Shown here piece after piece: positions 1 through 64,000 of a stretch of DNA of 64,000 bases. Position numbers and translations under genes: made by a program. The DNA comes from Parcubacteria group bacterium Gr01-1014_8. Its GTDB lineage: Bacteria > Patescibacteriota > Minisyncoccia > Phycocordibacterales > UBA2100. The notes beneath the pieces are model-generated. The model did not search any database. It saw only the letters and a program-made list of their open reading frames with translations, and was not told where the DNA came from. Location of the stretch: positions 96,001 to 160,000 of the forward strand of contig VMGC01000002.1 of the NCBI GenBank assembly GCA_007376385.1. Direction: 5' to 3'. Numbering within the stretch: position 1 is the first letter of the stretch; every line of letters starts with the position of its first letter.

Positions 1-474
1 AATCGCGCAAAGACCGCACTTAAAGAGCGGCACGCACAAGAGGAAGCGAAACGCATCCTTTCAAAGATTCCGGATAATCGAGAGCTAAAGCAACTTTTAT
101 GTTGTTTAATATATTGGTGTGAAGGTGCAAAGCGCTATGGGAACATGGGTAATTTTTCTTTCACAAATTCTGATCCCGAGTTAATCTCGACGTTTCTTTC
201 ATTGCTGAGGGAATCGTTTGAATTGGATGAGGCAAAATTCAGGGTGTGTATGCATTTACACAGTTATCATGATGAGAAGAAGCAGTTGAAATTCTGGTCA
301 AAAATGACTAGTATTCCAACTGAGCTGTTCATTCGTTCATATCGCAAGAGGGAGAGCGGTATAAGTATCCGAAGTGGGTATCAAGGTTGTATTTCCATCC
401 GATATCACGATACTGCCTTTCTCCGTCAAATCTTGGCGATAGCGAGTGAATTTCTCAAGAAAAGGGGTCCATAG
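1..474 (+). CDS. 3' part of an ORF entering from upstream of the window; possible degenerate LAGLIDADG-type homing-endonuclease-like domain
   Basis: Frame 1 is open from nt 1 with no stop. Segment ..LLCCLIYWCEGAKRYGNMGNFSFTNSDPELISTFLSLLRESFEL.. resembles the LAGLIDADG motif plus downstream helix pattern. Stop overlaps the tRNA-Trp 5' end. Call by eye only. Confidence 0.3.
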   Translation, partial: NRAKTALKERHAQEEAKRILSKIPDNRELKQLLCCLIYWCEGAKRYGNMGNFSFTNSDPELISTFLSLLRESFELDEAKFRVCMHLHSYHDEKKQLKFWSKMTSIPTELFIRSYRKRESGISIRSGYQGCISIRYHDTAFLRQILAIASEFLKKRGP

Positions 475-535
475 TTCAGTGGTAGAATATCTCTCTCCAA
501 AAGAGCAGATCTAGGTTCGATTCCTAGTGGGCCCG
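465..535 (+). tRNA. tRNA-Trp (anticodon CCA)
   Basis: Hand-folded cloverleaf: acceptor GGGTCCA/TGGGCCC, D-arm GTTC..GAAT with GG in loop, anticodon loop CTCCAAA (U33, CCA, A37), T-arm CTAGG-TTCGATT-CCTAG, discriminator G. One 27:43 mismatch. Confidence 0.85.
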
Positions 536-556
536 AAACTGGTTTATAATGTTGCG

Positions 557-886
557 ATGACTGATAAAGCTCCAGTAGTCAGAGACTATTTAGATCTCGA
601 AAAGTTGCCGGATGGCTGGAAGAAGGCTCATGAGTATGTGGTGGAAAGACGATCTGAATTACAGAGAATTTACGACGAAGAGGGACAAGGTAAGATGTCT
701 GTGAATTTTGTTGACCAATTCCGCGAAACGCTTAAGGCAATGAGAAACGAACCTGCCTTTTCTTCTCTTAAAGATTATTTTGTTTACGAATCGAGAAGGG
801 GAAAACCGGTGATATATTCTTCCAAAATGCTTGAGATTGCATACGAAAGAACCTTACGCAATAGGTTTCCGCAAAGATATAGATAA
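557..886 (+). CDS. hypothetical protein
   Basis: Open frame with ATG just after the tRNA (track ORF 527..886 trimmed to first ATG outside the tRNA). No recognisable motif. Confidence 0.4.
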   Translation: MTDKAPVVRDYLDLEKLPDGWKKAHEYVVERRSELQRIYDEEGQGKMSVNFVDQFRETLKAMRNEPAFSSLKDYFVYESRRGKPVIYSSKMLEIAYERTLRNRFPQRYR

Positions 887-1056
887 GGGACTCTCTAATT
901 TTGATTCGCGAAATTTCGGACTTTAAAACACCTCTAACTTTCGCGTAATTCGATTTCAACATCGCGCGGAGAGGCGGGCAAACGCCCCCCTGGCCCCTGG
1001 CCGGGCAGGCACAAGGTCCAATCGACATATTTGGAGCAAGTGGCATAGTAATTGAT

Positions 1057-1479
1057 ATGCCGTCGGCGGAACGCAAACCAAAAGTACTGATGCTCGATGA
1101 TGAAAAGCTGCTACTTGATATCTATAAGCAGAAATTTGAAAAAGGGGGGTACGAGGTATCAATGTTCTACACTGCAGATGATGCACTCAATGCACTCCGA
1201 AATGGGTACGAGCCTGACGTAATTCTGTTCGATATCACCATTCCCAATAGCAGAAGCGGGTATGATTTTTTGGAAACGCTACAGAAGGACAAATTGAGCA
1301 AGCACAGTCTAAAAGTCGCCCTCTCCAACGAAGGCCAAGACGGAGAAAGAGCGCGCACTGCAGAACTCGGCGCAGACGCCCACTTACTCAAGGCTAATTT
1401 CATTCCGTCAGAACTGGTGACCGTAGTGGATGAGATGCTGCGCAAGAGGAAAAAATCATGGTGGAAGAAGCAACGTTAG
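1057..1479 (+). CDS. response-regulator receiver (CheY-like) domain protein
   Basis: VLMLDDE...ILFDITIP...KVALS pattern typical of REC domains; 140 aa, no output domain. Confidence 0.7.
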   Translation: MPSAERKPKVLMLDDEKLLLDIYKQKFEKGGYEVSMFYTADDALNALRNGYEPDVILFDITIPNSRSGYDFLETLQKDKLSKHSLKVALSNEGQDGERARTAELGADAHLLKANFIPSELVTVVDEMLRKRKKSWWKKQR

Positions 1480-1601
1480 ATTCCGCGGGGTGGCACGGCA
1501 ATCTCATTAAAAAATGCCAACATCGTCCCTCTGACCGGGCGGTCGCGGGGCACTCACGAATTTCTGGCCAAATGATGCCTGCATAGTATGATGCTGGCAC
1601 T

Positions 1602-2969
1602 ATGCATCTCTACGGCAATCAGACCGAGCTCGCGAAGAGGCATTTCAAAGTAGGTACCGAGCTCTGGCCGCGAGAGATGATAGAGGCGCAGGTGTTGATA
1701 AAAAAAGCCGCTGCCCAAACCAATACGGCGCTTGGGATCTTAGACAAGCGGGTTGCCGCATCTATTGAACGAGCTGCGGATGAAGTTCTTACAGGAAAAT
1801 TTGCAGACCAATTTCCACTCTCGATATGGCAAAGCGGCAGCGGCACGCAATTCAACATGAATGTGAACGAGGTGCTCGCGTCGCGAGCTACGCAGCTTCT
1901 CGGTAAAGGAGTCCTTCGGACACTCAAGGCGACACCTCAAAAGGGAGGAGTCGCCTTATCAGTTCATCCGAATGACCACATCAATTTGAGCCAGTCTACG
2001 AACGACTCCGTTCCAACAGCAATACACATTGCCGCGCTCTCGATGATAGTAGAAAAGCTTTTACCTGCCCTCGAAACACTCGAGAATTCGCTCGACAAAA
2101 AATCGAAGTCATTCAAAGGCATCATAAAAATCGGACGAACGCATTTGCAGGATGCAGTGCCGCTCACGCTCGGGCAGGAATTCTCCGGTTACGCGAGGCA
2201 AATTGAATTTGCGCGCGAGCATCTAGAAGCGGGAGGCAAGGGTTTATACGAGCTTGTGATAGGCGGGACTGCGCTGGGCACGGAACTAAATGCTCCAAAG
2301 GGATATCGCGCTCGAATAGTCAAGAATATCAACGTGCTCACTGGCATAAAATTCAAGCCGGCAAAAAATTTGTTCGCGAATATGGCTGCCCATGATGCCG
2401 TAGTCGCAACATCCGGCGCTCTAAAAATGGTTGCGACTGCGCTCATGAAAATAGCGAACGATGTACGATTCTTAGGAAGCGGCCCGCGAGCGGGACTCGG
2501 AGAGTTGGTATTGCCCGTGAATGAGCCAGGAAGCTCGATTATGCCCGGCAAAGTGAATCCGACTCAGAGCGAGATGGTGATGATGGTGTGCAGCCAGGTG
2601 TACGGAAATGACACCGCTATCGCGACAGGGGCAGCAACCATGTCGAACTTCGACATGCAGGCGGCGAAGCCGCTGTTTGCACTTTCGCTACTCCAATCTA
2701 TCCGATTGCTCGCTGACGCAACACATTCTTTCGAACATCATTGCATTCGCGGCATTTCAGCAAATAAGGAAAAATTGCGCGAAAACGCAGAGCGGTCATT
2801 GATGCTCGTTACACCTCTCAGTAAACACATAGGGTACGACAAGGCGGGTGAGATAGCCAAAAAAGCGCATAAGGAGAATACGACGCTCGAAGAAGCCGCT
2901 CTCGCGCTCGGGTACGTCACAAAGGAGCAATTTAGAAAGTGGGTCGATGTGAAGAAGATGCTCGGGTGA
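1602..2969 (+). CDS. fumC: fumarate hydratase class II
   Basis: LSIWQSGSGTQFNMNVNEVLASRA and GSSIMPGKVNPTQSE (fumarase/aspartase signature); 455 aa. Confidence 0.9.
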   Translation: MHLYGNQTELAKRHFKVGTELWPREMIEAQVLIKKAAAQTNTALGILDKRVAASIERAADEVLTGKFADQFPLSIWQSGSGTQFNMNVNEVLASRATQLLGKGVLRTLKATPQKGGVALSVHPNDHINLSQSTNDSVPTAIHIAALSMIVEKLLPALETLENSLDKKSKSFKGIIKIGRTHLQDAVPLTLGQEFSGYARQIEFAREHLEAGGKGLYELVIGGTALGTELNAPKGYRARIVKNINVLTGIKFKPAKNLFANMAAHDAVVATSGALKMVATALMKIANDVRFLGSGPRAGLGELVLPVNEPGSSIMPGKVNPTQSEMVMMVCSQVYGNDTAIATGAATMSNFDMQAAKPLFALSLLQSIRLLADATHSFEHHCIRGISANKEKLRENAERSLMLVTPLSKHIGYDKAGEIAKKAHKENTTLEEAALALGYVTKEQFRKWVDVKKMLG

Positions 2970-2971
2970 AT

Positions 2972-3838
2972 CTATGCCAAGGGAACAGCATCAGAGATGT
3001 CTTTCTGATCTGGAAATTCCAGCCGTAGTCGTTCGATATCTTCTGTGTCCATTTCCCACTCAATAGCTCCAAGATTTTCTTTTAGATGATCAATATTTGA
3101 AGACTTCGCCAACGTTACGACGTTCTTCTGAGAAATCAGCCAATTAATGGCGATTTGGGCGGGAGTCTTTTTATATTTATCGCACATTTCAATTAAGACT
3201 TGCGGTGCATCAGCTAGAAGCGCGCCCTTTTCAAGAGGTCGCCATGCCGCAAGAAAAACATCATTCTTTTGACAGTAGTCTAGAAGTCCCTCTCGTTCTG
3301 GCTCACGAAATTCGAGGTTGTAATGGACTTGGTTGTATACGATCGGATTTGTGGCGCAACGTCGGGATTCTTCGAGAGCGGCTGTGTTGAAATTTGAAAC
3401 ACCCAGGTTCCTAATAAGTTCCCGGTTTTTCAGCTCATCCATCGCTGCCATTGTTTCTGACAGTAGAACATTGGGGACGTGCCGGTGCAAAATGTATAGG
3501 TCAAAATAATCTGTTCCGACTCTTGCAAGACTCGCTGTGCAGGCGTTGATGAGCGCATCGTGCTCCATGTGATCTGCAAAGACTTTTGAGGCTATGAATA
3601 ATTTCGAGCGATCGTATCCGCGTATCGCTTTGCCTACAAGTTCTTCAGCGTGGCCGGAGGCATATACTTCGGCTGTGTCGATGTGGGTAACTCCCATATC
3701 TATCGCAGCGCGGATGGCGGCGATGTCCGTGGCGTCATTGGTGGTATTGCGGTCATGTCTGCCTCCCATTTGCCATGTGCCTATGCCGAAAACAGGCATA
3801 GAAAAGCCGTTGATCAATGTTTTCTGTGGAATTTCCAT
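2972..3838 (-). CDS. aldo/keto reductase family oxidoreductase
   Basis: [13 protein letters not shown]...[19 protein letters not shown]...LYILH motifs of the AKR superfamily. Confidence 0.85.
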
Positions 3839-3873
3839 GCGATAGATTATACTGTACCTATCATTTTTTCCGC

Positions 3874-5160
3874 ATGAAGATCCACACTATACAGGCGCGA
3901 GAGATATTGGATTCACGGGGGAATCCGACAGTGGAAGCGGATGTGTATTTGGACGATGGAACAATGGGGCGTGCAGCGGTGCCGTCAGGAGCGTCTACGG
4001 GTGCACACGAAGCGCATGAACTTCGCGACGGAGATAAAAAACGTTATGGAGGGAAAGGCATTCTGAAGGTGGTTACGAATATAAAAGGAGAAATTTCTAA
4101 GGCGCTCATCGGCAAAAAAGCGGAACAGCGAGATATAGATAATGCTCTCATCAAACTTGATGGCACCGAAAATAAAAAGAGGCTTGGAGCAAATGCCATT
4201 CTTGCAGTCTCGCTCGCAACTGCTCACGCAGTCGCTCGCTCAAAGAAACAACACTTGTTCGAATATGTCCATGCTCTTTCTTCATCTCCTCGCAACATGG
4301 TGCTTCCTGTACCCCAGTGCAACGTGGTGAATGGTGGTGCGCACACAAACTGGGAATCGACCGACATACAGGAATTTATGCTCATGCCTATCGGGGCAAA
4401 GACCTTTCGTGAAGGTCTGCGGGCAATTACCGAAGTTTTCCACACACTAAAAGGTGTGTTGAAGGAAAAAGGCTACGGAACTACAGTGGGCGACGAAGGA
4501 GGCTTCGCACCAAAATTGAAAGGAAATGAGGAAGCGCTTACACTCATTGAAGAGGCAACTAAAAAAGCTGGTTACGCGCTCGGAAAAGATATAGTGTTCG
4601 CACTCGACTGTGCGGCGTCCGAACTTTTTGAAAATGGTTCCTATAAACTTCCGAAAGAGGGAAAAACCCTATCTTCCGCTGAAATGGCGGCATGGTATGG
4701 CGCGCTAAAAAAGAAGTACCCGATTGTTTCTATCGAAGACGGACTTGCGGAAGACGATTGGGACGGTTGGAAAAAACTCACTTCGTCGCTCGGAAAGAAT
4801 ACTCAGCTTGTTGGCGACGATTTGCTCGTAACGAACGTAAAATTTCTCGAGCGCGGTATCAAAGAAAAAGCTGCGAACTCGATACTGATCAAAGTGAATC
4901 AGATCGGTACGCTGTCAGAAACTGTTGATGCCGTAGATATGGCTCATAAAGCAGGCTGGACAGCCGTTATTTCCCATCGCTCGGGTGAGACGGAAGACAC
5001 AAGCATTTCGCATATTGTCGTCGGGCTTGGCACAGGACAGATAAAGACCGGCTCTGTCTCTCGCTCGGACAGAACCGCAAAATATAACGAGTTGCTCCGA
5101 ATTGAGGAAATCCTCGGTAAAAAAGCCATGTATGCTGGAGAAAAAGCCCTGAGATCATGA
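3874..5160 (+). CDS. eno: enolase (phosphopyruvate hydratase)
   Basis: [24 protein letters not shown]...[10 protein letters not shown]; start moved to internal MKIHT relative to track ORF 3817. Confidence 0.95.
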
Positions 5161-6671
5161 GCAGGAGAATAAAGCCGCTTGTATTGGTGGTGCTCGACGG
5201 CTGGGGGTATCGCGAAGACCCGGAACATAACGCAATTGCTGAAGCCAAGATCCCTTTCTTTGATTCGCTTTGGAAAAAGTATCCGCATAGTTTACTGACT
5301 GCGAGCGAGGAAAGCGTAGGACTCCCGGTAGGGCAGATGGGTAATAGCGAGGTGGGGCACATGACCATTGGTGCCGGCAAGGTCATTGATACGGATCTCG
5401 TGCGAATTACAAAAGCGATGCGAGGCGGAGAGTTCAGAGGCAATTCCGCGTTCAATGGATTGTTCCAGCACTGCCTGAGGCATAATTCGACACTGCATGT
5501 CATAGGGTTGGTGTCGACTGGGGGAGTGCATAGTCACATCGAGCATCTTTACGGGTTTCTGCGGGCTGCTAAGGACGCAGGCGTGAGCAATGTGGCGATT
5601 CACGCCATTACTGACGGGCGCGATACTCTGCCGAGAAGCGGCGCAGACTATCTTGTAGACCTCGAGAAAAATCTGAAAGAAATCGGCGTAGGCCGTATTG
5701 CCACGGTCTGCGGTCGCTTTTTCGCTATGGATAGAGATCAGAATTGGGACAGACTCGCACGGGCCGAAGCGGCAATGTTCAAGGGCGCTGCCCCGATGCG
5801 GACATCAAGGCCGTCAGATTTCCTTCGGGCACGCTATGCGGAGGGTACAATAGATGAGTTGCTGGAACCAATCGTCTGTACGGATCTTGAAGGCGGAGCG
5901 TGCACAATTCAAAAAAATGACGGGGTATTTATGTACAACTTCCGGGCAGATCGCGCGAGAATGTTGTCGAAGCGTATTGCGTCAATGTGCGATAAGGACA
6001 ACGTATTTCTCGTTACGATGACTGAATACGACAAGAATGTGAAAACCAATGTCGCATATCCTCCTGTCACCATAACAACTACGCTTGCGGCGGAGATATC
6101 GAAGGCGGGACTTTCTCAAGTGCACATTGCAGAAACGGAAAAATATGCGCATGCAACGTACTTTTTGAACGGCGGTCAGGAAAAACCCCATGATGGAGAG
6201 GAGCATGTACTCATAGAGAGCCGCAAAGACATAGCAACCCATGACATGGCACCGGAGATGCGTGCACGCGAAATAACTGATGCCGCGATAGAACGGATAC
6301 AAAAAGGCGTCGATTTTGTATTCATCAATTACGCAAACGTGGACATGGTGGGGCACACTGCAAACACAAAAGCAATAGTGAAGGCAGTCGAGACAGTCGA
6401 TTCAGAACTTAAAAGACTCGTTGAATCAGTACAGGGGGCAGGCGGCGCAGTATTTGTAACGGCAGATCACGGGAATGCAGAACAAAACTTTGATGTTGCA
6501 ACAGGCGAGAAGCATACAGCACACACCCTAAATGTTGTCCCGGCAATCCTCACAATTGACCGAGGCTTGCTTCGAGACGGGGGTCTTGCTGATGTGACGC
6601 CCACCATTCTTTCGCTCTTTGGATTGCACGTACCTAAAGTAATGACTGGTCAGAATCTCTACAGAAGTTAA
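5157..6671 (+). CDS. gpmI: 2,3-bisphosphoglycerate-independent phosphoglycerate mutase
   Basis: [10 protein letters not shown]...[15 protein letters not shown]... iPGM family; ATGA overlap with eno. Confidence 0.9.
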
Positions 6672-7528
6672 TAGTCTTTTGCCACAGATATCCATCGGAT
6701 TGCCGTATTTCGTCGCCAGTACGTCATTTGTCGCTTCGCGTAATGCCAGATGTCGCGTTCAAGTTCCTCTGCCATTTGTTTTTTCGTTACATCGCCTTGC
6801 AAGTACTGCGAAAGGTGACGATATTCCAGCCCTAGTTCGTGCATACGTTTCCACGATACTCCTTGTGAATGCAACCGTTTTACTTCAGTTATCATTCCTT
6901 GTTTCATTCGCGCCAGAAGTCGCTTGTGTATCTTTGCGCGGAGCACTGTGTTTCCCGGGTTAAGGCCGATCCATTCGATGTCATAGGGAAGCGGTTTTAT
7001 TCTCGCCGCTGGTACTTTTCCCAACTTTTTCGCGATCTCGATGGCACGGACGAGTCTTACCGGATTGTGCTTGTCTATCGAGAGTGCGCGCTTCGGGTCC
7101 ATAATTTTGAGCATTGCGTATAACTGTGACGCCGATTTTTTCGCTAGCTTTGAACGCAGCGCGGGGTCCGCAGGGACATTCGGGAGACTGATCCTCCCCA
7201 ACAGCGCGTCTATGTAAAAGCCTGTTCCTCCGCACACTATCGGCACCTTGCCTCGTGCCAGAATGTCATTAATGGCGTCACGACCTTTCTTTTGGAGATC
7301 GCTTGCCGTAAATACTTTTTTGGGGGAAGAGACATCAAGCAAATGATGTCGAATTCCCTTCATCTCGCGTTTTGTTATTTTGCCTGAACCGATATCGAGA
7401 CCTGTATAGACTTGCCGAGAATCTGCTGAAATTACCTCTCCATCAATTTTTCGTGCAAGTTCCACGGCAAACGCACTCTTTCCCGAAGAGGTCGGACCAA
7501 CGATGGCAAAAACCTTTGGCTGACTCAT
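6668..7528 (-). CDS. miaA: tRNA dimethylallyltransferase
   Basis: VFAIVGPTSSGKSAFAVELA...ISADSRQVYTGLDIGSGK; start taken at MSQPKV. The alternative ATG at 7549 lies inside the upstream 16-nt motif. Confidence 0.85.
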   Translation of the reverse strand: MSQPKVFAIVGPTSSGKSAFAVELARKIDGEVISADSRQVYTGLDIGSGKITKREMKGIRHHLLDVSSPKKVFTASDLQKKGRDAINDILARGKVPIVCGGTGFYIDALLGRISLPNVPADPALRSKLAKKSASQLYAMLKIMDPKRALSIDKHNPVRLVRAIEIAKKLGKVPAARIKPLPYDIEWIGLNPGNTVLRAKIHKRLLARMKQGMITEVKRLHSQGVSWKRMHELGLEYRHLSQYLQGDVTKKQMAEELERDIWHYAKRQMTYWRRNTAIRWISVAKDY

Positions 7529-7539
7529 GCGAGGCACTA

Positions 7540-7646
7540 TATACCCCATGAGATAGTATCGACAATATTATTTCTGAGTCGATATATATTTTGGCCATGC
7601 TGTTATTTCGGTGGAAAGATGGAAAGTGTTTATCTCACGGGGTAGA
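7540..7646. promoter_or_regulatory. inverted pair of 16-nt motif (TATACCCCATGAGATA at 7540-7555; TATCTCACGGGGTAGA at 7631-7646) between divergent miaA and DCC genes
   Basis: Exact or near-exact copies of the motif recur at 3 other intergenic sites; each copy faces the adjacent gene. Confidence 0.6.
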
Positions 7647-7654
7647 CTACAGAT

Positions 7655-8035
7655 ATGGATAATAAGAAAATCGATATTTATTACGATGGTAGCTGTCCTA
7701 TGTGCACTGTCTTCGCGGATACTGTCGCGGATTCTTCAAAGGGTCAGACATTTGAGAATCAGGATGTTACAAAAGGAAAATTGCCTGACGGTGCGACATT
7801 TCAGCAAGTATGGAGGGAAATGTATGTCGTTGAAGATGGGAAGCAATATAAAGGCGCAAACGCGGTTCTTCGTGTTCTTGCGGAATATCCTCACTGGCGA
7901 TGGTTCGCGCGGTTTGGGATGCTACCCGGCATCAACAAAATAGCGCATCTGGTCTATCGCATCGTTGCAGCGAACAGACATCGCATTCCATGGCGCCGAA
8001 AGAAGGTCGAAACTAGTGCCGGAAGAGAGACTTGA
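7655..8035 (+). CDS. DCC-family thiol-disulfide oxidoreductase (DUF393)
   Basis: IYYDGSCPMCT CxxC motif near the N-terminus, ~120 aa. The 3' end of the ORF runs 19 nt into the tRNA-Leu gene on the opposite strand. Confidence 0.6.
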   Translation: MDNKKIDIYYDGSCPMCTVFADTVADSSKGQTFENQDVTKGKLPDGATFQQVWREMYVVEDGKQYKGANAVLRVLAEYPHWRWFARFGMLPGINKIAHLVYRIVAANRHRIPWRRKKVETSAGRET

Positions 8036-8099
8036 ACTCTCAAGGGGTTGCCCCCGAACGATTTTGAGTCGTTTGCGTATACCATTTCGCCATTCCGGC
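8017..8099 (-). tRNA. tRNA-Leu (anticodon CAA), class II with long variable arm
   Basis: Reverse complement folds as acceptor GCCGGAA/TTCCGGC, anticodon loop CTCAAAA, 15-nt variable arm GGGGG..CCCC, T-arm GAGAG-TTCAAGT-CTCTC, discriminator A; 83 nt. Confidence 0.85.
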
Positions 8100-8154
8100 A
8101 ATCTTGGCAAGTGTACAGTCCTTTCGGATTTAATTCAAAACCTGCGGTGATATA

Positions 8155-9153
8155 ATGCTTCTCATGGACGATTTCAAAGACAAGGCATATTTCAGCGACT
8201 CTATCTATTGGGTCGAAGTGGACCGCATAAAACCAAATCCATTCCAGCCTCGCAAAGAATTTGATGAGACGGCACTTGCGTCTCTTGCCGAATCTGTCCG
8301 TCAGTATGGCATTTTGCAGCCGCTTGTCGTAACACGAAAAGAGATCGAACGCCCCGGCGAAGGCATTTTCGTTGAATACGAGCTTATAGCTGGCGAGCGG
8401 CGACTGCGTGCGGCTAAACTTGCGGGACTCATTCAAGTGCCCGTGGTTGTAAGGCGTGCAGAAGACAGCGACAGAATGAAGCTTGAGCTCGCCATTATCG
8501 AGAATCTTCAGCGAGAAGACCTAAACGCGATAGATAGGGCAAAGGCGTTCAAACGGCTCGTAGACGAATTTGGTTTAAAGCACGGCGAGATAGGGAAGCG
8601 CGTCGGGAAAAGCCGGGAATACGTATCAAACACGCTTCGAATTCTTTCACTGCCGCAGGAGATGCAGGACGCGCTTCAGGCAGGTGAGATTACAGAGGGT
8701 CACACGAGACCTCTGTTGATGTTGATAGACAGACCAGAAGAACAGCGGACACTGTTCAAAGAAATAATCGCGCGCCGGCTGACCGTCCGCGACACGGAAC
8801 AATTAGCACGAAGAGTGGCCATAGAAAAGGTGCGGAAAACAGATCAGCTTTCGCCGGATCTCATGAACCTGGAGCGTCAGTTGACCGAACGATTGGGAAC
8901 GCGCGTACGTATCGAGAAAAAAGAACAAGGGGGAAAAGTCACGATAGATTTTTTCTCACCGGAAGACCTGGCGCATTTGTGTTTGGTCCTGGCGTCCCAA
9001 GAAAGAACGAAGGAAAAAGAAGAAAAAGAAACAGACATGCCAGAAGCGAGTGCAAAACCAGGTACACTGGCACAGACAGCTGAACCGGTCGTTACACACT
9101 CTACAGAAAGCCCGCCAGAAGATCTCTACTCAGTGAAAAACTTCACCGTTTAA
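8155..9153 (+). CDS. parB: ParB/Spo0J chromosome-partitioning protein
   Basis: IKPNPFQPRKEFDE...GILQPLVV...GERRLRAAKLAG. The true start is probably ATG 8164 (MDDFKDK), 7 nt after a TATAAT at 8151-8156. Confidence 0.85.
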   Translation: MLLMDDFKDKAYFSDSIYWVEVDRIKPNPFQPRKEFDETALASLAESVRQYGILQPLVVTRKEIERPGEGIFVEYELIAGERRLRAAKLAGLIQVPVVVRRAEDSDRMKLELAIIENLQREDLNAIDRAKAFKRLVDEFGLKHGEIGKRVGKSREYVSNTLRILSLPQEMQDALQAGEITEGHTRPLLMLIDRPEEQRTLFKEIIARRLTVRDTEQLARRVAIEKVRKTDQLSPDLMNLERQLTERLGTRVRIEKKEQGGKVTIDFFSPEDLAHLCLVLASQERTKEKEEKETDMPEASAKPGTLAQTAEPVVTHSTESPPEDLYSVKNFTV

Positions 9154-9179
9154 TATTGTTTTGCGGTCTTCATAAGGAA

Positions 9180-9213
9180 TACCATAATGGTGCCGGTCGG
9201 CACCATTATGGTA
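9180..9213. terminator. perfect 15-bp palindrome hairpin between convergent parB and rel (putative bidirectional terminator)
   Basis: TACCATAATGGTGCC-GGTC-GGCACCATTATGGTA. Confidence 0.5.
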
Positions 9214-9241
9214 CGAGTATAAAAAACGGCGTCACGATCAG

Positions 9242-10771
9242 TCAGGATTGTTTTTGTGCGGCGAGTGCCGCGCGGATCATCTTTTTTGCGAGAGTCGTTT
9301 TGGCGATATCCTGCCATTTGCGCGACGGCCTTGCAGAAGATTTCGTGATTATCTCGACCATATCGCCGTTTCGGAGAATACTGTCGAGTGATGCCATTTT
9401 TCCGTTCACCCGTGCGCCAGCCATTTTGTTTGCTATCTCGGAATGAATTGCATACGCGAAATCAATAGGTGTCGCAGCAAGAGGCAGGTCGATAACGTCT
9501 CCTTTTGGGGTGAATACGAATATACGATGGCTGAAAAAATCTGTCTTCAGATTTTCAAGATACTCGCCCGAACGGCCTTCCTGTTCATGTGCGTGCGCGA
9601 GCTCTTGCACCCAATCTGGAGCTGTGTGGCCGCTTTGTTCAGGAATTGTTTCGGGAAGTTTTTTTCTTCTGCCGGGGATGAATTGTTTTATCCACTCCAA
9701 GCTGCCGCCGCGGGAGCCCTCAACATATCCGAGCGCTTCTTTGTACGTGAGGTGGGACGCAATGCCGTATTGCGCCTCCCGATGCATGCTTTCTGTTCGT
9801 ATCTGTATCTCGAGCGCTCCGCCATCTCCCGTATAGACAGTCGTGTGAATACTCTGGTATCCGTTTGGTTTTGGGAACGCAATATAATCCTTTATTTTTC
9901 CCGGTACCGGTCGCCACTGCTTGTGGACAACACCGAGGACTGAATAGCAATCCGCAACAGTCGGAACGATGATGCGCAGAGCCAAAATATCGAATATCTT
10001 TCCCATTTCCCAATCTTTGCGGTCAAGTTTGCGAAATAGGCTGTACATGCCTTTCATTCGCGACTCGGTGCGGAATTCGCGAATGCCTGATTCAGCAAGT
10101 GCCCGCTTGAGGTCTTTTTCTGCTTTTTCAAGACGTTTCTCGGTCTCTTTCGTGCGTTCCTTCAAAAGTTCCCTAGTTTTCTCGTAATCTTCTGGATAGG
10201 CATAGGGAAATGCGGCATCTTCGAGGGCTGTTTTTGCGACGCTCATGCCGAATCGATCAGCAATAGGAGCGTATATTTCCAATGTCTCAAGGGCGATACG
10301 TTTTCTCTTGTGTTCTGGCACGTGTTCAAGTGTCGTCACATTGTGCAGCCTATCCATCAATTTAATGATGAGTACGCGAATGTCCTCGGCGGTTGCCGCA
10401 AAAAGCCTTCGAAGCGATTCAGTGTGACGCTCAAGTCCTCGATAGCGCAGCGCGCCAAGTTTCGTTACGCCGCGCACCAAAAACAATACCTCTTGGCCGA
10501 ATTCTTTTTCTATCGTTGCTGCAGAGACGCCAGCATCTTCCATCGAATCATGAAGAAGCCCGGCAGCTATCGTTTCCGCATCCATTCCAATTTCTGCTAG
10601 CGTGAAGCCGACTTCAGCAGGATGCAGAAAATATGGCTCGCCGGAATAACGCGTTTGGTCTTTGTGAGCATCTCTTGAGAATTCATACGCTTTGGAGATC
10701 ATGGAAACGTCCGCCGCTTCCTTCGACGTCATCGCAGACAATATCTCAGAGAGTGGGCGTATGTCGGCCAT
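9242..10771 (-). CDS. rel: (p)ppGpp synthetase/hydrolase, short RelA/SpoT-family protein (HD + synthetase + TGS, no ACT)
   Basis: HPAEVGFTLAEIGMD...GLLHDSMED (HD) and RFGMS...YQSIHTTV (synthetase) motifs; 509 aa. Confidence 0.9.
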   Translation of the reverse strand: MADIRPLSEILSAMTSKEAADVSMISKAYEFSRDAHKDQTRYSGEPYFLHPAEVGFTLAEIGMDAETIAAGLLHDSMEDAGVSAATIEKEFGQEVLFLVRGVTKLGALRYRGLERHTESLRRLFAATAEDIRVLIIKLMDRLHNVTTLEHVPEHKRKRIALETLEIYAPIADRFGMSVAKTALEDAAFPYAYPEDYEKTRELLKERTKETEKRLEKAEKDLKRALAESGIREFRTESRMKGMYSLFRKLDRKDWEMGKIFDILALRIIVPTVADCYSVLGVVHKQWRPVPGKIKDYIAFPKPNGYQSIHTTVYTGDGGALEIQIRTESMHREAQYGIASHLTYKEALGYVEGSRGGSLEWIKQFIPGRRKKLPETIPEQSGHTAPDWVQELAHAHEQEGRSGEYLENLKTDFFSHRIFVFTPKGDVIDLPLAATPIDFAYAIHSEIANKMAGARVNGKMASLDSILRNGDMVEIITKSSARPSRKWQDIAKTTLAKKMIRAALAAQKQS

Positions 10772-10836
10772 ACGCTCTAAATAGTACGCTTGTCGCTTGT
10801 GTTTGAAAAGCTCTCCATTTGCAACGCAGAGTGAAT

Positions 10837-13002
10837 TTACTTCGCGAGTTTGTGCGGGTTATGCATTAGACATGATTTGTTACTGCAGCGTTCTGGGATA
10901 GTCTTAGTTCCTTGCATCATCAGTGATCCGCACTCGGGGCAAAGTTTTCCTGTCGGCCTGGCTTTAATCGCGTTTTTGCAATCAGGATAATTCGAGCATG
11001 AAAAGAAAGGCCCGAATTTTCCGCGGCGCTCCACCATTTCTCCTTTTTTGCACACAGGACACGCCACGCCCGTCTTACTCTTTGCCTCTTCGATCGGATC
11101 TTTTCTCACGAATTTGCATTTCGGATAATTACTGCATGCGATGAATCGTCCGAAGCGGCCTTCACGCTCCATCAGTTTTCCGTCTTTACATTCAGGGCAA
11201 GTTTCGCCGATATCTTTTGGCGGCGCAATTTCGCCTCCATCTTCTTTGCGCGCTCCCAGGCATTTGGGGAATTTCGCGCAACTCATAAAGCGCCCAGTGC
11301 GAGACAGTTTGTATACCATTAAGCCGCCGCATATCGGGCAGGGGAATTCAGCAGGTGCGGGACCCATATTTGTTAATTTCTCAATTTTGTCTTTTGCTTT
11401 TACTGCTTTTTTGAACGGAGAGTAGAAATCTTTTAGTGTTTTTTCATACTCTCGCTTTCCATCTGCGATCTCGTCGAGTTCATTTTCCATTTCGGCGGTA
11501 AATGTATCGCTGATGTATTCGGTAAAGTGCTCTTCAATGAACGAGCTTACCACGTCGCCGGTATGGGTTGGAACAAGTGTGCGGCCTTGTTTCTCGACGT
11601 ATCCGCGATTCTCCAGCGTCGAGATAATTGACGCATAGGTCGAAGGCCGTCCGATACCACGTTTTTCCAGTTCTTTCACCAATCCGGCTTCGCTATATCT
11701 CGGAGGTGGTTGTGTTTCTTTTTCCTCTGTGTTTGCTTTTACGAGCTTCAATGCATCGCTTTTTGCTACCTTTGGAAGTTGTACCTCTTCTCCGCGTGCC
11801 TCGGGGTCAGCCTTGAGCCATCCTTCAAAGAGTACGCGCGAACCGTTTGCAGCAAAATGCGGGACGGTGTCGCCTTCAACATTTGCAGTTATTTTTGTGC
11901 GAAGGACTTTTGCGTCTGTCATCTGGCTCGCCAAGGTGCGTGCGCGGATGAGCTGGTACAGCTTTTTTTGGTCGTCGGTCGTTCCAGCGGACGCCTTGTG
12001 CATATTCGTCGGCCGAACTGCTTCGTGGGCCTCTTGAGCAGATTTGCTTTTTGACTTGTATGCCCGCACTTCTACGTACTCTTTGCCAAAATCGCTTTCA
12101 ACAACATGTGCGATCTGCTCCACCGCCTCCTTTGCAAGACTCGGAGAATCCGTACGCATGTAGGTGATGTGTCCGACTTCATACAGTTTCTGTGCTGTTC
12201 GCATCGTTCGAGATGGCGAGAAGCCAAGCCGCGTCGAAGCGACCTGCTGCAGGGTTGATGTCGTGAACGGCGCGCGCGGAACTCTTTTTTGTTCCGATTC
12301 TTCGATGTCCACGACATGCCACGCCTTTGTGTGCGCCTCATCAAAAATTCGTTTCGCCTCCTTCTCGTCGCGCGGTTCTTCGCTGCAAATAACGGTAAAC
12401 GGTTCATCCTTCATTGTTTTGACCTCTGCGCTAAGCACCCAGAATTTTTCCGGAATAAATGCGCGTACTTCGCGCTCCCGCTCCATGAGTATGCGCAGCG
12501 CAGGGGATTGGACGCGACCAGCTGAGAGGCCGTAACGCACTTTTTTCCACACTAATCCCGAGAGGTCGTATCCAAACAATCTGTCGAGTACGCGTCTTGC
12601 TTCTTGCGCTTTGCGCAGGTTCTGGTCGATGAGTCGCGGATGAGCGAGTGCTTCTTGAACAGCATGTTCGGTTATCTCGTTGAATACGATGCGTTTTGGT
12701 TTTTTGAGTCCGATGGTCTCTGCCAAGTGCCATGCGATGGCCTCTCCTTCTCGGTCGGGGTCGGTCGCAAGGATGACCTCATCGGCACGGCCTGCGATCT
12801 CGTGCAAACCGTCAATCACGTGCTGCTTCTCTTTTACTATCTGGTAGCGCGGAATAAAACCGCCCTCGATATCAACGGCGTCCTTGTTGCTTTTCGGCAG
12901 ATCGCGGATATGCCCGACCGACGCGCGGACGGTGAATCCTTTTCCCAGATATTTTTCAATTGTCTTGGCTTTCGCCGGAGACTCAACAATTACCAATTTC
13001 AT
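10837..13002 (-). CDS. topA: DNA topoisomerase I
   Basis: MKLVIVESPAKAKTIEKYLG...TOPRIM; C-terminal repeated C4 zinc-ribbon motifs (CPxCG..C..C). Confidence 0.95.
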   Translation of the reverse strand: MKLVIVESPAKAKTIEKYLGKGFTVRASVGHIRDLPKSNKDAVDIEGGFIPRYQIVKEKQHVIDGLHEIAGRADEVILATDPDREGEAIAWHLAETIGLKKPKRIVFNEITEHAVQEALAHPRLIDQNLRKAQEARRVLDRLFGYDLSGLVWKKVRYGLSAGRVQSPALRILMEREREVRAFIPEKFWVLSAEVKTMKDEPFTVICSEEPRDEKEAKRIFDEAHTKAWHVVDIEESEQKRVPRAPFTTSTLQQVASTRLGFSPSRTMRTAQKLYEVGHITYMRTDSPSLAKEAVEQIAHVVESDFGKEYVEVRAYKSKSKSAQEAHEAVRPTNMHKASAGTTDDQKKLYQLIRARTLASQMTDAKVLRTKITANVEGDTVPHFAANGSRVLFEGWLKADPEARGEEVQLPKVAKSDALKLVKANTEEKETQPPPRYSEAGLVKELEKRGIGRPSTYASIISTLENRGYVEKQGRTLVPTHTGDVVSSFIEEHFTEYISDTFTAEMENELDEIADGKREYEKTLKDFYSPFKKAVKAKDKIEKLTNMGPAPAEFPCPICGGLMVYKLSRTGRFMSCAKFPKCLGARKEDGGEIAPPKDIGETCPECKDGKLMEREGRFGRFIACSNYPKCKFVRKDPIEEAKSKTGVACPVCKKGEMVERRGKFGPFFSCSNYPDCKNAIKARPTGKLCPECGSLMMQGTKTIPERCSNKSCLMHNPHKLAK

Positions 13003-13181
13003 ATCAATTTATTTTCTGAAGCGCCTTTGCCGGCCTGTCCCGTTAGACACGAAGCTGTCTAACCGAGACGATCCTACTATTACAAGCTTCATACGAGCAC
13101 GATTGATATCCTAGAAGCCTAACACGTGTCAAGCGGATGTAATAAAAATGTTATTGACTCTCAGTGATATTTATATGAGTC

Positions 13182-13334
13182 TGGACGCAAGCAAGGGGAA
13201 GGAGGTGCGCAGTGTACAGGATCTTCTTGCTGGTTCGGTTGCTCTCCTTTTCGGGGGAAGTTACTTCAACGTGGGAGATCGATCTTCCGCCGAACGCTGA
13301 GTTTCCGCTCTGCATGCCTCCATGCAGCGCGTCC
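13182..13334 (+). ncRNA. candidate structured RNA in the dprA-topA intergenic region (strand and identity uncertain)
   Basis: Closing helix GGACGC...GCGTCC enclosing about 140 nt with several internal hairpins (GGGAGATCGATCTTCC, CTGCATGCCTCCATGCAG). Weak TTGACT/TATAT promoter-like elements upstream. Confidence 0.25.
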
Positions 13335-14194
13335 TAAATCGCACGAACCAATCCAAGCGTTTCCTGAATTAACCCTTTTATCTCCATCGTTGAAAGCAGA
13401 ATATTTGCTTCAGAAATAGACATTTCTAACTGAGATAGTAGTTCGTCGCGTGAGCAGGGCGAGGATAGTATTTCCAGCACTTTGCGCTCATCTGAAGACA
13501 AATCTTCTCGCAATGACGGACTTACGATGTCGGTCATTTCGATGCCGAGCGCTTTCAAGATGTCCTCGGGTTCCGTTACTGGCGTTGCGCCGAGTTTTAA
13601 AAATTGATGCGTTCCGCGGCTTTCGGCGCTGAAGATAGAGCCCGGAACGACTAACAACTCCCGATTATATTCGGTCGTAAGCCGCGCGGTGATAAGGGAG
13701 CCAGAACGCTCTTTTGCCTCGATGACCAGAGTCGCCAGGCATAATCCGGCCATGATGCGATTCCGCTGTGGAAATGTGTGATCGGCGGCTTTTTGCTTCG
13801 GCTCAAATTCTGACAACAAAGCTCCGCCCGCTTTTAAGATTTCTCGAGCCAGCCCAACATGCGCTCTAGGATAGATGACGTCCCAATCGAGACCAGACCC
13901 AGGGACTGCAACAGTGGGGAGTCCGGCGGAAAGGGCCGCTTTGTGAGCACATGCGTCTATGCCATAGGCGAGCCCCGACACGATGACGATCGGGTAGCCG
14001 CGGAGACCCCCTATTAGATGTTCGCACGCCTGTCGTCCGTAGGAACTTGCGGCGCGAGAGCCGACCACTGCGAGCCATACGTCGTCGTAACGGGGAAGCT
14101 CTCCCCGGACATACAATTGTTTCGGCGGGTCCGATATTTCGGCTAATAGAGGGTGGAAATGAGCTGCTTTGAGTTGGCGTAACGTGTCACTCAT
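13334..14194 (-). CDS. dprA: DNA-processing protein DprA/Smf (short form)
   Basis: LAVVGSRAASSYGRQ...IVSGLAYGIDACAHKAAL Rossmann-like DprA core; start set at MSDTLRQ. Confidence 0.85.
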   Translation of the reverse strand: MSDTLRQLKAAHFHPLLAEISDPPKQLYVRGELPRYDDVWLAVVGSRAASSYGRQACEHLIGGLRGYPIVIVSGLAYGIDACAHKAALSAGLPTVAVPGSGLDWDVIYPRAHVGLAREILKAGGALLSEFEPKQKAADHTFPQRNRIMAGLCLATLVIEAKERSGSLITARLTTEYNRELLVVPGSIFSAESRGTHQFLKLGATPVTEPEDILKALGIEMTDIVSPSLREDLSSDERKVLEILSSPCSRDELLSQLEMSISEANILLSTMEIKGLIQETLGLVRAI

Positions 14195-14208
14195 TGTACT
14201 ATCTATTG

Positions 14209-14276
14209 TATACCCCGTGAGATAAACAGGTCTGACCTTCAACAGGAAAGCGGATGTGCATATCTCATGGGGTATG
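14209..14276. promoter_or_regulatory. inverted pair of 16-nt motif (TATACCCCGTGAGATA 14209-14224; TATCTCATGGGGTATG 14261-14276) between divergent dprA and serS
   Basis: Same motif as at 7.5, 18.2 and 32.6 kb. Confidence 0.6.
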
Positions 14277-14306
14277 CCGTTATTTCCGGCGCTTCCCTTT
14301 AGACCT

Positions 14307-15578
14307 ATGCTTGACATCAAATTCATCCGAGAAAACAAAGATATTGTTGCGGCAGGCGCGCGGAAGAAGCATATAGATGTCGATATAGACAGACTTCTTC
14401 AGCTTGACGATAAACGCAGAGAGCTTCAACAGGCGCTGGAAGCTAAGAGGGCCGAGCAGAACAATGCATCAAATGCGATAGCAGGCGCAAAAAATGATAG
14501 AGAGCGGCAGGAGCTTATTGCTCGAATGCAGCAAGTCAAAGAGACGATGAAAATGGAAGAAACATCACTTGAGGAAATATTAAAAGAATGGCGAGCCTTG
14601 ATGGTGCGGGTTCCGAACGTTCCGGATATCTCAGTCCCTGATGGTGACAGCGATGCGGATAATAAGGAAGTAAAGAAGTGGGGAGAGGCAGCTGAATTTG
14701 AGTTTGAGCTGAAAAATCATTCCGAATTGATGTTGATGCATGACATGGCCGATCTTGAGCGAGGCGCAAAAGTTGCAGGCTTCAGGGGATATTTCTTGAA
14801 AAACGATGGGGCACGATTGGTGTGGGCCTTAGAAAGATTCGTACAAGATAGATTCATGAACCGCGAGGGGTTTGTTCCTGTCGTTGTTCCTTCCATGGTT
14901 CGTCGAGAGCCTTTTATCGGCACCGGATATTTGCCCCAGAGCGAAGAGGATCTGTATAAAACGCAAGATGGTGACTATCTTGCGGGTACCGCGGAAGTTG
15001 CCGCTATGGGATATTACATGGACGAAATAGTTGATAAAAGATTGCTGCCGATAAAATTCTTTGCATTCTCTCCGTGTTTTCGCCGTGAAGCGGGGAGTCA
15101 CGGCAAAGACACGAAAGGACTCTTTCGGATCCATGAGTTCGTGAAATACGAGCAGGTAGTCTTATGCGAGGCGAATCATGAAGAATCCGTGCGTCACCAC
15201 GAGGAGTTAACGGCGAATTCGGAAGCTCTCCTGCAGGAATTGAAATTGCCGTATCGCGTTGTGCTGAACTGCGGGGGGGACATAGGTCTCGGGCAAGTAA
15301 AAAAGTACGACATCGAAGCATGGATGCCGTCGGAGAAAAAATATCGCGAGACGCATTCATCATCGTATTTTCATGATTTCCAATCTCGGCGATTGAATAT
15401 TCGTTATCGAGATGATGACGGGACGCTTAAATTCGTCCATTCTTTGAATAACACAGCGCTCGCGATGCCGCGCATCCTCTGCCAAATAGTCGAGAACAAC
15501 CAACACTCTGACGGTTCAATATCAATTCCGGAGGTGCTCCGGGGCTACGTGGGAAAAGATGTGATATCCAAGCACTAA
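14307..15578 (+). CDS. serS: seryl-tRNA synthetase
   Basis: MLDIKFIRENKDIV N-terminus and class II aaRS core; start moved to MLDIKF. Confidence 0.95.
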   Translation: MLDIKFIRENKDIVAAGARKKHIDVDIDRLLQLDDKRRELQQALEAKRAEQNNASNAIAGAKNDRERQELIARMQQVKETMKMEETSLEEILKEWRALMVRVPNVPDISVPDGDSDADNKEVKKWGEAAEFEFELKNHSELMLMHDMADLERGAKVAGFRGYFLKNDGARLVWALERFVQDRFMNREGFVPVVVPSMVRREPFIGTGYLPQSEEDLYKTQDGDYLAGTAEVAAMGYYMDEIVDKRLLPIKFFAFSPCFRREAGSHGKDTKGLFRIHEFVKYEQVVLCEANHEESVRHHEELTANSEALLQELKLPYRVVLNCGGDIGLGQVKKYDIEAWMPSEKKYRETHSSSYFHDFQSRRLNIRYRDDDGTLKFVHSLNNTALAMPRILCQIVENNQHSDGSISIPEVLRGYVGKDVISKH

Positions 15579-15676
15579 TTTTGCCATTTTATTCGCTGAA
15601 CGATCCGGTTGCGAATGTGGCGGGTTTATAAAGGGAGACGTTATATAGAGAAAATAACCGGACACATATAGAAGCC

Positions 15677-16564
15677 ATGGCAAAATTTAGTGGGGGACCA
15701 TTACGTCGACTAAGCGTTCGTAGAAATTTGCCAACAGCAATACGCAGACGGCCTGTCTCCGGTCAGCTTGCGCTGGCGTTCCGGCCAAGGGAGAGGCTCG
15801 CCAGGCGCAGGCGCCGTGCGCGACTGCGCCTGGCGTTCATAGTGTTCTTATCGATCGCAGGTCTTGGGTGGGGAGCAGGGTTCCTTTCTTATAACGATAG
15901 ATTGACAATTCAAGACATACAGATATCTGGTACATCGGCACTATCGACGCGAGTGGTACAAGCCGCTTTCGAAGCGAATTTATACGATGGAGCGTACCAT
16001 TTTCTCTCTCGTGAAAATATTTTTCTGTACCCAAAGGGAACGTTAGCCGCAGAACTGAAAGAAGAGTTGCCACGCCTTAAAAGTGTTTCAATATCACGCG
16101 AGTCACTTCTTGCGCAGGCGGTTAAAGTGACCGTCGAAGAAAGGGGTGCGCAGTATGTGTGGTGCAATAGTGAGAGCTGTTACGTGATGGATTCTGACGG
16201 GTTTATCTTTGCTCCAGTCGATAATGCCACCACCGAATATACGTTTAGAGGCGGTTTGGCGGGAAATTCCTCGCCAGTCGGGCAGACATTTCTCCGCGGG
16301 AGGTTAAATAACATTGTGGAACTCTTTAAACGTCTCGATGAAGCAGGTTACAAAGCGACCGGAGCAACCGTGGAGAACGAGAAGGATTACCGCGTTCTGC
16401 TCGGAAAGGGATTTTCATTGAAAGTGACCTTTGATTCCGAACCGCACGAGGTAGTCCGAAATTTAGAGTTGATTCTTGATTCCGATGCGATTAAGGATGA
16501 CCTTGAAAAACTCGACTATGTGGATTTACGGTTCGGCAATCGCGTATACTACCAGCTACGATAG
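15677..16564 (+). CDS. FtsQ/DivIB-like cell-division protein (TM + POTRA)
   Basis: Arg-rich N-terminus, one TM (LAFIVFLSIAGLGWGAGFL), then RLTIQDIQISGTSALS...VKVTVEERGAQYVW POTRA-like pattern. Confidence 0.55.
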   Translation: MAKFSGGPLRRLSVRRNLPTAIRRRPVSGQLALAFRPRERLARRRRRARLRLAFIVFLSIAGLGWGAGFLSYNDRLTIQDIQISGTSALSTRVVQAAFEANLYDGAYHFLSRENIFLYPKGTLAAELKEELPRLKSVSISRESLLAQAVKVTVEERGAQYVWCNSESCYVMDSDGFIFAPVDNATTEYTFRGGLAGNSSPVGQTFLRGRLNNIVELFKRLDEAGYKATGATVENEKDYRVLLGKGFSLKVTFDSEPHEVVRNLELILDSDAIKDDLEKLDYVDLRFGNRVYYQLR

Positions 16565-16567
16565 CGT

Positions 16568-17122
16568 ATGACAGATCATCAAGGCGGGCGCGGAAACGGA
16601 AATGGCGAGAAAAAGGGGGAACTCACATCGAGCGATGTGTTTGCGGCTCGGCGCGAACTTCAGGAAAAGCAGCGGAAAATAGCATCACAGCAAAGGGATG
16701 AAAAAGCAGCAAGAGAAAAGCACGACAAACTTCAAGGAGAAAAAGTCAGTATCGGATTGGATAATTCTGCACTTGTGTGGCGGGTGAAGGATGAAACTGA
16801 AAAGTTTCTCAAAGAAAACGAATGGAAAATTATTCCTGAAATTGACGCTGCGCGGGATCGATTTGATAAGCAACTCGTTATCAGACAGTTCGGCGGCCCG
16901 GCCGTATCGGCCAGATCTGGACGATTTGCCCCGGTACTTGTGACTTTCTTTGGCGATGCGGATGATTCTCCAGCTGGGGTTGAAAAAAGGCGTGTTCTCA
17001 AGAATTGGATAGGGAATAAGTACGCGGGCATAGAAGGTAATGAGTGGCCAATTGTTGTCGATACGAGAGCAGATTACGAAGTGTACATAGAGTGGCAGCC
17101 GAAAGAGAGGCCCGCAGGCTAA
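16568..17122 (+). CDS. hypothetical protein
   Basis: 184-aa ORF abutting the FtsQ-like gene; charged coiled-coil-like N-terminal half. Confidence 0.4.
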   Translation: MTDHQGGRGNGNGEKKGELTSSDVFAARRELQEKQRKIASQQRDEKAAREKHDKLQGEKVSIGLDNSALVWRVKDETEKFLKENEWKIIPEIDAARDRFDKQLVIRQFGGPAVSARSGRFAPVLVTFFGDADDSPAGVEKRRVLKNWIGNKYAGIEGNEWPIVVDTRADYEVYIEWQPKERPAG

Positions 17123-17125
17123 ACG

Positions 17126-18160
17126 TTGCTCGTCTCTCGTGTTATCGTGCGCAAAATGAAAAACTTCTGGGACACATTGCCGCGCCCTTTTTTCATACAG
17201 GCGCCGATGGAGGATGTGACGGACGCCGCTTTTCGGCGTCTCATCGCACGTTATGGCAAACCGGATGTGATGTTCACAGAGTTCACTTCAGCGGATGGTC
17301 TCGTTCTTGCACCACCTTCAGGACAGAAGATACTGCGGAAAAAGTTGGCGTTTGATGAGAGCGAGAGGCCTGTTGTTGCGCAATTATTTAGCGCGATGCC
17401 GGAGCGTATGGAAAAAGCTGCGGAATTGATAACCGAACTCGGATTCGACGGACTCGATATAAATATGGGTTGTCCAGTGGATGAGGTCGTGAAAAGCGGG
17501 GCAGGGGCCGCACTCATCAACGACCACGAGCTTGCGAGAGAGTTGGTTCGCGCGGCTGACCGAGGGCTCCGATCCGCCGGCCGGCGGATGCCTATCTCGA
17601 TAAAAACACGGATCGGGTATCGCGAAAATGAGCTTGCGTCGTGGCTGCCCGTTCTTTTAGAAGTGGAACCGGCGATGGTGGCAATTCATGCTCGAACTCG
17701 AAACGAAATGTCTGCAGTGCCTGCCAGATGGGACACGGTGAAGGAGGCAGTTCATATTCGAGACCGGCTCGGCTCGAAGACTTTTATTGTCGGCAACGGT
17801 GACGTACGGGATATTTCTCACGCGCGGGAACGCATAAAAGAAAGCGGCGCCGATGGTGTGATGCTCGGGCGAGCTATTTACGGAAATCCTTGGTTGTATT
17901 CAGGCCGGACGGATGCACCGTCCCCGAAAGAGCGCATCAACGCGCTCCTTGAACACCTCTCACTATTCGAAGAATTGATGCAGGGGACAACGAACTATGC
18001 GACCATGAAAAAGCATTTCAAGGCGTACATTTCTGGCTGGCCTGCCTGCCGCGACGAGCACGGCGCAGGCAGGGACGGCGCGAAAGATCTGCGGGTGAGG
18101 CTTATGGAGACGGAAGCGATATCGCAAGCAAGAGAAATTCTTACTGGCGACGTAGAGTGA
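17126..18160 (+). CDS. tRNA-dihydrouridine synthase
   Basis: FFIQAPMEDVTDAAFRRL...DINMGCP...IGNGDV Dus-family motifs. Confidence 0.85.
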   Translation: MLVSRVIVRKMKNFWDTLPRPFFIQAPMEDVTDAAFRRLIARYGKPDVMFTEFTSADGLVLAPPSGQKILRKKLAFDESERPVVAQLFSAMPERMEKAAELITELGFDGLDINMGCPVDEVVKSGAGAALINDHELARELVRAADRGLRSAGRRMPISIKTRIGYRENELASWLPVLLEVEPAMVAIHARTRNEMSAVPARWDTVKEAVHIRDRLGSKTFIVGNGDVRDISHARERIKESGADGVMLGRAIYGNPWLYSGRTDAPSPKERINALLEHLSLFEELMQGTTNYATMKKHFKAYISGWPACRDEHGAGRDGAKDLRVRLMETEAISQAREILTGDVE

Positions 18161-18230
18161 GAGCAGAGAACATGTACTCATGTTCTCTTCCGAGCCGAGG
18201 AGTCAGAAACTAGAGCCAGTTTACCAGTGA

Positions 18231-18333
18231 TATACCCCGTGAGATATAAACCTGTATGTCGCACTCTCGGCGCTCAATTTTGAGAAGATGTGACGCTATA
18301 GGCGGATAGAGCCGGACTATCTCATGGGGTATA
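18231..18333. promoter_or_regulatory. inverted pair of 16-nt motif (TATACCCCGTGAGATA 18231-18246; TATCTCATGGGGTATA 18318-18333) upstream of dnaX
   Basis: The right copy faces dnaX. The left copy faces leftward toward a 10-bp hairpin (18165-18188) with no annotated gene. Confidence 0.6.
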
Positions 18334-18341
18334 CTCCTTCC

Positions 18342-19424
18342 ATGACTGCAAAAACCGAGACGAAACACACGACTCTCTACCGCGCGTACAGGCCGCGGAC
18401 TTTTGGGGAAACGCACGGGCAGGAGCATATCGTAAAAGTCTTAGAGGCGGAAATAAAACAGAAAAAACCTGCGCATGCGTATTTATTCGTCGGAAGCAGA
18501 GGGACGGGGAAGACAACATTTGCACGCATTCTTGCGCGAGAGCTTGGAGTAACAGATAAGGATTTGTACGAGATGGATGCCGCATCGCATACCGGGGTAG
18601 AAAACATCCGAGAACTTCGCGAAGGCGCAAACGTAATGCCCTTCGAATCGCCGTATAAGTTCTATATTATTGACGAAGCACACATGCTCTCGAAGGGCGC
18701 ATGGAATGCGTTTTTAAAAACGCTTGAAGAGCCGCCTCCTCACGTCATTTTCGTTCTTGCGACGACAGACCGGGACAAAGTCCCTGACACAATTCAATCG
18801 CGTTGCGAGATATATTCCTTCAAACAGCCGACCCGCGAAGTATTAGCCCAGGTCGTTTCAGATGTGGCGAAGAAAGAAGGGTACTCGCTCGAATCATCAG
18901 CATCTGAATTAGTGGCGCTTCTCGCAGAAGGTTCGTTTCGAGATGCGCTCTCGATATTGCAGAAAGTGTTGGCAGTCTCGAAAGACCCCAGTGAGACAGG
19001 AAAATTGTCTCACGGGGCAGGTAAGAAAGTTACAGTGGCGGAGGTTGAGGAGGTCTCAGGAGCTCCGCGAGGCGAACTCGTGCGCCGTCTCTTGAAGGGA
19101 TTGTCGGAGAAGAATGCAAAAGATTCGCTTTCGGCCATACAAGAAGCTGTTGATGAGAATCTGGACGCTCGCACGCTTGCAAAATTGTTGATACATCGAA
19201 TGCGCGTAGTGCTGCTACTTCGCTATGCACCTGATCTGGCGGGATCTTTTTCCAAAGAACTTACCGACGCTGATCTCGCGCTTGCTAAGGAAATCTCAAA
19301 AAATCCAGGCGTGACCTCTGAAACATTGCGAATGCTTCTTGAGGCGTACGGAGCAATGGCATACGCAGCGGTCCAACACTTACCACTTGAGCTCTCAGTC
19401 ATTGATATATGCGGCCGCGAATAA
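18342..19424 (+). CDS. dnaX: DNA polymerase III subunit gamma/tau (short form)
   Basis: YRAYRPRTFGETHGQEH...GSRGTGKTT...DEAHML; 361 aa from MTAKTE. Confidence 0.8.
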   Translation: MTAKTETKHTTLYRAYRPRTFGETHGQEHIVKVLEAEIKQKKPAHAYLFVGSRGTGKTTFARILARELGVTDKDLYEMDAASHTGVENIRELREGANVMPFESPYKFYIIDEAHMLSKGAWNAFLKTLEEPPPHVIFVLATTDRDKVPDTIQSRCEIYSFKQPTREVLAQVVSDVAKKEGYSLESSASELVALLAEGSFRDALSILQKVLAVSKDPSETGKLSHGAGKKVTVAEVEEVSGAPRGELVRRLLKGLSEKNAKDSLSAIQEAVDENLDARTLAKLLIHRMRVVLLLRYAPDLAGSFSKELTDADLALAKEISKNPGVTSETLRMLLEAYGAMAYAAVQHLPLELSVIDICGRE

Positions 19425-20194
19425 ATAAGAAACCGAAGAAAGCGAAAAAGGGAACGACGTGGGGCCACGTTGCGAATTGGTATCACGAACATGTCTCAGA
19501 GTCCGAAGATACCTATCATGAGCAAGTCATCAAGCCCGGGCTGCTGTCGGCTCTTGGCGGTCTGCGAGGTAAGCACGTGCTTGATGTAGCCTGCGGGCAA
19601 GGATTCTTTTCGCGCGCTCTTCAAAAAGAAGGAGCTCAGGTTACCGGAATTGATATAGCGCCGGAATTGATAGATATCGCGAAAAAGGCAGGTCCTGCTG
19701 ATATCGCATATGTTGTTGCGTCAGCAGATAGAATTCCTCTTTCAGATGTTACCTACGACATCGCCATCTGTGTGCTCGCGCTTCAAAATATCAAGAATCT
19801 TTCAGGAACGCTTGAACAAGTATCGAAGCTTTTGAAGAAGGGAGGCGTATTTGCGATAGTGTTGAATCATCCTGCCTTTCGCATCCCGCGGCGCTCTTCG
19901 TGGGGATATGATCCAGACATCAAAGTTCAGTTCCGCAGATTGGATGGGTACTTTTCGGAAAGTTCTCATATGATACAGATGCATCCCGGCTCTGATCCGA
20001 GTGCGACGACTCTTTCCTATCACCGCCCGCTTCAAACGTATGTGGCAGCGTTGGCAAAGCATGGTTTTTCCATCGTTGGTCTTGAAGAGTGGGTGTCGCA
20101 CCGCAAAAGCGAGAAAGGACCCCGCTCGGAAGCGGAAGATAGGTCTCGAAAAGAGTTTCCACTTTTCCTTATGTTGAAAGCGCGCAAAGACTGA
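19409..20194 (+). CDS. class I SAM-dependent methyltransferase
   Basis: VLDVACGQGFFSRAL...GIDIAPELI motif I. Confidence 0.75.
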   Translation: MRPRINKKPKKAKKGTTWGHVANWYHEHVSESEDTYHEQVIKPGLLSALGGLRGKHVLDVACGQGFFSRALQKEGAQVTGIDIAPELIDIAKKAGPADIAYVVASADRIPLSDVTYDIAICVLALQNIKNLSGTLEQVSKLLKKGGVFAIVLNHPAFRIPRRSSWGYDPDIKVQFRRLDGYFSESSHMIQMHPGSDPSATTLSYHRPLQTYVAALAKHGFSIVGLEEWVSHRKSEKGPRSEAEDRSRKEFPLFLMLKARKD

Positions 20195-20323
20195 TTGCTA
20201 AAAGGACAAAATATTCGTACCATCGAGTGCACTGCCGGACTAACCTCATGGTGGGATTGAAAAAAGAATTTGATTGCATATCACGCAGGGTCCGCAGGAA
20301 TCGTCGTTCTTTGCGCGCAGTGT

Positions 20324-20394
20324 TGCCGGATCGTCTAACGGTAGGACACTGCCCTTTGGAGGCAGGTATCTTGGTTCGATTCCAAGTCCGGCAA
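20324..20394 (+). tRNA. tRNA-Gln (anticodon TTG)
   Basis: Acceptor TGCCGGA/TCCGGCA (U1:A72 as in bacterial tRNA-Gln), anticodon loop CTTTGGA, T-arm CTTGG-TTCGATT-CCAAG; 71 nt. Confidence 0.8.
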
Positions 20395-20509
20395 CAATGT
20401 GCGCAAAGAGACGATAGGAGAGCCCTTTTGGAGAAATTCCGGCCGAAATTTTCTTGACACATACTGATCAGAGGTTACTCTTCGGTTATATCAGTTTACG
20501 AACATTTTT

Positions 20510-20935
20510 ATGTACAACCTCACCGTTACATCCGCGCTCCAGTTCAATGTGATCCTTGATAACGTCCCGGGGTCACTTGCGAAGATAGCAAAGGCCCTTG
20601 CCGGCGCTGGAGTCAATATAGAATCAGTAAGTCACACAGCCGAGGGAACTGGCGGAAAGGCAACACTACGGTTGGTTGCAGACGATCAAGCGGCGGCAAA
20701 GCAAGCTCTAACGAGTGCCGGTAATTCATTCACGGAAGAAGATATTCTTCTCATTACATGCCCGCAAAACAAACCAGGAACTCTTGCGGCTATCGCACAA
20801 GCTTTTGGTGATGCTGGGATCAATCTCGAGGATGTCTACTATTCTTCTTCGGCAACGCAGGCGAACACAGTCGTCTGTGTTCAGGTCAGCAAGGAAGATC
20901 TTGCAAAGGCGGGCGAGATTGCGAAGAGTCTCTAA
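20510..20935 (+). CDS. tandem ACT-domain protein
   Basis: Two repeats of the VILDNVPGSLAKIAKALAGAGVNIE-type ACT pattern. Confidence 0.6.
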   Translation: MYNLTVTSALQFNVILDNVPGSLAKIAKALAGAGVNIESVSHTAEGTGGKATLRLVADDQAAAKQALTSAGNSFTEEDILLITCPQNKPGTLAAIAQAFGDAGINLEDVYYSSSATQANTVVCVQVSKEDLAKAGEIAKSL

Positions 20936-20958
20936 AGAGACTGTGTTACACTGGGCGC

Positions 20959-21354
20959 ATGAAAGGATACGTTGCAAATATCGAAAAGGCTGCTCTTGAG
21001 AACGAATCGTTTCGGAAGGTGCTCTATACTGCAAAAAATTGCCAGCTTGTCGTGATGAGCTTGCGGCCGGGAGAGGATATAGGCGAGGAGGTTCATCAGC
21101 TTGACCAGTTTCTGCGGATCGAGTCTGGCGAAGGGAAGACAATTCTGGACGGTGTCGAGTACGACATTGCGGATGGCTCGGCGGCGGTTGTGCCTGCGGG
21201 AACAAAACACAACATACTGAACACATCCACTAACAAGAAGATGAAGATCTATTCGATCTATGCGCCGCCAAATCATCGCCGCGATGTTGTGCACGAGACG
21301 AAGCAACAGGCGGAGGAAGACGATGAACACTTTGACGGAATAACTACAGAATGA
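20959..21354 (+). CDS. cupin-domain protein
   Basis: Cupin two-motif pattern (G..EEVHQLDQF...AAVVPAGTKHNILN). Confidence 0.6.
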   Translation: MKGYVANIEKAALENESFRKVLYTAKNCQLVVMSLRPGEDIGEEVHQLDQFLRIESGEGKTILDGVEYDIADGSAAVVPAGTKHNILNTSTNKKMKIYSIYAPPNHRRDVVHETKQQAEEDDEHFDGITTE

Positions 21355-21358
21355 AGGT

Positions 21359-21607
21359 ATGTTGCCTATTTTGGTTCCTCGGCTCGGAATTGAAAATGAA
21401 TACACTTTCACTTCACTCGCAACGCTCGCCAATAAATATATGGAAAAGATAAAAATTGAACATCACACACTATCAGGAGGTCTCTGGATAGGGGCGTGGC
21501 TGTTCACGATCGGTTTTTTGCACCTAACATTTTGGAAAGGTGTTCTCGCCGTCGTGATATGGCCGTACTACCTCGGTGTTGCATTCGGCGGCTGGGTCCA
21601 CATATGA
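21359..21607 (+). CDS. small hypothetical membrane protein
   Basis: 82 aa with two hydrophobic segments; overlaps the start of the nirK-like ORF. Confidence 0.3.
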   Translation: MLPILVPRLGIENEYTFTSLATLANKYMEKIKIEHHTLSGGLWIGAWLFTIGFLHLTFWKGVLAVVIWPYYLGVAFGGWVHI

Positions 21608-22871
21608 AGTATTTGAGACAGTGCATTATTCTATGAGTCAAATAATTCAAGCGTGGTCGCTCATTTATTCCCTGATAATTCAGGGTTTTGGGCTTGTGCT
21701 CGCGGGAATCGCCGCCGTCATCTTTTTATACGTTGTATTGCGCAAGCATCATTCATTTCGAGATACCATGCTCCTTGGTATCTTTTTTGCTGGAGCGATG
21801 CTTTTCTTTTGGTTTCCGATAGGAGTTCCGAAAAATCTTACGTATCCGTTCGGCTTGACCACGTATGGTCCTGCAGAAGGTCCTTCGCTGCCCTTAAAGA
21901 ATGTTTTTACATTTTTTTGGCATTTAGACTCATTTGAACGCGTTTCTGATATCGCTCGTTCACCGCTTGATGTGCCGCCGCCAACCGGCAGAACCGAAGC
22001 ATCGGACGTTTCCATCGAACTCACAACAAAAGAAGTACTCTCAGAGATTGCGCCCGGTGTTTTGGTTAACTATTGGACGTTCGACGGGACTGTGCCAGGG
22101 CCAATGCTTCGCGTACGAGAGGGGGATACTGTCTCGCTTACCCTTCATAACGACCAGTCGAGCTTGCATATGCATAGCATAGACTTACATGCGGTAACGG
22201 GCCCGGGAGGAGGCGCGACGGTGACCGATGTGATGCCGGGGGAAAGTAAGACGATGCGGTTCAAGGCTTTGAATCCCGGGCTTTATATTTATCACTGCGC
22301 CCACCCGAATGTGGCAAACCACATGTCGCACGGCATGTACGGACTTATTTTGGTTGAGCCAAAAGACGGATTACCGCAGGTGGATAAAGAGCTGTATGTT
22401 GTGCAGGGGGAGTTCTATACCGCGGCAGAGCGGGGAACCAAGGGCCTTCAGGCCATGGATGCGGGAAAGTTGCTCGACGGTATTCCTGAGTACATCGTTT
22501 TCAACGGACGAACGGGAGCGATCTCAAAAGACCGCGTTGTTGTGACCCAGGGCGAAAAAGTGCGAATGTATGTAGGAAATGGCGGCGTAAATCTCGTGTC
22601 ATCATTCCATCTCATAGGCGAGATATTTGATACGGTCTATCCAGAAGCCGCAATGGGGAGTGAGCCGCACAAGAATGTGCAAAGCACGATTGTTCCGGCT
22701 GGCGGGGCAACCATTGTCGAATTTACGGCAGATGTGCCGGGCACGTATGTGTTAGTTGACCATGCGCTTGCACGATTGGATAAAGGTGCATGGGGCACGT
22801 TATCTATCGTCGGCGATGCGCGTCCAGATATATTTTTCGGGACGCCGAGCGACCATCCTTCTGGACACTAG
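21576..22871 (+). CDS. nirK: copper-containing nitrite reductase (NirK-type multicopper oxidase) with N-terminal transmembrane segment
   Basis: HMHSIDLHAVTGPGGGA (type-2 Cu His pair) and YIYHCAHPNVANHMSHGMYG (type-1 Cu C/H/M); two cupredoxin domains; 3 TM helices N-terminally. Confidence 0.75.
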   Translation: MLHSAAGSTYEVFETVHYSMSQIIQAWSLIYSLIIQGFGLVLAGIAAVIFLYVVLRKHHSFRDTMLLGIFFAGAMLFFWFPIGVPKNLTYPFGLTTYGPAEGPSLPLKNVFTFFWHLDSFERVSDIARSPLDVPPPTGRTEASDVSIELTTKEVLSEIAPGVLVNYWTFDGTVPGPMLRVREGDTVSLTLHNDQSSLHMHSIDLHAVTGPGGGATVTDVMPGESKTMRFKALNPGLYIYHCAHPNVANHMSHGMYGLILVEPKDGLPQVDKELYVVQGEFYTAAERGTKGLQAMDAGKLLDGIPEYIVFNGRTGAISKDRVVVTQGEKVRMYVGNGGVNLVSSFHLIGEIFDTVYPEAAMGSEPHKNVQSTIVPAGGATIVEFTADVPGTYVLVDHALARLDKGAWGTLSIVGDARPDIFFGTPSDHPSGH

Positions 22872-23422
22872 AGTATTATCTCTGTATTTGGGAGTTTAGG
22901 ACGGATGACCTCGAGATCTTGAGTAGAGATGTTATTTCCCGACAGGTCAAGTTTTTGTAAATTACGCAGGTTTCCAAGCTCATGCGGGATGCCTGTCAGT
23001 TGATTGTTCGATGCGTCCAGAACGCGCAATTTTGAAAGCTGGCCAAGCTCCGCAGGAAGTCCGGTCATTTTATTGTTGCTAATATCCAATACTTCGAGAT
23101 CTTGCAGATGGCGTATCTCTGCGGGGAGCGCCCCCTCGAGTTGATTATGTGATAGATCTAACTGTGTAAGGTACGTGAGTTCAAGGATCTCTTTTGGAAT
23201 GCTCGTAAGCCCCTCATCCGCGCGGTTCAATGTTCGCTGCATGGAAACATCCTCCGCCTTTTTGATAACAGAAGGAATGTCTACGCCAACTTTTTGTCCA
23301 GTTGTTCCGTAGTAATATGCACTCGCAGCAACGATGATGAGAACAAACACCAAAAGAAGTATTCGCATGCGCTCACTGTACTCCGATCGAGCGTTTCCGC
23401 AAGAAACCGGGAAAAGACGCAT
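22868..23422 (-). CDS. leucine-rich-repeat protein with N-terminal membrane anchor
   Basis: Repeats LxxLxxLDLSxNQLxGxxP (LTQLDLSHNQLEGALP, LEVLDISNNKMTGLP, LRVLDASNNQLTGIP, LQKLDLSGNNIS). Confidence 0.7.
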   Translation of the reverse strand: MRLFPVSCGNARSEYSERMRILLLVFVLIIVAASAYYYGTTGQKVGVDIPSVIKKAEDVSMQRTLNRADEGLTSIPKEILELTYLTQLDLSHNQLEGALPAEIRHLQDLEVLDISNNKMTGLPAELGQLSKLRVLDASNNQLTGIPHELGNLRNLQKLDLSGNNISTQDLEVIRPKLPNTEIIL

Positions 23423-23436
23423 GATATTCTTACCGA

Positions 23437-24004
23437 CGTGAAAGAAACAGTAGCAGTCATAGCGTCACTCCTTGCTATTGCGGGGAACATTCCGTATGTA
23501 CGGGATGTTGTTACTCGGCGCGTTGAACCTCATGCGTACACGTGGTTCGTTTGGTCCATAGTTTCCGGAGTGGTTTTTTTCGGTCAGCTCGCAAAAGGAG
23601 CGGGCGTCGGCGCGCTTCCTACGGCAGCATCGGAGATATTCACACTCATCATTTTTATGTTCTCGCTGAAATACGGCTTCAAGCACATTACACGGACAGA
23701 CACATTTTTTCTCGTTGCGGCGCTTCTTGGTCTCATACCGTGGGTACTGACAAAGGACCCGACGATTTCCGTTATCGTTGCTGTTTCAATTGATGTGATC
23801 GCGTTCATGCCGACCCTGCGAAAAACATGGGAAAAGCCGGACACAGAAACACCTATCCTGTACGGCGCGAACGTTATACGCCACATACTCGCTCTCTTTT
23901 CTATGCAAGCCTACAACATAGCGACGACATTGCATTCGATCGCAATGATCATAATGAACGCAATGATGACGTTGGTCGTTGTCGGATATAGAAAAAAGAA
24001 TTAA
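23437..24004 (+). CDS. hypothetical multi-pass membrane protein
   Basis: 5-6 hydrophobic helices; probable GTG start at 23437 to avoid overlapping the LRR gene. Confidence 0.5.
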
Positions 24005-24015
24005 TAACGACGGAA

Positions 24016-24435
24016 ATGAACAGTGCAATAGCAAATAGGATGAAGCAGGTGTCGTTACACGGACGTGCGCTTGCCCTGATCGCAGTTCTGTTTTTTCTTA
24101 TTCATACATGGGCCTACGTGAATGAGGTGTATCACAATGTCCCGCGTGTCGATGTCCCCATACACATACTGTTCGGCGTATGGCTCGCGCTCTTGCTTCT
24201 CCATCCTATATTTCGAGAACGCCGCCTTACGTTGCCTGCAATTTTTGGAGCAGTCATGGTCGTAGGAGTAGGATGGGAATTCCTGGAATATATTTACGAT
24301 ACCGTTCTTACGATCCCTCGAGGACTCCCAACTGCGCAACATGGTGTCGCAGAGACAATACGGGACCTGCTCTGCAATGGCACTGGAGCAGCCGTGACCC
24401 TAACGTTTTTTCGATCTAAGAAATATTTCTGGTAG
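24016..24435 (+). CDS. hypothetical membrane protein
   Basis: 139 aa with 3-4 predicted TM helices. Confidence 0.45.
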   Translation: MNSAIANRMKQVSLHGRALALIAVLFFLIHTWAYVNEVYHNVPRVDVPIHILFGVWLALLLLHPIFRERRLTLPAIFGAVMVVGVGWEFLEYIYDTVLTIPRGLPTAQHGVAETIRDLLCNGTGAAVTLTFFRSKKYFW

Positions 24436-24444
24436 AATCGCGAA

Positions 24445-24990
24445 ATGGATCTGCCTGGTCGCGAAGAAGCACAAACGCTTCTTGAAAAACATGTTCAAGA
24501 TGAGTACCAGCGCTATCATGCGTTGATGGTAGGTACGGCGATGGCGGGGTATGCAAGATTGCTCGAAGAAGATGAAGACCTCTGGTTTTTAACAGGATAC
24601 TTTCACGACATTGATTTTGATGAACATCCCGATAAACATCCGGGAGAATCATTGAAATGGTTCAAAGAGTGGGGTTATCCGGAGGAATTGATCCATGCGG
24701 TAGAGGCGCATGCATACGGGTACAACGGATTTACAACGCTGCCGAAAACAAAACTCGCGGCCGCCCTCATCGCATGCGACGAAATAAGTGGCATTTTTTA
24801 CGCATACCGAAAATTGAATCCCATACCCTTTGCACAGATGAAAGCAAGTTCGATAAAGAAGCGTCTCAATGAAAAAGCTTTCGCCGCTAACATAGACAGG
24901 GAAACGATCTATAGCGGCTGCAAAGCACTCGGGGTTTCTGTGGACGATCATGTGTTGAATTTGATACATTTTTTCTCGACGCTGCCTTAA
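24445..24990 (+). CDS. HD-domain phosphohydrolase
   Basis: H..(x)..YFHDIDFDEH..D pattern; 181 aa. Confidence 0.65.
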   Translation: MDLPGREEAQTLLEKHVQDEYQRYHALMVGTAMAGYARLLEEDEDLWFLTGYFHDIDFDEHPDKHPGESLKWFKEWGYPEELIHAVEAHAYGYNGFTTLPKTKLAAALIACDEISGIFYAYRKLNPIPFAQMKASSIKKRLNEKAFAANIDRETIYSGCKALGVSVDDHVLNLIHFFSTLP

Positions 24991-25059
24991 AGGTCAGTTC
25001 TGATTTTTTAGTCTGGCGTGGTATTGTGCATTTGCAACATTCGTGTTGTATGTGATCCT

Positions 25060-26304
25060 ATGGACAAATTTAGGGCTCAATTACGGCTTACCCGAGACGC
25101 GGCGCAGATACTTGCCACCCTCCCCATTTCAACGAGAAGGGGGATCTTGCGCACGCTCGCATCCCGTCTCAAATACAAAAAAAAGGACCTCTTGAGAGCG
25201 AATAAACGAGACATCGAAAAAGCGAAAAAACGCGGGAGAAACAATGCGTTCATAGATAGGCTTACGCTCACGGACAAAAGGTTTAATTCCATGCTTGTAC
25301 AGGTGAAAAATATTGCACGTTCACGTGATGTTTTGCACAGAGTTATCGAAAGCAGGCGGCTTCCTCAGGGAATGATATTGAAGAAAATAAGTGTCCCCCT
25401 GGGCGTCATCGGTATTATTTACGAATCACGGCCGAACGTGACCATTGATGTAGCTGCTCTTTGCATCATGTCCGGGAACGCGGCGGTCTTAAAGGGCGGT
25501 TCCGATGCACTGAACACAAACAGACTCTTGTCTCGATGCGTGCAGTATTCGCTGAAGCGGCGCGGAGCGCCACAGGCAGCGGTGAATTTCCTCGACACAA
25601 AAGACCGGAGCGTTGTTGAGGCGCTGGTGAAGGAAAACGAATACATAGATGTCGTTATTCCGCGCGGAGGGTATGAACTCGTGCGAAAGATCGTGCGGCA
25701 GTCGCGGATCCCCATCCTCTATCATGCGGAGGGAGGAGCGCGAATTTACGTCGACAAGCATGCGGACCTTAGAAAAGCCATTCAAATTTGCATTAATGCT
25801 AAAACAGATCATCCGGCGACCTGCAATTCGGTGGATACGGTATTGGTCCACGGGAAGATCGCGCGACGATTTATTCCGGAAATGGTACGCGTATTCAAAA
25901 GCGAGGGTGTGGAGGTTCGGGGCGACCCGGAATCAAAGCGATTTGCAAAGATACATAGCGCGAATGCGTCGGATTACAGTGCAGAGTTTCTCGACAGGAT
26001 TGTTGTGTTGAAAGTCGTGAAGAGTACGGAGGAAGCAATTGCCTTCATACGAAGGTTCAGTAAGAAACACACAGAGGGTATCGTGTCGCGTAACAAAAAA
26101 ACGGTTGCAGCATTCGTGAATTCGATCGATGCTGCAGGAATATTTGTCAATTGCTCGACGAGACTTCACGATGGAGGGATATTCGGCCTGGGGGCCGAGA
26201 TGGGCATTGCAACAGGCAAATTACATGCCCGCGGCCCAGTGGGTTTGAAGGAGCTCGCAACGTATAAATGGGTCATGTATGGAAGCGGCCAGATACGAAA
26301 TTAA
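25060..26304 (+). CDS. proA: gamma-glutamyl phosphate reductase
   Basis: ESRPNVTIDVAALCIMSGNAAVLKGGSDA... aldehyde-dehydrogenase-fold ProA. Confidence 0.9.
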   Translation: MDKFRAQLRLTRDAAQILATLPISTRRGILRTLASRLKYKKKDLLRANKRDIEKAKKRGRNNAFIDRLTLTDKRFNSMLVQVKNIARSRDVLHRVIESRRLPQGMILKKISVPLGVIGIIYESRPNVTIDVAALCIMSGNAAVLKGGSDALNTNRLLSRCVQYSLKRRGAPQAAVNFLDTKDRSVVEALVKENEYIDVVIPRGGYELVRKIVRQSRIPILYHAEGGARIYVDKHADLRKAIQICINAKTDHPATCNSVDTVLVHGKIARRFIPEMVRVFKSEGVEVRGDPESKRFAKIHSANASDYSAEFLDRIVVLKVVKSTEEAIAFIRRFSKKHTEGIVSRNKKTVAAFVNSIDAAGIFVNCSTRLHDGGIFGLGAEMGIATGKLHARGPVGLKELATYKWVMYGSGQIRN

Positions 26305-27121
26305 TGTGAAAAAAATAGTAATAATCGGCGGCGGGAACATCGGAAAAGCCTTGGCTCTCGGCATAGTGGGCTCTAAAATAGTATTACGACGGAATTTGGT
26401 TGTCTGCGATCACGGAAGCAGGAATCGCGCGCGGCTGGTAGCTCGGGGTATCAGCGTTGCAACGGAAGCTCGCGATGCCGCCGTTCAAGCCGACGTCGTG
26501 ATAGTGGCAGTAAAACCGAAGGATATGCGTACTGTGCTGAAGCGAATTGGCGATGTGCTTCATGAGCGAACCGTATTGATATCTGTCGCAGCAGGCGTTG
26601 CCGTGCGAGATCTGGAACGATTCTTTCCCCGCAAACGATCCGTGATACGAGTCATGCCGAATATCTGTGCTTCGATAGGAGAATCTATGTCTGTGTGGGT
26701 AAAGAACAGACATGCGAGCGCGGCTCATGTTCGTCTTGTAAAAAGAATACTCTCGTCAATAGGTGCAGAGCTTCAGGTGCATTCTGACAACGATATTGAC
26801 AGGGCAACGGCGATCTCCGGAAGCGGACCAGCCTATCTGTTCTATCTTGCAGAGCTTCTGATATTTGAGGCAAAGAGGCTTGGGTTCTCGAAAGTCGATT
26901 CGAATATGATGGTCAGGCAAACTCTTTTCGGGAGCGGAGCAATGATCAAGGACCTAAAAAGAGAGCCGACTGATCTCCGAACATCAGTAACTTCTCCTGG
27001 CGGCACGACAGCAACCGCCCTTCGCGAGTTCAAGAGAGCGAACCTGAAAAAGATGATACATACTGCTATCAAGGCTGCGGCTAAGCGTGCTGGAGAATTA
27101 GCTGCGATAAACAGAAAGTAA
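26279..27121 (+). CDS. proC: pyrroline-5-carboxylate reductase
   Basis: IVIIGGGNIG...VMPNICASIGESMS...SGSGPAYLFYLAE. Possible GTG start at 26306, just after the proA stop. Confidence 0.85.
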   Translation: MEAARYEINVKKIVIIGGGNIGKALALGIVGSKIVLRRNLVVCDHGSRNRARLVARGISVATEARDAAVQADVVIVAVKPKDMRTVLKRIGDVLHERTVLISVAAGVAVRDLERFFPRKRSVIRVMPNICASIGESMSVWVKNRHASAAHVRLVKRILSSIGAELQVHSDNDIDRATAISGSGPAYLFYLAELLIFEAKRLGFSKVDSNMMVRQTLFGSGAMIKDLKREPTDLRTSVTSPGGTTATALREFKRANLKKMIHTAIKAAAKRAGELAAINRK

Positions 27122-27124
27122 ACC

Positions 27125-27883
27125 ATGTACAAAAGGATAATCGTGAAAGTGGGCACGGGAGTCGTCTCAAAAGAAAGCGGAGAGCTCGATCTGAATATAT
27201 TCAGGCATCTGGTAGAGCAAGTCGTGGCGCTTCGCAATAAAGGGATGGAAGTTGTCATTGTCACTTCGGGAGCAGTCGGGGCCGGAAAAAGCGTCCTCAC
27301 CCCGAAAGGAATAAATTCAGAGGTTATCCGAAAGCAGGTTTTAGCTGCTGTCGGCCAAGCGAAACTTATGAACATATACGCTGACCTCTTTTCAAAACAT
27401 GGATATCTCTGTGCGCAGGTTCTAACCACAAAGCAGGATTTTCGCGATGAAGAACACTATGCAAATATGAAGAATTGCTTCAAAGCACTTCTCATGGACA
27501 GCGTCGTTCCAATAGTGAATGAAAACGATGTTGTGGCGACGACCGAGCTCATGTTCACCGATAACGATGAACTTGCCGGCCTCGTAGCGACGCAACTTGA
27601 AGCCGACCTGTTCGTGATACTTACGACCTCTGACGGAATTCTCGATAGCGACAAAAAGACCATCCCAGAAATAAATCTTTCCAATAGCGCGAGTGTTTCA
27701 GGGCATATTACGGGAGAGATATCAGCGTTTGGACGAGGGGGAATGCGTTCAAAATTCACTATTGCAAAGCAACTCGCAAAGAATGGAATTGCCGTGTATA
27801 TAACGAACGGAAAAAAGAAAAATGCTTTGATACATAGTATTGATGGGAAGGCAGGCGGCACATATTTTGCGCCGGTGACATAG
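27125..27883 (+). CDS. proB: glutamate 5-kinase (no PUA domain)
   Basis: IIVKVGTGVVS...VIVTSGAVGAG amino-acid-kinase family; 252 aa. Confidence 0.9.
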   Translation: MYKRIIVKVGTGVVSKESGELDLNIFRHLVEQVVALRNKGMEVVIVTSGAVGAGKSVLTPKGINSEVIRKQVLAAVGQAKLMNIYADLFSKHGYLCAQVLTTKQDFRDEEHYANMKNCFKALLMDSVVPIVNENDVVATTELMFTDNDELAGLVATQLEADLFVILTTSDGILDSDKKTIPEINLSNSASVSGHITGEISAFGRGGMRSKFTIAKQLAKNGIAVYITNGKKKNALIHSIDGKAGGTYFAPVT

Positions 27884-27909
27884 GGGAGGGGTCGTTCTTC
27901 AATAATTGA

Positions 27910-28263
27910 ATGTGCGAGGTTGCGCCTGTCTCTTGTCAGGGTAAGGGGGTGTCGTATAGTGAACGCATGACGAAGAACCCTTATATCAACGCTTCGCTCG
28001 CCGCCGCGTATATCGCCCTCGTTGCGACAGTGATGACCGTCGGCGAGAAGTTTGGCCCTGATGGGTCTATCTTGGTGCCGATGGCTGTTCTTTCTCTGTT
28101 TGTACTTTCCGCCTGTGTCATGGGATTCATTTTCTTCTTTGAACCGGTTCAAATGTATCTTGATGGCGCAAAGAAAGAAGCCATTTCTCTCGCATATAAG
28201 ACTATTGGCACTTTTGCGGTCATTACGGCATTATTTTTTGCGACATTACTTTTTGTCGCCTGA
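27910..28263 (+). CDS. hypothetical membrane protein
   Basis: Three hydrophobic helices. Confidence 0.4.
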   Translation: MCEVAPVSCQGKGVSYSERMTKNPYINASLAAAYIALVATVMTVGEKFGPDGSILVPMAVLSLFVLSACVMGFIFFFEPVQMYLDGAKKEAISLAYKTIGTFAVITALFFATLLFVA

Positions 28264-28338
28264 TCTTGCCCGATGTTGGAATGGCCAGTTGACGCATCGG
28301 TGCTATGATTGTCTGAGTATTATTTAATTCATTGGAAT

Positions 28339-29385
28339 ATGAAAAAAGCATTAATGTTGATGACCTTAGGCGCGCTCGTCTTTGGTGTAAGCGCAGGGTT
28401 AGCCTATGCAAAGCCGCAACAGGTAACAAGCGGAGGAAAAACATATTACGTTGTTGCTTCAACCGATCAGGCGATTGATTCGGGTGCAGAAGTATGTGCT
28501 TCGATGGGGAAGCAGTGCATCGGATACACGGGATTTTCAAACGACGCGTGTAAGAAGGTGCATGCTGATGCCGCGACAAAATCAGACATGAATGGCAGTA
28601 AAGCTGGATTTTATTGCGACGGTTCACCGCAAGGAGGCGTGTGCGCGAGCGAGGTGAATACGTGCCACGTCTGCCCGAATTGCAATGTGGGCGTGACGTG
28701 CGACGAATCGATAGGCGGTCTGTATCGAGAAATGTATGTTGAATGTTCCTCCAGCGATGACACTATTGCAGTTCCAGCGCGGTGGCGCAGCGTCTTTTCT
28801 TTTCCCGGCAGGTGGTGGAGCGGGATGCGTGATACAGTCGCGCGAGCGTTCGATCGTTACCGCGAGATCCTCGGTCGGTTAACAATGGTAACTGTGAAGC
28901 ATGTCGTTATTCAAGTACAAGGTCCAAATGGCACCGTAAGCGCGGACATTCCTGAGGACTCGCTCGTATGCGAGTTCTATCAAACGAACAAGAAACTTGT
29001 GACGTGCGGCGCGCTCGCAGCAGCGGACCAATTTTGCGTGACAGCATTTGACTCTCGATTCGCGACTGCAGCGCTCTGTCAGGACAACGGCATCATTATC
29101 TGCAGCAAACCGTGCACGACGGATCCACAGGAGTTGAAGCCGCAGAGATGCGCGTTCGACAATGACCGACCGAGGGGAAAACAAGCGGCGCCTCTCGATT
29201 TCTGCACCGAGACAAAAACCATTCAAGTTGATACGGGTGACACGGTAAAAAAGAAAGCAGGGCAAGAGTGCAAGCATGGCGGCGAGTGCAATACGGGGTA
29301 TTGTCTTGGACAGCCGTCGGACAACGGAATTAAGTATTTCTGCTCGTGCAAGCAAACGACGCTCGACTTTACGTGTGGCACGTAG
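28339..29385 (+). CDS. secreted cysteine-rich protein
   Basis: Signal peptide MKKALMLMTLGALVFGVSAGLAYA; about 30 Cys with CxxC/CxC spacing; C-terminus EGF-like (CKHGGECNTGYCLG...FCSC). Confidence 0.5.
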   Translation: MKKALMLMTLGALVFGVSAGLAYAKPQQVTSGGKTYYVVASTDQAIDSGAEVCASMGKQCIGYTGFSNDACKKVHADAATKSDMNGSKAGFYCDGSPQGGVCASEVNTCHVCPNCNVGVTCDESIGGLYREMYVECSSSDDTIAVPARWRSVFSFPGRWWSGMRDTVARAFDRYREILGRLTMVTVKHVVIQVQGPNGTVSADIPEDSLVCEFYQTNKKLVTCGALAAADQFCVTAFDSRFATAALCQDNGIIICSKPCTTDPQELKPQRCAFDNDRPRGKQAAPLDFCTETKTIQVDTGDTVKKKAGQECKHGGECNTGYCLGQPSDNGIKYFCSCKQTTLDFTCGT

Positions 29386-29441
29386 CGGTGGTGGGGGGCA
29401 TGGAGCGTGCTTCAGAAGGTGCCGAGTAGTACACTGAAGCC

Positions 29442-29975
29442 ATGGGTAAATACGTCCTCGCTCTTCTTGTCTTGATCGGAGCGATAGTCGCAGCTGTCTG
29501 GTGGAGCGGGATTTTTGCTGTTGATATGGACCCATCGATTGCGACCGACTATAGAAATGCAACATACGAGATAGACCTACAGCCGATAAAACTAGAAAAT
29601 GGGCGAGCGGAATCGTTTGTCGTTTCGGACTCCGACGCGAAAGCCATCACACAGTATTTTGGCAATGACGCAATGGGAGACCTGAACGGCGACGGACTTG
29701 CAGATGTTGCCTTTCTTCTCACACAGCAAAGCGGAGGAAGCGGAACCTTCTATTACGTGGCCGCCGCACAAAAGGCTGGCAACGGCTATAGGGGAATGAA
29801 CGCGGTGTTGTTGGGGGACAGAATTGCGCCGCAGAGCACGGAGATCCATAATATGCAGATCATCGTCAATTACGCAGAGCGCAGGGGCGATGAGCCGATG
29901 ACCGCACAGCCGTCTATCGGTGTTTCGAAATATTTCCGCATCAATAACGGTCGGCTCACTGAAGAGGGTATATAG
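29442..29975 (+). CDS. hypothetical membrane-anchored protein with FG-GAP/VCBS-like DxNGDG motif
   Basis: N-terminal TM; GDLNGDGLADVAFLL. Confidence 0.45.
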   Translation: MGKYVLALLVLIGAIVAAVWWSGIFAVDMDPSIATDYRNATYEIDLQPIKLENGRAESFVVSDSDAKAITQYFGNDAMGDLNGDGLADVAFLLTQQSGGSGTFYYVAAAQKAGNGYRGMNAVLLGDRIAPQSTEIHNMQIIVNYAERRGDEPMTAQPSIGVSKYFRINNGRLTEEGI

Positions 29976-30022
29976 CGCGTGTTGCATGGCCACGGGGGGA
30001 GGGGTGAATTGAGCGGTCCATC

Positions 30023-31162
30023 GTGATACGCTCAATATCCATGCGGGCGACAAAAGTTCATTTTGCTTCTTCCGATAGCGCGGACATGTACTATATGGTC
30101 CAGTGCCGAATCCCGGACCCTTTTTTTGTTATAGATTCAGGACGCGAAAAAAAAGTATTTCTGAATGTCCTGGAGATAGATGCGTTTCGAGAAAGAAATA
30201 CAAATGACACGTTTGAGGTCATACCGGTGGAGCCGCTCATGAAGAAAGCAAAGGCCATTGACGGTAAAGGAAGCAGAGCGGCGAAACTTGCCTACGTGAT
30301 ATTTGAGCAGTACGACTTGCTGAAAAAAGAGATAACAGTGCCTCGTGAATTTCCGTTGGACGTTGCGGATTATCTGCGCTCAAAAGGTGCAGTTCTTAAC
30401 GTATCGCATCCATTCATTCACGAACGCGCGACAAAAACCGCGGAGGAAATCGAGCTTCTTCGGGAAAATCTAAAAAAGACAACGAAGGGATTTGAGCTTG
30501 TGGAGAAAATATTACGCGCCGCCAAGATAAAAGATGATTCCCTTTTTCATGATGGAAAAGAACTAACGAGCGAGTACATAAAGGATGAAGTCGAAAAGTC
30601 CTTATTCCTCGAGGGGATGGAGGATGTCGAAGGAATGATCCTCTCGTCAGGAAAGCAATCGGCGATGCCCCACCACAAAGGAGAGGGGTCCATTAAACCA
30701 AACACAGCCATCATTTGTGACATTTTCTTCCGCGATCGAAAGAATCGATATTTTGGCGATATGACGCGCACGTACGTCAAAGGTACGCCAACTGAAAAAG
30801 TTAGGCAGATGCACGAAACAGTAAAAAATTCTCAAGATGCGGCATTTGCCGCCATAAGGCCAGGTGCTCTCGCAAAACATGTTTTTGAGGCGTCAGCAAA
30901 AGCGATCCGTGATGCAGGATTCGATGTAGGGGACAAAGGATACATTCACAGTCTGGGGCACGGACTTGGTCTCGAACTGCACGAAGCGCCAAATGCAGGA
31001 CCCAATTCCGAGGACGTTTTAGAAGTTGGGAATGTTATTACTATTGAGCCCGGTCTTTACTATCCGGAGTGGGGAGGCGTGCGTATAGAGGATGTTATTG
31101 TAGTTGGTGAACATGGCGTTGAGAACTTGACCAATTATCATCGTGAGTATCTTATTACCTAA
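30023..31162 (+). CDS. M24-family Xaa-Pro aminopeptidase/dipeptidase
   Basis: HSLGHGLGLELHEAPN...ITIEPGLY...VRIEDVIVV metal-ligand pattern. Confidence 0.8.
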   Translation: MIRSISMRATKVHFASSDSADMYYMVQCRIPDPFFVIDSGREKKVFLNVLEIDAFRERNTNDTFEVIPVEPLMKKAKAIDGKGSRAAKLAYVIFEQYDLLKKEITVPREFPLDVADYLRSKGAVLNVSHPFIHERATKTAEEIELLRENLKKTTKGFELVEKILRAAKIKDDSLFHDGKELTSEYIKDEVEKSLFLEGMEDVEGMILSSGKQSAMPHHKGEGSIKPNTAIICDIFFRDRKNRYFGDMTRTYVKGTPTEKVRQMHETVKNSQDAAFAAIRPGALAKHVFEASAKAIRDAGFDVGDKGYIHSLGHGLGLELHEAPNAGPNSEDVLEVGNVITIEPGLYYPEWGGVRIEDVIVVGEHGVENLTNYHREYLIT

Positions 31163-31286
31163 TTATGCCTGTACACACGAAAAGGCCTTATATGCATGCG
31201 GTCAGCCGTTCAAGAATGAACACAACTGATCCAGAGACTTGGTTGCTTTTTGGAAGTAATGTTGGCCAGCGGCTAGGCCTTTTCGT

Positions 31287-31580
31287 GTGATAGGTATGCA
31301 AGAAAGAATAGAGGCGATCGAGCGGGAGCTGGAAGCAATAAAACAAAGAAATTCTCGGGTGGAAGGGGATAAAGCATGGGAAACAAGCCCTGTGCGCGCG
31401 GCTATTCTCGCAGCCATTACGTTTGTAGTGACTTCCGCCGGCCTCATGATGATCGACAATGAGAATCCGTTTCGCAACGGGATCATAGCGGCGATCGGAT
31501 ATGTACTTTCAACGCTATCATTTTCATTCCTGAAGCGACGCTGGATCGTCTCGTACGTCGCGCGACTCGGCAAGAAGTGA
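31287..31580 (+). CDS. small membrane protein with N-terminal coiled coil
   Basis: 97 aa; competing antisense ORF 31202..31609 judged less likely. Confidence 0.35.
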   Translation: MIGMQERIEAIERELEAIKQRNSRVEGDKAWETSPVRAAILAAITFVVTSAGLMMIDNENPFRNGIIAAIGYVLSTLSFSFLKRRWIVSYVARLGKK

Positions 31581-31712
31581 ACCCCGTTAGAGAACGCCCT
31601 GCCGAACACGGCTTCAGTCGTCTTAGGGGTGGCTTTTCTCTAACGGGTGAATAACTCGCTGTACAGAGCTTCCAGCATGGTATTCTTTGCAGATTAACAT
31701 CATCTCTTTCGT

Positions 31713-32099
31713 ATGAGTTCACTCATGCTTCCTCAATTATTAGGTTTGTATTTTTTGATAGTCGGGGTCATCGTCGTTGCCAGGCGCGCATCGATAATGC
31801 CTGCGCTGTCACAGATAGTCGCGAACAGGCCGCTTCTCCTTGTCATCTCGCTTGCAGAACTCCTTGCAGGGCTGGCCATCATCCTCAATTACTCAGAAGT
31901 GTCATTTACGACAGAAGGGGTTATTGCGGTCATAGGCTGGATGCTCGTCGTGGAAGGCATTTTGTATCTTGCAACGCCTATGCGTGTTGTTCAAAAGTTC
32001 ATCAAAGCATTCAATAAGCAGGAGTGGTATGCCGCAGGGGGAGTACTCGCAGTCGTCATAGGTGCGTATCTGTCCATTGTCGGTTTTGGGATGATGTAA
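31713..32099 (+). CDS. hypothetical membrane protein
   Basis: Four hydrophobic helices. Confidence 0.45.
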   Translation: MSSLMLPQLLGLYFLIVGVIVVARRASIMPALSQIVANRPLLLVISLAELLAGLAIILNYSEVSFTTEGVIAVIGWMLVVEGILYLATPMRVVQKFIKAFNKQEWYAAGGVLAVVIGAYLSIVGFGMM

Positions 32100-32239
32100 G
32101 GACTTACGCAAACGGCGCATTTCGTCGTCGCACCGCAAAAAATGTCGCTCACGGTACTTTCATATGTACCGCTTACTCCATTTTTCTTGTGCTTCTAGAA
32201 CTGCATCCATCTGCGTAAGTCCTATGGTACCAGAGACTG

Positions 32240-32587
32240 CTACCTGCTCTTCCCATCGTACGGAGTGAGCGTGAGTTCGGAAAGTTCGACGCCATCCAAA
32301 CATCGGACGTTGATCGAAACGGTAGGGCCGTTCTTGCCAGCTCCTTTTCCGAATGCCTGCACGCCGCAGGTCTTGCAGAAAAGGTGGTCTATCAATTTTT
32401 TATTGAATCGGTAACTTTGCAATTTGTTTTCTCCAGAGATCAGCTTGAATTGCGTTGCGGGTGAGAAGGTCAAGAGCAGTCCTTTTTTCTGACAGTGGGT
32501 GCAGTTGCACTCAATTACTTTCGTCAGATCTGCTTCAACTTCAAATTGCACTGCCTTGCAATGGCAAGCACCTTTGTATTTTTTCAT
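32240..32587 (-). CDS. GFA/CENP-V family zinc-binding protein
   Basis: CHCKAVQFEV...CNCTHCQKKG...CKTCGV cysteine pattern; start set at MKKYKG, 9 nt after the motif copy. Confidence 0.7.
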   Translation of the reverse strand: MKKYKGACHCKAVQFEVEADLTKVIECNCTHCQKKGLLLTFSPATQFKLISGENKLQSYRFNKKLIDHLFCKTCGVQAFGKGAGKNGPTVSINVRCLDGVELSELTLTPYDGKSR

Positions 32588-32596
32588 GAACCTCAG

Positions 32597-32702
32597 TATA
32601 CCCCATGAGATAAAGCATTTATCGTATCTCTCCAAATAATTTCCAGGCTAAAAGTCTATTAATCGGCTGAAATTGTAGATTTTTTTTATCTCACGGGGTA
32701 TA
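32597..32702. promoter_or_regulatory. inverted pair of 16-nt motif (TATACCCCATGAGATA 32597-32612; TATCTCACGGGGTATA 32687-32702)
   Basis: The left copy faces the GFA gene; the right copy faces the 32777 gene. Confidence 0.6.
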
Positions 32703-32776
32703 CCAATATGACCGTTTTGCGTAAGGTTATCTGAAAAGAAGAGCACATGTACTAAGGGGTGTGTTACAGTACCCCA

Positions 32777-33205
32777 ATGAAGAAGACGCTGGTTGTCGGC
32801 GGGGCGATGCTATTAGCGGGCTTCGGCTTTTATCTCCACGACATTTCGAAGATGACAGAGGCGGCTCCCATCGTTTCTGGCGATGTTATATGGGTTATTG
32901 AAGCCGCTGGGGAAGATCCAGAGTCTGCGGCGCCCCTTTCATCTGTAGCCATTAAGAGAGGAGCAAAAACGTATGAACTTGGCACATATGCTGGCTCTTG
33001 CTTTGAAATAGATAATGTATCGTGGAAACTATACGAAGGAGAGCTCACTGGGGTAATTTGCTGGTTTGCGGGAGGCGGCGAGGAATTGGGAGTCTTTGGC
33101 GAGGGAAGCTGGCTTGTCGTCAAGAGAGGACAGCTTGATGAAGGTTCAGCAGAAACACCCGGCGTTCGCGGCAACTTCAAGCAGATTCTTGTTCTCGGCG
33201 AATAG
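32777..33205 (+). CDS. hypothetical secreted/membrane-anchored protein
   Basis: MKKTLVVGGAMLLAGFGFYL signal/anchor. Confidence 0.45.
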   Translation: MKKTLVVGGAMLLAGFGFYLHDISKMTEAAPIVSGDVIWVIEAAGEDPESAAPLSSVAIKRGAKTYELGTYAGSCFEIDNVSWKLYEGELTGVICWFAGGGEELGVFGEGSWLVVKRGQLDEGSAETPGVRGNFKQILVLGE

Positions 33206-33214
33206 CCCTACGTC

Positions 33215-33952
33215 ATGTCAGTCCTGAACGTTCAAAACCTCACGAAGGTCTACAAAGATGTGATTGCCGTCGATGGCATTTCTTTTTCAGTATCGAAAGG
33301 AGAGATAGTCGGGTTGCTTGGCCCAAATGGCGCGGGAAAAACATCGACCATCAGCATGATTCTCGGCGTTTTGGAGCCAAGCGGAGGAAATGTTTTTATT
33401 GACGGCAAAGACATTGTAAAAAAAAGAAGCGAAGCGTTAGTACGGACGAATTTTGCGGCCGTGTATGCGCAGCTGCCGGGCAATCTAAGCGTATATCAAA
33501 ATTTGATGTTCTTCGGACTTCTCTACGATGTGCATGGTATTCGCGCGAGGATAGAGACGATGTTGGAAAAATTCGATCTGAAGCATTATAAGAATTCGAA
33601 AGTCGGTTTTCTTTCGTCCGGGGAGCAGACCAGGGTCGGACTCGCGAAAGCGATGCTGAATTCACCCGGCTTGCTCCTATTGGATGAACCCACTGCATCT
33701 CTTGACCCATCGACAGCACGAACTACTCGCGAGTCTATCAAGGAGTATGCTGCGGAAGGCAAGGGCGGAGTAGTATGGACCTCGCATAACATGCAAGAAG
33801 TAGAAGCTGTCTGCGATAGGGTTCTTTTTCTCTCGCACGGCAAAATACTTTTGGAGGGCAATCCAAAAACACTTGCAGCGCAGCACGGAAAAAAAGATCT
33901 GGAGGAATTATTTATTACAGTGGCGCGCGAGCCGCTCTCGCTTGATATCTGA
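33215..33952 (+). CDS. ABC transporter ATP-binding protein
   Basis: GPNGAGKTS Walker A, LSSGEQTRVGLAKAM signature, LLLDEPTASLD Walker B. Confidence 0.9.
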   Translation: MSVLNVQNLTKVYKDVIAVDGISFSVSKGEIVGLLGPNGAGKTSTISMILGVLEPSGGNVFIDGKDIVKKRSEALVRTNFAAVYAQLPGNLSVYQNLMFFGLLYDVHGIRARIETMLEKFDLKHYKNSKVGFLSSGEQTRVGLAKAMLNSPGLLLLDEPTASLDPSTARTTRESIKEYAAEGKGGVVWTSHNMQEVEAVCDRVLFLSHGKILLEGNPKTLAAQHGKKDLEELFITVAREPLSLDI

Positions 33953-34013
33953 CCCGAACACACGAAGAGCACAGGCAACGAGCAATATGATGAGCACTAT
34001 GGACAAACACAGA

Positions 34014-34110
34014 ATGAAAGGTTTCAACCTCCGGGGCAAGCCCTGGACTCTGGGAAACGAGCACCGCTCGTTTCCCAAATTCCGCGGCCTGTCTGCGTGC
34101 ATCGCACAGG
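34014..34110 (+). repeat. copy A of ~97-nt near-identical direct repeat (copy B at 61918-62014); contains an 11-bp perfect hairpin
   Basis: 93/97 identity with copy B; GGGAAACGAGC-ACC-GCTCGTTTCCC. Confidence 0.6.
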
Positions 34111-34128
34111 CAGGCAAGCCGCGGGGTT

Positions 34129-34926
34129 TTGAACCTTTGCTGTCTGTGTCGCTTCCTCAGGCAAATGTACCTTTTCAGAGGAAGCCCAACCAGGTACGTA
34201 CAGCTTTTCGTATGGATAACTGTTGATATTGTTCTTTGGGGGTTCATCACCAAATATTTCACCGAGTCAGTAGGCGCAGAGTTCAGTTTTGTGACGACGC
34301 TTCTTGGCGCAGTCATTTTGTGGGACATATTAAGCAGAGCGCATCAAGGTACGACGATGCCTTTTTTGGAGGATGTGTGGTCGAGGAATTTTCTGAACAT
34401 TTTTGCGACTCCTCTCAAACTTCCGGAGTACTTGCTCGGCTTCATCATGACATCGCTTTTTACGACGGGCCTCGTTGTCGTTGCCATCTCGCTTTTTGCC
34501 GCGGTTGTTTTTGATTATTCGCTATTTTCGCTTGGAATATATCTCGCTCCGTTTCTCGGTATCTTGTTTTTGTTTGGCGCTGCGCTTGGTATTTTGGGCA
34601 TCGGGCTCGTGCTTCGATTCGGTCCTCCGGCCGAGTGGTTCACCTGGCCCCTTGCAGCCGTCCTTAGTCCTTTTGCGGGGGTGTTCTACCCTATCTCTAC
34701 GTTGCCTGACTGGATGCAGACAGTGGCATATCTGTTGCCGCCTGCCTATGTCTTTGAAGGCATGCGGGGAGTCATCTTGACAGGCGTTATCTCCGGCGGG
34801 TCGCTTGTGAAGGGTTTTGTACTAGCGTGTGTATACGTACTCCTCATGTATGCACTCTTCACGTATATGTATAGAATAGCTATACGAAATGGGCTTATTG
34901 CTCGGTACAGCGCCGAAGGGCCATAG
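34129..34926 (+). CDS. ABC-2 type transporter permease
   Basis: Six TM segments and the ABC-2 E.GT.E loop (AHQGTTMPFLEDVWS); TTG (34129) or ATG (34165) start. Confidence 0.7.
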   Translation: MNLCCLCRFLRQMYLFRGSPTRYVQLFVWITVDIVLWGFITKYFTESVGAEFSFVTTLLGAVILWDILSRAHQGTTMPFLEDVWSRNFLNIFATPLKLPEYLLGFIMTSLFTTGLVVVAISLFAAVVFDYSLFSLGIYLAPFLGILFLFGAALGILGIGLVLRFGPPAEWFTWPLAAVLSPFAGVFYPISTLPDWMQTVAYLLPPAYVFEGMRGVILTGVISGGSLVKGFVLACVYVLLMYALFTYMYRIAIRNGLIARYSAEGP

Positions 34927-34969
34927 TTTCGACTGTAATCTTTATATGTATTCATCCGTCACACTAAAC

Positions 34970-36181
34970 ATGAGCACATTGCGGCATTTTTTATCCGTAC
35001 CCCGTGTGGCATTTTTGCTGCTTTTCTTTCTGTATGTGTTTTTGCCTCACGCCGCCTCTGCCGCGGTGATATCAAAACCGTTTGAAATATCAGGATGGAT
35101 ACCGTACTGGCGCACCGCAACAGGTACTGCGGACACGCTTGTGCACCTTGAGACATTCACCGAAGTTAATCCATTCGTCTACACGGTCACGAATACCGGC
35201 CGTTTGAATGATGCGGGGAGTCTCCTCACCGACGCTTCTTGGATACAATTGAAGCAAGAGGCGAAGCTAAAAGGGGTGCGGTTTATTCCAACAGTGATGT
35301 GGTCCAACCCTGACGCGATGCATGCAGTACTCAGCGATACGGCCACGCGGCAGCTCTTGGTGAGAATGATAGTGGATGAGGCTGTCGTCAACGAATACGA
35401 CGGCATTGATATCGATTTTGAGGGCAAGTATGCGAAGACCCGCCCGTATTTCTCAAAATTTCTTCAGGAGTTGTATAAGGGAATGGGGAACAAGTGGGTG
35501 CAATGTACCATCGAATCGCGCACGCCTATCGCAGACCGATATTTCGGGACAGAACCGCCTTCTGACGCGGGCGAGTATGCGAACGATTTTGCGGTCATCA
35601 ACAAAAACTGTGACCGCGTACGCTTCATGACGTATGACCAGCAGAATGTCGACCAAAAGCTCGCGTCGGAGACGACAGAGCCATACGGCCCAGTCGCCGA
35701 TACAGACTGGGTCGAGAAAGCAATTCGCGAAGCAATGAAAACAATTCCCAAGCGAAAGATAGTGCTTGGCATTGCCACCTATGGCTACGAGTGGGATGTA
35801 CGGACGTATGCTAACAACGAGCATGTGTATGACCTCTTGTGGACGTTCAATCCGAAATACGGTTTGGAGCTCGCGTCGAAATACAACATTACGCCCGGAA
35901 GAAACGCAGGCGGAGAACTAGGTTTTACATATTTTCCAGAGGGGGCAGCGATTTCTCTCCCTCGTCCCAGCATTCCGTGGCCGTACAACCTTATTGCTTC
36001 CGCCGCTTCCGCTCTTACAACGGCTAACAATTCAAACATGTCGTACAGAATGGTCACATGGAGCGATGCGGAGGCGATAGGAGATAAAGTGGACTTGGCA
36101 AAACGGCTCGGCATTCGGGGGGTAGCCATCTTCAAAATAGACGGAGGCGAGGACCCCGGCATGTGGGAGGCGTTAAAATAA
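34970..36181 (+). CDS. glycoside hydrolase family 18 (chitinase-like) secreted protein
   Basis: Signal peptide; YDGIDIDFEG (DGxDxDxE GH18 catalytic motif). Confidence 0.7.
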   Translation: MSTLRHFLSVPRVAFLLLFFLYVFLPHAASAAVISKPFEISGWIPYWRTATGTADTLVHLETFTEVNPFVYTVTNTGRLNDAGSLLTDASWIQLKQEAKLKGVRFIPTVMWSNPDAMHAVLSDTATRQLLVRMIVDEAVVNEYDGIDIDFEGKYAKTRPYFSKFLQELYKGMGNKWVQCTIESRTPIADRYFGTEPPSDAGEYANDFAVINKNCDRVRFMTYDQQNVDQKLASETTEPYGPVADTDWVEKAIREAMKTIPKRKIVLGIATYGYEWDVRTYANNEHVYDLLWTFNPKYGLELASKYNITPGRNAGGELGFTYFPEGAAISLPRPSIPWPYNLIASAASALTTANNSNMSYRMVTWSDAEAIGDKVDLAKRLGIRGVAIFKIDGGEDPGMWEALK

Positions 36182-36262
36182 TCGAATGTGGTATGCATTT
36201 GCGGAATCTCTTAAAATGTGTCGGCCTTGTTCTTTTGACTGCCGATCTCAACGAGCTAAGAG

Positions 36263-36383
36263 AGGTGTGCGCTGCAGTGTCTCGCAGGCTGACGAGCAAA
36301 GAGGCAGCGCTGCCGCAGTAGCGGCGGACAGCGACGGCAGCGCGCACCTGTCTAGCGAGTACCTTTTTTTGACAGGTGCGCGC
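36263..36383 (+). promoter_or_regulatory. structured leader upstream of thrA with mutually exclusive helices
   Basis: AGGTGTGCGC (36263-72) can pair with GCGCGCACCT (36343-52). Alternatively GCGCGCACCTGTC (36340-52) pairs with GACAGGTGCGCGC (36371-83). Inner 8-bp hairpin CGCTGCCG/CGGCAGCG. Confidence 0.3.
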
Positions 36384-36406
36384 TCGCGTGGTAGCGTCGA
36401 ACTTCC

Positions 36407-38866
36407 ATGTCTAGCGTACGCGTGCTGAAATTCGGCGGTACTTCTGTTGGTTCGCCGGACGCGATACGGCACATCGTAAAAATAGTTCAACAACGCGGGA
36501 AAACCCGCATTGCCGCTATCGTTGTTTCTGCTTTTTCCGGCGTTACTGACGAACTCATCGCGATAGGCAAACTCGCGGCGAAAAAGGACCAGTCATATAA
36601 AGGGTTTCTCGCTGCGCTAGAAGCACGGCACATCGACGCTGTGAAGGAGCTCATCAGCCGAAAGAATCAGGATGCCTCCATTGCGCAGGTTAAAGTTTTG
36701 TTTAGATTCCTCGAGGGTGCGGTGCAGGGCGTGTCCCTTATTCACGAGTTATCGTCCGGCGCGCTGGACTACATTATGTGTTACGGAGAGCGCCTGTCTG
36801 CGCACATCGTTGCGGACGTACTGAGAGATAAAGGCATTCGTACGGAGTATTTGAATGCACGTAACATCATATTCACCGATGAGAATTTCGGTTCTGCATC
36901 AGTCGATTTTCCAGAGACGAATAAAGCGATAAACGCGTACTTTAAGAAGCATCATTCCGTGCAAGTTGTCACCGGTTTTATTGCCTCTACGCCGGATGGA
37001 AAGACGACGACGCTCGGGCGGGGAGGAAGCGACTATACGGCATCTATTCTAGGGGCAGCGCTTGACGTAGATGTCATCGAGATATGGACTGATGTGAGCG
37101 GTGTGATGACTGCAGATCCGCGTACAGTAAAAGAAGCGTTTCCCATCAAGGAAATGAGCTATACGGAAGCGATCGAGGTATCGTATTTCGGGGCAAAGGT
37201 CATTCATCCGCCGACGATGCAGCCGGCCAGAGAGAAGAATATCCCGATACTCATAAAAAATACGTTCGAACCGGAAGCGCCCGGCACCATCATTAGTTCG
37301 AAGTCAGCGGATAATGGCGCGCTTGCGAAAAGTATTACATCGATCGGAAATGTCGCGCTCTTGAGAGTGCAGGGAAACGACATGCCGAAAATTCGGGGCG
37401 TGCTTTCGCGCTTATTCGGCGCCCTTTCAAAGCACGCGATAAATGTCATTGTCATCACGCAAGCATCTTCGCAGCATTCCATCACGATTGCCGTCCTCGG
37501 CGCGGATGCGGATACCGCGCGAAAGGCGATAGACGAAGAGTTCGAACTCGAACGGCGGACCCACCGGATGGATAGGACGATAGTGGAAACGAAATTGGCA
37601 GTCATTGCACTCGTTGGCGAAGGTATGCGCAACAAGCCCGGAGTCGCGGGCAGGCTTTTCCAGACATTGGGACGCAACGGCATCAACATCGTCGCTCTCG
37701 CGCAAGGTTCTTCAGAATTGAATATTTCGTTCATTGTGCGCGAGAGCGACACGACGAAAGCCCTGAATGCTATCCACACGTCGTTCTTCTATCCGCGCCG
37801 GCGGGATATCAACGTCTTTCTAACAGGCACCGGTCTTATTGGAGGCATGCTCTTGCAACAACTTCTGAAACAGCAGGAATTTCTTGAACGTGAGCGCGGC
37901 GTTCGAATTCGCGTCGCCGGCATCGGAAACCAGCGCACGATGGATCTGGTACAGGACGGCATCTCGCTTTCAACGTGGAAAAAGGACCTCGTGTCTTCAA
38001 AGAAGCGCATGAATATTCGCGCGTTCATACACGAGATGAAGAAGATGGAGCTCCCGAACAAGGTGTTCGTGGATTGCACCGCGAGCGACGATATTGCAGC
38101 CGCATATGGAGACATATTAGCTTCCGGCATATGGGTAGTGACGCCGAACAAAAAAGCGAATTCGGGCACCTATAAGTATTATGAGGAATTACAGCAGTAC
38201 GCGGCATTTCCCGGCGTACAGTTCTTTTACGAGACGAATGTCGGCGCCGGATTGCCTATCGTCAACACGTTGAACGATCTCAGAGACAGCGGCGACAAAC
38301 TTCTTAAAGTGGAAGCCGTATTATCGGGGACACTGAGCTATATCTTCAATAATTTCGTAGAAGGAACGCGGTTCAGCGACATCGTGCGGCAGGCGAAGGA
38401 AAAAGGCTTCACGGAACCGGACCCACGGAACGACCTCTCCGGCGAAGATGTGGCGCGAAAGATACTCATTCTCGCGAGAGAAGCAGGATACAAGTTGGAA
38501 CTGAAAGATGTAGCCTTGAAGGGGCTTCTCGGAAAAAGATTCAGATCTGCCGATACTCCTAAAAAATTCTTTGCGCTTTTGGAAAAAGAAAATACCGCAT
38601 TCGAGAAAATTCGGGCGCATGCGGCAAAAAAAGGCCTTAGACTCCGATATATTGCACGCCTTGAAAAAGGACGTGCGAGCGTATCGCTCGAGGCAGTCCC
38701 GAGCACACATCCGTTCTATGAACTCGCAGAAAGTGATAACATTGTTTCATTCACGACAGAGCGATATAAACGCACCCCGCTCGTTGTGAAAGGTCCCGGC
38801 GCTGGTGCGGAAGTTACGGCGGGAGGCGTCCTCGCGGATATTTTACGGATAGGGATGACGATTTAA
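36407..38866 (+). CDS. thrA: bifunctional aspartokinase / homoserine dehydrogenase
   Basis: VLKFGGTSVGS...aspartokinase, two ACT-like segments, C-terminal HSD (GTGLIGG...). Confidence 0.9.
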   Translation: MSSVRVLKFGGTSVGSPDAIRHIVKIVQQRGKTRIAAIVVSAFSGVTDELIAIGKLAAKKDQSYKGFLAALEARHIDAVKELISRKNQDASIAQVKVLFRFLEGAVQGVSLIHELSSGALDYIMCYGERLSAHIVADVLRDKGIRTEYLNARNIIFTDENFGSASVDFPETNKAINAYFKKHHSVQVVTGFIASTPDGKTTTLGRGGSDYTASILGAALDVDVIEIWTDVSGVMTADPRTVKEAFPIKEMSYTEAIEVSYFGAKVIHPPTMQPAREKNIPILIKNTFEPEAPGTIISSKSADNGALAKSITSIGNVALLRVQGNDMPKIRGVLSRLFGALSKHAINVIVITQASSQHSITIAVLGADADTARKAIDEEFELERRTHRMDRTIVETKLAVIALVGEGMRNKPGVAGRLFQTLGRNGINIVALAQGSSELNISFIVRESDTTKALNAIHTSFFYPRRRDINVFLTGTGLIGGMLLQQLLKQQEFLERERGVRIRVAGIGNQRTMDLVQDGISLSTWKKDLVSSKKRMNIRAFIHEMKKMELPNKVFVDCTASDDIAAAYGDILASGIWVVTPNKKANSGTYKYYEELQQYAAFPGVQFFYETNVGAGLPIVNTLNDLRDSGDKLLKVEAVLSGTLSYIFNNFVEGTRFSDIVRQAKEKGFTEPDPRNDLSGEDVARKILILAREAGYKLELKDVALKGLLGKRFRSADTPKKFFALLEKENTAFEKIRAHAAKKGLRLRYIARLEKGRASVSLEAVPSTHPFYELAESDNIVSFTTERYKRTPLVVKGPGAGAEVTAGGVLADILRIGMTI

Positions 38867-38877
38867 CCACAGAAGCT

Positions 38878-39975
38878 ATGAATAAAAAGATCCCCGTAGG
38901 GATTTTGGGAGCGACAGGCATGGTCGGACAGCAGTACGTTCACCTGTTAGAGGATCATCCATGGTTCGAGGTGGCGTATGTTGCCGCGTCGCCGCAGTCG
39001 GCAGGACACACATACAAAGACGCCCTAAAGAATGGATGGCAAGTTCACGGCGACATCCCAAAGAACGTCGGGAGCATGGTCGTTGAAGATGTTGCAAGTA
39101 TCGAAAAGGCAGTAAAGAAATGTACACTTGTATTTTCGGCATTTGAAATGCCGGACAAGGACGCTATTCGAACATATGAAGAAGAATATGCAAAGGCAGG
39201 TATGCCCGTATTTTCTAATGCCTCCGCTCACCGTCACACCAACGACGTCCCTATGCTTATTCCAGAAATAAATGCACATCATTTGGCTATAATTCCCGCA
39301 CAGCAAAAAAAGCGCGGGTGGAAAAAGGGATTCATTGTTGTGAAGCCGAATTGCAGTTTGCAGAGCTACCTCGCGCCTATTGTTGCGCTGCAACATGGAG
39401 GATACGAAATATCTGATGTGCTCGTTACCACACTGCAAGCGGTTTCCGGCGCAGGATATCCGGGGGTTGCGTCGCTTGATGTCATTGACAATGTCATTCC
39501 GTTCATTCCGGGTGAGGAAGAAAAAACCGAAGTCGAGCCCATCAAGATCTTGGGACATATAAAAGGCGGCACATTCGCGAATTTTAAGGGAATCAATATT
39601 TCGGCGCAGTGCATGCGTGTACCGGTTTCCGACGGGCACATGGCGTGTGTAAGCGTCAAATTCAGAAGGCAGAGGCCAACCATAGAACAAGTTCGGAGCA
39701 CGTGGATAAATTTCAAGAGCGAGCCGCAAGAGTTGAAGCTTCCATTCGCGCCCGAACAACCGATCATCTATCGCGACGAGCCGAATCGCCCGCAGCCAAA
39801 GCGCGATCGCGACAACGGTAAAGGAATGGCTGTGACCGTTGGCCGTCTTCGTCCGTGCAGCGTCTTTGACTACAAATTCGTTGCCCTTAGCCACAATACT
39901 GTGCGAGGCGCGGCGGGAGGGGGCATTTTGAACGCGGAACTTGCGTATAAAAAAGGTTATCTACAGAATGTGTGA
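38878..39975 (+). CDS. asd: aspartate-semialdehyde dehydrogenase
   Basis: VGILGATGMVGQ NAD site; catalytic Cys in VKPNCSLQSYL. Confidence 0.9.
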   Translation: MNKKIPVGILGATGMVGQQYVHLLEDHPWFEVAYVAASPQSAGHTYKDALKNGWQVHGDIPKNVGSMVVEDVASIEKAVKKCTLVFSAFEMPDKDAIRTYEEEYAKAGMPVFSNASAHRHTNDVPMLIPEINAHHLAIIPAQQKKRGWKKGFIVVKPNCSLQSYLAPIVALQHGGYEISDVLVTTLQAVSGAGYPGVASLDVIDNVIPFIPGEEEKTEVEPIKILGHIKGGTFANFKGINISAQCMRVPVSDGHMACVSVKFRRQRPTIEQVRSTWINFKSEPQELKLPFAPEQPIIYRDEPNRPQPKRDRDNGKGMAVTVGRLRPCSVFDYKFVALSHNTVRGAAGGGILNAELAYKKGYLQNV

Positions 39976-40012
39976 GCCTGTGAATCATGGGAGTTGAGGT
40001 ATCATATCTACC

Positions 40013-41458
40013 GTGACCCCGGCTCCAGAGACGAACATTCCGACGATACTGGTGGCCCTCGGAGGTACTGGAGACTTAATGAGGCGGAAAGTGATACCCG
40101 CCTTTTTTTATCTCTACAAACAAGGGGCGCTTCCGGACAAATTTCGGCTCGTCGGTTTTTCGAGACGAGATATGACGGATGAGCAGTTCCGTGAATATGT
40201 AAAAGAGGTTATCGTGGCACACGCGGGGGAGCTCATTTTTCCCGAGATGATAGATTCTTTTTTGAAGCTTTTTAAGTTTCAAAAGGGAGAATTCAGCGAC
40301 AAAAAAAGTTACCGCGACCTTAAAAAGACGATTGATGAGTGCGATAAAGAGTGGGGCGTATGCTCAAATAAATTATTTTACCTGGCTGTTGCGCCGGAGT
40401 TTTACGAAACAATATTTAAAAACCTATCTGATTCGAAGTTGTCGGAGCCATGTGATGAAGATGGCGGCTGGACACGCCTTATCATTGAGAAGCCCTTCGG
40501 TGTTGATCTGAAGACGGCTAAAAGCATTGAGCGGCTCCTTACCAAGCTTTTTCTGCCGGAACAGATATATCGTATTGACCATTATCTGGCCAAAGAAATG
40601 TTACAGAATATTCTTACGTTCCGCTTCTCGAATAATTTATTCGAGAAACACTGGGGACGGGACTCAATAGAACGCATTTACATAAAATCGCTTGAGGAGA
40701 TAGGCGTTGAAAAGCGCGGTGCATTCTATGATCCGGTGGGCGCATTTCGCGACGTGGGCCAAAATCACTTTTTGGCGATGATGGCTCTGGTCACCATGGA
40801 ACATCCGATAAGTTTCGATGCAAAGGCGATCCAAAGGAAACGAGCGGATGTGCTAAAGAAATTGAAAATTATCAAAAAAAACGAAATACCGAAAGCCACA
40901 TTTCGTGCGCAGCACGAGGGCTACAGAACCATCGCTGGTGTTGCGAAAAATTCCGCGACGGAAACATACTTCAAAATAAAAGCGGAAGTTGCAACGAAGC
41001 GATGGAAGGGAGTACCGATAATTCTTGAAGGCGGCAAGCGATTGGGGGCGCCAGAGAAGGAAGTCATCATTACCTTCAAGCATCCAAAACAGTGTCTTTG
41101 CCCGAAAGACGGACCACATCACAAGAATGAGATAATCATCCGTTTTGAACCCAGGGAAGAGATTCTCATCGAATTCTGGTCCAAAAAACCCGGCTTCACG
41201 ATGGATACTGCGCCGCGCATGCTCCACTATATTCTAAGGGAACCAAAAGCGCATATTCCGTACATCGAGGAATACGCGAAGCTCCTTTTGGATTGCATTC
41301 GTGGGGATCAGATGCTGTTCGTCTCCACGTCCGAGATACAGGCGATGTGGCGCTTCACCGATCCCATCCTTGACGCATGGAAGAAGGGTTTGGTACCGTT
41401 GCATTCGTACAAACCGGATACAAAAGAAATACTACAAACATCTAACTATATACAATAG
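40013..41458 (+). CDS. zwf: glucose-6-phosphate 1-dehydrogenase
   Basis: ILVALGGTGDLMRRKV...IEKPFG...YRIDHYLAKEM. Confidence 0.9.
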   Translation: MTPAPETNIPTILVALGGTGDLMRRKVIPAFFYLYKQGALPDKFRLVGFSRRDMTDEQFREYVKEVIVAHAGELIFPEMIDSFLKLFKFQKGEFSDKKSYRDLKKTIDECDKEWGVCSNKLFYLAVAPEFYETIFKNLSDSKLSEPCDEDGGWTRLIIEKPFGVDLKTAKSIERLLTKLFLPEQIYRIDHYLAKEMLQNILTFRFSNNLFEKHWGRDSIERIYIKSLEEIGVEKRGAFYDPVGAFRDVGQNHFLAMMALVTMEHPISFDAKAIQRKRADVLKKLKIIKKNEIPKATFRAQHEGYRTIAGVAKNSATETYFKIKAEVATKRWKGVPIILEGGKRLGAPEKEVIITFKHPKQCLCPKDGPHHKNEIIIRFEPREEILIEFWSKKPGFTMDTAPRMLHYILREPKAHIPYIEEYAKLLLDCIRGDQMLFVSTSEIQAMWRFTDPILDAWKKGLVPLHSYKPDTKEILQTSNYIQ

Positions 41459-41460
41459 AT

Positions 41461-42450
41461 ATGCAAAAAGAGATAGGAATGATCGGACTTGGAAAAATGG
41501 GAGGGAACATGGCGCGACAGCTCGTGGAAAAAGGATGGAATGTGCACGGTATGGATGCGGACCCTGCGACAACACAAAAACTCGGAAAGGAGGGTATACA
41601 AGGAGCGTACTCGATACACGAACTTGTCTCGAAACTGAAAGCCCCGCGTGTGGTATGGCTCATGGTACCCGCAGGGAAACCGGAAGACGATCTGCTGTTT
41701 GGCAATGACCGACATCATGACCGACATCGTAAGTCGAACACATTGACCGACTTACGATATCGGTCACGGTCATCCGTAAAAGATGCGGGGCTTGTACGTT
41801 TACTTTCACGGGGCGACGTTATCATTGATGGGGGTAATTCTTATTACAAAGATTCAATATCGCGCGCGAAGAAAGTCGCAACATTCGGCATCAAATTCAT
41901 TGACGTTGGATTTTCTGGCGGCCCCGCGGGGGCTCGAAACGGAGGCTGTCTCATGATCGGCGGGGATGAAAGCTCGTTCAAGCGGCTCGAACCGTTGTTC
42001 AAAGACCTTGCGCGCGACAATGGGTATCAATTCTTCAAAGGTGTTGGAGCGGGCCATTTTGTAAAGATGGTCCACAACGGCATCGAATACGGCATGATGC
42101 AGGCGTTGGGGGAAGGTTTTGCGATGTTAAAAAAGACACCGTTCAAACTGGATCTCACGCGTGTTGCGGATATATACAATAATGGAAGCGTTATCGAGTC
42201 GCGCTTGGTAGGATGGATGAAGAAAGCGTTTCAAGAACATGGAGAAGACTTGAAGCAGGTCTCAGGTTCGGTTGGGCACACTGGCGAGGGCGAATGGACG
42301 GCAAAGACTGCGCGAGAAATGAAAATTCCGGCAAAAATAATTGGGGAATCGTACAAGTTTCGCGTTCAGTCAAAGAAAAAGCCGTCGTTTACCGGCAAAG
42401 TCGTGTCCGCATTGCGTGGACAGTTCGGAGGACATAATATTAAAGAGTAA
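41461..42450 (+). CDS. gnd: 6-phosphogluconate dehydrogenase (short YqeC-like form) carrying an in-frame insertion
   Basis: IGMIGLGKMGGNMA...VWLMVPAG...GDVIIDGGNS...HNGIEYG. About 23 extra residues between PAG and GD are encoded by a repeat-rich segment. Confidence 0.8.
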   Translation: MQKEIGMIGLGKMGGNMARQLVEKGWNVHGMDADPATTQKLGKEGIQGAYSIHELVSKLKAPRVVWLMVPAGKPEDDLLFGNDRHHDRHRKSNTLTDLRYRSRSSVKDAGLVRLLSRGDVIIDGGNSYYKDSISRAKKVATFGIKFIDVGFSGGPAGARNGGCLMIGGDESSFKRLEPLFKDLARDNGYQFFKGVGAGHFVKMVHNGIEYGMMQALGEGFAMLKKTPFKLDLTRVADIYNNGSVIESRLVGWMKKAFQEHGEDLKQVSGSVGHTGEGEWTAKTAREMKIPAKIIGESYKFRVQSKKKPSFTGKVVSALRGQFGGHNIKE

Positions 42451-42452
42451 CT

Positions 42453-43400
42453 ATGAACAGAAACCTAGCGCTTGAATTTGTGCGAGTGACCGAGGCTGCG
42501 GCATACGCTGCAGCGAAGTGGGTCGGGAAAGGCGACAAAATTGCTGCGGATGGTGCGGCGGTAGACGCGATGCGAGAGCGTTTCAACGAGATAGAGTTCA
42601 GCGGGACCATCGTCATTGGCGAGGGAAGCAAGGACGAGGCGCCAGAATTATATACAGGCGAAAAAGTAGGGAAAGGCAAAGGGCCGGTGATGGACCTTGC
42701 GGTGGACCCATTGGAGTGCACCGACAGCGTTGCCTTTGGACGCTTCAATGCTCTAAGCGTTATTTCAGCAGGAGCTAAGGGAAGCCTTCTTTCAGCGCCT
42801 GATACCTATATGGAAAAGATCGCTGCAGGCCCCGGCGCGGGTAAAGTAATCGATATAGATGCACCTGTCGCAACAAATATTAAAAAGGTGGCAAAGGCGC
42901 TCGGGAAGGATGTCGGGGAGATCACCGTGGTGATTTTAGACAGGGACAGGCATATCGAACTCATCAATGATGTTCGGAAGGCAGGAGCGCGTGTTCGATT
43001 GATAACAGATGGAGATGTGGCAGGAGGTATTGCGCCGTGCATGCCAGAGAGCGGCATTGACCTATTGATGGGCATTGGCGCTTCCGCCGAGGCGGTGCTC
43101 GCGGCGACTGCGATAAAGATTATGGGGGGAGAGCTTCTCTGCCGGTTCAAACCAAAAGACGAGAAACATGCGAAATTGGTTTCGGATCACGGGCACACCA
43201 CGAAGAGGATATTCAAGACGAGCGACCTCGCCAAGGGGAACGAGCTAACGTTCACCGCGACCGGTGTTATTGACGGGCCGCTTCTCCAAGGAGTGAGGAT
43301 TCTAAGGGACATCGCGATAACACATTCCCTCGTCATACAGGGCGTCTCGGGGACACTTCGCTACATAACGACCCATCACAAACTCCCTGCGTATAAATAG
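42453..43400 (+). CDS. glpX: fructose-1,6-bisphosphatase class II
   Basis: N-terminal and central GlpX family motifs (LALEFVRVTEAAA..., DPLECTD). Confidence 0.9.
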   Translation: MNRNLALEFVRVTEAAAYAAAKWVGKGDKIAADGAAVDAMRERFNEIEFSGTIVIGEGSKDEAPELYTGEKVGKGKGPVMDLAVDPLECTDSVAFGRFNALSVISAGAKGSLLSAPDTYMEKIAAGPGAGKVIDIDAPVATNIKKVAKALGKDVGEITVVILDRDRHIELINDVRKAGARVRLITDGDVAGGIAPCMPESGIDLLMGIGASAEAVLAATAIKIMGGELLCRFKPKDEKHAKLVSDHGHTTKRIFKTSDLAKGNELTFTATGVIDGPLLQGVRILRDIAITHSLVIQGVSGTLRYITTHHKLPAYK

Positions 43401-43449
43401 ATCTGCTACACTGCAAAAGTGACACTAATTATTTTATTAATATATCTTT

Positions 43450-44445
43450 ATGTCTTTACAATCAATCGCAAAGCAGATGGTCGCAAAGGGAAAGGGCATC
43501 CTCGCAGCGGACGAAAGTTCGGGAACGATAGAGAGGAAGTTTGCGAAAGTCGGACTGACTTCGACAGAAGATAATCGGCGGGCGTATCGCGGAATGCTTT
43601 TTACCTCGCCAGGTATTGGAAACTATATTTCGGGAGCCATCCTTTTTGATGAAACGATAAAGCAAAAGGCGCCCGACGGCCGCACAATGGTCTCCATTCT
43701 GGAAGCGGAAGGAATCCTGCCGGGCATAAAAGTCGACCAAGGTACGAAGGATATGGAGGGTTCGCCGGGCGAGAAGATCACCAAAGGGCTCGACGGACTT
43801 GGCGAACGTCTAAAAGAATATGCAACGTTGGGAGCAAAATTTGCGAAGTGGAGATCGGTCATTACGATAGGAAACGGTATCCCGACCGATGCAAACATCA
43901 AACAGCAAACAAAAGATTTGGCTGCGTACGCGCTGGAGTGCCAGAAAGCCGGCATTGTTCCGATGGTTGAGCCGGAAGTACTCATGGATGGCGGCCACAC
44001 GATTGAAAGATGTGTTGAGGCAAGTGAAAAGACGCTCACTGCACTTTTTGAAGAGCTGAAGGCAGCAGGGGTAGATATATCGGGGACTATTCTCAAGACG
44101 AACATGATGGTTCCCGGCAAGGAGAGCGGTACGAGGGCAACACCAGAACAAGTGGCGGATGCGACTGTCGCCGTATTCAAGAAAGTTCTTCCAAATGATC
44201 TGCCAGGTCAGGCATTCCTATCTGGCGGGCAGGAAGATGTGGAAGCGACAGAGAATTTGAATGCCATCAACAAAAAGGGACCTTTCCCCTGGAATCTTTC
44301 ATTCTCATATGGCCGCGCACTTCAAGATTCGGCGCTCAAGGCATGGAACGGAAAATCAGAAAATATCATCGCTGCGCAACAGGTGTTTCTCAAGCGGGCA
44401 AAAATGAATTCACTTGCGACGGAAGGCAAATATAAAGGAGAGTAG
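43450..44445 (+). CDS. fba: fructose-bisphosphate aldolase class I
   Basis: GKGILAADESSGTIEKRF...GAILFDET; Schiff-base Lys region. Confidence 0.9.
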   Translation: MSLQSIAKQMVAKGKGILAADESSGTIERKFAKVGLTSTEDNRRAYRGMLFTSPGIGNYISGAILFDETIKQKAPDGRTMVSILEAEGILPGIKVDQGTKDMEGSPGEKITKGLDGLGERLKEYATLGAKFAKWRSVITIGNGIPTDANIKQQTKDLAAYALECQKAGIVPMVEPEVLMDGGHTIERCVEASEKTLTALFEELKAAGVDISGTILKTNMMVPGKESGTRATPEQVADATVAVFKKVLPNDLPGQAFLSGGQEDVEATENLNAINKKGPFPWNLSFSYGRALQDSALKAWNGKSENIIAAQQVFLKRAKMNSLATEGKYKGE

Positions 44446-44534
44446 TCGCATTTGAAACCTAATTTTTCAGCAATATCGCATGATACCTTAGGTGTGCCGA
44501 CCGGCACACCTAAGGTATTCAGGTTTTTGGCGGA

Positions 44535-45182
44535 CTACAATAAAGAATGCCCGTGAAGGACGATAGGAAGAATATCTTCGATTGTGTACACGATGTGGTC
44601 CGGTTCGTACGCGACGAGATCAGCGTGGGGTCCGTATGAAATACCAATAGTCCCGACACCGGCGGCTTTTCCCGCTTGGATGTCGACTGGCGTATCGCCG
44701 ACAAACCACGCGTCTTTCGCCTCTACATCTACCGCTCGGAGGGCTGCAGACACGTGTTCCGGGTCTGGCTTGGCTCGAGTGACATCATCTTGAGACAGCA
44801 AGGCATCAAACATGCTCACTATTTTTACGTGTTGCATGGTGGCGATGGACGATTTTCTCATACGATTTGTCACTGTTGCCAGCTTGATGCCCTTGTCTTT
44901 AAGCGTCTGCAGCGTTTCTTTTACGTTTGGAAATATCATTACTAACTGAAGATTTTTTTCTTGAAAATCGCGATGCGCTTGCATAAGCCGCAGGGCATCT
45001 TTTTCCGGGAACAGCATTTCATAGTTCTCTCTCAGCGTTTTACCCTGGCTTGCGAGAAGCACTGCAGTTGCCCGTGAAATAGGCGCTCCTTCTTCAGTGG
45101 TAACATGCTCGTAAGCACGAATAATGTACTCGTACGTATCAAGCAGAGTCCCATCGACATCAAAAAGTACTGCTTTTGTCAC
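44535..45182 (-). CDS. HAD-superfamily hydrolase (phosphatase)
   Basis: LFDVDGTLLDT motif I; later motifs present. Confidence 0.75.
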   Translation of the reverse strand: MTKAVLFDVDGTLLDTYEYIIRAYEHVTTEEGAPISRATAVLLASQGKTLRENYEMLFPEKDALRLMQAHRDFQEKNLQLVMIFPNVKETLQTLKDKGIKLATVTNRMRKSSIATMQHVKIVSMFDALLSQDDVTRAKPDPEHVSAALRAVDVEAKDAWFVGDTPVDIQAGKAAGVGTIGISYGPHADLVAYEPDHIVYTIEDILPIVLHGHSLL

Positions 45183-45296
45183 TGGAAGATTATACCTAAC
45201 TTCAGGAGAACTCGTATTTCTCTCACTTTGACAGGAGTCATATATCTCCGTATGATGTTTTTTTCGCCCCTATAATAAGGCACACTTCCTAGGCAC

Positions 45297-47522
45297 ATGA
45301 GGCATATATTCTTAATCGTGCTTGCTGTCGCTTTTGCTGTATCTCTTGCAGCTTCAGTTTTTACGTTGATGCAAGTGAACAAAGAGACAGATGAGTTGTC
45401 GAAGAAGCTCAGGGAGAGGACGCTGCTTCTTGCGGATGGTCTTGCAGAGTCCGCGGCTCCTGCGTACGCGCGATATGCCACGAGTACGCTGGAAAAGTTG
45501 GCGAACACCTTTACGAATCGCGAGCGTCTCATCGGCCTTGCATTTTATGACACGCGCGGTAATAAAATTGCCGGTTCGAGCGGCGTCACAGATGAAATGC
45601 TGAAAAATGCGCCGATTCTCGATACATTCAATAGCACCGAGCCTGACGACGCTTTTGCAATTACCGAAGGGACGAGAAAATATTATTTCGCGCAACCACT
45701 CCACTCTGACGATGCCTATATTGGCTCGCTTGTACTTGTGCAGGATGCCAGTGATATCGATGTGGCAATGAGCAGGATATGGCGAGACACATTTCTGAAA
45801 CTTTTCGTATATTTTCTCCTTTTTGCCGTCGCCATCGCAGCCCTTGTCTACTTTGTGCTTTTCAAACCGCTATCGAATTTAGCTGAATCTATCCGCCAGG
45901 CGCGAATGAATAAAGATGCGCGTGCTCCTCAACCCTCGCACCACAATTTTTTTCTGCAACCTCTTGCGATGGAAGTCTCGAAACTTGCGTCTTCACTCGC
46001 GCAGGCACGAACTGCTGCAAGCGAAGAGGCGCGTATGCGCCTTGAAAAGATTGACACCCCTTGGACGGAGGAGAGGCTAAAGGAATTCATAAAGGCGTAT
46101 CTCAAGGATAGGCCTATCTATGTCGTTTCGAATCGAGAGCCCTACATACACTCCAAGGATCGCGGAGAGGTCACCTACTCGGTGCCTGCGAGCGGCATGG
46201 TGACAGCGCTTGAGTCTGTCATGGCGGCCTGCGGAGGGGAATGGCTCGCTCATGGCAGCGGAAATGCTGACAAAGAAATGGTCGATGCGGAGAGCAAGAT
46301 CCGTGTCCCACCAGATGAGCCGAAATATACCTTGAAGCGTATTTGGCTGAATCCAAAAGAGGTCAAGGGCTATTATGTCGGTTTCTCGAACGAGGCTCTG
46401 TGGCCGCTGTGTCATATAGCGCATACGAGGCCGACCTTCAGAAAGGAAGACTGGCTGATGTACAAGCGCGTGAACGGCAAGTTTGCTGAGGCGCTTCTTG
46501 CGGAATTAAAAGGCGTCGAGCGCCCCATAGTGTTGATACAAGATTTTCATCTTTCTCTTTTGCCGCGGATGATAAAGGAGTCGCGTCCGGACGCACAGGT
46601 CGGTCTTTTTTGGCACATACCCTGGCCGTCCGCAGAAGGCTTCAGTATCTGTCCTTGGAGAAAAGAGATACTGCAGGGAATGCTCGGCGCGGATATAATC
46701 GGTTTTCATACGCAGCAGTTCTGCAATAATTTCCTCGAAACTGTCGGAAAAGAGATCGAATCGCTTATCGATCTGGAGCAATTTGCTGTTACGAGCGATG
46801 AGCACACATCATTCATCAAGCCATTTCCTATAAGTATTTCGTTCACTGACGCAATGGAGGGAAAGACGTCGATAGCGCCTGATCGCGCTGCTCTTGAAGC
46901 GATGGACATTCGAACAGAGTTCGTCGGACTTGGCGTGGACAGGCTCGACTATACGAAGGGAATTCTTGAGCGATTCAGAGGGATCGAATTTTTTCTTGAC
47001 GCTCATCCGGATTTTTATAAACGATTTACGTTCTTGCAGGTCGCACCTCCGAGCCGCGAGGAATCGGAAAAGTATCGGGATTATGCAGTTGCCGTCGAGG
47101 CAGAAGCAGCCCGAGTGAATGCAAAATTCAGAAAGAATGGATGGCAGCCCATTCGTTTTGAAAAAAGGCATTTTTCGCACTCGGAACTTGTGCCGCTCTA
47201 CCAAACAGCGAACTTTTGTCTTGTGACATCTCTGCACGACGGCATGAACTTGGTCGCCAAAGAATACGTGGCAGCAAGAGATGATGAAGCAGGAGCCCTC
47301 ATCTTGAGCAAATTCACCGGCGCTTCTCGCGATTTCAATCGCGGTGCGCTTATCGTCAATCCCTATAGCGCCGAAGAGGTCTCGGAAGCTATCCACCGTG
47401 CTCTCGTCATGCCCGCCACTGAGCAGCATCGTAGAATGAGATCCATGCGAACATCAATACGAGACTACAATGTGTATCGCTGGGCGGCTGAATTTATAAA
47501 AGCAGTTGCAGCGCTCCGATAA
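45297..47522 (+). CDS. otsA: trehalose-6-phosphate synthase-like glycosyltransferase (GT20) fused to an N-terminal two-TM sensor-like domain
   Basis: C-terminal 480 aa match the OtsA core (PIYVVSNREPY...WHIPWPS...DIIGFHT...). N-terminal 250 aa have TM1 - ~150-aa extracytoplasmic domain - TM2 - coiled linker. Confidence 0.75.
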   Translation: MRHIFLIVLAVAFAVSLAASVFTLMQVNKETDELSKKLRERTLLLADGLAESAAPAYARYATSTLEKLANTFTNRERLIGLAFYDTRGNKIAGSSGVTDEMLKNAPILDTFNSTEPDDAFAITEGTRKYYFAQPLHSDDAYIGSLVLVQDASDIDVAMSRIWRDTFLKLFVYFLLFAVAIAALVYFVLFKPLSNLAESIRQARMNKDARAPQPSHHNFFLQPLAMEVSKLASSLAQARTAASEEARMRLEKIDTPWTEERLKEFIKAYLKDRPIYVVSNREPYIHSKDRGEVTYSVPASGMVTALESVMAACGGEWLAHGSGNADKEMVDAESKIRVPPDEPKYTLKRIWLNPKEVKGYYVGFSNEALWPLCHIAHTRPTFRKEDWLMYKRVNGKFAEALLAELKGVERPIVLIQDFHLSLLPRMIKESRPDAQVGLFWHIPWPSAEGFSICPWRKEILQGMLGADIIGFHTQQFCNNFLETVGKEIESLIDLEQFAVTSDEHTSFIKPFPISISFTDAMEGKTSIAPDRAALEAMDIRTEFVGLGVDRLDYTKGILERFRGIEFFLDAHPDFYKRFTFLQVAPPSREESEKYRDYAVAVEAEAARVNAKFRKNGWQPIRFEKRHFSHSELVPLYQTANFCLVTSLHDGMNLVAKEYVAARDDEAGALILSKFTGASRDFNRGALIVNPYSAEEVSEAIHRALVMPATEQHRRMRSMRTSIRDYNVYRWAAEFIKAVAALR

Positions 47523-47523
47523 T

Positions 47524-48300
47524 ATGAGGTATTCCGAGTCGGTGCTTCCGGTGATGAGGGCGATCAGAGACATGCTTCTCCCAGAGTGGGGCGTCGCGAA
47601 AGCCGTCCATCAAAAAACAGCGTCCTCATGGAGCGTCGTTACGGCGCTCGATATCGAAATAGAAAAATTTGTGAGCGCCGAATTGGCGCATCTCCACCCT
47701 GATATTGAATTTGTCGGAGAAGAGCAAGGGGGGAATAGAAGTGCGAAGAAATTCTGGTTGATGGACCCGATAGACGGAACGGCTCACTTTATCCGCGGCC
47801 TGCCGTTCTGCACGTCGATGCTTGCATTGGTCGACAGAGGGCATGTCGTTTTTTCTGCCATATACGATTTTATACACGACGAAATGTATTTTGCTGATAA
47901 GGGGAAAGGAGCGTTCTGCAACGAAAAGAAGCTTTCAGTGAGTTCGCGAACGTTAAAAGATTCTTTCGTCTCGTTCGAGACGGATATTGCAATCGAGAAG
48001 AATGCTAATTTGCGACAAAAAATGCTCTCGCAAACGAACGTAATGACGACATTTTGTGCAGGCTGGGAATTTGCAATGGTCGCATCAGGAAAAATTGATG
48101 CGCGAATATGTCTCGACCCGTTTGGCCAAGATTATGATTTCGCTCCTGGTACGCTATTGGTAATGGAAGCAGGAGGCGTCGTCACGAACCTTGATTCGCA
48201 CGAATTTGACTATACGAATTTGGATCTCATCGCAGCAAATCCGCTTGTGTATAAAGACCTTACGGAGGGAGAATCAGCATTATTCCCTCTCGGGCGCTAG
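47524..48300 (+). CDS. inositol-monophosphatase-family phosphatase
   Basis: WLMDPIDGTAHFIRG and WEFAMVASG motifs. Confidence 0.75.
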   Translation: MRYSESVLPVMRAIRDMLLPEWGVAKAVHQKTASSWSVVTALDIEIEKFVSAELAHLHPDIEFVGEEQGGNRSAKKFWLMDPIDGTAHFIRGLPFCTSMLALVDRGHVVFSAIYDFIHDEMYFADKGKGAFCNEKKLSVSSRTLKDSFVSFETDIAIEKNANLRQKMLSQTNVMTTFCAGWEFAMVASGKIDARICLDPFGQDYDFAPGTLLVMEAGGVVTNLDSHEFDYTNLDLIAANPLVYKDLTEGESALFPLGR

Positions 48301-48409
48301 CTATAGAGGGATGTGGACAATTGATTAACTTCTCTGCCTGCAGGGGACTATACTTGCAGGAAGGGTCGATTATACATATTCACTCTATTTTTATATGAAG
48401 TGGTTACAC

Positions 48410-48613
48410 ATGGTCTCCTATATCCTCGTATTTGCTGGAAGCTTGAACTGGCTGCTTTTGGCGCTTACTGGATGGGAAATAGGCTCTCTGTTCGGAGGTA
48501 TGACAGCTCCAATATCGCAGGTGGTCTATGTGCTAGTTGGACTTGCAGCCATCTATCTCATCGCGACCCATAGGAAATACTGCAAAGAGTGCGCAGCAGG
48601 TGCGCCAATGTGA
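48410..48613 (+). CDS. DUF378-family small membrane protein
   Basis: Two TM helices with the NWLLL..G pattern. Confidence 0.55.
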   Translation: MVSYILVFAGSLNWLLLALTGWEIGSLFGGMTAPISQVVYVLVGLAAIYLIATHRKYCKECAAGAPM

Positions 48614-48808
48614 AGCTAGCCACCGCCGTTCGCGACGGTGTACTGGGGCTGGCTTGCTGATAACGTGTCTCTCTGCCGACTTGAGATCAATCTTTGCCAC
48701 CTCACCGTAGTTTGGCGGCAATTCCAGATTATGAAGAGCGTGCGCGGTGGGCCCAAACCAAAACGCTCGAGGAAACTCGGGCGTTTTGCATGCTAAAGTT
48801 TCAAGAAT

Positions 48809-49243
48809 ATGGAAGACAGGCCCTTTGTCGGTATTGGCGTAACGATACTTAAAGATGGAAAAATTCTCCTCGGCAAAAGAGTATCAACGTATGGGACCGG
48901 AGAATATCAAACGCCTGGCGGACATCTTGAGCCTAAAGAAGCTTTTGAGGCATGTGCGCGGCGAGAAACCTTGGAGGAGTGCGGACTCGAAATAGGCTCA
49001 ATCCGTTTTCAATTTGTAGCAAATGCCGTAGGGTATGGTCTCGTGCATTACGTTCATATTGGTTTGATAACGGAATGGAAGGCAGGTGAACCTAAAAATC
49101 TTGAACCTACAAAATGCGAAGGATGGGATTGGTACTCTCTTGACGCATTGCCGGAGCCTCTTTTTGTATACACGAAATGGTCTATAGAGGCACATCAAAC
49201 AGGACTCAATTATTTCGATAGTGAGGCCCGACCAGCGAAATAA
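48809..49243 (+). CDS. NUDIX hydrolase
   Basis: Nudix box G.LEPKEAFEACARRETLEECGL. Confidence 0.75.
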   Translation: MEDRPFVGIGVTILKDGKILLGKRVSTYGTGEYQTPGGHLEPKEAFEACARRETLEECGLEIGSIRFQFVANAVGYGLVHYVHIGLITEWKAGEPKNLEPTKCEGWDWYSLDALPEPLFVYTKWSIEAHQTGLNYFDSEARPAK

Positions 49244-49244
49244 A

Positions 49245-49375
49245 GGTTCCTCGGAGCTTGCTCCGAGGTATTATGGAGCTCGCTTCGCTCGCGCAGTCTC
49301 GCAGCAGAGCTGCGAGGTATTGAACCTGTGTTTGCTCCTCGGCACGGAAATGCAACAGAGTACTTTTGCATTTCT
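49245..49375 (+). repeat. hairpin-rich intergenic repeat element (related copy, opposite orientation, at 62619-62683)
   Basis: CCTCGGAGC-TTG-GCTCCGAGG 9-bp palindrome plus about 60 nt shared with the 62.6-kb copy; a 48-nt extra segment bounded by the 7-nt direct repeat GAGGTAT; trailing 9-bp hairpin GAAATGCAA/TTGCATTTC. Confidence 0.5.
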
Positions 49376-49447
49376 CTCGCAATGCTCGCAAATAAAATGT
49401 GAAGGCATCTTGACTCGATTTCGTGCACGGGTAGAGTATGGGGGTTC

Positions 49448-49642
49448 ATGAACGTCTCAAATAATGTACAGAAATTGCGTATGAATCGTGATCTCACGCA
49501 AGAAGCGCTGGCGGATAAGGTTGGTGTTTCGCGCCAAACGATTATTTCTATAGAGAAGGGGAATTACACACCCTCAGTCTTGCTTGCTTTGAAGATCGCA
49601 CGCATATTTAAAGTGCCTGTTGAGGACGTCTTTTACCTATGA
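49448..49642 (+). CDS. XRE-family HTH transcriptional regulator
   Basis: LTQEALADKVGVSRQTIISIEKG. Confidence 0.8.
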   Translation: MNVSNNVQKLRMNRDLTQEALADKVGVSRQTIISIEKGNYTPSVLLALKIARIFKVPVEDVFYL

Positions 49643-50001
49643 ATTCACTTTTCATTCAGGTTGGTGTTGCTGTCGTTTTCATCGGGCTCCTCGTTGGACT
49701 TACCGATCCTTTTATGTACTGGATGCCCGATATGGCGGCATTAGTGGTACTCGTCGTCGCAGCTGCTCTTTCGGCGACGTGGGTAGGATTTGTTGCTCTT
49801 GAACAGAGGGGAGACGAACGTGAGGCGGGTCACCGACAATTTGCAGGACGTGCGGCGTACCTCTCAGGTATCGCGATACTAACGATCGCGTTGGTTGTTC
49901 AAGGCTTAGCGCACGTTATTGACTCCTGGATTTCGATGGCACTTGGTGCAATGGTTGTTGTGAAGCTTGTAGCTCGCTGGTTTGCGGATCGTTTTTACTA
50001 A
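49639..50001 (+). CDS. membrane protein co-transcribed with the XRE regulator
   Basis: 4-nt overlap; 3-4 TM helices. Confidence 0.5.
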   Translation: MNSLFIQVGVAVVFIGLLVGLTDPFMYWMPDMAALVVLVVAAALSATWVGFVALEQRGDEREAGHRQFAGRAAYLSGIAILTIALVVQGLAHVIDSWISMALGAMVVVKLVARWFADRFY

Positions 50002-50109
50002 ATTGGACACCGCGGCTATCCACATGTGCAATGTTAAGTGCACTTTACATATCACGATTTGTATATACACTATTCGTAATTAATCGAAATTCAGAAATAA
50101 CGTAACGTT

Positions 50110-50679
50110 ATGCAATACGGAATTATTGGTCTCATTGTGCTGGCAGTTCTTGGGGGAGGTTTCTATGTTTTTCTAGGCTCATCGCAGGATACGGCAATGG
50201 TGGAGAAAGAAAAGATGGAGAAGGATGCAATGATGCAGCAAGAGGTAATGGAAATGGAAAAGAAAGCTACGATGGAAAAGGAAGCAATGGAAAAAGAAGT
50301 AATGATGAAGGAAGAGGCGATGAAAAAAGATGACTCGATGATGGAGAAAGGTGATGCAATGATGGCGCACGGAGGCACCTATGAGGCGTATGCTCCTGAA
50401 AAGATCTCATGGGCAAAAGATGGTGACGTTGTTCTATTTTTCCGCGCATCGTGGTGCCCAACCTGCAGGGCAGTTGATGCGGACATTCGCTCGCATCTCT
50501 CCTCAATACCTAAGGATCTAACCATTCTCGACGTGAATTACGATAACTCGTCAGCACTGAAACAAAAATACGGCGTGACCTACCAGCACACCTTTGTGCA
50601 AGTGGATGCTTCGGGAAATCAGATCACGAAATGGAGTGGAAGCCCAACTCTTGCGGCACTTGTTTCTAATGTAAAATAG
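50110..50679 (+). CDS. membrane-anchored thioredoxin-fold protein with Met/Glu/Lys-rich repeat region
   Basis: WCPTC active site; about 55 aa of MEKEAM-type repeats after the N-terminal TM. Confidence 0.65.
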   Translation: MQYGIIGLIVLAVLGGGFYVFLGSSQDTAMVEKEKMEKDAMMQQEVMEMEKKATMEKEAMEKEVMMKEEAMKKDDSMMEKGDAMMAHGGTYEAYAPEKISWAKDGDVVLFFRASWCPTCRAVDADIRSHLSSIPKDLTILDVNYDNSSALKQKYGVTYQHTFVQVDASGNQITKWSGSPTLAALVSNVK

Positions 50680-50683
50680 AAAC

Positions 50684-52450
50684 ATGGTTTTGCTCATCCT
50701 CTCGTTCGTAGCAGGTGTACTAACAGTACTTGCACCTTGTATACTTCCGCTTCTGCCCGTCATCATTGGCGGCTCACTTGATCCGATGCGACACGTGCGT
50801 TTAAAGCATGCCACAACGGTTGTGCTTTCGCTCGGTGTTTCCGTTATTGTCTTTACGTTTCTTTTGAAAGTGAGCACTGCTCTTATATCTGTCCCGCCGC
50901 AGGTTTGGACGTATCTTTCGGGAGGCATTGTCTTTTTTTTCGGATTGACCTTACTTTTTCCCGGACTCTGGGAACATGTGCCGTTCATCGCAAAACTTAG
51001 CAGCCGTTCGAACCGGCTGGTTTCGACTGGCTATCAGAGGAAGAGTTTTTGGGGAGACATTTTGATAGGCGCAGCACTCGGACCGGTATTTGCGACGTGT
51101 TCTCCCACATATTTCATAGTTCTCGCGACAGTATTGCCGCAAAGTCCTGTCCTCGGCTTTGTGTATGTATTGGCGTACGTTCTCGGACTTTGTCTGATGT
51201 TGCTTCTTATCGGTATCGTCGGCCAGCGTCTTGCGGATAGCCTCGGATTTGCTTCTGATCCGCACGGAAGTTTCAAGCGCATACTTGGCGTCATATTCAT
51301 GATAGTCGGGCTCGTGATCATTATGGGCTTCGATAAGAAATTTCAGATCAAGCTATTGGAGTGGGGTATATTCGATATTACCAAAGTGGAGCAGCGGCTG
51401 TTGCAACTCACTGATCCGAATGCAAAAGGACTTGTTCCGAGCCAATCCATTGCCATTTTGGATGAAGAAATGCGCATCGCGCAGAAAGAGAGGCTGTACG
51501 AACGAGCGCCAGAAATTCAAAATCCCGCTGGCTATGTGAACACTGGCGGCAGACCTGTCACCATCGGTGAATTCCGCGGGAAAAAAGTCGTGCTTCTCGA
51601 CATTTGGACCTACAGCTGCATAAATTGCCAGAGAACCATTCCCTACCTTAAGGCATGGCACGAGACGTACAATGATCAAGGATTACAGATAATCGGTATA
51701 CATACGCCGGAATTTGCGTTCGAGAAGGACGCAAAGAATGTCGAATGGGCAGTTCGGCAATTCGGGATCACGTATCCAAGTGTTCTGGATAACGATTATG
51801 AGACGTGGAAAGCACTCGGTAATAATTACTGGCCGCGAAAATATCTCGTGGACATCGATGGGTTCATTGTATACGACCATATTGGTGAGGGAAATTACGA
51901 GGAAACTGAAGCAGCGATCCAGAGGGCTCTGCAGGAGAGGGCGATGGTGGTGGGTAGTGAAATGCCTGGTAAAAAGATCGTCGCGGAAGAGATCCCTCAA
52001 GCTGATCTATCGGGAGTGCGTTCGCCGGAAACGTATTTTGGAGCTTTGCGAAACGAGAGTTTAGCCAATGGTGATCCGCAGACCATCGGTGTTGAAACGT
52101 ATATACTGCCAGAAAATATCATAGGAAATGCGCTCTATCTGGAAGGGATATGGGATTTGACCCCGGAATACGCGGGATCGAAGGGAAGGACAAAGATAGT
52201 CTACAAATATAATTCGCGGGATGTATACCTTGTGGCGAGTAGCGACAAAGGAGTGAAAATAACTGTCCTTCGAGATGGGAAGCCCGTTGGCGAATTTGCG
52301 GGTGCAGATATTGACCAGACAACAAGCACCGGGACGATCAAAGAAAACAAGCTGTACAAATTGGTGCATGACGATGAGCCAGGACAACATCTACTTGAAA
52401 TAGTCATAGAAGGCGAGGGGGTAAAGGCGTACGCGTTCACATTCGGTTGA
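50684..52450 (+). CDS. DipZ-like protein: CcdA/DsbD transmembrane domain + thioredoxin (CINC) + C-terminal beta-rich domain
   Basis: CcdA-type TM core with two conserved Cys-containing helices; LLDIWTYSCINCQRT Trx motif; about 200-aa C-terminal domain. Confidence 0.75.
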   Translation: MVLLILSFVAGVLTVLAPCILPLLPVIIGGSLDPMRHVRLKHATTVVLSLGVSVIVFTFLLKVSTALISVPPQVWTYLSGGIVFFFGLTLLFPGLWEHVPFIAKLSSRSNRLVSTGYQRKSFWGDILIGAALGPVFATCSPTYFIVLATVLPQSPVLGFVYVLAYVLGLCLMLLLIGIVGQRLADSLGFASDPHGSFKRILGVIFMIVGLVIIMGFDKKFQIKLLEWGIFDITKVEQRLLQLTDPNAKGLVPSQSIAILDEEMRIAQKERLYERAPEIQNPAGYVNTGGRPVTIGEFRGKKVVLLDIWTYSCINCQRTIPYLKAWHETYNDQGLQIIGIHTPEFAFEKDAKNVEWAVRQFGITYPSVLDNDYETWKALGNNYWPRKYLVDIDGFIVYDHIGEGNYEETEAAIQRALQERAMVVGSEMPGKKIVAEEIPQADLSGVRSPETYFGALRNESLANGDPQTIGVETYILPENIIGNALYLEGIWDLTPEYAGSKGRTKIVYKYNSRDVYLVASSDKGVKITVLRDGKPVGEFAGADIDQTTSTGTIKENKLYKLVHDDEPGQHLLEIVIEGEGVKAYAFTFG

Positions 52451-52508
52451 AAAAGTCTGCAGCGCGATCGAAAAAGTGTCTAGTTGAATATTGCTATAAT
52501 GAGTTCAC

Positions 52509-54464
52509 ATGGAATCCGCACGAGCCGAGAAAATACAAAAATCACAAGATGCCGATCTGTCAACTCAACCTGCAGCGGAACCTAAGTCAGTCGGAGATGA
52601 TCAATCTGGCATAGATACGGCTCGAAATGAGGAGGAAAGGAATCGTGAAGAACGAGTTCAGCGAGCCGAGACAATGTCCAAGATGTTGGATGTGTACGTG
52701 GCGAACAGAACTCCATCGTTAGTAGAGGAGGCCCTTAAAGGGATGCCAGAAACAGAGGTCGCTGTAAGAGAGGCGCGTGCGCAAGAAGTCAAAGAGCAGT
52801 CCGAAAGAATAAAGCAATTTTTCGTCAGTGTTGACGCTGGGAAAAGAGAGGAAACGCCGCTAACAAGAATGGCTCAAATTTATGAGTATCTTGATGCTCC
52901 GGAAAATCCTAGCGAACAAGCTGAATTTGAGACTGCGATGTCAGCTCATATGCAAGAATTAGTGGAACGTGCGTTTGATCAGCACCTAGACAACCCTGAG
53001 CAGTATGTGTCTCATGGATTCGATCATTCCCTCAACGTTGCCGATTATGCCAAAAATATAATTGATTTGAATGATGTAATTGTCGACCAGACCGCCCAGA
53101 AATACGGCATAAGTGCGAAGGAGGCAAAATTTATGCTGGAAAATGTTGCACTTTTTCACGACTGCGGCTACCCTCATGTTGGCGCAAAGGCAAAAGCTGT
53201 GCACGGCATTGCCGGTGCAGATCTTATCTCGACCCCGAAAATGCAGGGAATATTTCGGAATCTCATTAGGACCCCGGAGGCTAATTTGGACCTGCTTAGC
53301 CACGATCTGAGGGATTCAATACTTTTCCATTCAGCGGATAAAGTTGAGAATCAATTTTCAGCAAAAATACGGACTACACGCGGGACCTTTTTGTCGGAAG
53401 GTAGGGACGTGTATACGGTCATATCAACTTTTAATGATCCCTCGGAGAATCCGGTTGGAGTTGCGCGAGATATTTTGGAGATTGAGGTTGCTGATGAAGA
53501 AACAAAATTGGACATCGAAGCGCAACTTGCATTGGCGGCCGCTGATACAGCAAGAAAAACAGGTCTGCCACCCGAATCAATTCCGGTTACTGTAGGAGGC
53601 TCCCGATTTAAGGGCAGATACACAGATCTTGCGAGGGCGAAGGATAATCGTTTGGGTTTGGAGTACTCAGAAATCGATGCTTTGCAGACACCATTGCATG
53701 CGATCATTCGATTGGCAGACAATATGGACATGCGCCGCAATCGATTTTCTGCTGTACAGAGGGAGCCAGCGTTTCGTGCAACCTATCAAGCGTTTAGCGA
53801 TGGGGGACAGACGAGCAGAGCCCTTGTAACTTTAGAGGCCGAAAGTAAATTATTCAAAGGTCGCTTGGCAAGTGCGGGTTCAGAGACAGAAAAAGCTCAG
53901 CTTCTGGCAGACTCACCGCAGCTCGTTCAGTCGCAGTTTCAAGCGCTACTGGCGGAAAATCAAAACCTTGTAACAGTCACAACGGAAGAAATAGCGTCGT
54001 TGCAGCAACCTTCAGACGCGGAGAAACTTTGGAGAAAAGGCATAGCGGAACGGATCATCAACAGCGAAGATCAGGTGTTATCGCCGGAGAATAAAAGAAA
54101 AATAATGAGCATGGCTCTTGCGCAAGATTCACAGGGAATGCGGCATTTTGGCGGTTGCGAAGCGGTAACAGATGTCCGAATGGAACGTTTCGGTGAGCGC
54201 GGAGCTGAAGTTTCAATTGTCGTTGTTACAGCAGATAGGGGGCAATTTGAACAGCTCAATCGCACGCGTGTTCAGGATTCAAGCCTCGATAAAGAGGGGA
54301 ACGTCAGCACTGTCGAGCTTGGCATAGGTGAGTATCAAATTTGGCGCGCGCGTGAGGCTTACAAAAGTATCTCGGTTGGTGGGAAAAAGATCGGCATAAG
54401 GGTTCAGGACGAGAATGGCTTGGAACTCCAAACGACTTTTGAACAATTTAGAGAGGAGAAATAG
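52509..54464 (+). CDS. large hypothetical protein with central HD-like motif
   Basis: VSHGFDHSLNVADYAKN...ALFHDCGYPHVG; acidic, coiled-coil-rich N-terminus; 651 aa. Confidence 0.5.
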   Translation: MESARAEKIQKSQDADLSTQPAAEPKSVGDDQSGIDTARNEEERNREERVQRAETMSKMLDVYVANRTPSLVEEALKGMPETEVAVREARAQEVKEQSERIKQFFVSVDAGKREETPLTRMAQIYEYLDAPENPSEQAEFETAMSAHMQELVERAFDQHLDNPEQYVSHGFDHSLNVADYAKNIIDLNDVIVDQTAQKYGISAKEAKFMLENVALFHDCGYPHVGAKAKAVHGIAGADLISTPKMQGIFRNLIRTPEANLDLLSHDLRDSILFHSADKVENQFSAKIRTTRGTFLSEGRDVYTVISTFNDPSENPVGVARDILEIEVADEETKLDIEAQLALAAADTARKTGLPPESIPVTVGGSRFKGRYTDLARAKDNRLGLEYSEIDALQTPLHAIIRLADNMDMRRNRFSAVQREPAFRATYQAFSDGGQTSRALVTLEAESKLFKGRLASAGSETEKAQLLADSPQLVQSQFQALLAENQNLVTVTTEEIASLQQPSDAEKLWRKGIAERIINSEDQVLSPENKRKIMSMALAQDSQGMRHFGGCEAVTDVRMERFGERGAEVSIVVVTADRGQFEQLNRTRVQDSSLDKEGNVSTVELGIGEYQIWRAREAYKSISVGGKKIGIRVQDENGLELQTTFEQFREEK

Positions 54465-54479
54465 CGTACGCATAAAAGC

Positions 54480-55184
54480 ATGACCAACGAAGCAGATCAA
54501 AGTGGAAAGCATCACATGTCGGAGACGCCTGATTCTGTGCGTTGGAAACAAAGTCTCGCAGGCAAATTGTGTTCACGATTGGAAAAAATTGCAAAAGACA
54601 CAGGTAAAACATTCCGAATGCTCGGGGCAGGGTCATCTGTCGAGGTGTTTGAGTTTGGCGGGGAACGAGCGGAGTTAGTAAAGCACATGGAGAACAGTAC
54701 TGTTGGGGACGTAGGCGGTTCTATACGAAATTACGTAGAATCGTGGGACTACAAACGATTGCCTTGGTGGCGAGACGCACTCATGAGTGAACAGGCACCG
54801 TATGAGTTACTCGACATTCCCGTATCTCGCGCGGCGAGAGATGCCGGGGTTGAGAGGTGGCGAGAGCTTTTTATTCCCGCACAAGTTGTCAATACCTTTG
54901 ATCTTGTTACGCCTGACAATTGGAGAGAAGTGGAGGCAATGAAGGAATGGGTTCGATCTTCGATTACGAACATTCTAGGTCGTATCGTTCGTCCTGATTA
55001 CTCCGTCACATTCTTTGAGAACTCTTTGAGACTCGCGCCTCTCACAGAGGGGGCAATTCTAAGTAAAACAGTCGATAATGAAACATATAGCAGTTTGCTA
55101 AAAAAGATCGAGATCATCGCACCCGCGTTCGAACTGGAATATGCGCGTAAACGTGACAAGCGAAGCAAAACATCTACATCTTGA
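54480..55184 (+). CDS. hypothetical protein
   Basis: 234-aa ORF directly after the 651-aa gene. Confidence 0.4.
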   Translation: MTNEADQSGKHHMSETPDSVRWKQSLAGKLCSRLEKIAKDTGKTFRMLGAGSSVEVFEFGGERAELVKHMENSTVGDVGGSIRNYVESWDYKRLPWWRDALMSEQAPYELLDIPVSRAARDAGVERWRELFIPAQVVNTFDLVTPDNWREVEAMKEWVRSSITNILGRIVRPDYSVTFFENSLRLAPLTEGAILSKTVDNETYSSLLKKIEIIAPAFELEYARKRDKRSKTSTS

Positions 55185-55337
55185 ATGGCAAAAGATCCTA
55201 CGTTCTGTCCGAGTTTGCCGTTGCGTAAAAAAAGTCGGCGTGTTAGCTTGGTGCAATGACGCACATAACAGTCTCAGCACGCCGTCGCGCTGCTTCTACC
55301 TTGAGGCTGTTTGTCAGCGCTTAAACCTTAAACACTG

Positions 55338-55372
55338 ACACGCGGCCTTAAGGAAAAGGTCGCGTGTTTTTT
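55338..55372 (+). terminator. rho-independent terminator-like hairpin with T-tract, 32 nt upstream of argG
   Basis: ACACGCGGCC-TTAAGGAAAA-GGTCGCGTGT followed by TTTTTT. Confidence 0.5.
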
Positions 55373-55403
55373 AATTTAATTAATAATTTTTACAATAATT
55401 GCC

Positions 55404-56675
55404 ATGAAAACAGATAATACGTATAAAAAGATCTCATCATATGAGATAGAGCCTGGCGACGTTGATACCGTGCTTCTCCTCTATTCAGGGGGACTTGATA
55501 CGTCGGTGATGTTGAAATGGATACAAGACCACTACAAAGCAGATCTTGTGACTCTTACCCTGGATATCGGCCAGCAAAAGGACGATCTTGAAGCGATACG
55601 AAAGAAAGCACTGCGCCTGGGCGCAAAAAAGGCGATTGTTCTCGATGCGAAAAAAGAATTTGCAGATGAATTTATCGCTAAAGGGATCAAGGCGAATGCG
55701 TCGTATCAGGGCGAGTATCATCTTTCAACTCCTATCGGCAGAGCCGTAACCGCAAAAAAGGGTGTGGAAGTCGCAAAGAAATTGGGGATTACGTGCATTG
55801 CGCATGGGTGCACCGGAAAAGGCAACGATCAAGTCCGGTTTGAAGGATACATCTTAGCCCACGACCCGAATATGAAGGTCATTGCACCGGTCAGAGAGTG
55901 GAACATGGATAGGAACGAGGAGATAGAATACGCGCGAAAAAATAATATCCCTGTCCCGGCCAAAAAAGATTTTCCTTACTCCGTGGATGACAACATGTGG
56001 GGCATGACATGGGAAGGCGGAGAAGTCGAAGATCCTGCATCAGTGCCGAAAGTCGAGAAATTCCTTACCACGTACACATTGCCTGAAAAGGCGCCAAGCA
56101 CTCCGGAAAAGATAACGCTTGCCTTCAAGAATGGTTTGCCGACAAAACTGAACGGCAAGGCCATGCGCTTGTCAGACCTCATCATTAAACTCAATTCCAT
56201 CGGAGGCAGGCACGGTGTCGGAATTGCGTACATGATCGAGGACAGAATGGTCGGCGTGAAAGACAGGGGCGTCTATGAGCAGCCGGGCGGGCACCTGATT
56301 ATCGAGGCCCACAAAGCACTTGAAAGGTACGTATCAACACGCGACTTGAACGAACTCAAGTCGTCGCTCGACATCAAGTGGGGGTACCTTTGCTATGGCG
56401 CAAAATGGTATGACCCTTCCATGGATGCTATCAACGCGTTCAATGATTCGGTGAATGAAAAAGTTGAAGGCACAGTGACCTTAAAGTTACATAAGGGTTC
56501 CGTAACCGTTATCGCACTCACCTCGCCGTTCGGTCTAAAACACGCGTCGTTCAACAACACAGAAGGGTACAACTTCAATGTGAATGCGAGTGCAGGCTTC
56601 ACGGAAATATATACATTGCAAATGAAGATCGCTAATGACTTGGCAAGAAAACATGCAAGTAAGAAAAAGAAGTAG
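55404..56675 (+). CDS. argG: argininosuccinate synthase
   Basis: LLYSGGLDTSVMLKW N-terminal PP-loop and full-length match to the family. Confidence 0.95.
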   Translation: MKTDNTYKKISSYEIEPGDVDTVLLLYSGGLDTSVMLKWIQDHYKADLVTLTLDIGQQKDDLEAIRKKALRLGAKKAIVLDAKKEFADEFIAKGIKANASYQGEYHLSTPIGRAVTAKKGVEVAKKLGITCIAHGCTGKGNDQVRFEGYILAHDPNMKVIAPVREWNMDRNEEIEYARKNNIPVPAKKDFPYSVDDNMWGMTWEGGEVEDPASVPKVEKFLTTYTLPEKAPSTPEKITLAFKNGLPTKLNGKAMRLSDLIIKLNSIGGRHGVGIAYMIEDRMVGVKDRGVYEQPGGHLIIEAHKALERYVSTRDLNELKSSLDIKWGYLCYGAKWYDPSMDAINAFNDSVNEKVEGTVTLKLHKGSVTVIALTSPFGLKHASFNNTEGYNFNVNASAGFTEIYTLQMKIANDLARKHASKKKK

Positions 56676-56677
56676 GT

Positions 56678-57967
56678 ATGGCAAAGTTATGGCAAAAATC
56701 CGGTAAAAAACTGCATCCACTTGTAGAGAAATATACTGTCGCAACCGACGATGTATTCGATGTGCTGTTGATGCCGTTCGATATCACGGTGTGCAAGACG
56801 CATGCAAAAGGATTGAAACAGATAGGCATTTTGACAGCGAGGGAGCTTAAAAGTCTGCTTGATGCACTCGCTCAACTCGAGCAAGATTGCAAAGAAGGCG
56901 CAGTGCGGATCACGAAAGCGGACGAAGACAGCCATACAGTCATTGAGAATTATCTTGTGAAGAAGCTCGGCGCCGTGGGGAAGAAGATCCATACAGGACG
57001 GAGCCGGAACGAAGTTATTGTCGCAATGCGGTTGTATATGAAGGATGCGCTTGGTCAGTCGAGAAAGCAGTGTCTCCATCTTGCAAGGGAATTTCTTGAC
57101 ATGGCGGATGAACACAAAAACATTCCTATGGCAGGATATTCGCACACGCAGCAGGCGATGCTTTCAAGTATCGGTCATTATTTTTCCGCTTTTGCGGAAA
57201 GTATGTTGGATGATTCAGACGTGCTTCATCTCGCGAAAATGCACCTCGATAAAAGTCCGCTTGGTTCGGCTGCCGGATTCGGTGTTTCTTTGCCGCTTGA
57301 TCGCGTCTATACGGCAAAAGAGCTAGGCTTTGGCAGTATCCAGATAAATTCACTGTATTGCCAAAACTCGCGCGGCAAGTTCGAGAGCCTGTACATGGAA
57401 GCTCTGGCGCAGGTCATGCTTACATTGGGAAGATTTGCAAACGATATGCTGCTCTTTACCTCGCAGGAATTCGATTTTTTCTTGATAGATGACTCGCTTG
57501 TGACAGGCTCAAGCATCATGCCGCATAAGCGAAATCTAGATGCCATGGAAATACTGCGAGGAAATGTGAGCGTGGTCATTGCAAATCAGCTCATGGTAAA
57601 AGATATCGCAAAAAACTTGCTATCCGGATACAACCGGGACGGACAGCTCATGAAAAAACCGATCTTTGAGTCAACACAGATAGTCTTGGACTCACTAAAG
57701 ATCGTAGAGCTCATATTGAAGGGGCTTACCCCAAAGACGGATCGTATCATCGCCAATATCCGCATGGGTATCTTTACCGCGGATATTGCGAATGACCTGG
57801 TTTCAAAAAAGGGTGTCCCATTTCGAGACGCGTATAGACAAGCTGCAGATACAGATGTCGGAAACATAAACCTCATGGCGAACATCGCCTCAAAAAAGAG
57901 CCTAGGTGCTCCAGGCAATCTTGGATTGAAACTGCTTCGAAAGCGAGTTAGTAAGTTATCGATATGA
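56678..57967 (+). CDS. argH: argininosuccinate lyase
   Basis: GSSIMPHKRNLDAMEILRG lyase-1 signature. Confidence 0.95.
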   Translation: MAKLWQKSGKKLHPLVEKYTVATDDVFDVLLMPFDITVCKTHAKGLKQIGILTARELKSLLDALAQLEQDCKEGAVRITKADEDSHTVIENYLVKKLGAVGKKIHTGRSRNEVIVAMRLYMKDALGQSRKQCLHLAREFLDMADEHKNIPMAGYSHTQQAMLSSIGHYFSAFAESMLDDSDVLHLAKMHLDKSPLGSAAGFGVSLPLDRVYTAKELGFGSIQINSLYCQNSRGKFESLYMEALAQVMLTLGRFANDMLLFTSQEFDFFLIDDSLVTGSSIMPHKRNLDAMEILRGNVSVVIANQLMVKDIAKNLLSGYNRDGQLMKKPIFESTQIVLDSLKIVELILKGLTPKTDRIIANIRMGIFTADIANDLVSKKGVPFRDAYRQAADTDVGNINLMANIASKKSLGAPGNLGLKLLRKRVSKLSI

Positions 57968-58890
57968 AGCACGTACTTTCAATTGCAGATCTAACATCCA
58001 AGGAAATTACAGAAATACTGAACCTCGCAAAGAAATTGAAGTCAGAGTTGAAGAAAAAGGGAGCAAATTCACCTCTGTTCAAGAATAAAACACTGGTCAT
58101 GATCTTCGAGAAGCCAAGTCTTCGTACACGGCTTTCGTTCGAGATAGGTATGACACAGCTGGGCGGGCATGCTGTCTATCTGGCTCCGAGCGATATCGGG
58201 CTAGGAAAACGCGAATCGATCGCCGATGCGTCGAAAGTCATATCTCGGATGGGTGACATCATCATGGCGCGTGTATTTTCGCATGAGAACGTGAGGGAAA
58301 TGGCCGCGCACTCCTCTGTGCCTGTGATAAACGCACTGTCTGACCTTGAACATCCATGCCAATCTCTCGCGGACGTAATGACGATGTGGGAACACAAGCG
58401 TTACCTCAAGGGGCTGAAAGTCGCATTCATCGGGGATGGTGAGAACAACGTCACGCACTCGCTGGCGCTCATCTCGGGGCTTCTTGGGATGCATTTTGTA
58501 ACCGCATCGCCCAAAGGGTATTGGATGAACAAGGGCATCGTTGCTCAGGCAAAAAAGTTTGCAGCAAAAAGTGGAGGTTCTATTTCTGAAACCACCAAGC
58601 CTGAAGTCGCAGCCAAAAATGCAGATGTGGTCTACACGGATACATGGGTGAGCATGGGAGACGAGGCAGGAAAGGAACAAAGACTTAAGATCTTTCGCCC
58701 ATATCGAGTGACTAAAAGGCTTATGAGTCTGGCAAAGAAGGATGCCCTCTTTATGCACGACCTCCCCGCGTACCGTGACAATGAAGTTGAGGCGGACGTT
58801 ATCGATGGTCCGAAGTCAGTTGTGTTCCAACAAGCGGAAAATAGGTTGCACGTCCAAAAGGCTATACTAGTGCGTTCATTGCAGAAATGA
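57964..58890 (+). CDS. argF: ornithine carbamoyltransferase
   Basis: SLRTRLSFE carbamoyl-P motif and HDLPAYRDNEV (HCLP-type ornithine site). Confidence 0.85.
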   Translation: MKHVLSIADLTSKEITEILNLAKKLKSELKKKGANSPLFKNKTLVMIFEKPSLRTRLSFEIGMTQLGGHAVYLAPSDIGLGKRESIADASKVISRMGDIIMARVFSHENVREMAAHSSVPVINALSDLEHPCQSLADVMTMWEHKRYLKGLKVAFIGDGENNVTHSLALISGLLGMHFVTASPKGYWMNKGIVAQAKKFAAKSGGSISETTKPEVAAKNADVVYTDTWVSMGDEAGKEQRLKIFRPYRVTKRLMSLAKKDALFMHDLPAYRDNEVEADVIDGPKSVVFQQAENRLHVQKAILVRSLQK

Positions 58891-58925
58891 CGCTTTGTCG
58901 TAATGCGCGATGATAGAATATCGGT

Positions 58926-59348
58926 ATGTCGAGCCAAGAAAAATCGCTTCGCGTTCAAAATATAGAGATCAGAAAAGAGTGGCTAGAAGATCCAAAAAAT
59001 CTTGCTACCCTACTGCAACGATGGCACAAAAAAGCGCTATCGGATGGCAATGAGGAGATGAAACGAGAACTTGAGCAAATACTCACAGTTATAAATGACA
59101 TGAAAAATCCCAGTTCGCACAACTACCCCATGTTTAGGCGATGGGAAGGCTGGGTGGGCGGGAAGCTTGGCATAGATGCTGATCCTGCAAGTCCGGCTGC
59201 TTTCATCGCAGCGGTGAAAGCGGCTGATGGCCGCCAACCCAACGCTTGGTCGTATATACCTGGTTTTGTTACTTCCACTCGAACTCTTTTGCAATCTATT
59301 TTCGAGCAAGAAGGCCTTCTCAACGCAAAGATTGATCTTAGAAAGTGA
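58926..59348 (+). CDS. hypothetical protein
   Basis: 140-aa ORF. Confidence 0.4.
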   Translation: MSSQEKSLRVQNIEIRKEWLEDPKNLATLLQRWHKKALSDGNEEMKRELEQILTVINDMKNPSSHNYPMFRRWEGWVGGKLGIDADPASPAAFIAAVKAADGRQPNAWSYIPGFVTSTRTLLQSIFEQEGLLNAKIDLRK

Positions 59349-59388
59349 GTATTTGGAATGATCGAATGAGAGCCTCTCGACAAAAAAG

Positions 59389-60651
59389 GTGTTCACGGGT
59401 ACGCTAGCTCTCATGTCATACACACCGAACGGTACGATTCTCAAAAAATACGCGGACGTGATGGTCAATTTCGCGCTCGGCAAAGGAAAGGGGATCAAGA
59501 AAGGAGATGTGGTACGGCTCTCCGGCAGCGAATCGTGCAAGCCTCTCTTTATCGCGATACACAATGCCATCATTGATGCAGGCGGGCATGTCATTTCGCA
59601 TTACGGTCCTGATGAAGAAAAAGGCGACAGACGCCGCAACATCAATTTCAGCCGATATTTCTACGAGCACGCGACTGACGAACAGCTGAAGTTTTTTCCG
59701 AAGAATTATCTCAAAGGTGTTGTTGACGACATGGATCACTCGCTGTTCATTTTGGCGGAGAAAGACCCGCACGCGATGGACGGAGTAGACCCAAAGAAGA
59801 TACTGCTCCGCGGGAAGACGATGAAGCCGTTCATGGATTGGCGTCACGAGAAAGAATATAAAGGCAAATTGACCTGGTCCATCTGCATGTACGGAACTGC
59901 TGCGATGGCAAAGGAGGCAGGTCTATCGGAAAAAGAATATTGGAACCAGATAATCAAAGCGTGTTACCTCGATAAGAAAAACCCAATTGCAGTCTGGAAA
60001 AAATTATATCGGGAAATTGAGAGTTACCGGCGAAAACTCTCCGCGCTATCGCCGAAGATCGACCGCCTGCACGTTAAGGGGGTTGACGCTGACCTCTGGA
60101 TACGTTTGGGCGAAAAGCGCCAGTGGCTTGCCGGGCGAGGCTACAACATGCCGTCATTCGAGATATTCACGTCACCCGACTGGCGCGGAACGAACGGATG
60201 GATCCGCTTCAATCAGCCTTTGTATCGTTATGGAACAAAAATGACCGGCATTCAGTTATGGTTCAAAGATGGTCGGGTTATAAAAAGCAAAGCGAAGACG
60301 AACGAAAAATTCTTGAAGCAGATGATAGCCACAGAAAATGCCGATAAGATAGGCGAATACTCCTTGACGGACAGCCGCCACTCTCGCATCACAAAATTCA
60401 TGGCAGAGACTCTGTATGATGAGAACGTCGGTGGACCGCAAGGGAACACACACCTAGCGGTGGGTATGAGCTATCGCGACACATATTCGGGGAATGTTGC
60501 GAAGCTTACTGATGCACAGGCGAAGAAACTCGGATTCAACGATTCTTCTGTACACACGGACATCATCTCCACGACTCGCCGAATTGTAACGGCGCACCTA
60601 AGGAACGGCACACAAAAAGTCATCTACGAAGACGGGAAGTTCGTTTTATAG
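59389..60651 (+). CDS. M29-family aminopeptidase (AmpS/aminopeptidase T-like)
   Basis: N-terminal ILKKYADVMVNFALGKGKGIKKGD and overall length typical of the M29 family. Confidence 0.75.
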   Translation: MFTGTLALMSYTPNGTILKKYADVMVNFALGKGKGIKKGDVVRLSGSESCKPLFIAIHNAIIDAGGHVISHYGPDEEKGDRRRNINFSRYFYEHATDEQLKFFPKNYLKGVVDDMDHSLFILAEKDPHAMDGVDPKKILLRGKTMKPFMDWRHEKEYKGKLTWSICMYGTAAMAKEAGLSEKEYWNQIIKACYLDKKNPIAVWKKLYREIESYRRKLSALSPKIDRLHVKGVDADLWIRLGEKRQWLAGRGYNMPSFEIFTSPDWRGTNGWIRFNQPLYRYGTKMTGIQLWFKDGRVIKSKAKTNEKFLKQMIATENADKIGEYSLTDSRHSRITKFMAETLYDENVGGPQGNTHLAVGMSYRDTYSGNVAKLTDAQAKKLGFNDSSVHTDIISTTRRIVTAHLRNGTQKVIYEDGKFVL

Positions 60652-60703
60652 AAGCTATGGTGGTACCAATGAGGAGCGAAAAACCATGAGATACTAGATC
60701 CTC

Positions 60704-61357
60704 ATGAAAACGATTTATTTTGTGAGGCACGGTGAGACTGAAGGGAATAAAGGTCATTTTTTTCAAGGACCGGATACTCCGCTTACTGATAAAGGCCGCG
60801 CGCAAGCGGCGTTTATTGCCGAACGCGTCTCGAAGCTTCCCATAGAGGTGATATTGTCGAGCGAAATGGAGCGTGCCAAAGATACAGCGGAACATATTTC
60901 CCGCAGCACTGGAAAGTTAGTCGAATTTTCCAAGTTTCTGTTTGAACGAAGAATTCCAAGTGTGCAGGTTGGATCACGGCATAATTCGGAAGAAATGAGG
61001 CATGTCTCGCGCGAGGTCATTGCAAATTTTGGGAAACCAGGCGGACGATATTCGGATGAAGAAAATTTTGACGATCTCAAAGAACGTGCCCGGGATGCTC
61101 TCAATGAACTCGCAGAGCGACCGGAGAACCATATTGTTGCCGTTACTCACGGATTTTTTCTCCGTGTCATTCTAGCGTATGCGCTTTTCGATGAGAAATT
61201 GACACCCGAAATATGCGTCGCATTCTTAAAGGGCGGGCGTGTTGCCAATACGGGACTTACCATTCTTAGATACAAGCATGAAGACCACGAATACTTTGGA
61301 AACTCAGAGAACGGATGGGAGTTTTGGGTCTGGAACGACCATGCGCATTTGGGATAA
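60704..61357 (+). CDS. histidine phosphatase (phosphoglycerate-mutase-like) family protein
   Basis: VRHGETEGN catalytic RHG motif. Confidence 0.75.
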   Translation: MKTIYFVRHGETEGNKGHFFQGPDTPLTDKGRAQAAFIAERVSKLPIEVILSSEMERAKDTAEHISRSTGKLVEFSKFLFERRIPSVQVGSRHNSEEMRHVSREVIANFGKPGGRYSDEENFDDLKERARDALNELAERPENHIVAVTHGFFLRVILAYALFDEKLTPEICVAFLKGGRVANTGLTILRYKHEDHEYFGNSENGWEFWVWNDHAHLG

Positions 61358-61390
61358 ATTGTATGCAAAAGTGTGCGATGATGAGCATGA

Positions 61391-61921
61391 ATGCGTCCTG
61401 ATACTATGGTTGTAGAAAAATACAGAGACGTCATGAAGCTTCCGCACGATATAGAAGCCGAGCTGGACGGTGCGCCTCTGTTTGAAAATTTGGAAGCTGC
61501 AATGGGGACACTTGAGCTCGAGCATAAACGCCGTCGCAACCTTTTAGAGCACGCTGGGAAGGCAGAACGTCTCAACTACCCTGATAAGGCAACTGCGATA
61601 AAAGCAGCGATAATGAATGGAAGGTCAGCAGCAAAAGAAACAGCTGCGTGGGAGGATTTTACGCAGTCGAATCCTTCTGCAGAACAGGCGGCAATAGTTC
61701 TAGCGCACGTCTCTCATTTTAGGTCCGCGAAACCGACGCTGCTCGATATGGCAATTGATTTCTTTCTTCTTCGTATTCAGGAGGTTACTGATGCGAAAAA
61801 ATCAAGAGAGATAGTGGCTCTCGCTGCAAATGCCATTCGCAGCAGGCATCTGGACGATCCCGAAAAAAAAGGATATTTACGGAGACTGCAACTCTTAAAT
61901 GGAGTGGGCGAGGAAAAATGA
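61391..61921 (+). CDS. hypothetical protein
   Basis: 176-aa ORF; its stop overlaps the ATG that opens repeat copy B. Confidence 0.4.
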   Translation: MRPDTMVVEKYRDVMKLPHDIEAELDGAPLFENLEAAMGTLELEHKRRRNLLEHAGKAERLNYPDKATAIKAAIMNGRSAAKETAAWEDFTQSNPSAEQAAIVLAHVSHFRSAKPTLLDMAIDFFLLRIQEVTDAKKSREIVALAANAIRSRHLDDPEKKGYLRRLQLLNGVGEEK

Positions 61922-62014
61922 AAGGTTTCAACCCCCAAGGCAAGCCCTGGACTCTGGAAAACGAGCACCGCTCGTTTCCCAAATTCCGCGGCCTGTCTGC
62001 GTGCATCGCACAGG
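61918..62014 (+). repeat. copy B of the ~97-nt direct repeat
   Basis: Aligned to 34014-34110 with 4 mismatches. Confidence 0.6.
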
Positions 62015-62058
62015 TACACATATATCGGCGGCATTCACCGTGGTACACTGGCACTCCC

Positions 62059-62610
62059 ATGAACACAACGATTACGACAGGGTGGCTGAAGTTTGTCATA
62101 GGATGGACAGCTGTGTTCCTATTCCGCTTGATACCATTCAGACCGCCGAATTTTGAGCCAATGTTGGCGACGATCATGCCGTTCTCAAAGCGATACGGCG
62201 TTGTGGGGAGCTTTTTGTTCGGATTCCTCGGAATTGTTCTCTACGATGCAGTAACGTCCGGCTGGGGGATATGGACACTTGTAACGTCCGTCTGCTACGG
62301 CCTGTTGGGTGTCGGAGCATATTTTTTCTTTAAGAATCGTGAGGCAACGGCAACACATTTTGTGATGTTCGGCGTCCCGAGTACGGTATTGTACGACGCT
62401 GTAACGATGATGATAGGACCCCTCTTCAATGGACAATCTTTTGCTGCGGCGCTCATAGGGCAAATTCCATTCACCGTCATGCATCTTCTTGGAACCATTG
62501 TATTTGCAACACTTCTCAGTCCCGCTTTATACCGCTGGGTCGTTCAAAATGATGTTTTGGAATTTTCTGTTCTATGGATGCAGGTTCGCTCGTTGATCGG
62601 CACTCGTTGA
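62059..62610 (+). CDS. multi-pass membrane protein (possible ECF-transporter S-component-like)
   Basis: 5-6 TM helices. The track ORF begins at 61918 inside the repeat; the internal Met at 62059 is a more plausible start. Confidence 0.5.
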   Translation: MNTTITTGWLKFVIGWTAVFLFRLIPFRPPNFEPMLATIMPFSKRYGVVGSFLFGFLGIVLYDAVTSGWGIWTLVTSVCYGLLGVGAYFFFKNREATATHFVMFGVPSTVLYDAVTMMIGPLFNGQSFAAALIGQIPFTVMHLLGTIVFATLLSPALYRWVVQNDVLEFSVLWMQVRSLIGTR

Positions 62611-62618
62611 AATTACTC

Positions 62619-62683
62619 CTGCTTTATTTCCGAGCCGAGGAGCAAACACAGGTTCAATACCTCGGAGCTTGCTCCGAAGAACC
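62619..62683 (-). repeat. second copy of the hairpin-rich repeat element (reverse-complement orientation relative to 49245)
   Basis: GCCGAGGAGCAAACACAGGTTCAATACCTCGGAGCTTGCTCCGA. Confidence 0.5.
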
Positions 62684-63262
62684 TTTATCTTTGCGAGGGC
62701 GAATAAATACAAATATATCATTCGCCGAGTAGGTGTCATCGGAATTTGCTCGAAGCTCGAGTTGACGTTGTCCCGGAAGAAGAAATCGCATGGGACCAGC
62801 GATAGAAGAAAGTCCAAAAACATGAGACGTATGGGCGCTGACTGGAATAGCTTGCATACCAAGTACCAGGTGTTCGCCAGGAGGTTGATTACGATATTGG
62901 ATACGAAGCAATGGGCCTACTTGAGGTGGACATAATTCGAGCCCATGTGCCACAGCAATTTCACAAATATATTTGTAGAGTCCCGTGCCATGCTTTATTT
63001 TGTCGTAATCGAAACCCAGGCTTCGTGCTGACAGTGTCACTAATTCTACTTCTCTGCTTTTTGGCGCGTCTTGAAATGATGCGGTTTCAAGGAGTTGATG
63101 CGCGTCTTGAGTGATGTAACATCCAGCATCATTGAGCTTCTTCCGGAAAGACGATGCGGATTCCGAATGGGCAGGAAGCATGAGGCGCATGAGAACTGGC
63201 AATTTCTCTATTGATGTATCAGCATGAGCCGTATCCGTATTGGACTTGGGATAGTTTTTCAT
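62654..63262 (-). CDS. hypothetical protein
   Basis: 202-aa ORF; its last 9 codons are encoded by the repeat element, so the real extent is uncertain. Confidence 0.3.
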   Translation of the reverse strand: MKNYPKSNTDTAHADTSIEKLPVLMRLMLPAHSESASSFRKKLNDAGCYITQDAHQLLETASFQDAPKSREVELVTLSARSLGFDYDKIKHGTGLYKYICEIAVAHGLELCPPQVGPLLRIQYRNQPPGEHLVLGMQAIPVSAHTSHVFGLSSIAGPMRFLLPGQRQLELRANSDDTYSANDIFVFIRPRKDKGSSEQAPRY

Positions 63263-63475
63263 TGTGCAAGTGTAAAGCTCCGTATACTTCGTGTCGACTG
63301 CCAGTTATGCTGAGACAGGACGTTGCGCTGGTTTCAACTTGATATATACTTCATTTTTAATGCTCCAACATCTCATCGACCCCAGTACCACAAGCCCTTC
63401 GGGCTTGGCTACGGGGCGAGGTTCATTGCATGAATATACTTGCGCGGGCGTGCAGTCCGTGGAGAAAATAATGTT

Positions 63476-64000
63476 ATGCAACATCTGATCGAAACCCAGC
63501 AGTTCGATAGAGAAGCTCTTAGCAAATTGTTTGCGCTTGCGACCACTCTTGAGGGGAAGCGCGAAGAATCACTCAAAGGCAAGATACTTGCCTCTCTTTT
63601 TTACGCACCGTCCACTCGAACGCGGCTTTCATTCGAATCAGCGATGATGCGGCTCGGAGGCAATGTTCTTTCGATGGAAAATGCAAGCGAATCATCGTCG
63701 GCAACAAAAGGCGAGACAATCGAAGACACGATACGCATCGTGGATGATTATGCCGACATTATCGTCCTCAGACACACGGAAGTCGGGACTGCGGCGAAGG
63801 CGGCAGCTGTCTCGGAAGTTCCCATTATCAATGCAGGAGATGGCATTGGACAACACCCGACGCAAGCGTTTCTCGATCTGTATACAATAGAGCGCGAAAT
63901 AGGGCGCACAGACGACTTCCACATTGCATTTGTGGGTAATCTTGCGTATTACCGGACCGCGCGTTCGCTTGCGTATCTTTTGGGAAAATACAATAAAGTA
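63476..64000 (+). CDS. pyrB: aspartate carbamoyltransferase catalytic subunit, 5' partial (runs off window)
   Basis: Hand translation MQHLIETQQFDREAL...STRTRLSFE...NAGDGIGQHPTQAFLDLYTIE; not in the ORF track because no stop falls within the window. Confidence 0.8.
   Translation, partial: MQHLIETQQFDREALSKLFALATTLEGKREESLKGKILASLFYAPSTRTRLSFESAMMRLGGNVLSMENASESSSATKGETIEDTIRIVDDYADIIVLRHTEVGTAAKAAAVSEVPIINAGDGIGQHPTQAFLDLYTIEREIGRTDDFHIAFVGNLAYYRTARSLAYLLGKYNKV

Follow-up and report, generated by a model that had tools for sequence, protein, structure and literature searches.

We asked what is represented by two near-identical 97-nt segments, copies A and B, that lie on the same strand of a 64,000-nt stretch of DNA from a Parcubacteria genome (the window), each 5′ of a membrane-transport gene. 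The candidate functions named in a preliminary description of this DNA were a shared cis-regulatory RNA, such as a riboswitch or attenuator-like leader, a REP-like repeat, and relic att-like duplications. Our analysis shows that the 97-mer makes up the 5′ portion of a larger repeat that belongs to a dispersed family, and that A and B, with 97% identity over a unit of 196 nt, form a recently duplicated pair. We consider it probable that the 97-mer belongs to a structure-defined, intergenic repeat family dispersed among Parcubacteria (Kaiserbacteria-like CPR bacteria), whose members are non-autonomous and copied in trans.

The near-identity of the pair was borne out by an ungapped alignment of 34013-34110 with 61917-62014, which covers 98 nt with 4 mismatches, where chance expects 0 such matches. 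When up to 3 mismatches were allowed, a 53-nt core was found in only two places in the window, namely copies A and B, and had 0 matches in 100 shuffles. The perfect stem that had been described is also present, as GGGAAACGAGC-ACC-GCTCGTTTCCC with 11-12 bp in copy A and an A.C mismatch at its base in copy B. The segment reported as a ‘second imperfect hairpin’ comprises no more than the loop and 5′ half of a longer hairpin; copy A contains all of this hairpin (34082-34124), whereas in copy B it is truncated. Comparison with the full-length copy B of another assembly extends the likeness of copy A to 34153. For copy A, the predicted fold has an outer stem that encloses three hairpins (−78.5 kcal/mol, z = −7.9), either strand being about equally stable; that of copy B in the window breaks off halfway through the third hairpin (z = −1.9). 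On the plus strand of copy A, the P1 5′ arm (34017-34029) is followed by hairpins H1 (34030-34047), H2 (34051-34077) and H3 (34082-34124), the P1 3′ arm (34125-34138) and the P2 5′ arm, CTGTC (34140-34144); the original 97-mer thus corresponds to the P1 5′ arm, H1, H2 and half of H3.

The complete unit was recovered from two assemblies of the same strain, ERZ27284378 and ERZ27284380, which carry 196 nt at loci A and B with flanks that match the window. Two sequences from ERZ27284378 (L002 and L004, with a mutual overlap of 139 nt) are 100% identical to the window over 10,939 and 12,030 nt (~23 kb), and one from ERZ27284380 (L001) is 99.9-100% identical to it over 1.8 kb. The full unit spans AATGAAAGG...GACAGATAAAG, with 5 differences between the two loci; the counterpart of copy A lies at L002:10799-10994 (= L004:1-139) and that of copy B at L001:1074-1269. 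Copy A in the window (34013-34153, + strand), which starts with TGA-AAAGG, therefore comprises nt 1-141 of the unit, and copy B (61917-62014, + strand) comprises nt 1-98, that is, the P1 5′ arm, H1, H2 and the 5′ half of H3. At 34153/34154, 143 nt are missing from the window (unit nt 142-196 and 88 nt of flank), and at 62014/62015 a further gap removes 123 nt (unit nt 99-196 and 25 nt of flank). Both junctions lie at the element and show little or no microhomology, and contigs of two other assemblies break inside the element or at its end. The gaps are either local mis-assemblies or real deletion variants.

One consequence of the 143-nt gap at locus A is that the start codon and eight codons of the ABC-2 permease gene (34129-34926, + strand) are lost. 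The true start (ATG, MSFRRIYAIF...) is missing in the window, leaving an in-frame TTG inside the element (34129) or an internal ATG (34165). Since the permease homologues, at 266-267 aa, align end to end with the longer version, and close relatives also have ...RIYAIFLRQMYLFRGS, the permease in the window is N-terminally damaged. The ABC transporter ATPase gene upstream of copy A (33215-33952, + strand), considered for context only, encodes a C-terminus that is conserved in relatives.

An exact 21-mer of the central hairpin (AACGAGCACCGCTCGTTTCCC) had no match in GTDB representative genomes or JGI metagenomes, indicating that the A/B subtype is strain-specific at exact-match stringency. A sensitive search with the full unit followed by profile searches of the window identified copies C-F. 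The window thereby holds at least six members, which occur on both strands and adjoin unrelated genes (dus/dnaX, cupin, NUDIX/HTH, ABC transporter and ECF S-component). Copies C, D, E and F were among the 8 sequences from which covariance model R1 was built, so that the R1 scores given for them here, as training sequences, are by construction. Copy C (49240-49399, + strand; 85.6 bits) is a complete, diverged member with a TAA-AGGTTC P1 carrying nested hairpins, P2 UUUGC/GCAAA, P3 GAAAUGCAA/UUGCAUUUC and the tail CTCGCAATGCTCGCAAATAAAATG. Copy D (62600-62689, − strand; 25.7 bits) is short and partial, consisting of GATAAAGGTTC, one nested hairpin and GAACCTGTGTTTGCTCCTCGGCTCGGAAAT, with 87-91% identity to copy C; it abuts the S-component stop on the opposite strand, and a 202-aa ORF (62654-63262, − strand) takes its final 13 codons and its TGA stop codon from it.

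Copy E (21350-21439, + strand; 86.4 bits) has a degenerate P1, with the start AATGAAGG, P2 UUGGU/GCCAA, P3 GAAUUGAAA/UUUCACUUC and the tail CTCGCAACGCTCGCCAATAAATAT. The copy starts where the cupin gene (20959-21354) stops, at TGA, and its tail runs up to the ATG (21440) that opens a small membrane-protein ORF. Copy F (18141-18224, − strand; 81.8 bits) is a canonical member with P1 GTAAACT-GGCTCT-AGTTT, then CTGAC, UCCUCGGCUCGGAA, P3 GAGAACAUG/CAUGUUCUC and the tail CUCUACGUCGCCAG-TAA. Flanked by dus and dnaX, it runs antisense to each of them, and the dus stop codon (18158-18160) is overlapped by its tail. Conservation of the tail CTACGTCGCCAG as antisense code for the Dus C-terminus was ruled out, given that the same tail is found in 71 unrelated contexts. 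Within this genome, A and B are 97% identical and C and D 87-91% identical, with E and F being distant. A further model match in the window, at 52477-52545, was weak and not convincing as a member.

Copies have their architecture in common more than their sequence. The 5′ end, (G)TAAA or TGAAA (T(A/G)A-AAGG...), opens hairpin P1, whose loop can carry extra nested GC-rich hairpins; these account for P1 length classes of ~13-20, 38-46, 86-89 and 119 nt. The A and B units are of the nested P1 kind, and related nested modules are found in other organisms (L060, L095, L108 and L140). P1 is followed by the 5-bp stem P2, enclosing a 5′ box, UCCUCGGCUCGGAA, the variable hairpin P3 and a 3′ box, UUCnCUCGCyCUACGUCG; the boxes within P2 are conserved and unpaired. 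The unit closes with CAG and then TAA (46 of 62 cases) or TAG (8 cases), and in nearly all copies P1 is preceded by GT, giving GTAAA. In classical REPs a conserved GTAG lies directly 5′ of the palindrome; the GT-AAA seen here stands in a comparable place but differs in sequence, and would be a candidate cleavage signal. Terminal inverted repeats are absent, the 5′ end being a P1 stem of variable sequence and the 3′ end a conserved ...ACGTCGCCAG, which are not complementary.

Covariation analysis, which the preliminary description had proposed as a check, supported all three helices across family members. For P2 and P3 in the 8 seed sequences, 91% of cells were paired, compared with 27-47% when partners were slid, and 8 of 14 pairs showed changes on both sides. 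Across 72 distinct sequences, P3 was 95.5% paired, with both-side changes in 8 of its 9 pairs. Among 36 distinct P1 sequences the stems covary freely, as in AAACCGG/CCGGTTT, AAATTGG/CCAATTT, AAATCCC/GGGATTT and AAGCGG/CCGCTT. Similarly, an A/B-type core in L105 has a covaried P2, CTGCC/GGCAG, in place of the CTGTC/GACAG of copies A and B.

The spread of the family was assessed by searching JGI metagenome contigs with a gapped pattern derived from the two boxes. This matched 96 stretches, mostly from groundwater or aquifer samples, of which 92 are family members in 71 distinct contexts; the same pattern found no copy in viral contigs. Relative to the nearest long ORFs on either side, orientation was same/same in 14 cases, opposite/opposite in 15, same/opposite in 13 and opposite/same in 10, and is therefore random. 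The 105 nearest neighbour proteins match 102 Pfam families, none of which is enriched and among which no transposase is listed. The neighbours are unrelated housekeeping genes, and their functions are unrelated to the element. In 8 loci a second copy occurs a few kb away on either strand, while L063, L070 and L080 hold direct tandem copies in which the junction TAA is common to both units. One identical 58-nt core was recovered with 11 different flanks.

Orthologous sites in related genomes are frequently empty. Two relatives, the closest ones in which the gene order at locus A is the same, have 22 and 5 nt between ATPase and permease, compared with 318 nt here, and thus lack the element. Among 44 related S-component loci, 2 carry a clear copy, 1 has a weak match and 41 have none. 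Searching these 44 loci with the 196-nt unit by blastn and nhmmer returned nothing significant; the core profile and covariance model did detect relatives, including copies in two related genomes (L018 and L006). The census covers ~64 kb of this genome and short flanks elsewhere.

The element is also associated with stop codons. Upstream of the element and on its strand, ~36 long ORFs terminate no more than 200 nt away; for 17 of these, the TAA of GTAAA is itself the stop codon. Copies B, C and E in the window likewise contribute their T(A/G)A as the stop codon of the preceding gene: the TGA of copy B (61919-61921) terminates a 176-aa ORF, and the TAA of copy C (49241-49243) ends the NUDIX gene. 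Several convergent ORFs terminate at a CTA (= TAG) in the tail.

These data show that the element is multi-copy, dispersed, present in either orientation, sometimes tandem and missing at orthologous sites in relatives. Its dispersal, tandem copies, near-identical pairs, empty sites, unrelated neighbours and assembly breaks align with the behaviour of intergenic repeat families (REP/REPIN, BIME, ERIC and MITE-like elements). The earlier suggestion of a REP-like repeat was therefore essentially right in kind, the element being multi-copy, dispersed and hairpin-forming.

Among known systems, REP/REPIN elements with RAYT transposases have been described in Enterobacteria and Pseudomonas (PMC3116915, PMC5581495). 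The element resembles them in being short, hairpin-forming, extragenic, multi-copy, present in either orientation and sometimes clustered, and in its near-identical copies within a genome. Deletions at elements served as evidence of mobility in that system (PMC3116915), and the gaps at copies A and B, if real, are comparable deletion variants. In contrast to the 20-40 nt palindrome of a REP, however, the unit here is 80-200 nt long, with three helices and ~30 invariant unpaired bases, and resides in a CPR bacterium; we found no paper linking REPIN/RAYT systems to CPR bacteria. The replicative unit of a REPIN is an inverted doublet of REPs (PMC3116915), whereas copies here are single or in direct tandem. 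As no inverted doublets were seen, the element is not a REPIN by that definition; nor was a RAYT (Y1/HUH) gene, which such a system would have in single copy flanked by the repeats, seen in the window genes scanned or enriched among the 105 neighbours.

A second comparison is with MITEs and the mosaic intergenic repeats, such as ERIC/IRU, RU-1/2/3, BIME, Correia, RUP and BOX (reviewed in PMC3184786 and PMC2759123). Like them, the element is ~100-200 nt long, extensively folded and intergenic, is built of modules of which internal ones can be optional, and in places overlaps gene ends and supplies their stop codons. The flanking TAA could be a short duplicated target or else part of the element itself. 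Unlike these repeats, the family has a 5′ hairpin of variable sequence and a conserved 3′ CGCCAG; conservation lies in the structure and internal boxes rather than the termini, and no related insertion sequence was found. The lack of terminal inverted repeats means that it is not a classical MITE. It shares this lack of inverted termini with IS200/IS605-derived elements (PATEs) and TnpB guide-RNA regions, together with hairpins near both ends, a strand-specific architecture, a short conserved left-junction sequence and possible recognition as folded single-stranded DNA. It differs from them in that, in the sequence fetched, no TnpA/TnpB gene lies beside any copy or among the window genes scanned, and no IS605-type motif in Rfam matches.

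We propose that the element is non-autonomous and would be copied in trans by an enzyme recognizing the folded hairpins and conserved boxes. The substrate would most plausibly be single-stranded DNA, and our leading guess for the enzyme is a single-strand-DNA HUH/Y1-type protein, as in REP-RAYT or IS200/IS605 systems. Insertion may take place at (G)TAA sites, which would explain the coincidence with stop codons, the flanking TAA and the tandem copies with a common TAA. No transposase, integrase or HUH enzyme was found among the window genes scanned, which are housekeeping genes, or in contig look-ups, and no mobilizing enzyme was enriched among the 105 neighbour proteins. More tentatively, and as a possibility that falls well short of probable, the invariant core and the GTAAA-hairpin P1 could form the recognition or active module of a new CPR system. 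The core might then serve a domesticated single-strand-DNA transposase as its substrate, so that the family would be a long-term replicator of the REPIN/RAYT kind in streamlined symbiont genomes; a different possibility is that it defines a new class of structured RNA, such as a small ribozyme or a processing signal linked to stop codons.

The genomes of CPR/Patescibacteria, which are small and dense in genes, are not known for repeat families. Our literature search found no report of a REP, MITE, REPIN or structured RNA in Patescibacteria/Parcubacteria. The family, a structure-defined intergenic repeat in CPR bacteria, is undescribed in Rfam and in the searchable literature. It is common to many groundwater Parcubacteria and tied to stop codons. 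If confirmed as a family, it would offer a way into the question of how mobile or self-maintaining DNA survives in reduced genomes, would explain assembly breaks and local mis-assemblies in these MAGs, and would be a candidate for leading to a new hairpin-recognizing enzyme or a new structured RNA.

The principal alternative to a repeat copied in trans is that P2, P3 and the two boxes, which form the conserved core, act together with P1 as a functional structured RNA whose copies are kept by selection and not by selfish spread. Such an RNA might be a protein-binding or processing element at mRNA 3′ ends or between genes, a guide-RNA-like scaffold or a small ribozyme. Covarying helices combined with invariant unpaired boxes are the classic pattern by which structured RNAs are nominated, and in this family three helices covary while the unpaired boxes are nearly invariant across many organisms. 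Indeed, ~30 unpaired nt are almost unchanged across genomes whose S-component proteins are only 67-78% identical, which exceeds the usual level for a purely selfish repeat and fits a functional RNA or a protein-binding site equally well. The frequent start of the element exactly at a stop codon could likewise reflect a role at mRNA 3′ ends. However, orientation relative to flanking genes is random, with copy F antisense to both of its neighbours, and the flanks have no promoter in common, so that half of the copies would be transcribed in the wrong sense. Both strands also fold about equally well, and no Rfam family matches. That near-identical copies have different flanks, that tandem arrays form and that orthologous sites are empty is how a repeat element behaves, and overall we regard selection for a functional RNA as an unlikely reason for the distribution of the copies.

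A shared cis-regulatory leader that co-regulates the ABC-2 permease and the ECF S-component is far less credible. It is true that the two reported copies are rich in structure and that each precedes a membrane-transport gene, on one and the same strand. In this they recall the riboswitches and leaders found upstream of ECF and ABC transporters, which likewise place a structured RNA-like sequence, with covarying helices and conserved junction nucleotides, 5′ of transporter genes. Unlike such leaders, the element occurs in many copies per genome, in random orientation and without a positional or functional link to particular genes. The four other members in the window adjoin unrelated genes or run antisense, and the 71 metagenomic contexts show unrelated neighbours and, again, no preferred direction; the many scattered copies without positional preference speak against the shared regulatory RNA of the preliminary description. 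The element is also missing at 41 of the 44 related S-component loci and at both related ABC loci, and copy B in the window is without a third of the structure. Rfam 15, which had been suggested as a test, gave no match for the window, the full-length copies or the canonical members, either at gathering thresholds or at permissive ones (E <= 1-10). Simple scans found neither a sigma-70-like promoter nor an intrinsic terminator (GC-rich hairpin and T-run) within the units, and hence no terminator- or promoter-like expression platform was found.

The arrangement at the S-component gene points in the same direction. Downstream of copy B, an extended -10-like box, GTGGTACACT (62040-62049, + strand), lies 9 nt before the ECF S-component ATG (62059), and relatives have similar boxes (TGTGGTACCAT, TGTGCTATCAT and TGTAGTATACT) 8-12 nt before theirs. 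The box, whose position is conserved in relatives, is likely to be the S-component promoter, and copy B would therefore lie upstream of this promoter and not in a leader. What could pass for a ‘conserved leader’ before the S-component gene is this box, not the repeat. Overall, a false lead is removed, in that the two transporters are not co-regulated by a common riboswitch. For a dispersed repeat, any effect on the two transporter genes is incidental, although the hairpins, if co-transcribed, may influence how stable the mRNA is or may uncouple translation in the ABC operon.

The chance that the repeat encodes a small peptide, or a common N-terminal extension (MKGFN...) of both membrane proteins, is close to negligible. 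An ATG stands at the start of both copies; in copy B a good Shine-Dalgarno sequence is present and, in the window only, the reading frame runs into that of the S-component. The resulting 230-aa fusion is produced by the 123-nt gap; at the full-length locus B the frame ends after 67 codons, and S-component homologues, of ~180 aa, begin at MNTTITT-like positions. The ‘ATG’ is, moreover, part of the conserved T(G/A)A-AAGG start of the element, overlapping the stop codon of the upstream gene, and covariation of the stems scrambles any peptide. All four A/B differences do alter the amino acid in the ATG-AAA-GGT frame, as had been noted. Since most random changes are nonsynonymous, this argument against a peptide is weak in itself; the conclusion drawn from it stands on other grounds, as a six-frame pseudo-protein of the unit matched nothing at E <= 10 among 5.8 billion proteins, indicating that the unit is not coding.

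Diversity-generating retroelements are common in CPR bacteria, 3 of the 4 differences in the 97-mer are an A in copy B for a G in copy A, and one metagenomic locus has family copies beside a DGR-type reverse transcriptase, but there is scarcely any prospect that A and B are a template/variable repeat pair, because the remaining differences are T/C and both copies lie outside coding regions; the family also has dozens of dispersed members, and no reverse transcriptase was found among the window genes scanned against Pfam or in contig look-ups. An integron attC site was rejected by eye against the core-site consensus sequences. Elsewhere in the window, a 1.25-kb interval (13003-14255) corresponds to a DprA-like gene.

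Contigs from the same strain, assembled with MEGAHIT (k139) or taken from Logan (L002, L003, L004 and L005), terminate within the element or exactly at its end at both the copy A and copy B loci, with ends at window positions 34084 and 61946 and at the unit ends. The overlap between L002 and L004 is exactly 139 nt and corresponds to nt 58-196 of the unit. Together, these ends and the overlap point to an assembly graph that branches at the repeat, and perhaps mean that further copies or variants of the element are present in the population. In L006, a GTDB MAG carrying a related S-component locus, a run of about 100 N (9727-9825) lies directly 5' of an element copy, shortly before the S-component gene, which fits an assembly or scaffolding gap due to the repeat.

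Comparison with the same-strain contig L004 (202-1002) revealed that the true start of the ABC-2 permease gene at copy A (ATG, MSFRRIYAIF; gene at window 34129-34926) is missing from the window because of a 143-nt gap at 34153/34154. A TTG at 34129, inside the element, is in frame with the permease and would give a 265-aa product compared with 266 aa for the native protein. Homologues confirm that the longer permease N-terminus is the conserved version.

An extended -10-like box, TGTGnTAnnAT, is common to the ECF S-component genes of the clade and lies only 8-12 nt 5' of the ATG (window 62040-62049; L006-L032); this spacing suggests that the mRNAs of these genes would be very short or leaderless. 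Over-called N-terminal extensions in the S-component homologues P0003, P0005, P0007, P0026 and P0043 (...WYTG.PM) are the translated -10-like box.

At 62654-62692 (- strand), a 202-aa ORF without a Pfam match (62654-63262) extends across copy D's first hairpin, so that the element supplies the final 13 codons of the ORF and its TGA stop; only ~43 nt separate the ORF from the convergent S-component gene. A small hydrophobic ORF (21359-21607) probably begins at the ATG at 21440 (MEKIKIEHHTLSGGLWIGAWLFTIGFLHL...), right behind the copy E tail. The start of the alternative, longer call from 21359 falls within copy E.

The first nested hairpins of copy C (49252-49271) and copy D (62678-62660, - strand) have identical stems and complementary loops, CTTG and CAAG, respectively. 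This pattern resembles an inversion of the hairpin. Loops with the sequence CAAG are also seen repeatedly among the nested hairpins of further family members.

At the metagenomic locus L105 (1-2015; duplicate, L132), two element copies lie just 5' of a gene for a DGR-type reverse transcriptase (…LTSQLFANVYLNELD…YCDDF…). This locus also contains a ~45-nt repeat pair (GGGGGCGAAAACCGC...GTCGTTCCGGT.GTCAGGCGTA) with a few differing positions, in a pattern like that of a template/variable repeat pair. The reverse transcriptase and the element copies are probably incidental neighbours.

What the first reader, a model, noticed from the sequence alone, without database searches (positions are those of the whole stretch)
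44535..48300. Transmembrane sensor domain fused to trehalose-6-phosphate synthase, flanked by two phosphatases
The otsA-like gene (741 aa) has an N-terminal module: TM1, a ~150-aa extracytoplasmic domain, TM2, and a coiled-coil linker. This is laid out like a sensor histidine kinase input, fused directly to a complete GT20 catalytic domain instead of a kinase.

There is no otsB. Instead an IMPase-family phosphatase overlaps its 3' end and a HAD phosphatase lies just upstream on the opposite strand.

This suggests direct, signal-gated synthesis of a compatible solute or signalling sugar-phosphate (trehalose-6-P or glucosylglycerol-P) at the membrane. I am not aware of this as a standard described architecture.
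Basis: partly seen in the sequence, partly recalled or inferred. Interest (0 to 1): 0.5.

Follow-up and report, generated by a model that had tools for sequence, protein, structure and literature searches.

The report
Receptor-like membrane trehalose-6-phosphate synthase
A candidate-phyla-radiation bacterium makes its trehalose-6-phosphate synthase as a membrane protein with an outward-facing sensor domain like that of a cell-wall-sensing kinase, a design shared by well over a hundred related species but apparently never described, which suggests that an outside signal could switch protective-sugar synthesis on directly.

Summary
ORF 45297-47522 (+) encodes 741 aa: TM1, a ~140-aa extracytoplasmic domain, TM2, a helix-loop-helix, a very conserved linker, then a complete GT20 domain with every checked OtsA catalytic residue.

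- **Not a misjoin.** More than 120 full-length homologues and 126 species genomes carry the same fusion. All titles that name a lineage name Patescibacteria, apart from some doubtful placeholder labels.
- **Product.** In 40 of 73 informative related loci a true otsB directly follows the gene, so the product is trehalose-6-P rather than glucosylglycerol-P.
- **IMPase.** The window belongs to a subset where an IMPase-family gene sits in the otsB slot. Two pairs of close relatives show an exact OtsB/IMPase swap between conserved flanks, so the IMPase is the likely T6P phosphatase. Its likely start is ATG 47524, one base after the stop, so there is no overlap.
- **HAD.** It is not a conserved partner.
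- **Portability.** The same sensor module also occurs on a GCS2-family ligase.

Signal gating is plausible but untested. No paper describing the architecture was found. Verdict: a new variant of a known kind, of moderate to high interest.

The parts
45228..45256 (+). Promoter-like site TTGACA-17-TATGAT (11 of 12), 40 nt upstream of the ATG of the fusion gene, in the 114-nt divergent intergenic region
   Evidence: consensus scan only; 6 sites found against 4.6 expected in the region, so suggestive, not proof; sequence
45297..47522 (+). Whole gene: receptor-type trehalose-6-phosphate synthase, 741 aa. The ATG start agrees with the homologue consensus MKQxLxI...; the deposited annotation starts 7 aa later.
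45306..45368 (+). TM1 (aa ~4-24), continuous with the long N-terminal helix of the sensor domain
   Evidence: hydropathy; AF2 helix 2-58
45372..45791 (+). Extracytoplasmic sCache/PDC-like sensor domain (aa ~26-165), WalK-type
45792..45893 (+). TM2 (aa ~166-199)
   Evidence: hydropathy; AF2 helix 152-203
45894..46055 (+). HAMP-like helix-connector-helix (aa 200-253). The second helix (221-253) carries the nearly invariant SLxQARxAASEEARMRLEK motif with a heptad pattern.
   Evidence: AF2 (pLDDT only 52-67). Pfam HAMP is not hit in the window protein, but reaches 24.6 bits (cut-off 25) in divergent member P0278 and E 0.03 in P0329. Conservation.
46056..46115 (+). Linker helix (aa 254-273, DTPWTEERLKEFIKAYLKDRP). 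The most conserved stretch of the protein, leading directly into strand 1 of the GT20 domain and the phosphate-binding Arg280.
   Evidence: mean pairwise identity 0.79 against 0.66 for GT20 and 0.44 for the sensor; the WTAERL motif is kept even in distant members P0278 and P0329
46116..47519 (+). GT20 catalytic domain (aa 274-741), complete
   Evidence: Pfam PF00982 E 3e-114 over 4-471 of 473. Solved Tps1/OtsA structures E 1e-79 to 1e-62 over the whole domain. R280, G300, Y360, W369, D416, H440, R549, K554, R587, D648, E656 correspond to E. coli R9, G22, Y76, W85, D130, H154, R262, K267, R300, D361, E369.
47524..48300 (+). IMPase-family phosphatase, 258 aa from ATG 47524 (1 nt after the stop of the synthase). 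Probable stand-in for OtsB as trehalose-6-phosphate phosphatase.
   Evidence: Pfam PF00459 E 9e-46. DPIDGT, GEE and YDFAPG motifs are present. Start. Same position in 9 related loci, never together with OtsB. In-situ swaps with OtsB.
44535..45182 (-). HAD-IA hydrolase (PpaX / phosphoglycolate-phosphatase-like), divergent neighbour. Probably not part of the system.
   Evidence: Adjacency is not conserved: an orthologue is seen only in the closest relative, 2.3 kb away. The HAD next to an IMPase in L086 is only 25% identical.
44482..44519 (.). 17-bp-stem hairpin between the convergent aldolase and HAD genes. It marks the end of the upstream G6PD-6PGD-GlpX-FBA block.

Best explanation
The gene encodes a genuine trehalose-6-phosphate synthase built as a transmembrane receptor.

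**Architecture.** A WalK-type single-Cache (PDC) domain faces outward between two membrane helices. TM2 runs into a degenerate HAMP-like helix-loop-helix and a highly conserved coiled helix and linker. That linker feeds straight into the acceptor-binding N-terminal half of a cytoplasmic GT20 domain.

**Shown.**
- The domain order.
- The fold and sequence relationship of the sensor to WalK.
- The intact active site.
- Conservation of the fusion across Patescibacteria.
- The usual pairing with otsB.

**Inferred.**
- The protein is probably a dimer, like other Cache-HAMP receptors.
- Binding of an extracytoplasmic ligand, or an envelope change, is probably passed through TM2 and the conserved linker to change GT20 activity. 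An outside signal would then control trehalose-6-P synthesis without transcription.
- In this genome and a subset of relatives, the co-transcribed IMPase-family phosphatase has taken the place of OtsB. It probably dephosphorylates trehalose-6-P to trehalose.
- The G6P substrate can come from the adjacent gluconeogenesis and pentose-phosphate genes.
For: **Enzyme identity.**
- Pfam GT20 is full length.
- The best NCBIfam models are T6P synthases (473 and 425 bits) against 298 bits for GG-P synthase.
- Solved Tps1/OtsA structures match at E down to 7e-79.
- All 11 checked OtsA catalytic or substrate residues are conserved, and 9 of them are invariant in 55 homologues.
- A Pfam-confirmed or tblastn-detected OtsB lies directly downstream in 40 of 73 informative loci.

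**Sensor.**
- AF2 gives pLDDT 80-90 for aa 1-170.
- The profile hits WalK sensor sequences at E 5e-5.
- Weak NCBIfam hits fall on the N-terminal halves of the CztS and CreC kinases.

**Coupling rather than simple anchoring.**
- Helix 221-253 and linker 254-273 are more conserved (pairwise identity 0.69 and 0.79) than the catalytic domain (0.66) or the sensor (0.44).
- The same module is also fused to a different enzyme, a GCS2-family ligase. This occurs in two independent contigs that are 72% identical to each other, while stand-alone versions of that ligase also exist.

**IMPase as T6P phosphatase.**
- It lies immediately downstream in 9 loci plus the window, and nearby in 2 more, never together with OtsB.
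- L013 against L012, and L050 against L065, show IMPase and OtsB in the same slot between flanks that are 80-89% identical at protein level.
- IMPase-linked and OtsB-linked synthases are interleaved in the tree.
- The metal and substrate motifs are intact.
Against: - No experiment or ligand is known, so gating is inferred from architecture alone.
- The window protein itself does not hit Pfam HAMP or reach any Cache gathering threshold.
- AF2 confidence is low (52-67) for aa 200-260, and only a monomer was modelled.
- The IMPase subfamily is widespread in Patescibacteria. In 5 of 5 sampled relatives at 53-58% identity it is not next to a GT20 gene. It is therefore a general phosphatase, not a dedicated partner.
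- An otsB elsewhere in this genome cannot be excluded, because only 64 kb of a 200-kb contig were available.
- About 11 related loci have glycosyltransferase (GT4 or GT2) neighbours instead of a phosphatase. This would also fit a role in envelope glycoconjugate synthesis.
Confidence: 0.55

Rival explanations
1. The N-terminal module is only a membrane anchor or scaffold. It would place T6P/trehalose synthesis at the membrane, for example to feed an exporter or envelope glycoconjugate synthesis, or to dock to the wall or host surface. It would not transmit a signal to the catalytic domain.
For: - No ligand is known.
- HAMP is not detectable in the window protein.
- GT4 genes lie directly downstream in 7 related loci, and convergent GT2 genes in 4.
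- A sortase and cell-surface genes lie nearby in the closest relative.
Against: - An anchor would not need a folded Cache domain kept at 44% identity across phyla-level groups.
- It would not need a linker that is more conserved than the enzyme itself.
- Recruitment of the same module to an unrelated cytoplasmic ligase fits a regulatory input better.
- All structural neighbours are signal-input domains.
Confidence: 0.25
2. The IMPase-family gene is an unrelated housekeeping phosphatase (inositol-phosphate, histidinol-phosphate or fructose-bisphosphate type) that merely landed next to the synthase. Trehalose-6-P would be dephosphorylated by an OtsB encoded elsewhere, or by the HAD, or T6P itself would be the end product.
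For: - The best NCBIfam hit is HisN, far below its cut-off (133 against 275 bits).
- The subfamily is common in Patescibacteria, with no GT20 neighbour in 5 of 5 sampled cases. Two of those five lie next to NUDIX genes, and the window and its closest relative also have a NUDIX gene downstream.
- The rest of the genome was not searchable.
Against: - There are two independent exact slot replacements of otsB by this IMPase between syntenic close relatives.
- It lies immediately downstream in 9 further loci with no OtsB within about 4.6 kb.
- A 1-nt spacing in the window implies co-transcription.
- The HAD is not conserved with the synthase.
Confidence: 0.3
3. The GT20 domain makes a different sugar phosphate, such as glucosylglycerol-phosphate, and the IMPase removes that phosphate.
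For: - GT20 also contains GG-P synthases.
- The protein is below the curated equivalog cut-offs of all GT20 models.
- The IMPase replaces OtsB in this clade.
Against: - T6P synthase models score 425-473 bits against 298 for GG-P synthase.
- The acceptor and phosphate-binding residues equivalent to R9, Y76 and R300 are unchanged. They do not differ between OtsB-linked and IMPase-linked members, which are up to 86% identical to each other.
- Most relatives are paired with a true trehalose-phosphatase.
Confidence: 0.06
4. The fusion is an assembly or frameshift artefact that joins a membrane protein gene to otsA.
For: None found.
Against: - It is a single uninterrupted ORF.
- The same architecture occurs in the top 120 full-length hits from independent assemblies (56-100% identity) and in 126 species genomes.
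- The junction region is the most conserved part of the protein.
Confidence: 0.01

Closest known systems
Soluble trehalose-6-phosphate synthases OtsA/Tps1 (GT20; E. coli 1GZ5/1UQU, Candida albicans 5HUT/5HUV, Mycobacterium 5JIJ)
   Same: The complete GT-B catalytic domain aligns end to end (E 1e-62 to 1e-79). The catalytic and substrate-binding residues are identical. Most relatives form the usual otsA-otsB gene pair.
   Different: - It has about 273 extra N-terminal residues: two TM helices, an extracytoplasmic sensor domain, a HAMP-like segment and a conserved linker.
- It scores below the curated OtsA equivalog cut-off (425 against 565 bits).
- In this genome the partner phosphatase is IMPase-type, not OtsB.
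WalK (VicK/YycG) sensor histidine kinase of Firmicutes, extracellular sCache domain (4YWZ, 5IS1, 7DUD)
   Different: The output is a glycosyltransferase, not a PAS-DHp-ATPase kinase, and no response regulator is involved. Sequence identity is only about 17%, and ligand specificity cannot be transferred.
Transmembrane receptor enzymes with Cache/CHASE-HAMP inputs (receptor-type diguanylate cyclases, adenylate cyclases, PP2C phosphatases, chemoreceptors)
   Different: Known outputs make or destroy signalling molecules or phosphorylate proteins. Here the output is a primary metabolic enzyme that makes a stress-protectant precursor. No paper listing GT20 as an output domain was found.
Bifunctional TPS-TPP fusion proteins (NCBIfam PRK14501) and eukaryotic Tps complexes with regulatory subunits
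   Same: The GT20 domain scores best against the PRK14501 model (473 bits, positions 4-461). Both are GT20 enzymes extended by additional domains.
   Different: Those carry a C-terminal HAD-type trehalose-phosphatase domain and are soluble. This protein has no phosphatase domain and instead carries an N-terminal membrane sensor.

Membership tests
GT20 / trehalose-6-phosphate synthase (OtsA) | Full-length match to Pfam PF00982 above the gathering score | tested here: met
   382.7 bits against a cut-off of 32.5; aa 275-737 cover profile positions 4-471 of 473
GT20 / trehalose-6-phosphate synthase (OtsA) | Catalytic and substrate-binding residues of E. coli OtsA (R9, G22, Y76, W85, D130, H154, R262, K267, R300, D361, E369) | tested here: met
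   All are conserved: R280, G300, Y360, W369, D416, H440, R549, K554, R587, D648, E656. Nine are invariant in 55 homologues.
GT20 / trehalose-6-phosphate synthase (OtsA) | Score above the curated NCBIfam equivalog cut-off (TIGR02400 / PRK14501) | tested here: not met
   425 against 564.85 bits, and 473.5 against 634 bits. These are still the two best GT20 models, so the shortfall reflects divergence and the missing TPP half, not another specificity.
GT20 / trehalose-6-phosphate synthase (OtsA) | Genomic pairing with a trehalose-phosphatase (PF02358) | tested here: inconclusive
   Met in 40 of 73 informative related loci. Not met in the window, where no OtsB is found in 64 kb and an IMPase sits in the slot.
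GT20 / trehalose-6-phosphate synthase (OtsA) | Formation of T6P from NDP-glucose and glucose-6-P | not testable with these tools
   Requires an enzyme assay
Glucosylglycerol-phosphate synthase (GgpS, TIGR02398) | Score above the equivalog cut-off, or best among the GT20 models | tested here: not met
   297.9 against 569 bits; ranked third behind both T6P synthase models
Cache / PDC extracytoplasmic sensor domains (WalK-type sCache) | PDC fold: a long N-terminal helix, then a five-stranded antiparallel sheet flanked by helices, located between two TM helices | tested here: met
Cache / PDC extracytoplasmic sensor domains (WalK-type sCache) | Significant sequence match to a Cache family model | tested here: inconclusive
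   The window protein has only sub-threshold hits (sCache_like E 0.03, dCache_3 E 0.05). Relatives reach dCache_1 at 29.9 bits (cut-off 45) and Cache_WalK at 26.0 bits (cut-off 27). The family profile hits WalK sensor chains at E 5e-5.
Cache / PDC extracytoplasmic sensor domains (WalK-type sCache) | Binds a ligand and transmits a signal | not testable with these tools
   Needs binding and activity assays
HAMP domain | Match to Pfam PF00672 | tested here: inconclusive
   There is no hit in the window protein or in any of 55 close homologues at E <= 1. Divergent members give 24.6 bits (cut-off 25; P0278) and E 0.03 (P0329) at the equivalent position.
HAMP domain | About 50-aa helix-connector-helix immediately after the last TM helix | tested here: met
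Inositol monophosphatase family (downstream gene) | Pfam PF00459 above the cut-off, with the metal-binding motifs | tested here: met
   157 bits against a cut-off of 27; GEE, DPIDGT and YDFAPG are present
Trehalose-6-phosphate phosphatase function of the IMPase | Hydrolyses T6P | not testable with these tools
   There is only positional evidence: slot swaps with OtsB, and mutual exclusivity.

The most novel reading that the evidence does not exclude
Patescibacteria may use a portable WalK-like Cache-TM-HAMP-like module as a direct transmembrane switch on cytoplasmic biosynthetic enzymes. It is on trehalose-6-P synthase in well over a hundred species and on a GCS2-family ligase in at least two contigs.

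An envelope-, host- or osmolarity-derived signal would then control stress-protectant synthesis with no kinase, second messenger or transcription factor. In parallel, a general IMPase-family phosphatase would have repeatedly displaced OtsB as the trehalose-6-phosphate phosphatase.
Probability: 0.4. Interest if true: 0.8.

Novelty: new variant of a known kind. Interest (0 to 1): 0.6.

Why it matters
- **A new kind of receptor output.** Receptor-type enzymes are known for signalling outputs such as kinases, cyclases and phosphatases. A receptor whose output is a primary metabolic glycosyltransferase would extend that principle to direct, transcription-free control of a compatible solute.
- **An experimental handle on unculturable bacteria.** The family is conserved across a huge, mostly uncultured radiation with tiny genomes and few regulators. 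It therefore offers a concrete, testable view of how these cells read their surroundings or their host.
- **Better pathway calls.** The OtsB/IMPase slot swaps point to an unrecognised trehalose-6-phosphate phosphatase. This would change how 'incomplete' trehalose pathways are scored in metagenome-assembled genomes.

Tried and rejected
- **HAMP by sequence.** There was no Pfam HAMP hit in the window protein or in 55 homologues. Only divergent members come near the threshold, so HAMP is reported as 'HAMP-like'. One of the five sequences was a consensus-like string typed by hand and is not used as evidence.
- **HAD as pathway partner.** Rejected, because adjacency is not conserved and the HAD beside an IMPase in L086 is only 25% identical.
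- **GG-P synthase reading.** Rejected on model scores and otsB pairing.
- **IMPase as a dedicated partner.** Tested from the IMPase side: 0 of 5 sampled relatives sit next to GT20. The claim is therefore limited to 'a general phosphatase recruited into the otsB slot'.
- **Foldseek against AFDB50.** This was meant to map the taxonomic spread, but the library was unavailable.
- **Literature.** Searches for the architecture, and for IMPase-type T6P phosphatases, found nothing relevant. CPR papers only list otsA or trehalose as osmoprotectant genes (PMC5220378, PMC11608272).
- **RNA and tRNA scans.** They found nothing in the region.
- **Taxon labels.** Labels such as 'uncultured Gammaproteobacteria' or 'Saccharibacteria' on some MAG records were not trusted as evidence for spread outside Patescibacteria.


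Full report
**1. What is in the sequence**

The region holds three genes.
- A HAD hydrolase at 44535..45182 (-).
- A 741-aa ORF at 45297..47522 (+).
- An IMPase-family ORF listed from TTG 47506 to 48300 (+).

Pfam places a full-length Glyco_transf_20 domain at aa 275-737 of the long ORF (E 3e-114). It finds nothing above threshold in the first 274 residues. Hydropathy gives exactly two hydrophobic segments, aa ~4-24 and ~166-199.

The window comes from 'Parcubacteria group bacterium Gr01-1014_8'. The deposited protein is 100% identical and is annotated simply as trehalose 6-phosphate synthase.

Upstream on the + strand lie G6PD, a 6PGD-like dehydrogenase, GlpX FBPase and class I aldolase. That block ends in a 17-bp-stem hairpin at 44482-44519. 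A near-consensus promoter-like site (TTGACA-17-TATGAT) sits at 45228-45256, 40 nt before the ATG.

The synthase stop codon TAA (47520-47522) is followed after one base by ATG 47524. The deposited IMPase is 258 aa and most homologues are ~257 aa. The real start is therefore almost certainly 47524. The two genes are translationally close but do not overlap.

**2. The fusion is real and widespread**

- The N-terminal 275 aa alone retrieve 35 proteins, mostly fragments, several of which run on into GT20.
- The full-length protein retrieves more than 120 full-length homologues of ~735-765 aa. They cover 96-100% of the query, at 56-69% identity apart from the deposited protein itself. Those that carry a source name are labelled Kaiser-, Doudna-, Taylor-, Nomura- or Magasanikbacteria, or more generally Parcubacteria or Patescibacteria group bacterium.
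- A scan of one genome per species with the motif ASEEAR[ML]RL found 126 genomes. These include Microgenomates lineages (Davies-, Gottesman-, Levy- and Curtissbacteria) and Peribacteria.
- A profile of the N-terminal module hits 1893 cluster representatives at E <= 1e-3 and 140 at E <= 1e-30. Many of these are fragments.

A misjoin is excluded.

**3. The catalytic domain**

Solved Tps1/OtsA structures align over the whole domain, with E from 7e-79 to 4e-62. An alignment with E. coli OtsA, taken from NC_000913, shows the following residues retained:

| E. coli OtsA | Window protein |
|---|---|
| R9 | R280 |
| G22 | G300 |
| Y76 | Y360 |
| W85 | W369 |
| D130 | D416 |
| H154 | H440 |
| R262 | R549 |
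| K267 | K554 |
| R300 | R587 |
| D361 | D648 |
| E369 | E656 |

Nine of these are invariant in 55 homologues.

NCBIfam ranks the T6P synthase models first (473.5 and 425 bits) and GG-P synthase third (297.9 bits). All three are below their equivalog cut-offs.

**4. The N-terminal module**

AlphaFold2 models were made for the full length (pLDDT 83) and for the N-terminal 275 aa (pLDDT 79). Both give the same elements.
- Helix 2-58, which is TM1 running into a long periplasmic helix.
- Helix 62-72.
- Strands 78-84 and 90-93.
- Helices 99-112.
- Strands 117-123, 126-137 and 140-150.
- Helix 152-203, which includes TM2.
- Loop 204-220.
- Helix 221-253.
- Helix 258-270.

Pfam gives consistent sub-threshold Cache hits in relatives:
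- dCache_1 in 19 of 55.
- Cache_WalK in 11 of 55.
- sCache_3_2 in 10 of 55.

Pfam HAMP is not hit in the window protein or in any of the 55 homologues. At the equivalent position, the divergent two-sensor member P0278 scores 24.6 bits against a cut-off of 25, and P0329 gives E 0.03. I therefore call this segment HAMP-like.

Mean pairwise identity by region is shown below.

| Region | Mean pairwise identity |
|---|---|
| TM1 | 0.37 |
| Sensor domain | 0.44 |
| TM2 | 0.40 |
| aa 201-220 | 0.28 |
| Helix 221-253 | 0.69 |
| Linker 254-273 | 0.79 |
| GT20 domain | 0.66 |

The junction (SLxQARxAASEEARMRLEKLDTPWTAERLKEF) is therefore the most constrained part of the protein. Its WTAERL core survives even in the distant members.

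**5. Neighbourhood across relatives**

Of the 80 fetched loci, 73 have usable downstream sequence. tblastn and Pfam give the following.
- **OtsB.** Directly downstream in 40 loci, and within 4 kb in 3 more.
- **IMPase.** Directly downstream in 9 loci (L005, L007, L013, L014, L015, L025, L041, L050, L055), and nearby in 2 (L033, L009).
- **OtsB and IMPase together.** Never.
- **GT4 glycosyltransferase.** Downstream in 7 loci.
- **MGH1/GH63-like hydrolase.** Downstream in 2 loci.
- **Convergent GT2.** In 4 loci.
- **TreT.** Divergent upstream in 2 loci.

Gene calls with Pfam for P0061 and P0107 show GT20 followed by Trehalose_PPase. The closest relative, P0037, shows GT20 followed by IMPase.

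In a neighbour-joining tree the IMPase-linked genes lie in one half of the family, but they are interleaved with OtsB-linked ones.

Two pairs are decisive (with Pfam identities).
- **L013 and L012.** They share flanks. The synthase is 86% identical and the downstream genes 89%. L013 has the IMPase (8449-9180) where L012 has OtsB (8305-8994).
- **L050 and L065.** They show the same swap, IMPase at 8220-8984 against OtsB at 8249-8983. Synteny resumes at 8992 and 8988.

This is the signature of non-orthologous displacement within one functional slot.

There is a caveat. The IMPase subfamily is common in Patescibacteria, and 5 of 5 sampled relatives have no GT20 neighbour. It looks like a general phosphatase that has been recruited, not a dedicated one.

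The HAD is orthologous only in the closest relative. There it follows the aldolase and is separated from the synthase by four genes. I do not count it as part of the system.

**6. The module is portable**

Among the profile hits, P0303 (690 aa) carries the same TM1-Cache-TM2-helix-loop-helix module (E 1e-55). It is followed by a GCS2-family (glutamate-cysteine-ligase-like) domain instead of GT20.

An independent 316-kb metagenome contig (L091) encodes a 72%-identical full-length copy. Stand-alone versions of the ligase, 444-461 aa long, also exist. The window's N-terminus aligns to L091 at 33% identity over aa 1-206, E 1e-26.

A module that is grafted onto two unrelated cytoplasmic enzymes at the same junction behaves like an input module, not a family-specific anchor.

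**7. Mechanism**

Shown:
- Domain order.
- Sensor homology.
- An intact active site.
- Conservation pattern.
- Operon partners.

Inferred:
- Topology is N-in, sensor-out, C-in. The enzyme needs cytoplasmic nucleotide sugar, and positive charges follow TM2.
- The protein dimerises, as other Cache-HAMP receptors do.
- Signal-dependent movement of TM2 is passed through the HAMP-like segment and the Ala-rich heptad helix 221-253 to the linker helix. That helix leads directly into strand 1 and Arg280 of the acceptor site. It would so modulate the domain closure or acceptor binding that GT-B enzymes need.
- T6P is then dephosphorylated by the co-transcribed IMPase.

The nature of the signal is open. 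[quoted passage not shown] The product suggests osmotic or desiccation cues.

**8. Comparison and novelty**

Every part is known: GT20, sCache, a HAMP-like transducer and IMPase. The logic matches receptor-type cyclases and kinases. The combination, with a primary metabolic glycosyltransferase as the receptor output, was not found in the searchable literature. CPR papers mention trehalose genes only as osmoprotectant markers (PMC5220378; PMC11608272). An IMPase-type T6P phosphatase was not found either.

I rate this a new variant of a known kind. It is solid as an observation, plausible but untested as a mechanism, and of moderate to high interest.

Noticed in passing
L089:3373-5445 (P0303) and L091:2992-5064: The same TM1-Cache-TM2-helix-loop-helix module is fused to a GCS2-family (glutamate-cysteine-ligase-like) enzyme instead of GT20. 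It occurs in two independent contigs that are 72% identical. Stand-alone versions of that ligase exist in L092-L095.
   Followed up: partly
L012/L013 and L050/L065, about 8220-9430 in each locus: Between close relatives with conserved flanks, OtsB and an IMPase-family gene swap exactly in the slot downstream of the synthase.
   Followed up: yes
L090:1968-4709 (P0278, 913 aa); also P0329: P0278 is a variant of the fusion with two tandem sensor domains and a nearly canonical HAMP (24.6 bits). Its neighbours (ABC/FtsX, glycine-cleavage T, amino-acid oxidase) look unlike typical CPR contexts. P0329 is R/A-rich. The architecture may therefore exist outside Patescibacteria.
   Followed up: no
window 41707-41784, within the 6PGD-like gene 41461..42450 (+): A 78-nt in-frame insertion (26 aa) is absent from the 72%-identical orthologue. 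It is palindromic (19-nt arms, 95% complementary) with a tandem ATGACCGACATC.
   Followed up: partly
window 13508-13542, inside ORF 13334..14338 (-): This is a second copy of the ~30-nt palindromic core seen in the 6PGD insertion (0 matches expected by chance). It suggests a small palindromic repeat element that sits inside coding regions.
   Followed up: partly
L036, L039, L040, L046, L054, L067, L076 (downstream of the synthase); L060, L083: In 7 related loci a ~380-aa GT4 glycosyltransferase follows the synthase instead of a phosphatase. In 2 loci an MGH1/GH63-like glycoside hydrolase follows. These hint at further processing or turnover of the product. L013 and L039 come from the same MAG, so some genomes carry two paralogous fusions.
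   Followed up: partly
window 48809-49243 (NUDIX) and 48395-48613 (72-aa membrane ORF); L085, L002: IMPase-family genes of this subfamily lie next to NUDIX hydrolase genes in several genomes: the window, its closest relative, L085 and a JGI contig. The NUDIX proteins are only 23% identical between contexts, so no orthologous pairing was shown.
   Followed up: partly
L052 (= L003) 4511-5773 and L063 2893-4140: In two Doudnabacteria-like genomes a TreT-type trehalose synthase is divergently adjacent to the sensor-OtsA-OtsB pair, so two trehalose routes are clustered.
   Followed up: no

Follow-up and report, generated by a model that had tools for sequence, protein, structure and literature searches.

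The window, i.e., the whole 64,000-nt stretch of DNA that was analyzed, carries a hairpin-rich repeat at the ends of several of its genes: behind a NUDIX gene at 49 kb, in the opposite orientation at 62 kb where ORF 62654-63262 terminates, behind a cupin gene at 21 kb, and across the end of dus at 18 kb. A covariance model (CM) search of the window with the filters off returned exactly four copies, two on each strand, though the genes lie nearly all on the plus strand; one further copy lies 7 kb outside the window. Two copies of a divergent subfamily (D1-type) complete the following set of features.

49239..49397, +, copy 1, 159 nt, full class III (module A, module B and core)
49239-49244, 5' end of copy 1, AATAAA, which contains the NUDIX stop TAA
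49245..49272, +, module A of copy 1: GGTT, hairpin CCTCGGAGC/GCTCCGAGG (49249-49268) and TATT
49273..49321, +, module B of copy 1, 49 nt: GGAGCTCGCTTCGCTCG box, hairpin TCTCGCAGC-AGA-GCTGCGAGG and TATT
49313-49397, +, core of copy 1, CM score 86.8 bits
49315..49327, +, P0 mini-hairpin of the core, AGG-TATTGAA-CCT
49329..49335, +, P1 5' arm, TGTTTGC, partner GCAAATA at 49388-49394 (RNAalifold)
49336..49346, +, 5' conserved single-stranded segment, TCCTCGGC(A/T)CG
49347..49374, +, P2 hairpin, GAA/TTC base conserved, remaining stem variable
49375..49387, +, 3' conserved single-stranded segment, TCTCGCAATGCTC here, TCTCGCTCTACGTC in the family consensus
49391-49397, 3' end of copy 1, AATAAA(A)
62623..62689, -, copy 2, module A and core, P2 and 3' segment deleted internally (...CTCGGCTC|GGAAATAAAG), CM score 39.5 bits with 43 model positions deleted
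62689-62684 and 62628-62623, -, brackets of copy 2, GATAAA and AATAAA
62656-62654, stop codon TGA of ORF 62654-63262, internal to copy 2
21350..21436, +, copy 3, class I (core only), CM score 72.7 bits over 21353-21437; 5' end AATGAA, with the TGA (21352-21354) that stops the cupin gene 20959-21354 (Pfam)
21387-21414, P2 of copy 3
21431-21436, 3' AATAAA of copy 3
18140..18228, -, copy 4, antisense to dus, core degenerate on its 5' side, CM score 64.9 bits
18165-18188, P2 of copy 4
18250-18228, -, promoter-like GGGGTATA box directed into copy 4
34013..34153, +, D1-type copy of the divergent subfamily, AATGAAAGGTTTCAACC, three hairpins and a core-like start (GGGGTTTTGAACCTTTGCTGTCTGTGTCGCT)
61917..62014, +, second D1-type copy, represented in this assembly by its 5' modules alone

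The sequences at 49 and 62 kb are, as the original prediction held, reverse-complement copies of one element: 49308-49358 matches 62619-62669 over 51 nt at 90% identity, and a second inverted match between the same two copies joins 49240-49272 to 62656-62688 (33 nt, 91% identity). The 28-mer GGTATTGAACCTGTGTTTGCTCCTCGGC occurs exactly twice, against an expectation of 0 from 100 shuffles. An additional segment had been described in the 49-kb copy, and both its existence and its flanking direct repeat were borne out; its length is 49 nt (49273-49321) rather than 48 nt, and the bounding repeat is the 8-nt GAGGTATT (49265-49272 and 49314-49321) rather than a 7-nt one. This presumed insertion is indeed an indel of the family, being a conserved optional module found in ~27 of 67 copies. 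The hairpin CTCGCAGC-AGA-GCTGCGAG inside the segment and the hairpin GAAATGCAA...TTGCATTTC said to follow the copy (49347-49374) are present. The palindrome said to start each copy perfectly is found in both, as CCTCGGAGCTTGCTCCGAGG at 49249-49268 and with one mismatch at 62660-62679, where it is not perfect because one stem position is a G.T pair; the string originally given was one G too long, the palindrome being 9+2+9 nt and effectively an 8-bp stem with a CTTG loop.

The placement of both copies at stop codons was likewise correct: the NUDIX stop TAA (49241-49243) forms the first bases of the element at 49 kb, and the minus-strand ORF 62654-63262, whose protein has zero homologues among 5.8 billion proteins, terminates at a TGA within the 62-kb copy. 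The presumed 18.2-kb fragment proved to be a full-length core (64.9 bits), covering the final six codons and the TGA of dus (17126-18160) at a locus with Pfam matches to Dus and DnaX, and the copy at 21350-21436 (72.7 bits) had been overlooked. The thought that only the 49-kb and 62-kb copies might exist is clearly contradicted by 4-6 copies in the window and ~70 elsewhere. In the D1-type copy at 34013-34153, the core-like sequence breaks off after its first ~30 nt; the stretch 34070-34153 matches the end of contig L122 at 100% identity, and L122 runs on into a full core. The AATGAAAGG start of the second D1-type copy holds the TGA of ORF 61391-61921, and an independent assembly of the same strain has an additional 125 nt with a complete core at 62014/62015, the rest being 100% identical. 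This presence/absence difference between assemblies could be an assembly artefact.

Architecture and conserved pairing

The minimal unit is a core of ~86 nt, consisting of the closing helix P1, two near-invariant pyrimidine-rich single-stranded segments (TCCTCGGCTCG and TCTCGCTCTACGTC), and the hairpin P2. P1 comprises 5-7 bp, with TATTAGC/GCTAATA in the family majority and TTGGC/GCCAA, TTTAC/GTAAA and CTGTC/GACAG as variants; it leaves the 5' ~25 nt of the element outside and is the sole long-range pairing. There is no complementarity between AATAAAGGTATTGAACC at the 5' end and CGTCGCTAATAAA at the 3' end, i.e., terminal inverted repeats are lacking, and the two conserved single-stranded segments do not pair with each other. 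In an alignment of 50 sequences, the columns of the 5' conserved segment are invariant or at least 90% conserved. On the 5' side of the core stand 0, 1 or 2 GC-rich hairpin modules (A and B), each terminating in GAGGTATT, and the element accordingly falls into discrete length classes of 84-93, 106-118 and 152-167 nt. Module B occupies the same place in loci L020, L031, L044, L062, L074, L088, L090, L091 and L112.

Covariation among the copies, a check named in the original prediction, is pronounced in P2, a 12-bp hairpin whose sequence is free and whose pairing is conserved. Nine of its 12 pairs are changed on both sides, with 138 double-sided changes observed versus 35 in shuffles (0 of 500 shuffles as high). 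In the structure, 92.4% of cells are paired versus 78.3% in shuffles and 40-54% in slid controls. Each copy in the window has its own different, compensated P2. The stem of module A covaries among 37 distinct family members (e.g., CCTCGGGGC/GCCCCGAGG, CCCCGGAGC/GCTCCGGGG, CCTCGCGGC/GCCGCGAGG), and the stem of module B covaries too; P0, paired in 95% of cells, offers no covariation evidence because its sequence is essentially invariant. P2 is AT-rich and variable and module A GC-rich, their sequences are unrelated, and class I copies have no module A.

The helices disagree on the folding strand when sense and antisense folding energies and G.U versus A.C counts are compared. G.U pairs in P0, P1 and module A favor the gene-sense strand (26 vs 7), those in P2 favor the opposite strand (~10 vs 19), and the CUUG and GCGAAGC loop motifs also favor the opposite strand; both the counts and the energies are probably confounded by purine/pyrimidine skew.

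Several other identities were considered and rejected. The GSSE(L/Q)APRY reading frames noted in the copies exist; these and the GIEPVFA frames are non-coding because the indels of the family are not multiples of three. The exact 20-mer GGTATTGAACCTGTGTTTGC matched only ribonucleotide reductase genes (motif GIEPVFA) of unrelated phyla, which is a coincidence. The opposite-strand GGTTCAATACC resembles a T-loop, but the loop ranges over 6-8 nt across the family, and ARAGORN found nothing. An integron attC site is contradicted by the absence of R''/R' core sites (RYYYAAC ... GTTRRRY) at the ends and of pairing between the conserved segments; for attC, bridge-RNA and omega-RNA alike, the conserved loops with variable stems, the missing core-site motifs and the lack of a nearby recombinase or TnpB gene speak against the assignment. 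At the gathering threshold, Rfam 15 recognized only 3 tRNAs in the window; no family matched the element in 16 element-bearing loci searched at E<=1, nor in the 49-kb copy with the limit relaxed to E<=10.

Flanks, stop codons and distribution of the family

The element is bracketed by AATAAA, always co-oriented with it. Among 51 non-redundant copies, the 5' flank reads A39 A47 T51 A51 A51 A51, and the 3' flank is AATAAA. Having this motif fixed in both sequence and orientation at the two ends is atypical of target-site duplication. In 17 of 67 copies, the TAA of the 5' flank terminates the upstream ORF in frame, and several other ORFs end within the element. A co-oriented gene ends no more than 60 nt away on the 5' side of ~30 of the 67, and a convergent gene ends on the 3' side of 24. 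Between co-directional genes the element occurs in both orientations, and in some operons (e.g., L066 and L017) it occupies precisely the stop-to-start spacer. Except for the 18-kb copy, the sequences upstream of the copies are mutually unrelated and mostly coding up to the stop codon.

A degenerate DNA pattern, AGGTATN{14,18}CCTCGGCWCGGAA, retrieved 103 loci from metagenome contigs. The CM gave 76 hits, ~70 of the loci are true members, and at least 25 projects are represented. The hosts include Parcubacteria bacterium Gr01-1014_8, the metagenome-assembled genome of the window, and a Ca. Magasanikiibacteriota contig. The repeat sequence of the window is identical across NCBI, ENA and Logan assemblies, and independent assemblies break inside or at the repeats. 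Near-identical composite copies stand at unrelated loci (e.g., L052/L070, L037/L109 and L103/L114, the last pair 96% identical over 175 nt), and one locus (L041) holds a tandem dimer with one TA(A/G)A common to both units. The distribution is patchy: no copy occurs in 83 kb of four relatives with a NUDIX homologue or in 47 kb of Magasanikbacteria whose TypA is 87-94% identical. In syntenic dus regions, the orthologous spacer of one relative (L020) is without the element, and two others (L027 and L103) have it at other positions and in other orientations. No clean empty site, with filled and empty alleles and a single AATAAA, was seen among the relatives compared: the NUDIX relatives reach no more than 65% identity and lack synteny, the ABC-transporter junction of the TypA relatives (87-94% identical) is not syntenic, and the syntenic dus-dnaX spacer of L020 is too diverged for a clean junction.

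No protein family recurs within 2.5 kb of the element, and the genes that do recur among all ORFs of the loci are housekeeping genes. The element had no match in plasmid or phage collections, and a scan of viral contigs gave one chance match that the CM did not confirm. In the literature searched, no description of such a repeat in these bacteria was found; the copies belong to a large, apparently undescribed family of small modular repeats dispersed across the genomes of candidate phyla radiation (CPR) bacteria of the Parcubacteria group.

Mobile DNA or functional RNA

We consider it probable that the element is a mobile DNA repeat, multi-copy, modular and non-autonomous, that resides in some Parcubacteria-group genomes, most likely a target-specific one of the BOX/ERIC/bcr1 kind. 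A trans-acting, structure-recognizing recombinase or transposase encoded elsewhere in the genome would read the conserved loops and the hairpin and would place the element into AATAAA sites in a single orientation. As AATAAA contains TAA, tolerated insertion sites would therefore cluster at gene ends, and the element would therefore often carry or replace the upstream stop codon and sometimes donate the last few codons. Once inserted, it would be passively co-transcribed whichever way it had landed, and any effect on mRNA 3' ends would be secondary. In the 473 kb of element-bearing loci searched, neither a candidate transposase or recombinase nor an autonomous parent with the same ends was seen. 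Selection on a function in situ would also fit the near-invariant loops across distant hosts and the compensated P2 of each copy.

The original suggestion that the copies are intrinsic terminators is not supported: the strand of the upstream gene has no hairpin followed by a U-tract, and the copies lie in both orientations relative to local transcription. Terminator prediction on that strand made no call for the 49-, 21- and 18-kb copies; the only terminator-like call concerned module A on the opposite strand (tail AACCTTTATT), and one copy (L122) adjoins a separate canonical terminator. A broader possibility, which we regard as unlikely, is a domesticated cis-acting 3' UTR RNA element on the upstream-gene strand, whose hairpins would stop transcription or block 3'-to-5' exonucleases and whose pyrimidine-rich loops would form a protein-binding site, e.g., for a Rho-like or RNase-type factor. 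The ~30 of 67 copies near co-oriented gene ends, 17 of them exactly at the stop, are consistent with such a role, as are the conserved structure with its compensatory changes, the unpaired segments near-invariant across lineages, the G.U pairs of P0, P1 and module A that point to the upstream-gene strand, and the exact spacer filling in some operons (L066, L017). However, apart from the missing U-tract, an approximately equal number of copies are antisense to transcription or outside transcription units, e.g., window copy 4 (antisense) and the L122 copy beyond its canonical terminator, homologous genes of relatives do without the element, no gene class is tied to it, and internally deleted and truncated copies persist.

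Still less probable is a single-stranded DNA transposon remnant (PATE), moved in trans by an IS200/IS605-type Y1 (HUH) transposase that would insert 3' of TTTAT on the strand opposite the upstream gene. The absence of terminal inverted repeats, the fixed, non-palindromic penta- or hexanucleotide co-oriented with the element, and subterminal hairpins conserved in shape and not in sequence would suit this origin; on the opposite strand, P2 is richer in G.T pairs, the loops read CTTG and GCGAAGC, and TTTAT precedes P2 by ~18-19 nt and follows module A by ~9-10 nt, a spacing that presumably resembles the end geometry of IS608. The co-oriented AATAAA/TTTATT at both ends fits PATE insertion and is indistinguishable from sequence-specific duplication. 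Against it, the sequences of P2 and module A bear no relation to each other, which sets them apart from IS200/IS605 ends, class I copies are without any second hairpin, no TnpA or TnpB gene was seen in the loci, and the window copies are divided two per strand though its genes are nearly all plus. A family of small trans-acting RNA genes, each with its own promoter, appears very improbable. The 18-kb copy does have a promoter-like box TATCTCACGGGGTATA upstream on its own strand, which elsewhere in the genome precedes genes and at 18 kb has no ORF downstream; the upstream sequences of the other copies, however, are unrelated and mostly coding up to the stop, a conserved terminator is absent, and copy number and position differ between relatives. 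Chance similarity or an assembly artefact can practically be dismissed: although unrelated phyla have ribonucleotide reductase genes that match one 20-mer of the element by codon coincidence, shuffles expect 0 matches, the same sequence stands in NCBI, ENA and Logan assemblies, and dozens of homologous copies come from independent metagenomes.

A less likely possibility is that the near-invariant loops and the shape-only hairpin form the recognition site of an unknown enzyme or RNP, which would make the element the non-autonomous partner of a new transposition or recombination class, or that the element is a structured RNA with a function of its own, protein-binding or catalytic, which spreads to stop codons by self-copying. 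If true, the new class would be marked by the lack of inverted repeats, strictly oriented insertion, an AATAAA target and restriction to CPR bacteria. The invariant loops offer a handle toward the recognizing enzyme or protein, which would be the first mechanistic entry into the mobile DNA of this group.

CPR genomes measure ~1 Mb and are regarded as streamlined, yet in some of them a repeat of 86-167 nt recurs every 10-60 kb. Metagenome assemblies break at the copies of this family, which also give rise to false ORFs and false protein C-termini, such as TSC86571.1, an orphan protein, and the final six codons of Dus. A covariance model of this type in RNA or repeat libraries would allow such regions to be masked or annotated, and the repeat may serve as a sequence tag for recent genome dynamics, possibly including horizontal transfer, in uncultured Parcubacteria.

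Comparison with known repeat systems

The original description as a MITE/REP-like family with indel polymorphism stands as far as the family, which is far larger than guessed, and the indel are concerned; neither classical MITE nor REP applies. Classical MITEs, such as the Correia elements of Neisseria and those derived from IS630/Tc1, have terminal inverted repeats and insert in either orientation. The Parcubacteria element resembles them in being small and non-coding (84-167 nt), in its many copies (4-6 in the 64 kb of the window, 76 CM hits elsewhere), in a short direct repeat at both ends (AATAAA in 51 non-redundant copies), and in gene-end insertion and contig breaks. It is not a classical MITE because terminal inverted repeats are absent, and its flanking repeat is, unlike theirs, always co-oriented with the element. 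REP, BIME and REPIN sequences, mobilized by RAYT, are single palindromes of 20-40 nt with a GTAG head, usually in inverted pairs. The many extragenic hairpin copies at gene 3' ends recall REP, whereas the unit of 84-167 nt, the conserved unpaired segments and the single or direct tandem copies do not. The MIRU of mycobacteria are tandem minisatellite units without a hairpin-and-loop architecture; they share with the element an intercistronic position and ends that overlap the stop or start codons of flanking genes. With IS200/IS605 ends and PATEs, it has in common the lack of terminal inverted repeats, oriented insertion by a short T-rich target, and subterminal hairpins; unlike in these, its hairpins are dissimilar, many copies have one hairpin, and no TnpA/TnpB was found.

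BOX (Streptococcus pneumoniae) and ERIC/IRU (enterobacteria) are hairpin-rich, modular repeats of intergenic DNA that are often co-transcribed, with variable middle modules or blocks added at fixed internal sites; overall, both BOX and ERIC are imperfect palindromes whose ends pair and which have no fixed hexanucleotide flanks. The Parcubacteria element is likewise an intergenic, hairpin-rich, modular repeat that is often co-transcribed, but only a 5-7 bp helix closes its core, and its hexanucleotide flanks are fixed. Finally, bcr1/BCR of the Bacillus cereus group and the present element are both structured interspersed repeats of roughly 100-400 bp, with tens per genome in one lineage and no linked transposase. 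Repetitions of a fixed TTTAT motif have been associated with bcr1 mobility (PMC6542083); TTTAT is the reverse complement of the ATAAA that brackets the Parcubacteria element. The host phyla differ, and a distant-mode BLAST of the element consensus against plasmids, including those of B. cereus, returned no similarity; the two are likened by description, not homology. The element is lineage-restricted, multi-copy, structured, modular and without a transposase of its own, and in this descriptive sense it belongs to a bcr1-/BOX-like group.

Copies in the window and a divergent subfamily

The sequences at 49 and 62 kb are inverted copies of one another, as the original prediction held, and a repeat finder aligns them over a 51-nt block at 90% and a 33-nt block at 91%. 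The 28-mer GGTATTGAACCTGTGTTTGCTCCTCGGC occurs once per strand, at 49316-49343 (+) and 62634-62661 (-), where none is expected from 100 dinucleotide-preserving shuffles of the window. A sensitive self-comparison revealed a unit of ~82 nt common to four window sites, which starts with AGGTAT, contains CTCCTCGGC(A/T)CGGAA and continues into a hairpin followed by CTCGC..CGTCGC.AATAAA; the sequence of the hairpin stem differs among the copies, while its pairing is kept. We trained a covariance model on 50 family members; an unfiltered run on the window detects exactly four copies, with nothing further above noise:

49313-49397, + strand: copy 1, full core, 86.8 bits
21353-21437, + strand: copy 3, missed by the original prediction, 72.7 bits
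18139-18228, - strand: copy 4, previously taken for a fragment at 18.2 kb, 64.9 bits
62622-62664, - strand: copy 2, 43 model positions internally deleted, 39.5 bits

Each of the two copies first described was said to start with a perfect palindrome; the GC-rich palindrome CCTCGGAGCTTGCTCCGAGG is indeed present at 49249-49268, with arms of 9+2+9 nt, but its counterpart at 62660-62679 carries one mismatch. The TAA of the NUDIX gene (49241-49243) falls among the first bases of the 49-kb element. The minus-strand ORF 62654-63262 has its stop TGA within the 62-kb copy; consequently, its final ten codons (KGSSEQAPRY) are element sequence. The annotated product, TSC86571.1 (202 aa), is also without homologues in a set of 5.8 billion proteins, and the gene may therefore not be genuine.

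The window holds a second pair of repeats (34013-34110 and 61917-62014; 98 nt, 96% identical), which represents a divergent subfamily within the same superfamily. Copies of this subfamily begin with AATGAAAGGTTTCAACC, compared with AATAAAGGTATTGAACC in the main family, and contain GC-rich hairpins resembling those of the latter; the 34-kb copy (to 34153) continues into the core-like GGGGTTTTGAACCTTTGCTGTC. The TGA of ORF 61391-61921 lies within the first bases of the 61917-62014 copy. An ENA contig from an independent assembly (L122), 100% identical to window 62015-64000, holds 125 extra nt at 62014/62015, which make up a whole core of the subfamily, with GATAAAG at its end and a score of 44 bits; this difference reflects a true indel polymorphism, or else the sequence was collapsed during assembly.

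Secondary structure and modular composition

The secondary structure of the repeat is selected. The consensus core reads (A)ATAAAGGTATTGAACCTGTATTAGCTCCTCGGCTCGGAA-[hairpin]-TTCTCTCGCTCTACGTCGCTAATAAA, and its helices were assessed with RNAalifold and explicit pair counting. P1, the closing helix of the core (TATTAGC/GCTAATA, 5-7 bp), has double-sided changes at three pairs, with the variants TTGGC/GCCAA, TTTAC/GTAAA and, in the window, TGTTTGC/GCAAATA, in addition to CTGTC/GACAG in the divergent subfamily. The core hairpin P2 comprises 12 bp with a conserved GAA/TTC base and otherwise free sequence, and changes on both sides occur at 9/12 pairs. Paired cells reach 92.4%, versus 78.3% in column shuffles and 40-54% with slid partners. 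Covariation among copies, suggested along with the original prediction as a check, amounts to 138 double-sided changes against 35 expected, a value reached by none of 500 shuffles. Two pyrimidine-rich stretches, TCCTCGGCTCG and TCTCGCTCTACGTC, stay unpaired between the helices; they are almost invariant and form no pairs with one another.

On the 5' side of the core, the composition of the element falls into discrete classes:

Class I: core only, 84-93 nt; 10 copies, the 21-kb copy among them
Class II: module A + core, 106-118 nt; 13 copies, plus the deleted 62-kb copy
Class III: modules A + B + core, 152-167 nt; about 27 copies, the 49-kb copy among them

Rarer variants include one with an 80-nt block within the 3' segment, 96% identical between two unrelated loci. 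GC-rich hairpins also make up modules A and B; their stems covary, and each module ends in GAGGTATT. What was described as an extra segment at 49 kb is thus the conserved module B of the family rather than a random indel. The segment and its flanking direct repeat are present as described, with the size corrected from 48 to 49 nt (49273-49321) and the repeat from 7 to 8 nt (GAGGTATT).

With regard to the folding strand, G.U pairs in P0 (the core mini-hairpin), P1 and module A favour the upstream-gene strand by 26 to 7, and P2 contains ~19 A.C mismatches versus ~10 G.U pairs. The module loops are mostly CAAG, corresponding to the stable CUUG loop on the opposite strand, on which the GCTTCGC of module B likewise reads GCGAAGC. 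The opposite strand gives the more stable fold in 55/65 copies, a figure probably inflated by purine/pyrimidine skew. The proposed function as intrinsic terminators is not supported, since the upstream-gene strand lacks a U-tract after any hairpin and a consensus terminator scan calls none there, its sole call being module A on the opposite strand.

Several other identities were rejected on the anatomy of the repeat: a riboswitch or gene-specific leader for want of gene association, a tRNA-like element from its variable loop length and the absence of an ARAGORN prediction, a coding sequence from indels that are not multiples of three, an attC site from the lack of R''/R' boxes, and a bridge or omega RNA from conserved loops with variable stems and the absence of a recombinase or TnpB gene nearby.

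Distribution, insertion sites and gene context

The degenerate pattern AGGTATN{14,18}CCTCGGCWCGGAA, which captures what the four window copies have in common, retrieved 103 metagenome loci, with the complete conserved unit in about 70; on these retrieved loci the covariance model gave 76 matches at E<=0.001. Family loci stem from at least 25 sequencing projects covering groundwater, sediment and further habitats, and three copies lie within the first 57 kb of a 283-kb contig from a Ca. Magasanikiibacteriota MAG (Parcubacteria group). In species-representative genomes, the 20-mer GGTATTGAACCTGTGTTTGC (window 49316-49335) matched only ribonucleotide reductase genes (L001-L010), from bacteria and archaea of unrelated phyla; because it spells codons of the conserved motif GIEPVFA of that enzyme, homology was rejected and the matches were regarded as coincidence. 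No family in Rfam 15 matched the repeat at gathering or permissive thresholds, and neither did any sequence in plasmid and phage collections; viral contigs yielded a single pattern match, not confirmed by the covariance model, and a full-text literature search found no description of such a repeat.

The repeat has fixed, co-oriented AATAAA flanks and frequently overlaps a stop codon exactly. Among 51 non-redundant copies, the 5' boundary is A(39) A(47) T A A A G G and the 3' boundary AATAAA(A), and the sequence outside both is unconserved. The orientation of the boundary hexanucleotide relative to the element is constant in all copies, the family has no terminal inverted repeats, and the two units of a tandem dimer (L041) have one TA(A/G)A in common. 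In 17/67 copies an upstream ORF takes its in-frame stop from the TAA of the 5' AATAAAGG, and in 14 of the 17 this ORF spans at least 100 codons; by chance, ~0.25 exact coincidences are expected among the 30 copies with a co-oriented gene end <=60 nt away. In several other copies the ORF stop lies inside the element, at the TGA/TAA of GGTATT(G/A)A or in a module A loop.

On the 3' side, 24 copies have a convergent gene ending within 80 nt, and 25 have a co-directional gene starting downstream; relative to local transcription, therefore, the repeat is found in either orientation. Window copy 4 runs antisense across the last six codons and stop of dus (dihydrouridine synthase; 18140-18160), and a copy 7 kb outside the window lies antisense between two genes, adjoining a separate canonical terminator. 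In a Magasanikbacteria locus (L066, 2978-5045, minus strand), the repeat is the exact ATPase-permease spacer of an ABC transporter operon; its 5' TAA provides the stop codon, and the following start codon lies 8 nt past the 3' AATAAA.

Several observations speak for mobility, beginning with the patchy distribution of the repeat. No copy is present in 83 kb from four relatives with the NUDIX homologue, including another Parcubacteria-group MAG that carries the Gr01-1014 name prefix of the window's own MAG. The same is true of 47 kb of Magasanikbacteria sequence, where TypA and its counterpart on the copy-rich contig are 87-94% identical. Three further element-bearing contigs (L020, L027, L103) show partial synteny with the window around dus. 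The orthologous dus-dnaX spacer of L020 holds no repeat and contains a small ORF, a terminator-like hairpin and a dnaX promoter box instead; L027 and L103 carry the repeat upstream of dus in opposite orientations. Near-identical composite elements occur at unrelated loci (L052/L070, L037/L109, L103/L114), and independent assemblies of the same strain stop inside the 49-kb copy or, for ENA contigs, at both divergent-subfamily copies. No protein family recurs within 2.5 kb of the repeat, which is thus tied to no gene class and lacks an enzyme of its own.

Other features were observed in the window and host loci. The motif TATCTCAYGGGGTATAMT forms inverted pairs in divergent intergenic regions and also lies just upstream of start codons, and a relative has a GGGGTATACT box ahead of dnaX (L020 1300-1325, minus strand). 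Probably, the motif marks the -10 region of the promoter in these bacteria, whose leaders would be very short. Its minus-strand instance at 18.2 kb has only a repeat copy downstream.

7540-7557, 7627-7655, 14200-14228, 14260-14275, 18228-18250, 18316-18335, 32595-32612, 32683-32705: TATCTCAYGGGGTATAMT sites in the window

Two related 37-nt near-perfect palindromes of the TACCATAATGGTGCCGGTCGGCACCATTATGGTA type at gene ends (9177-9213 and 44484-44520) may act as terminators in both directions or belong to a further small repeat family. A short repeat-bearing contig (L081) contains two subthreshold matches to the type III hammerhead ribozyme, at 452-506 and 1356-1410 (45.8/41.2 bits, just under the gathering score of 48.5), and L052 178-1573 encodes the 3' part of a 23S rRNA with a group I intron, then 5S rRNA, ~200 nt from a repeat copy. 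The metabolism encoded by the window's MAG is unusually rich for the group: regions 36407-47522 and 55404-58890 include genes for aspartokinase-homoserine dehydrogenase, glucose-6-phosphate and 6-phosphogluconate dehydrogenases, FBPase, aldolase, trehalose-6-phosphate synthase and argininosuccinate/ornithine carbamoyltransferase.

Proposed mobilisation and known repeat families

The repeat is a lineage-restricted, multi-copy modular element with invariant single-stranded loops and lineage-specific positions. We propose that an enzyme encoded elsewhere would recognise the loops and hairpin and insert the element at AATAAA in a single orientation only; surviving insertions would lie mainly where TAA can act as, or adjoin, a stop codon, and transcription through the copies would be incidental. 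Within this scheme, an IS200/IS605-like single-strand mechanism is an attractive hypothesis: the repeat has subterminal hairpins, its T-rich target is oriented, and inverted repeats are absent. However, the two hairpins of the repeat are dissimilar, many copies possess one hairpin only, and no Y1 transposase is seen in the element-bearing loci. As a minority possibility, a new mobilisation or RNA-protein system could lie behind the invariant loops.

The earlier MITE/REP-like designation stands insofar as the family is multi-copy, with four window copies and ~70 metagenome loci; nevertheless, the repeat lacks the terminal inverted repeats that define classical MITEs, and it also fails the REP test. 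BOX and ERIC repeats are modular. By analogy, the closest counterparts are the bcr1-type repeats, with BOX and ERIC also close; none of the three shares sequence homology with the Parcubacteria repeat. Mobility of the bcr1-type repeats, which belong to the Bacillus cereus group, is linked to TTTAT repeats (PMC6542083), and TTTAT is the complement of the ATAAA flanking the Parcubacteria element. The repeat is filed as a new family among the loosely defined structured, non-autonomous interspersed repeats.
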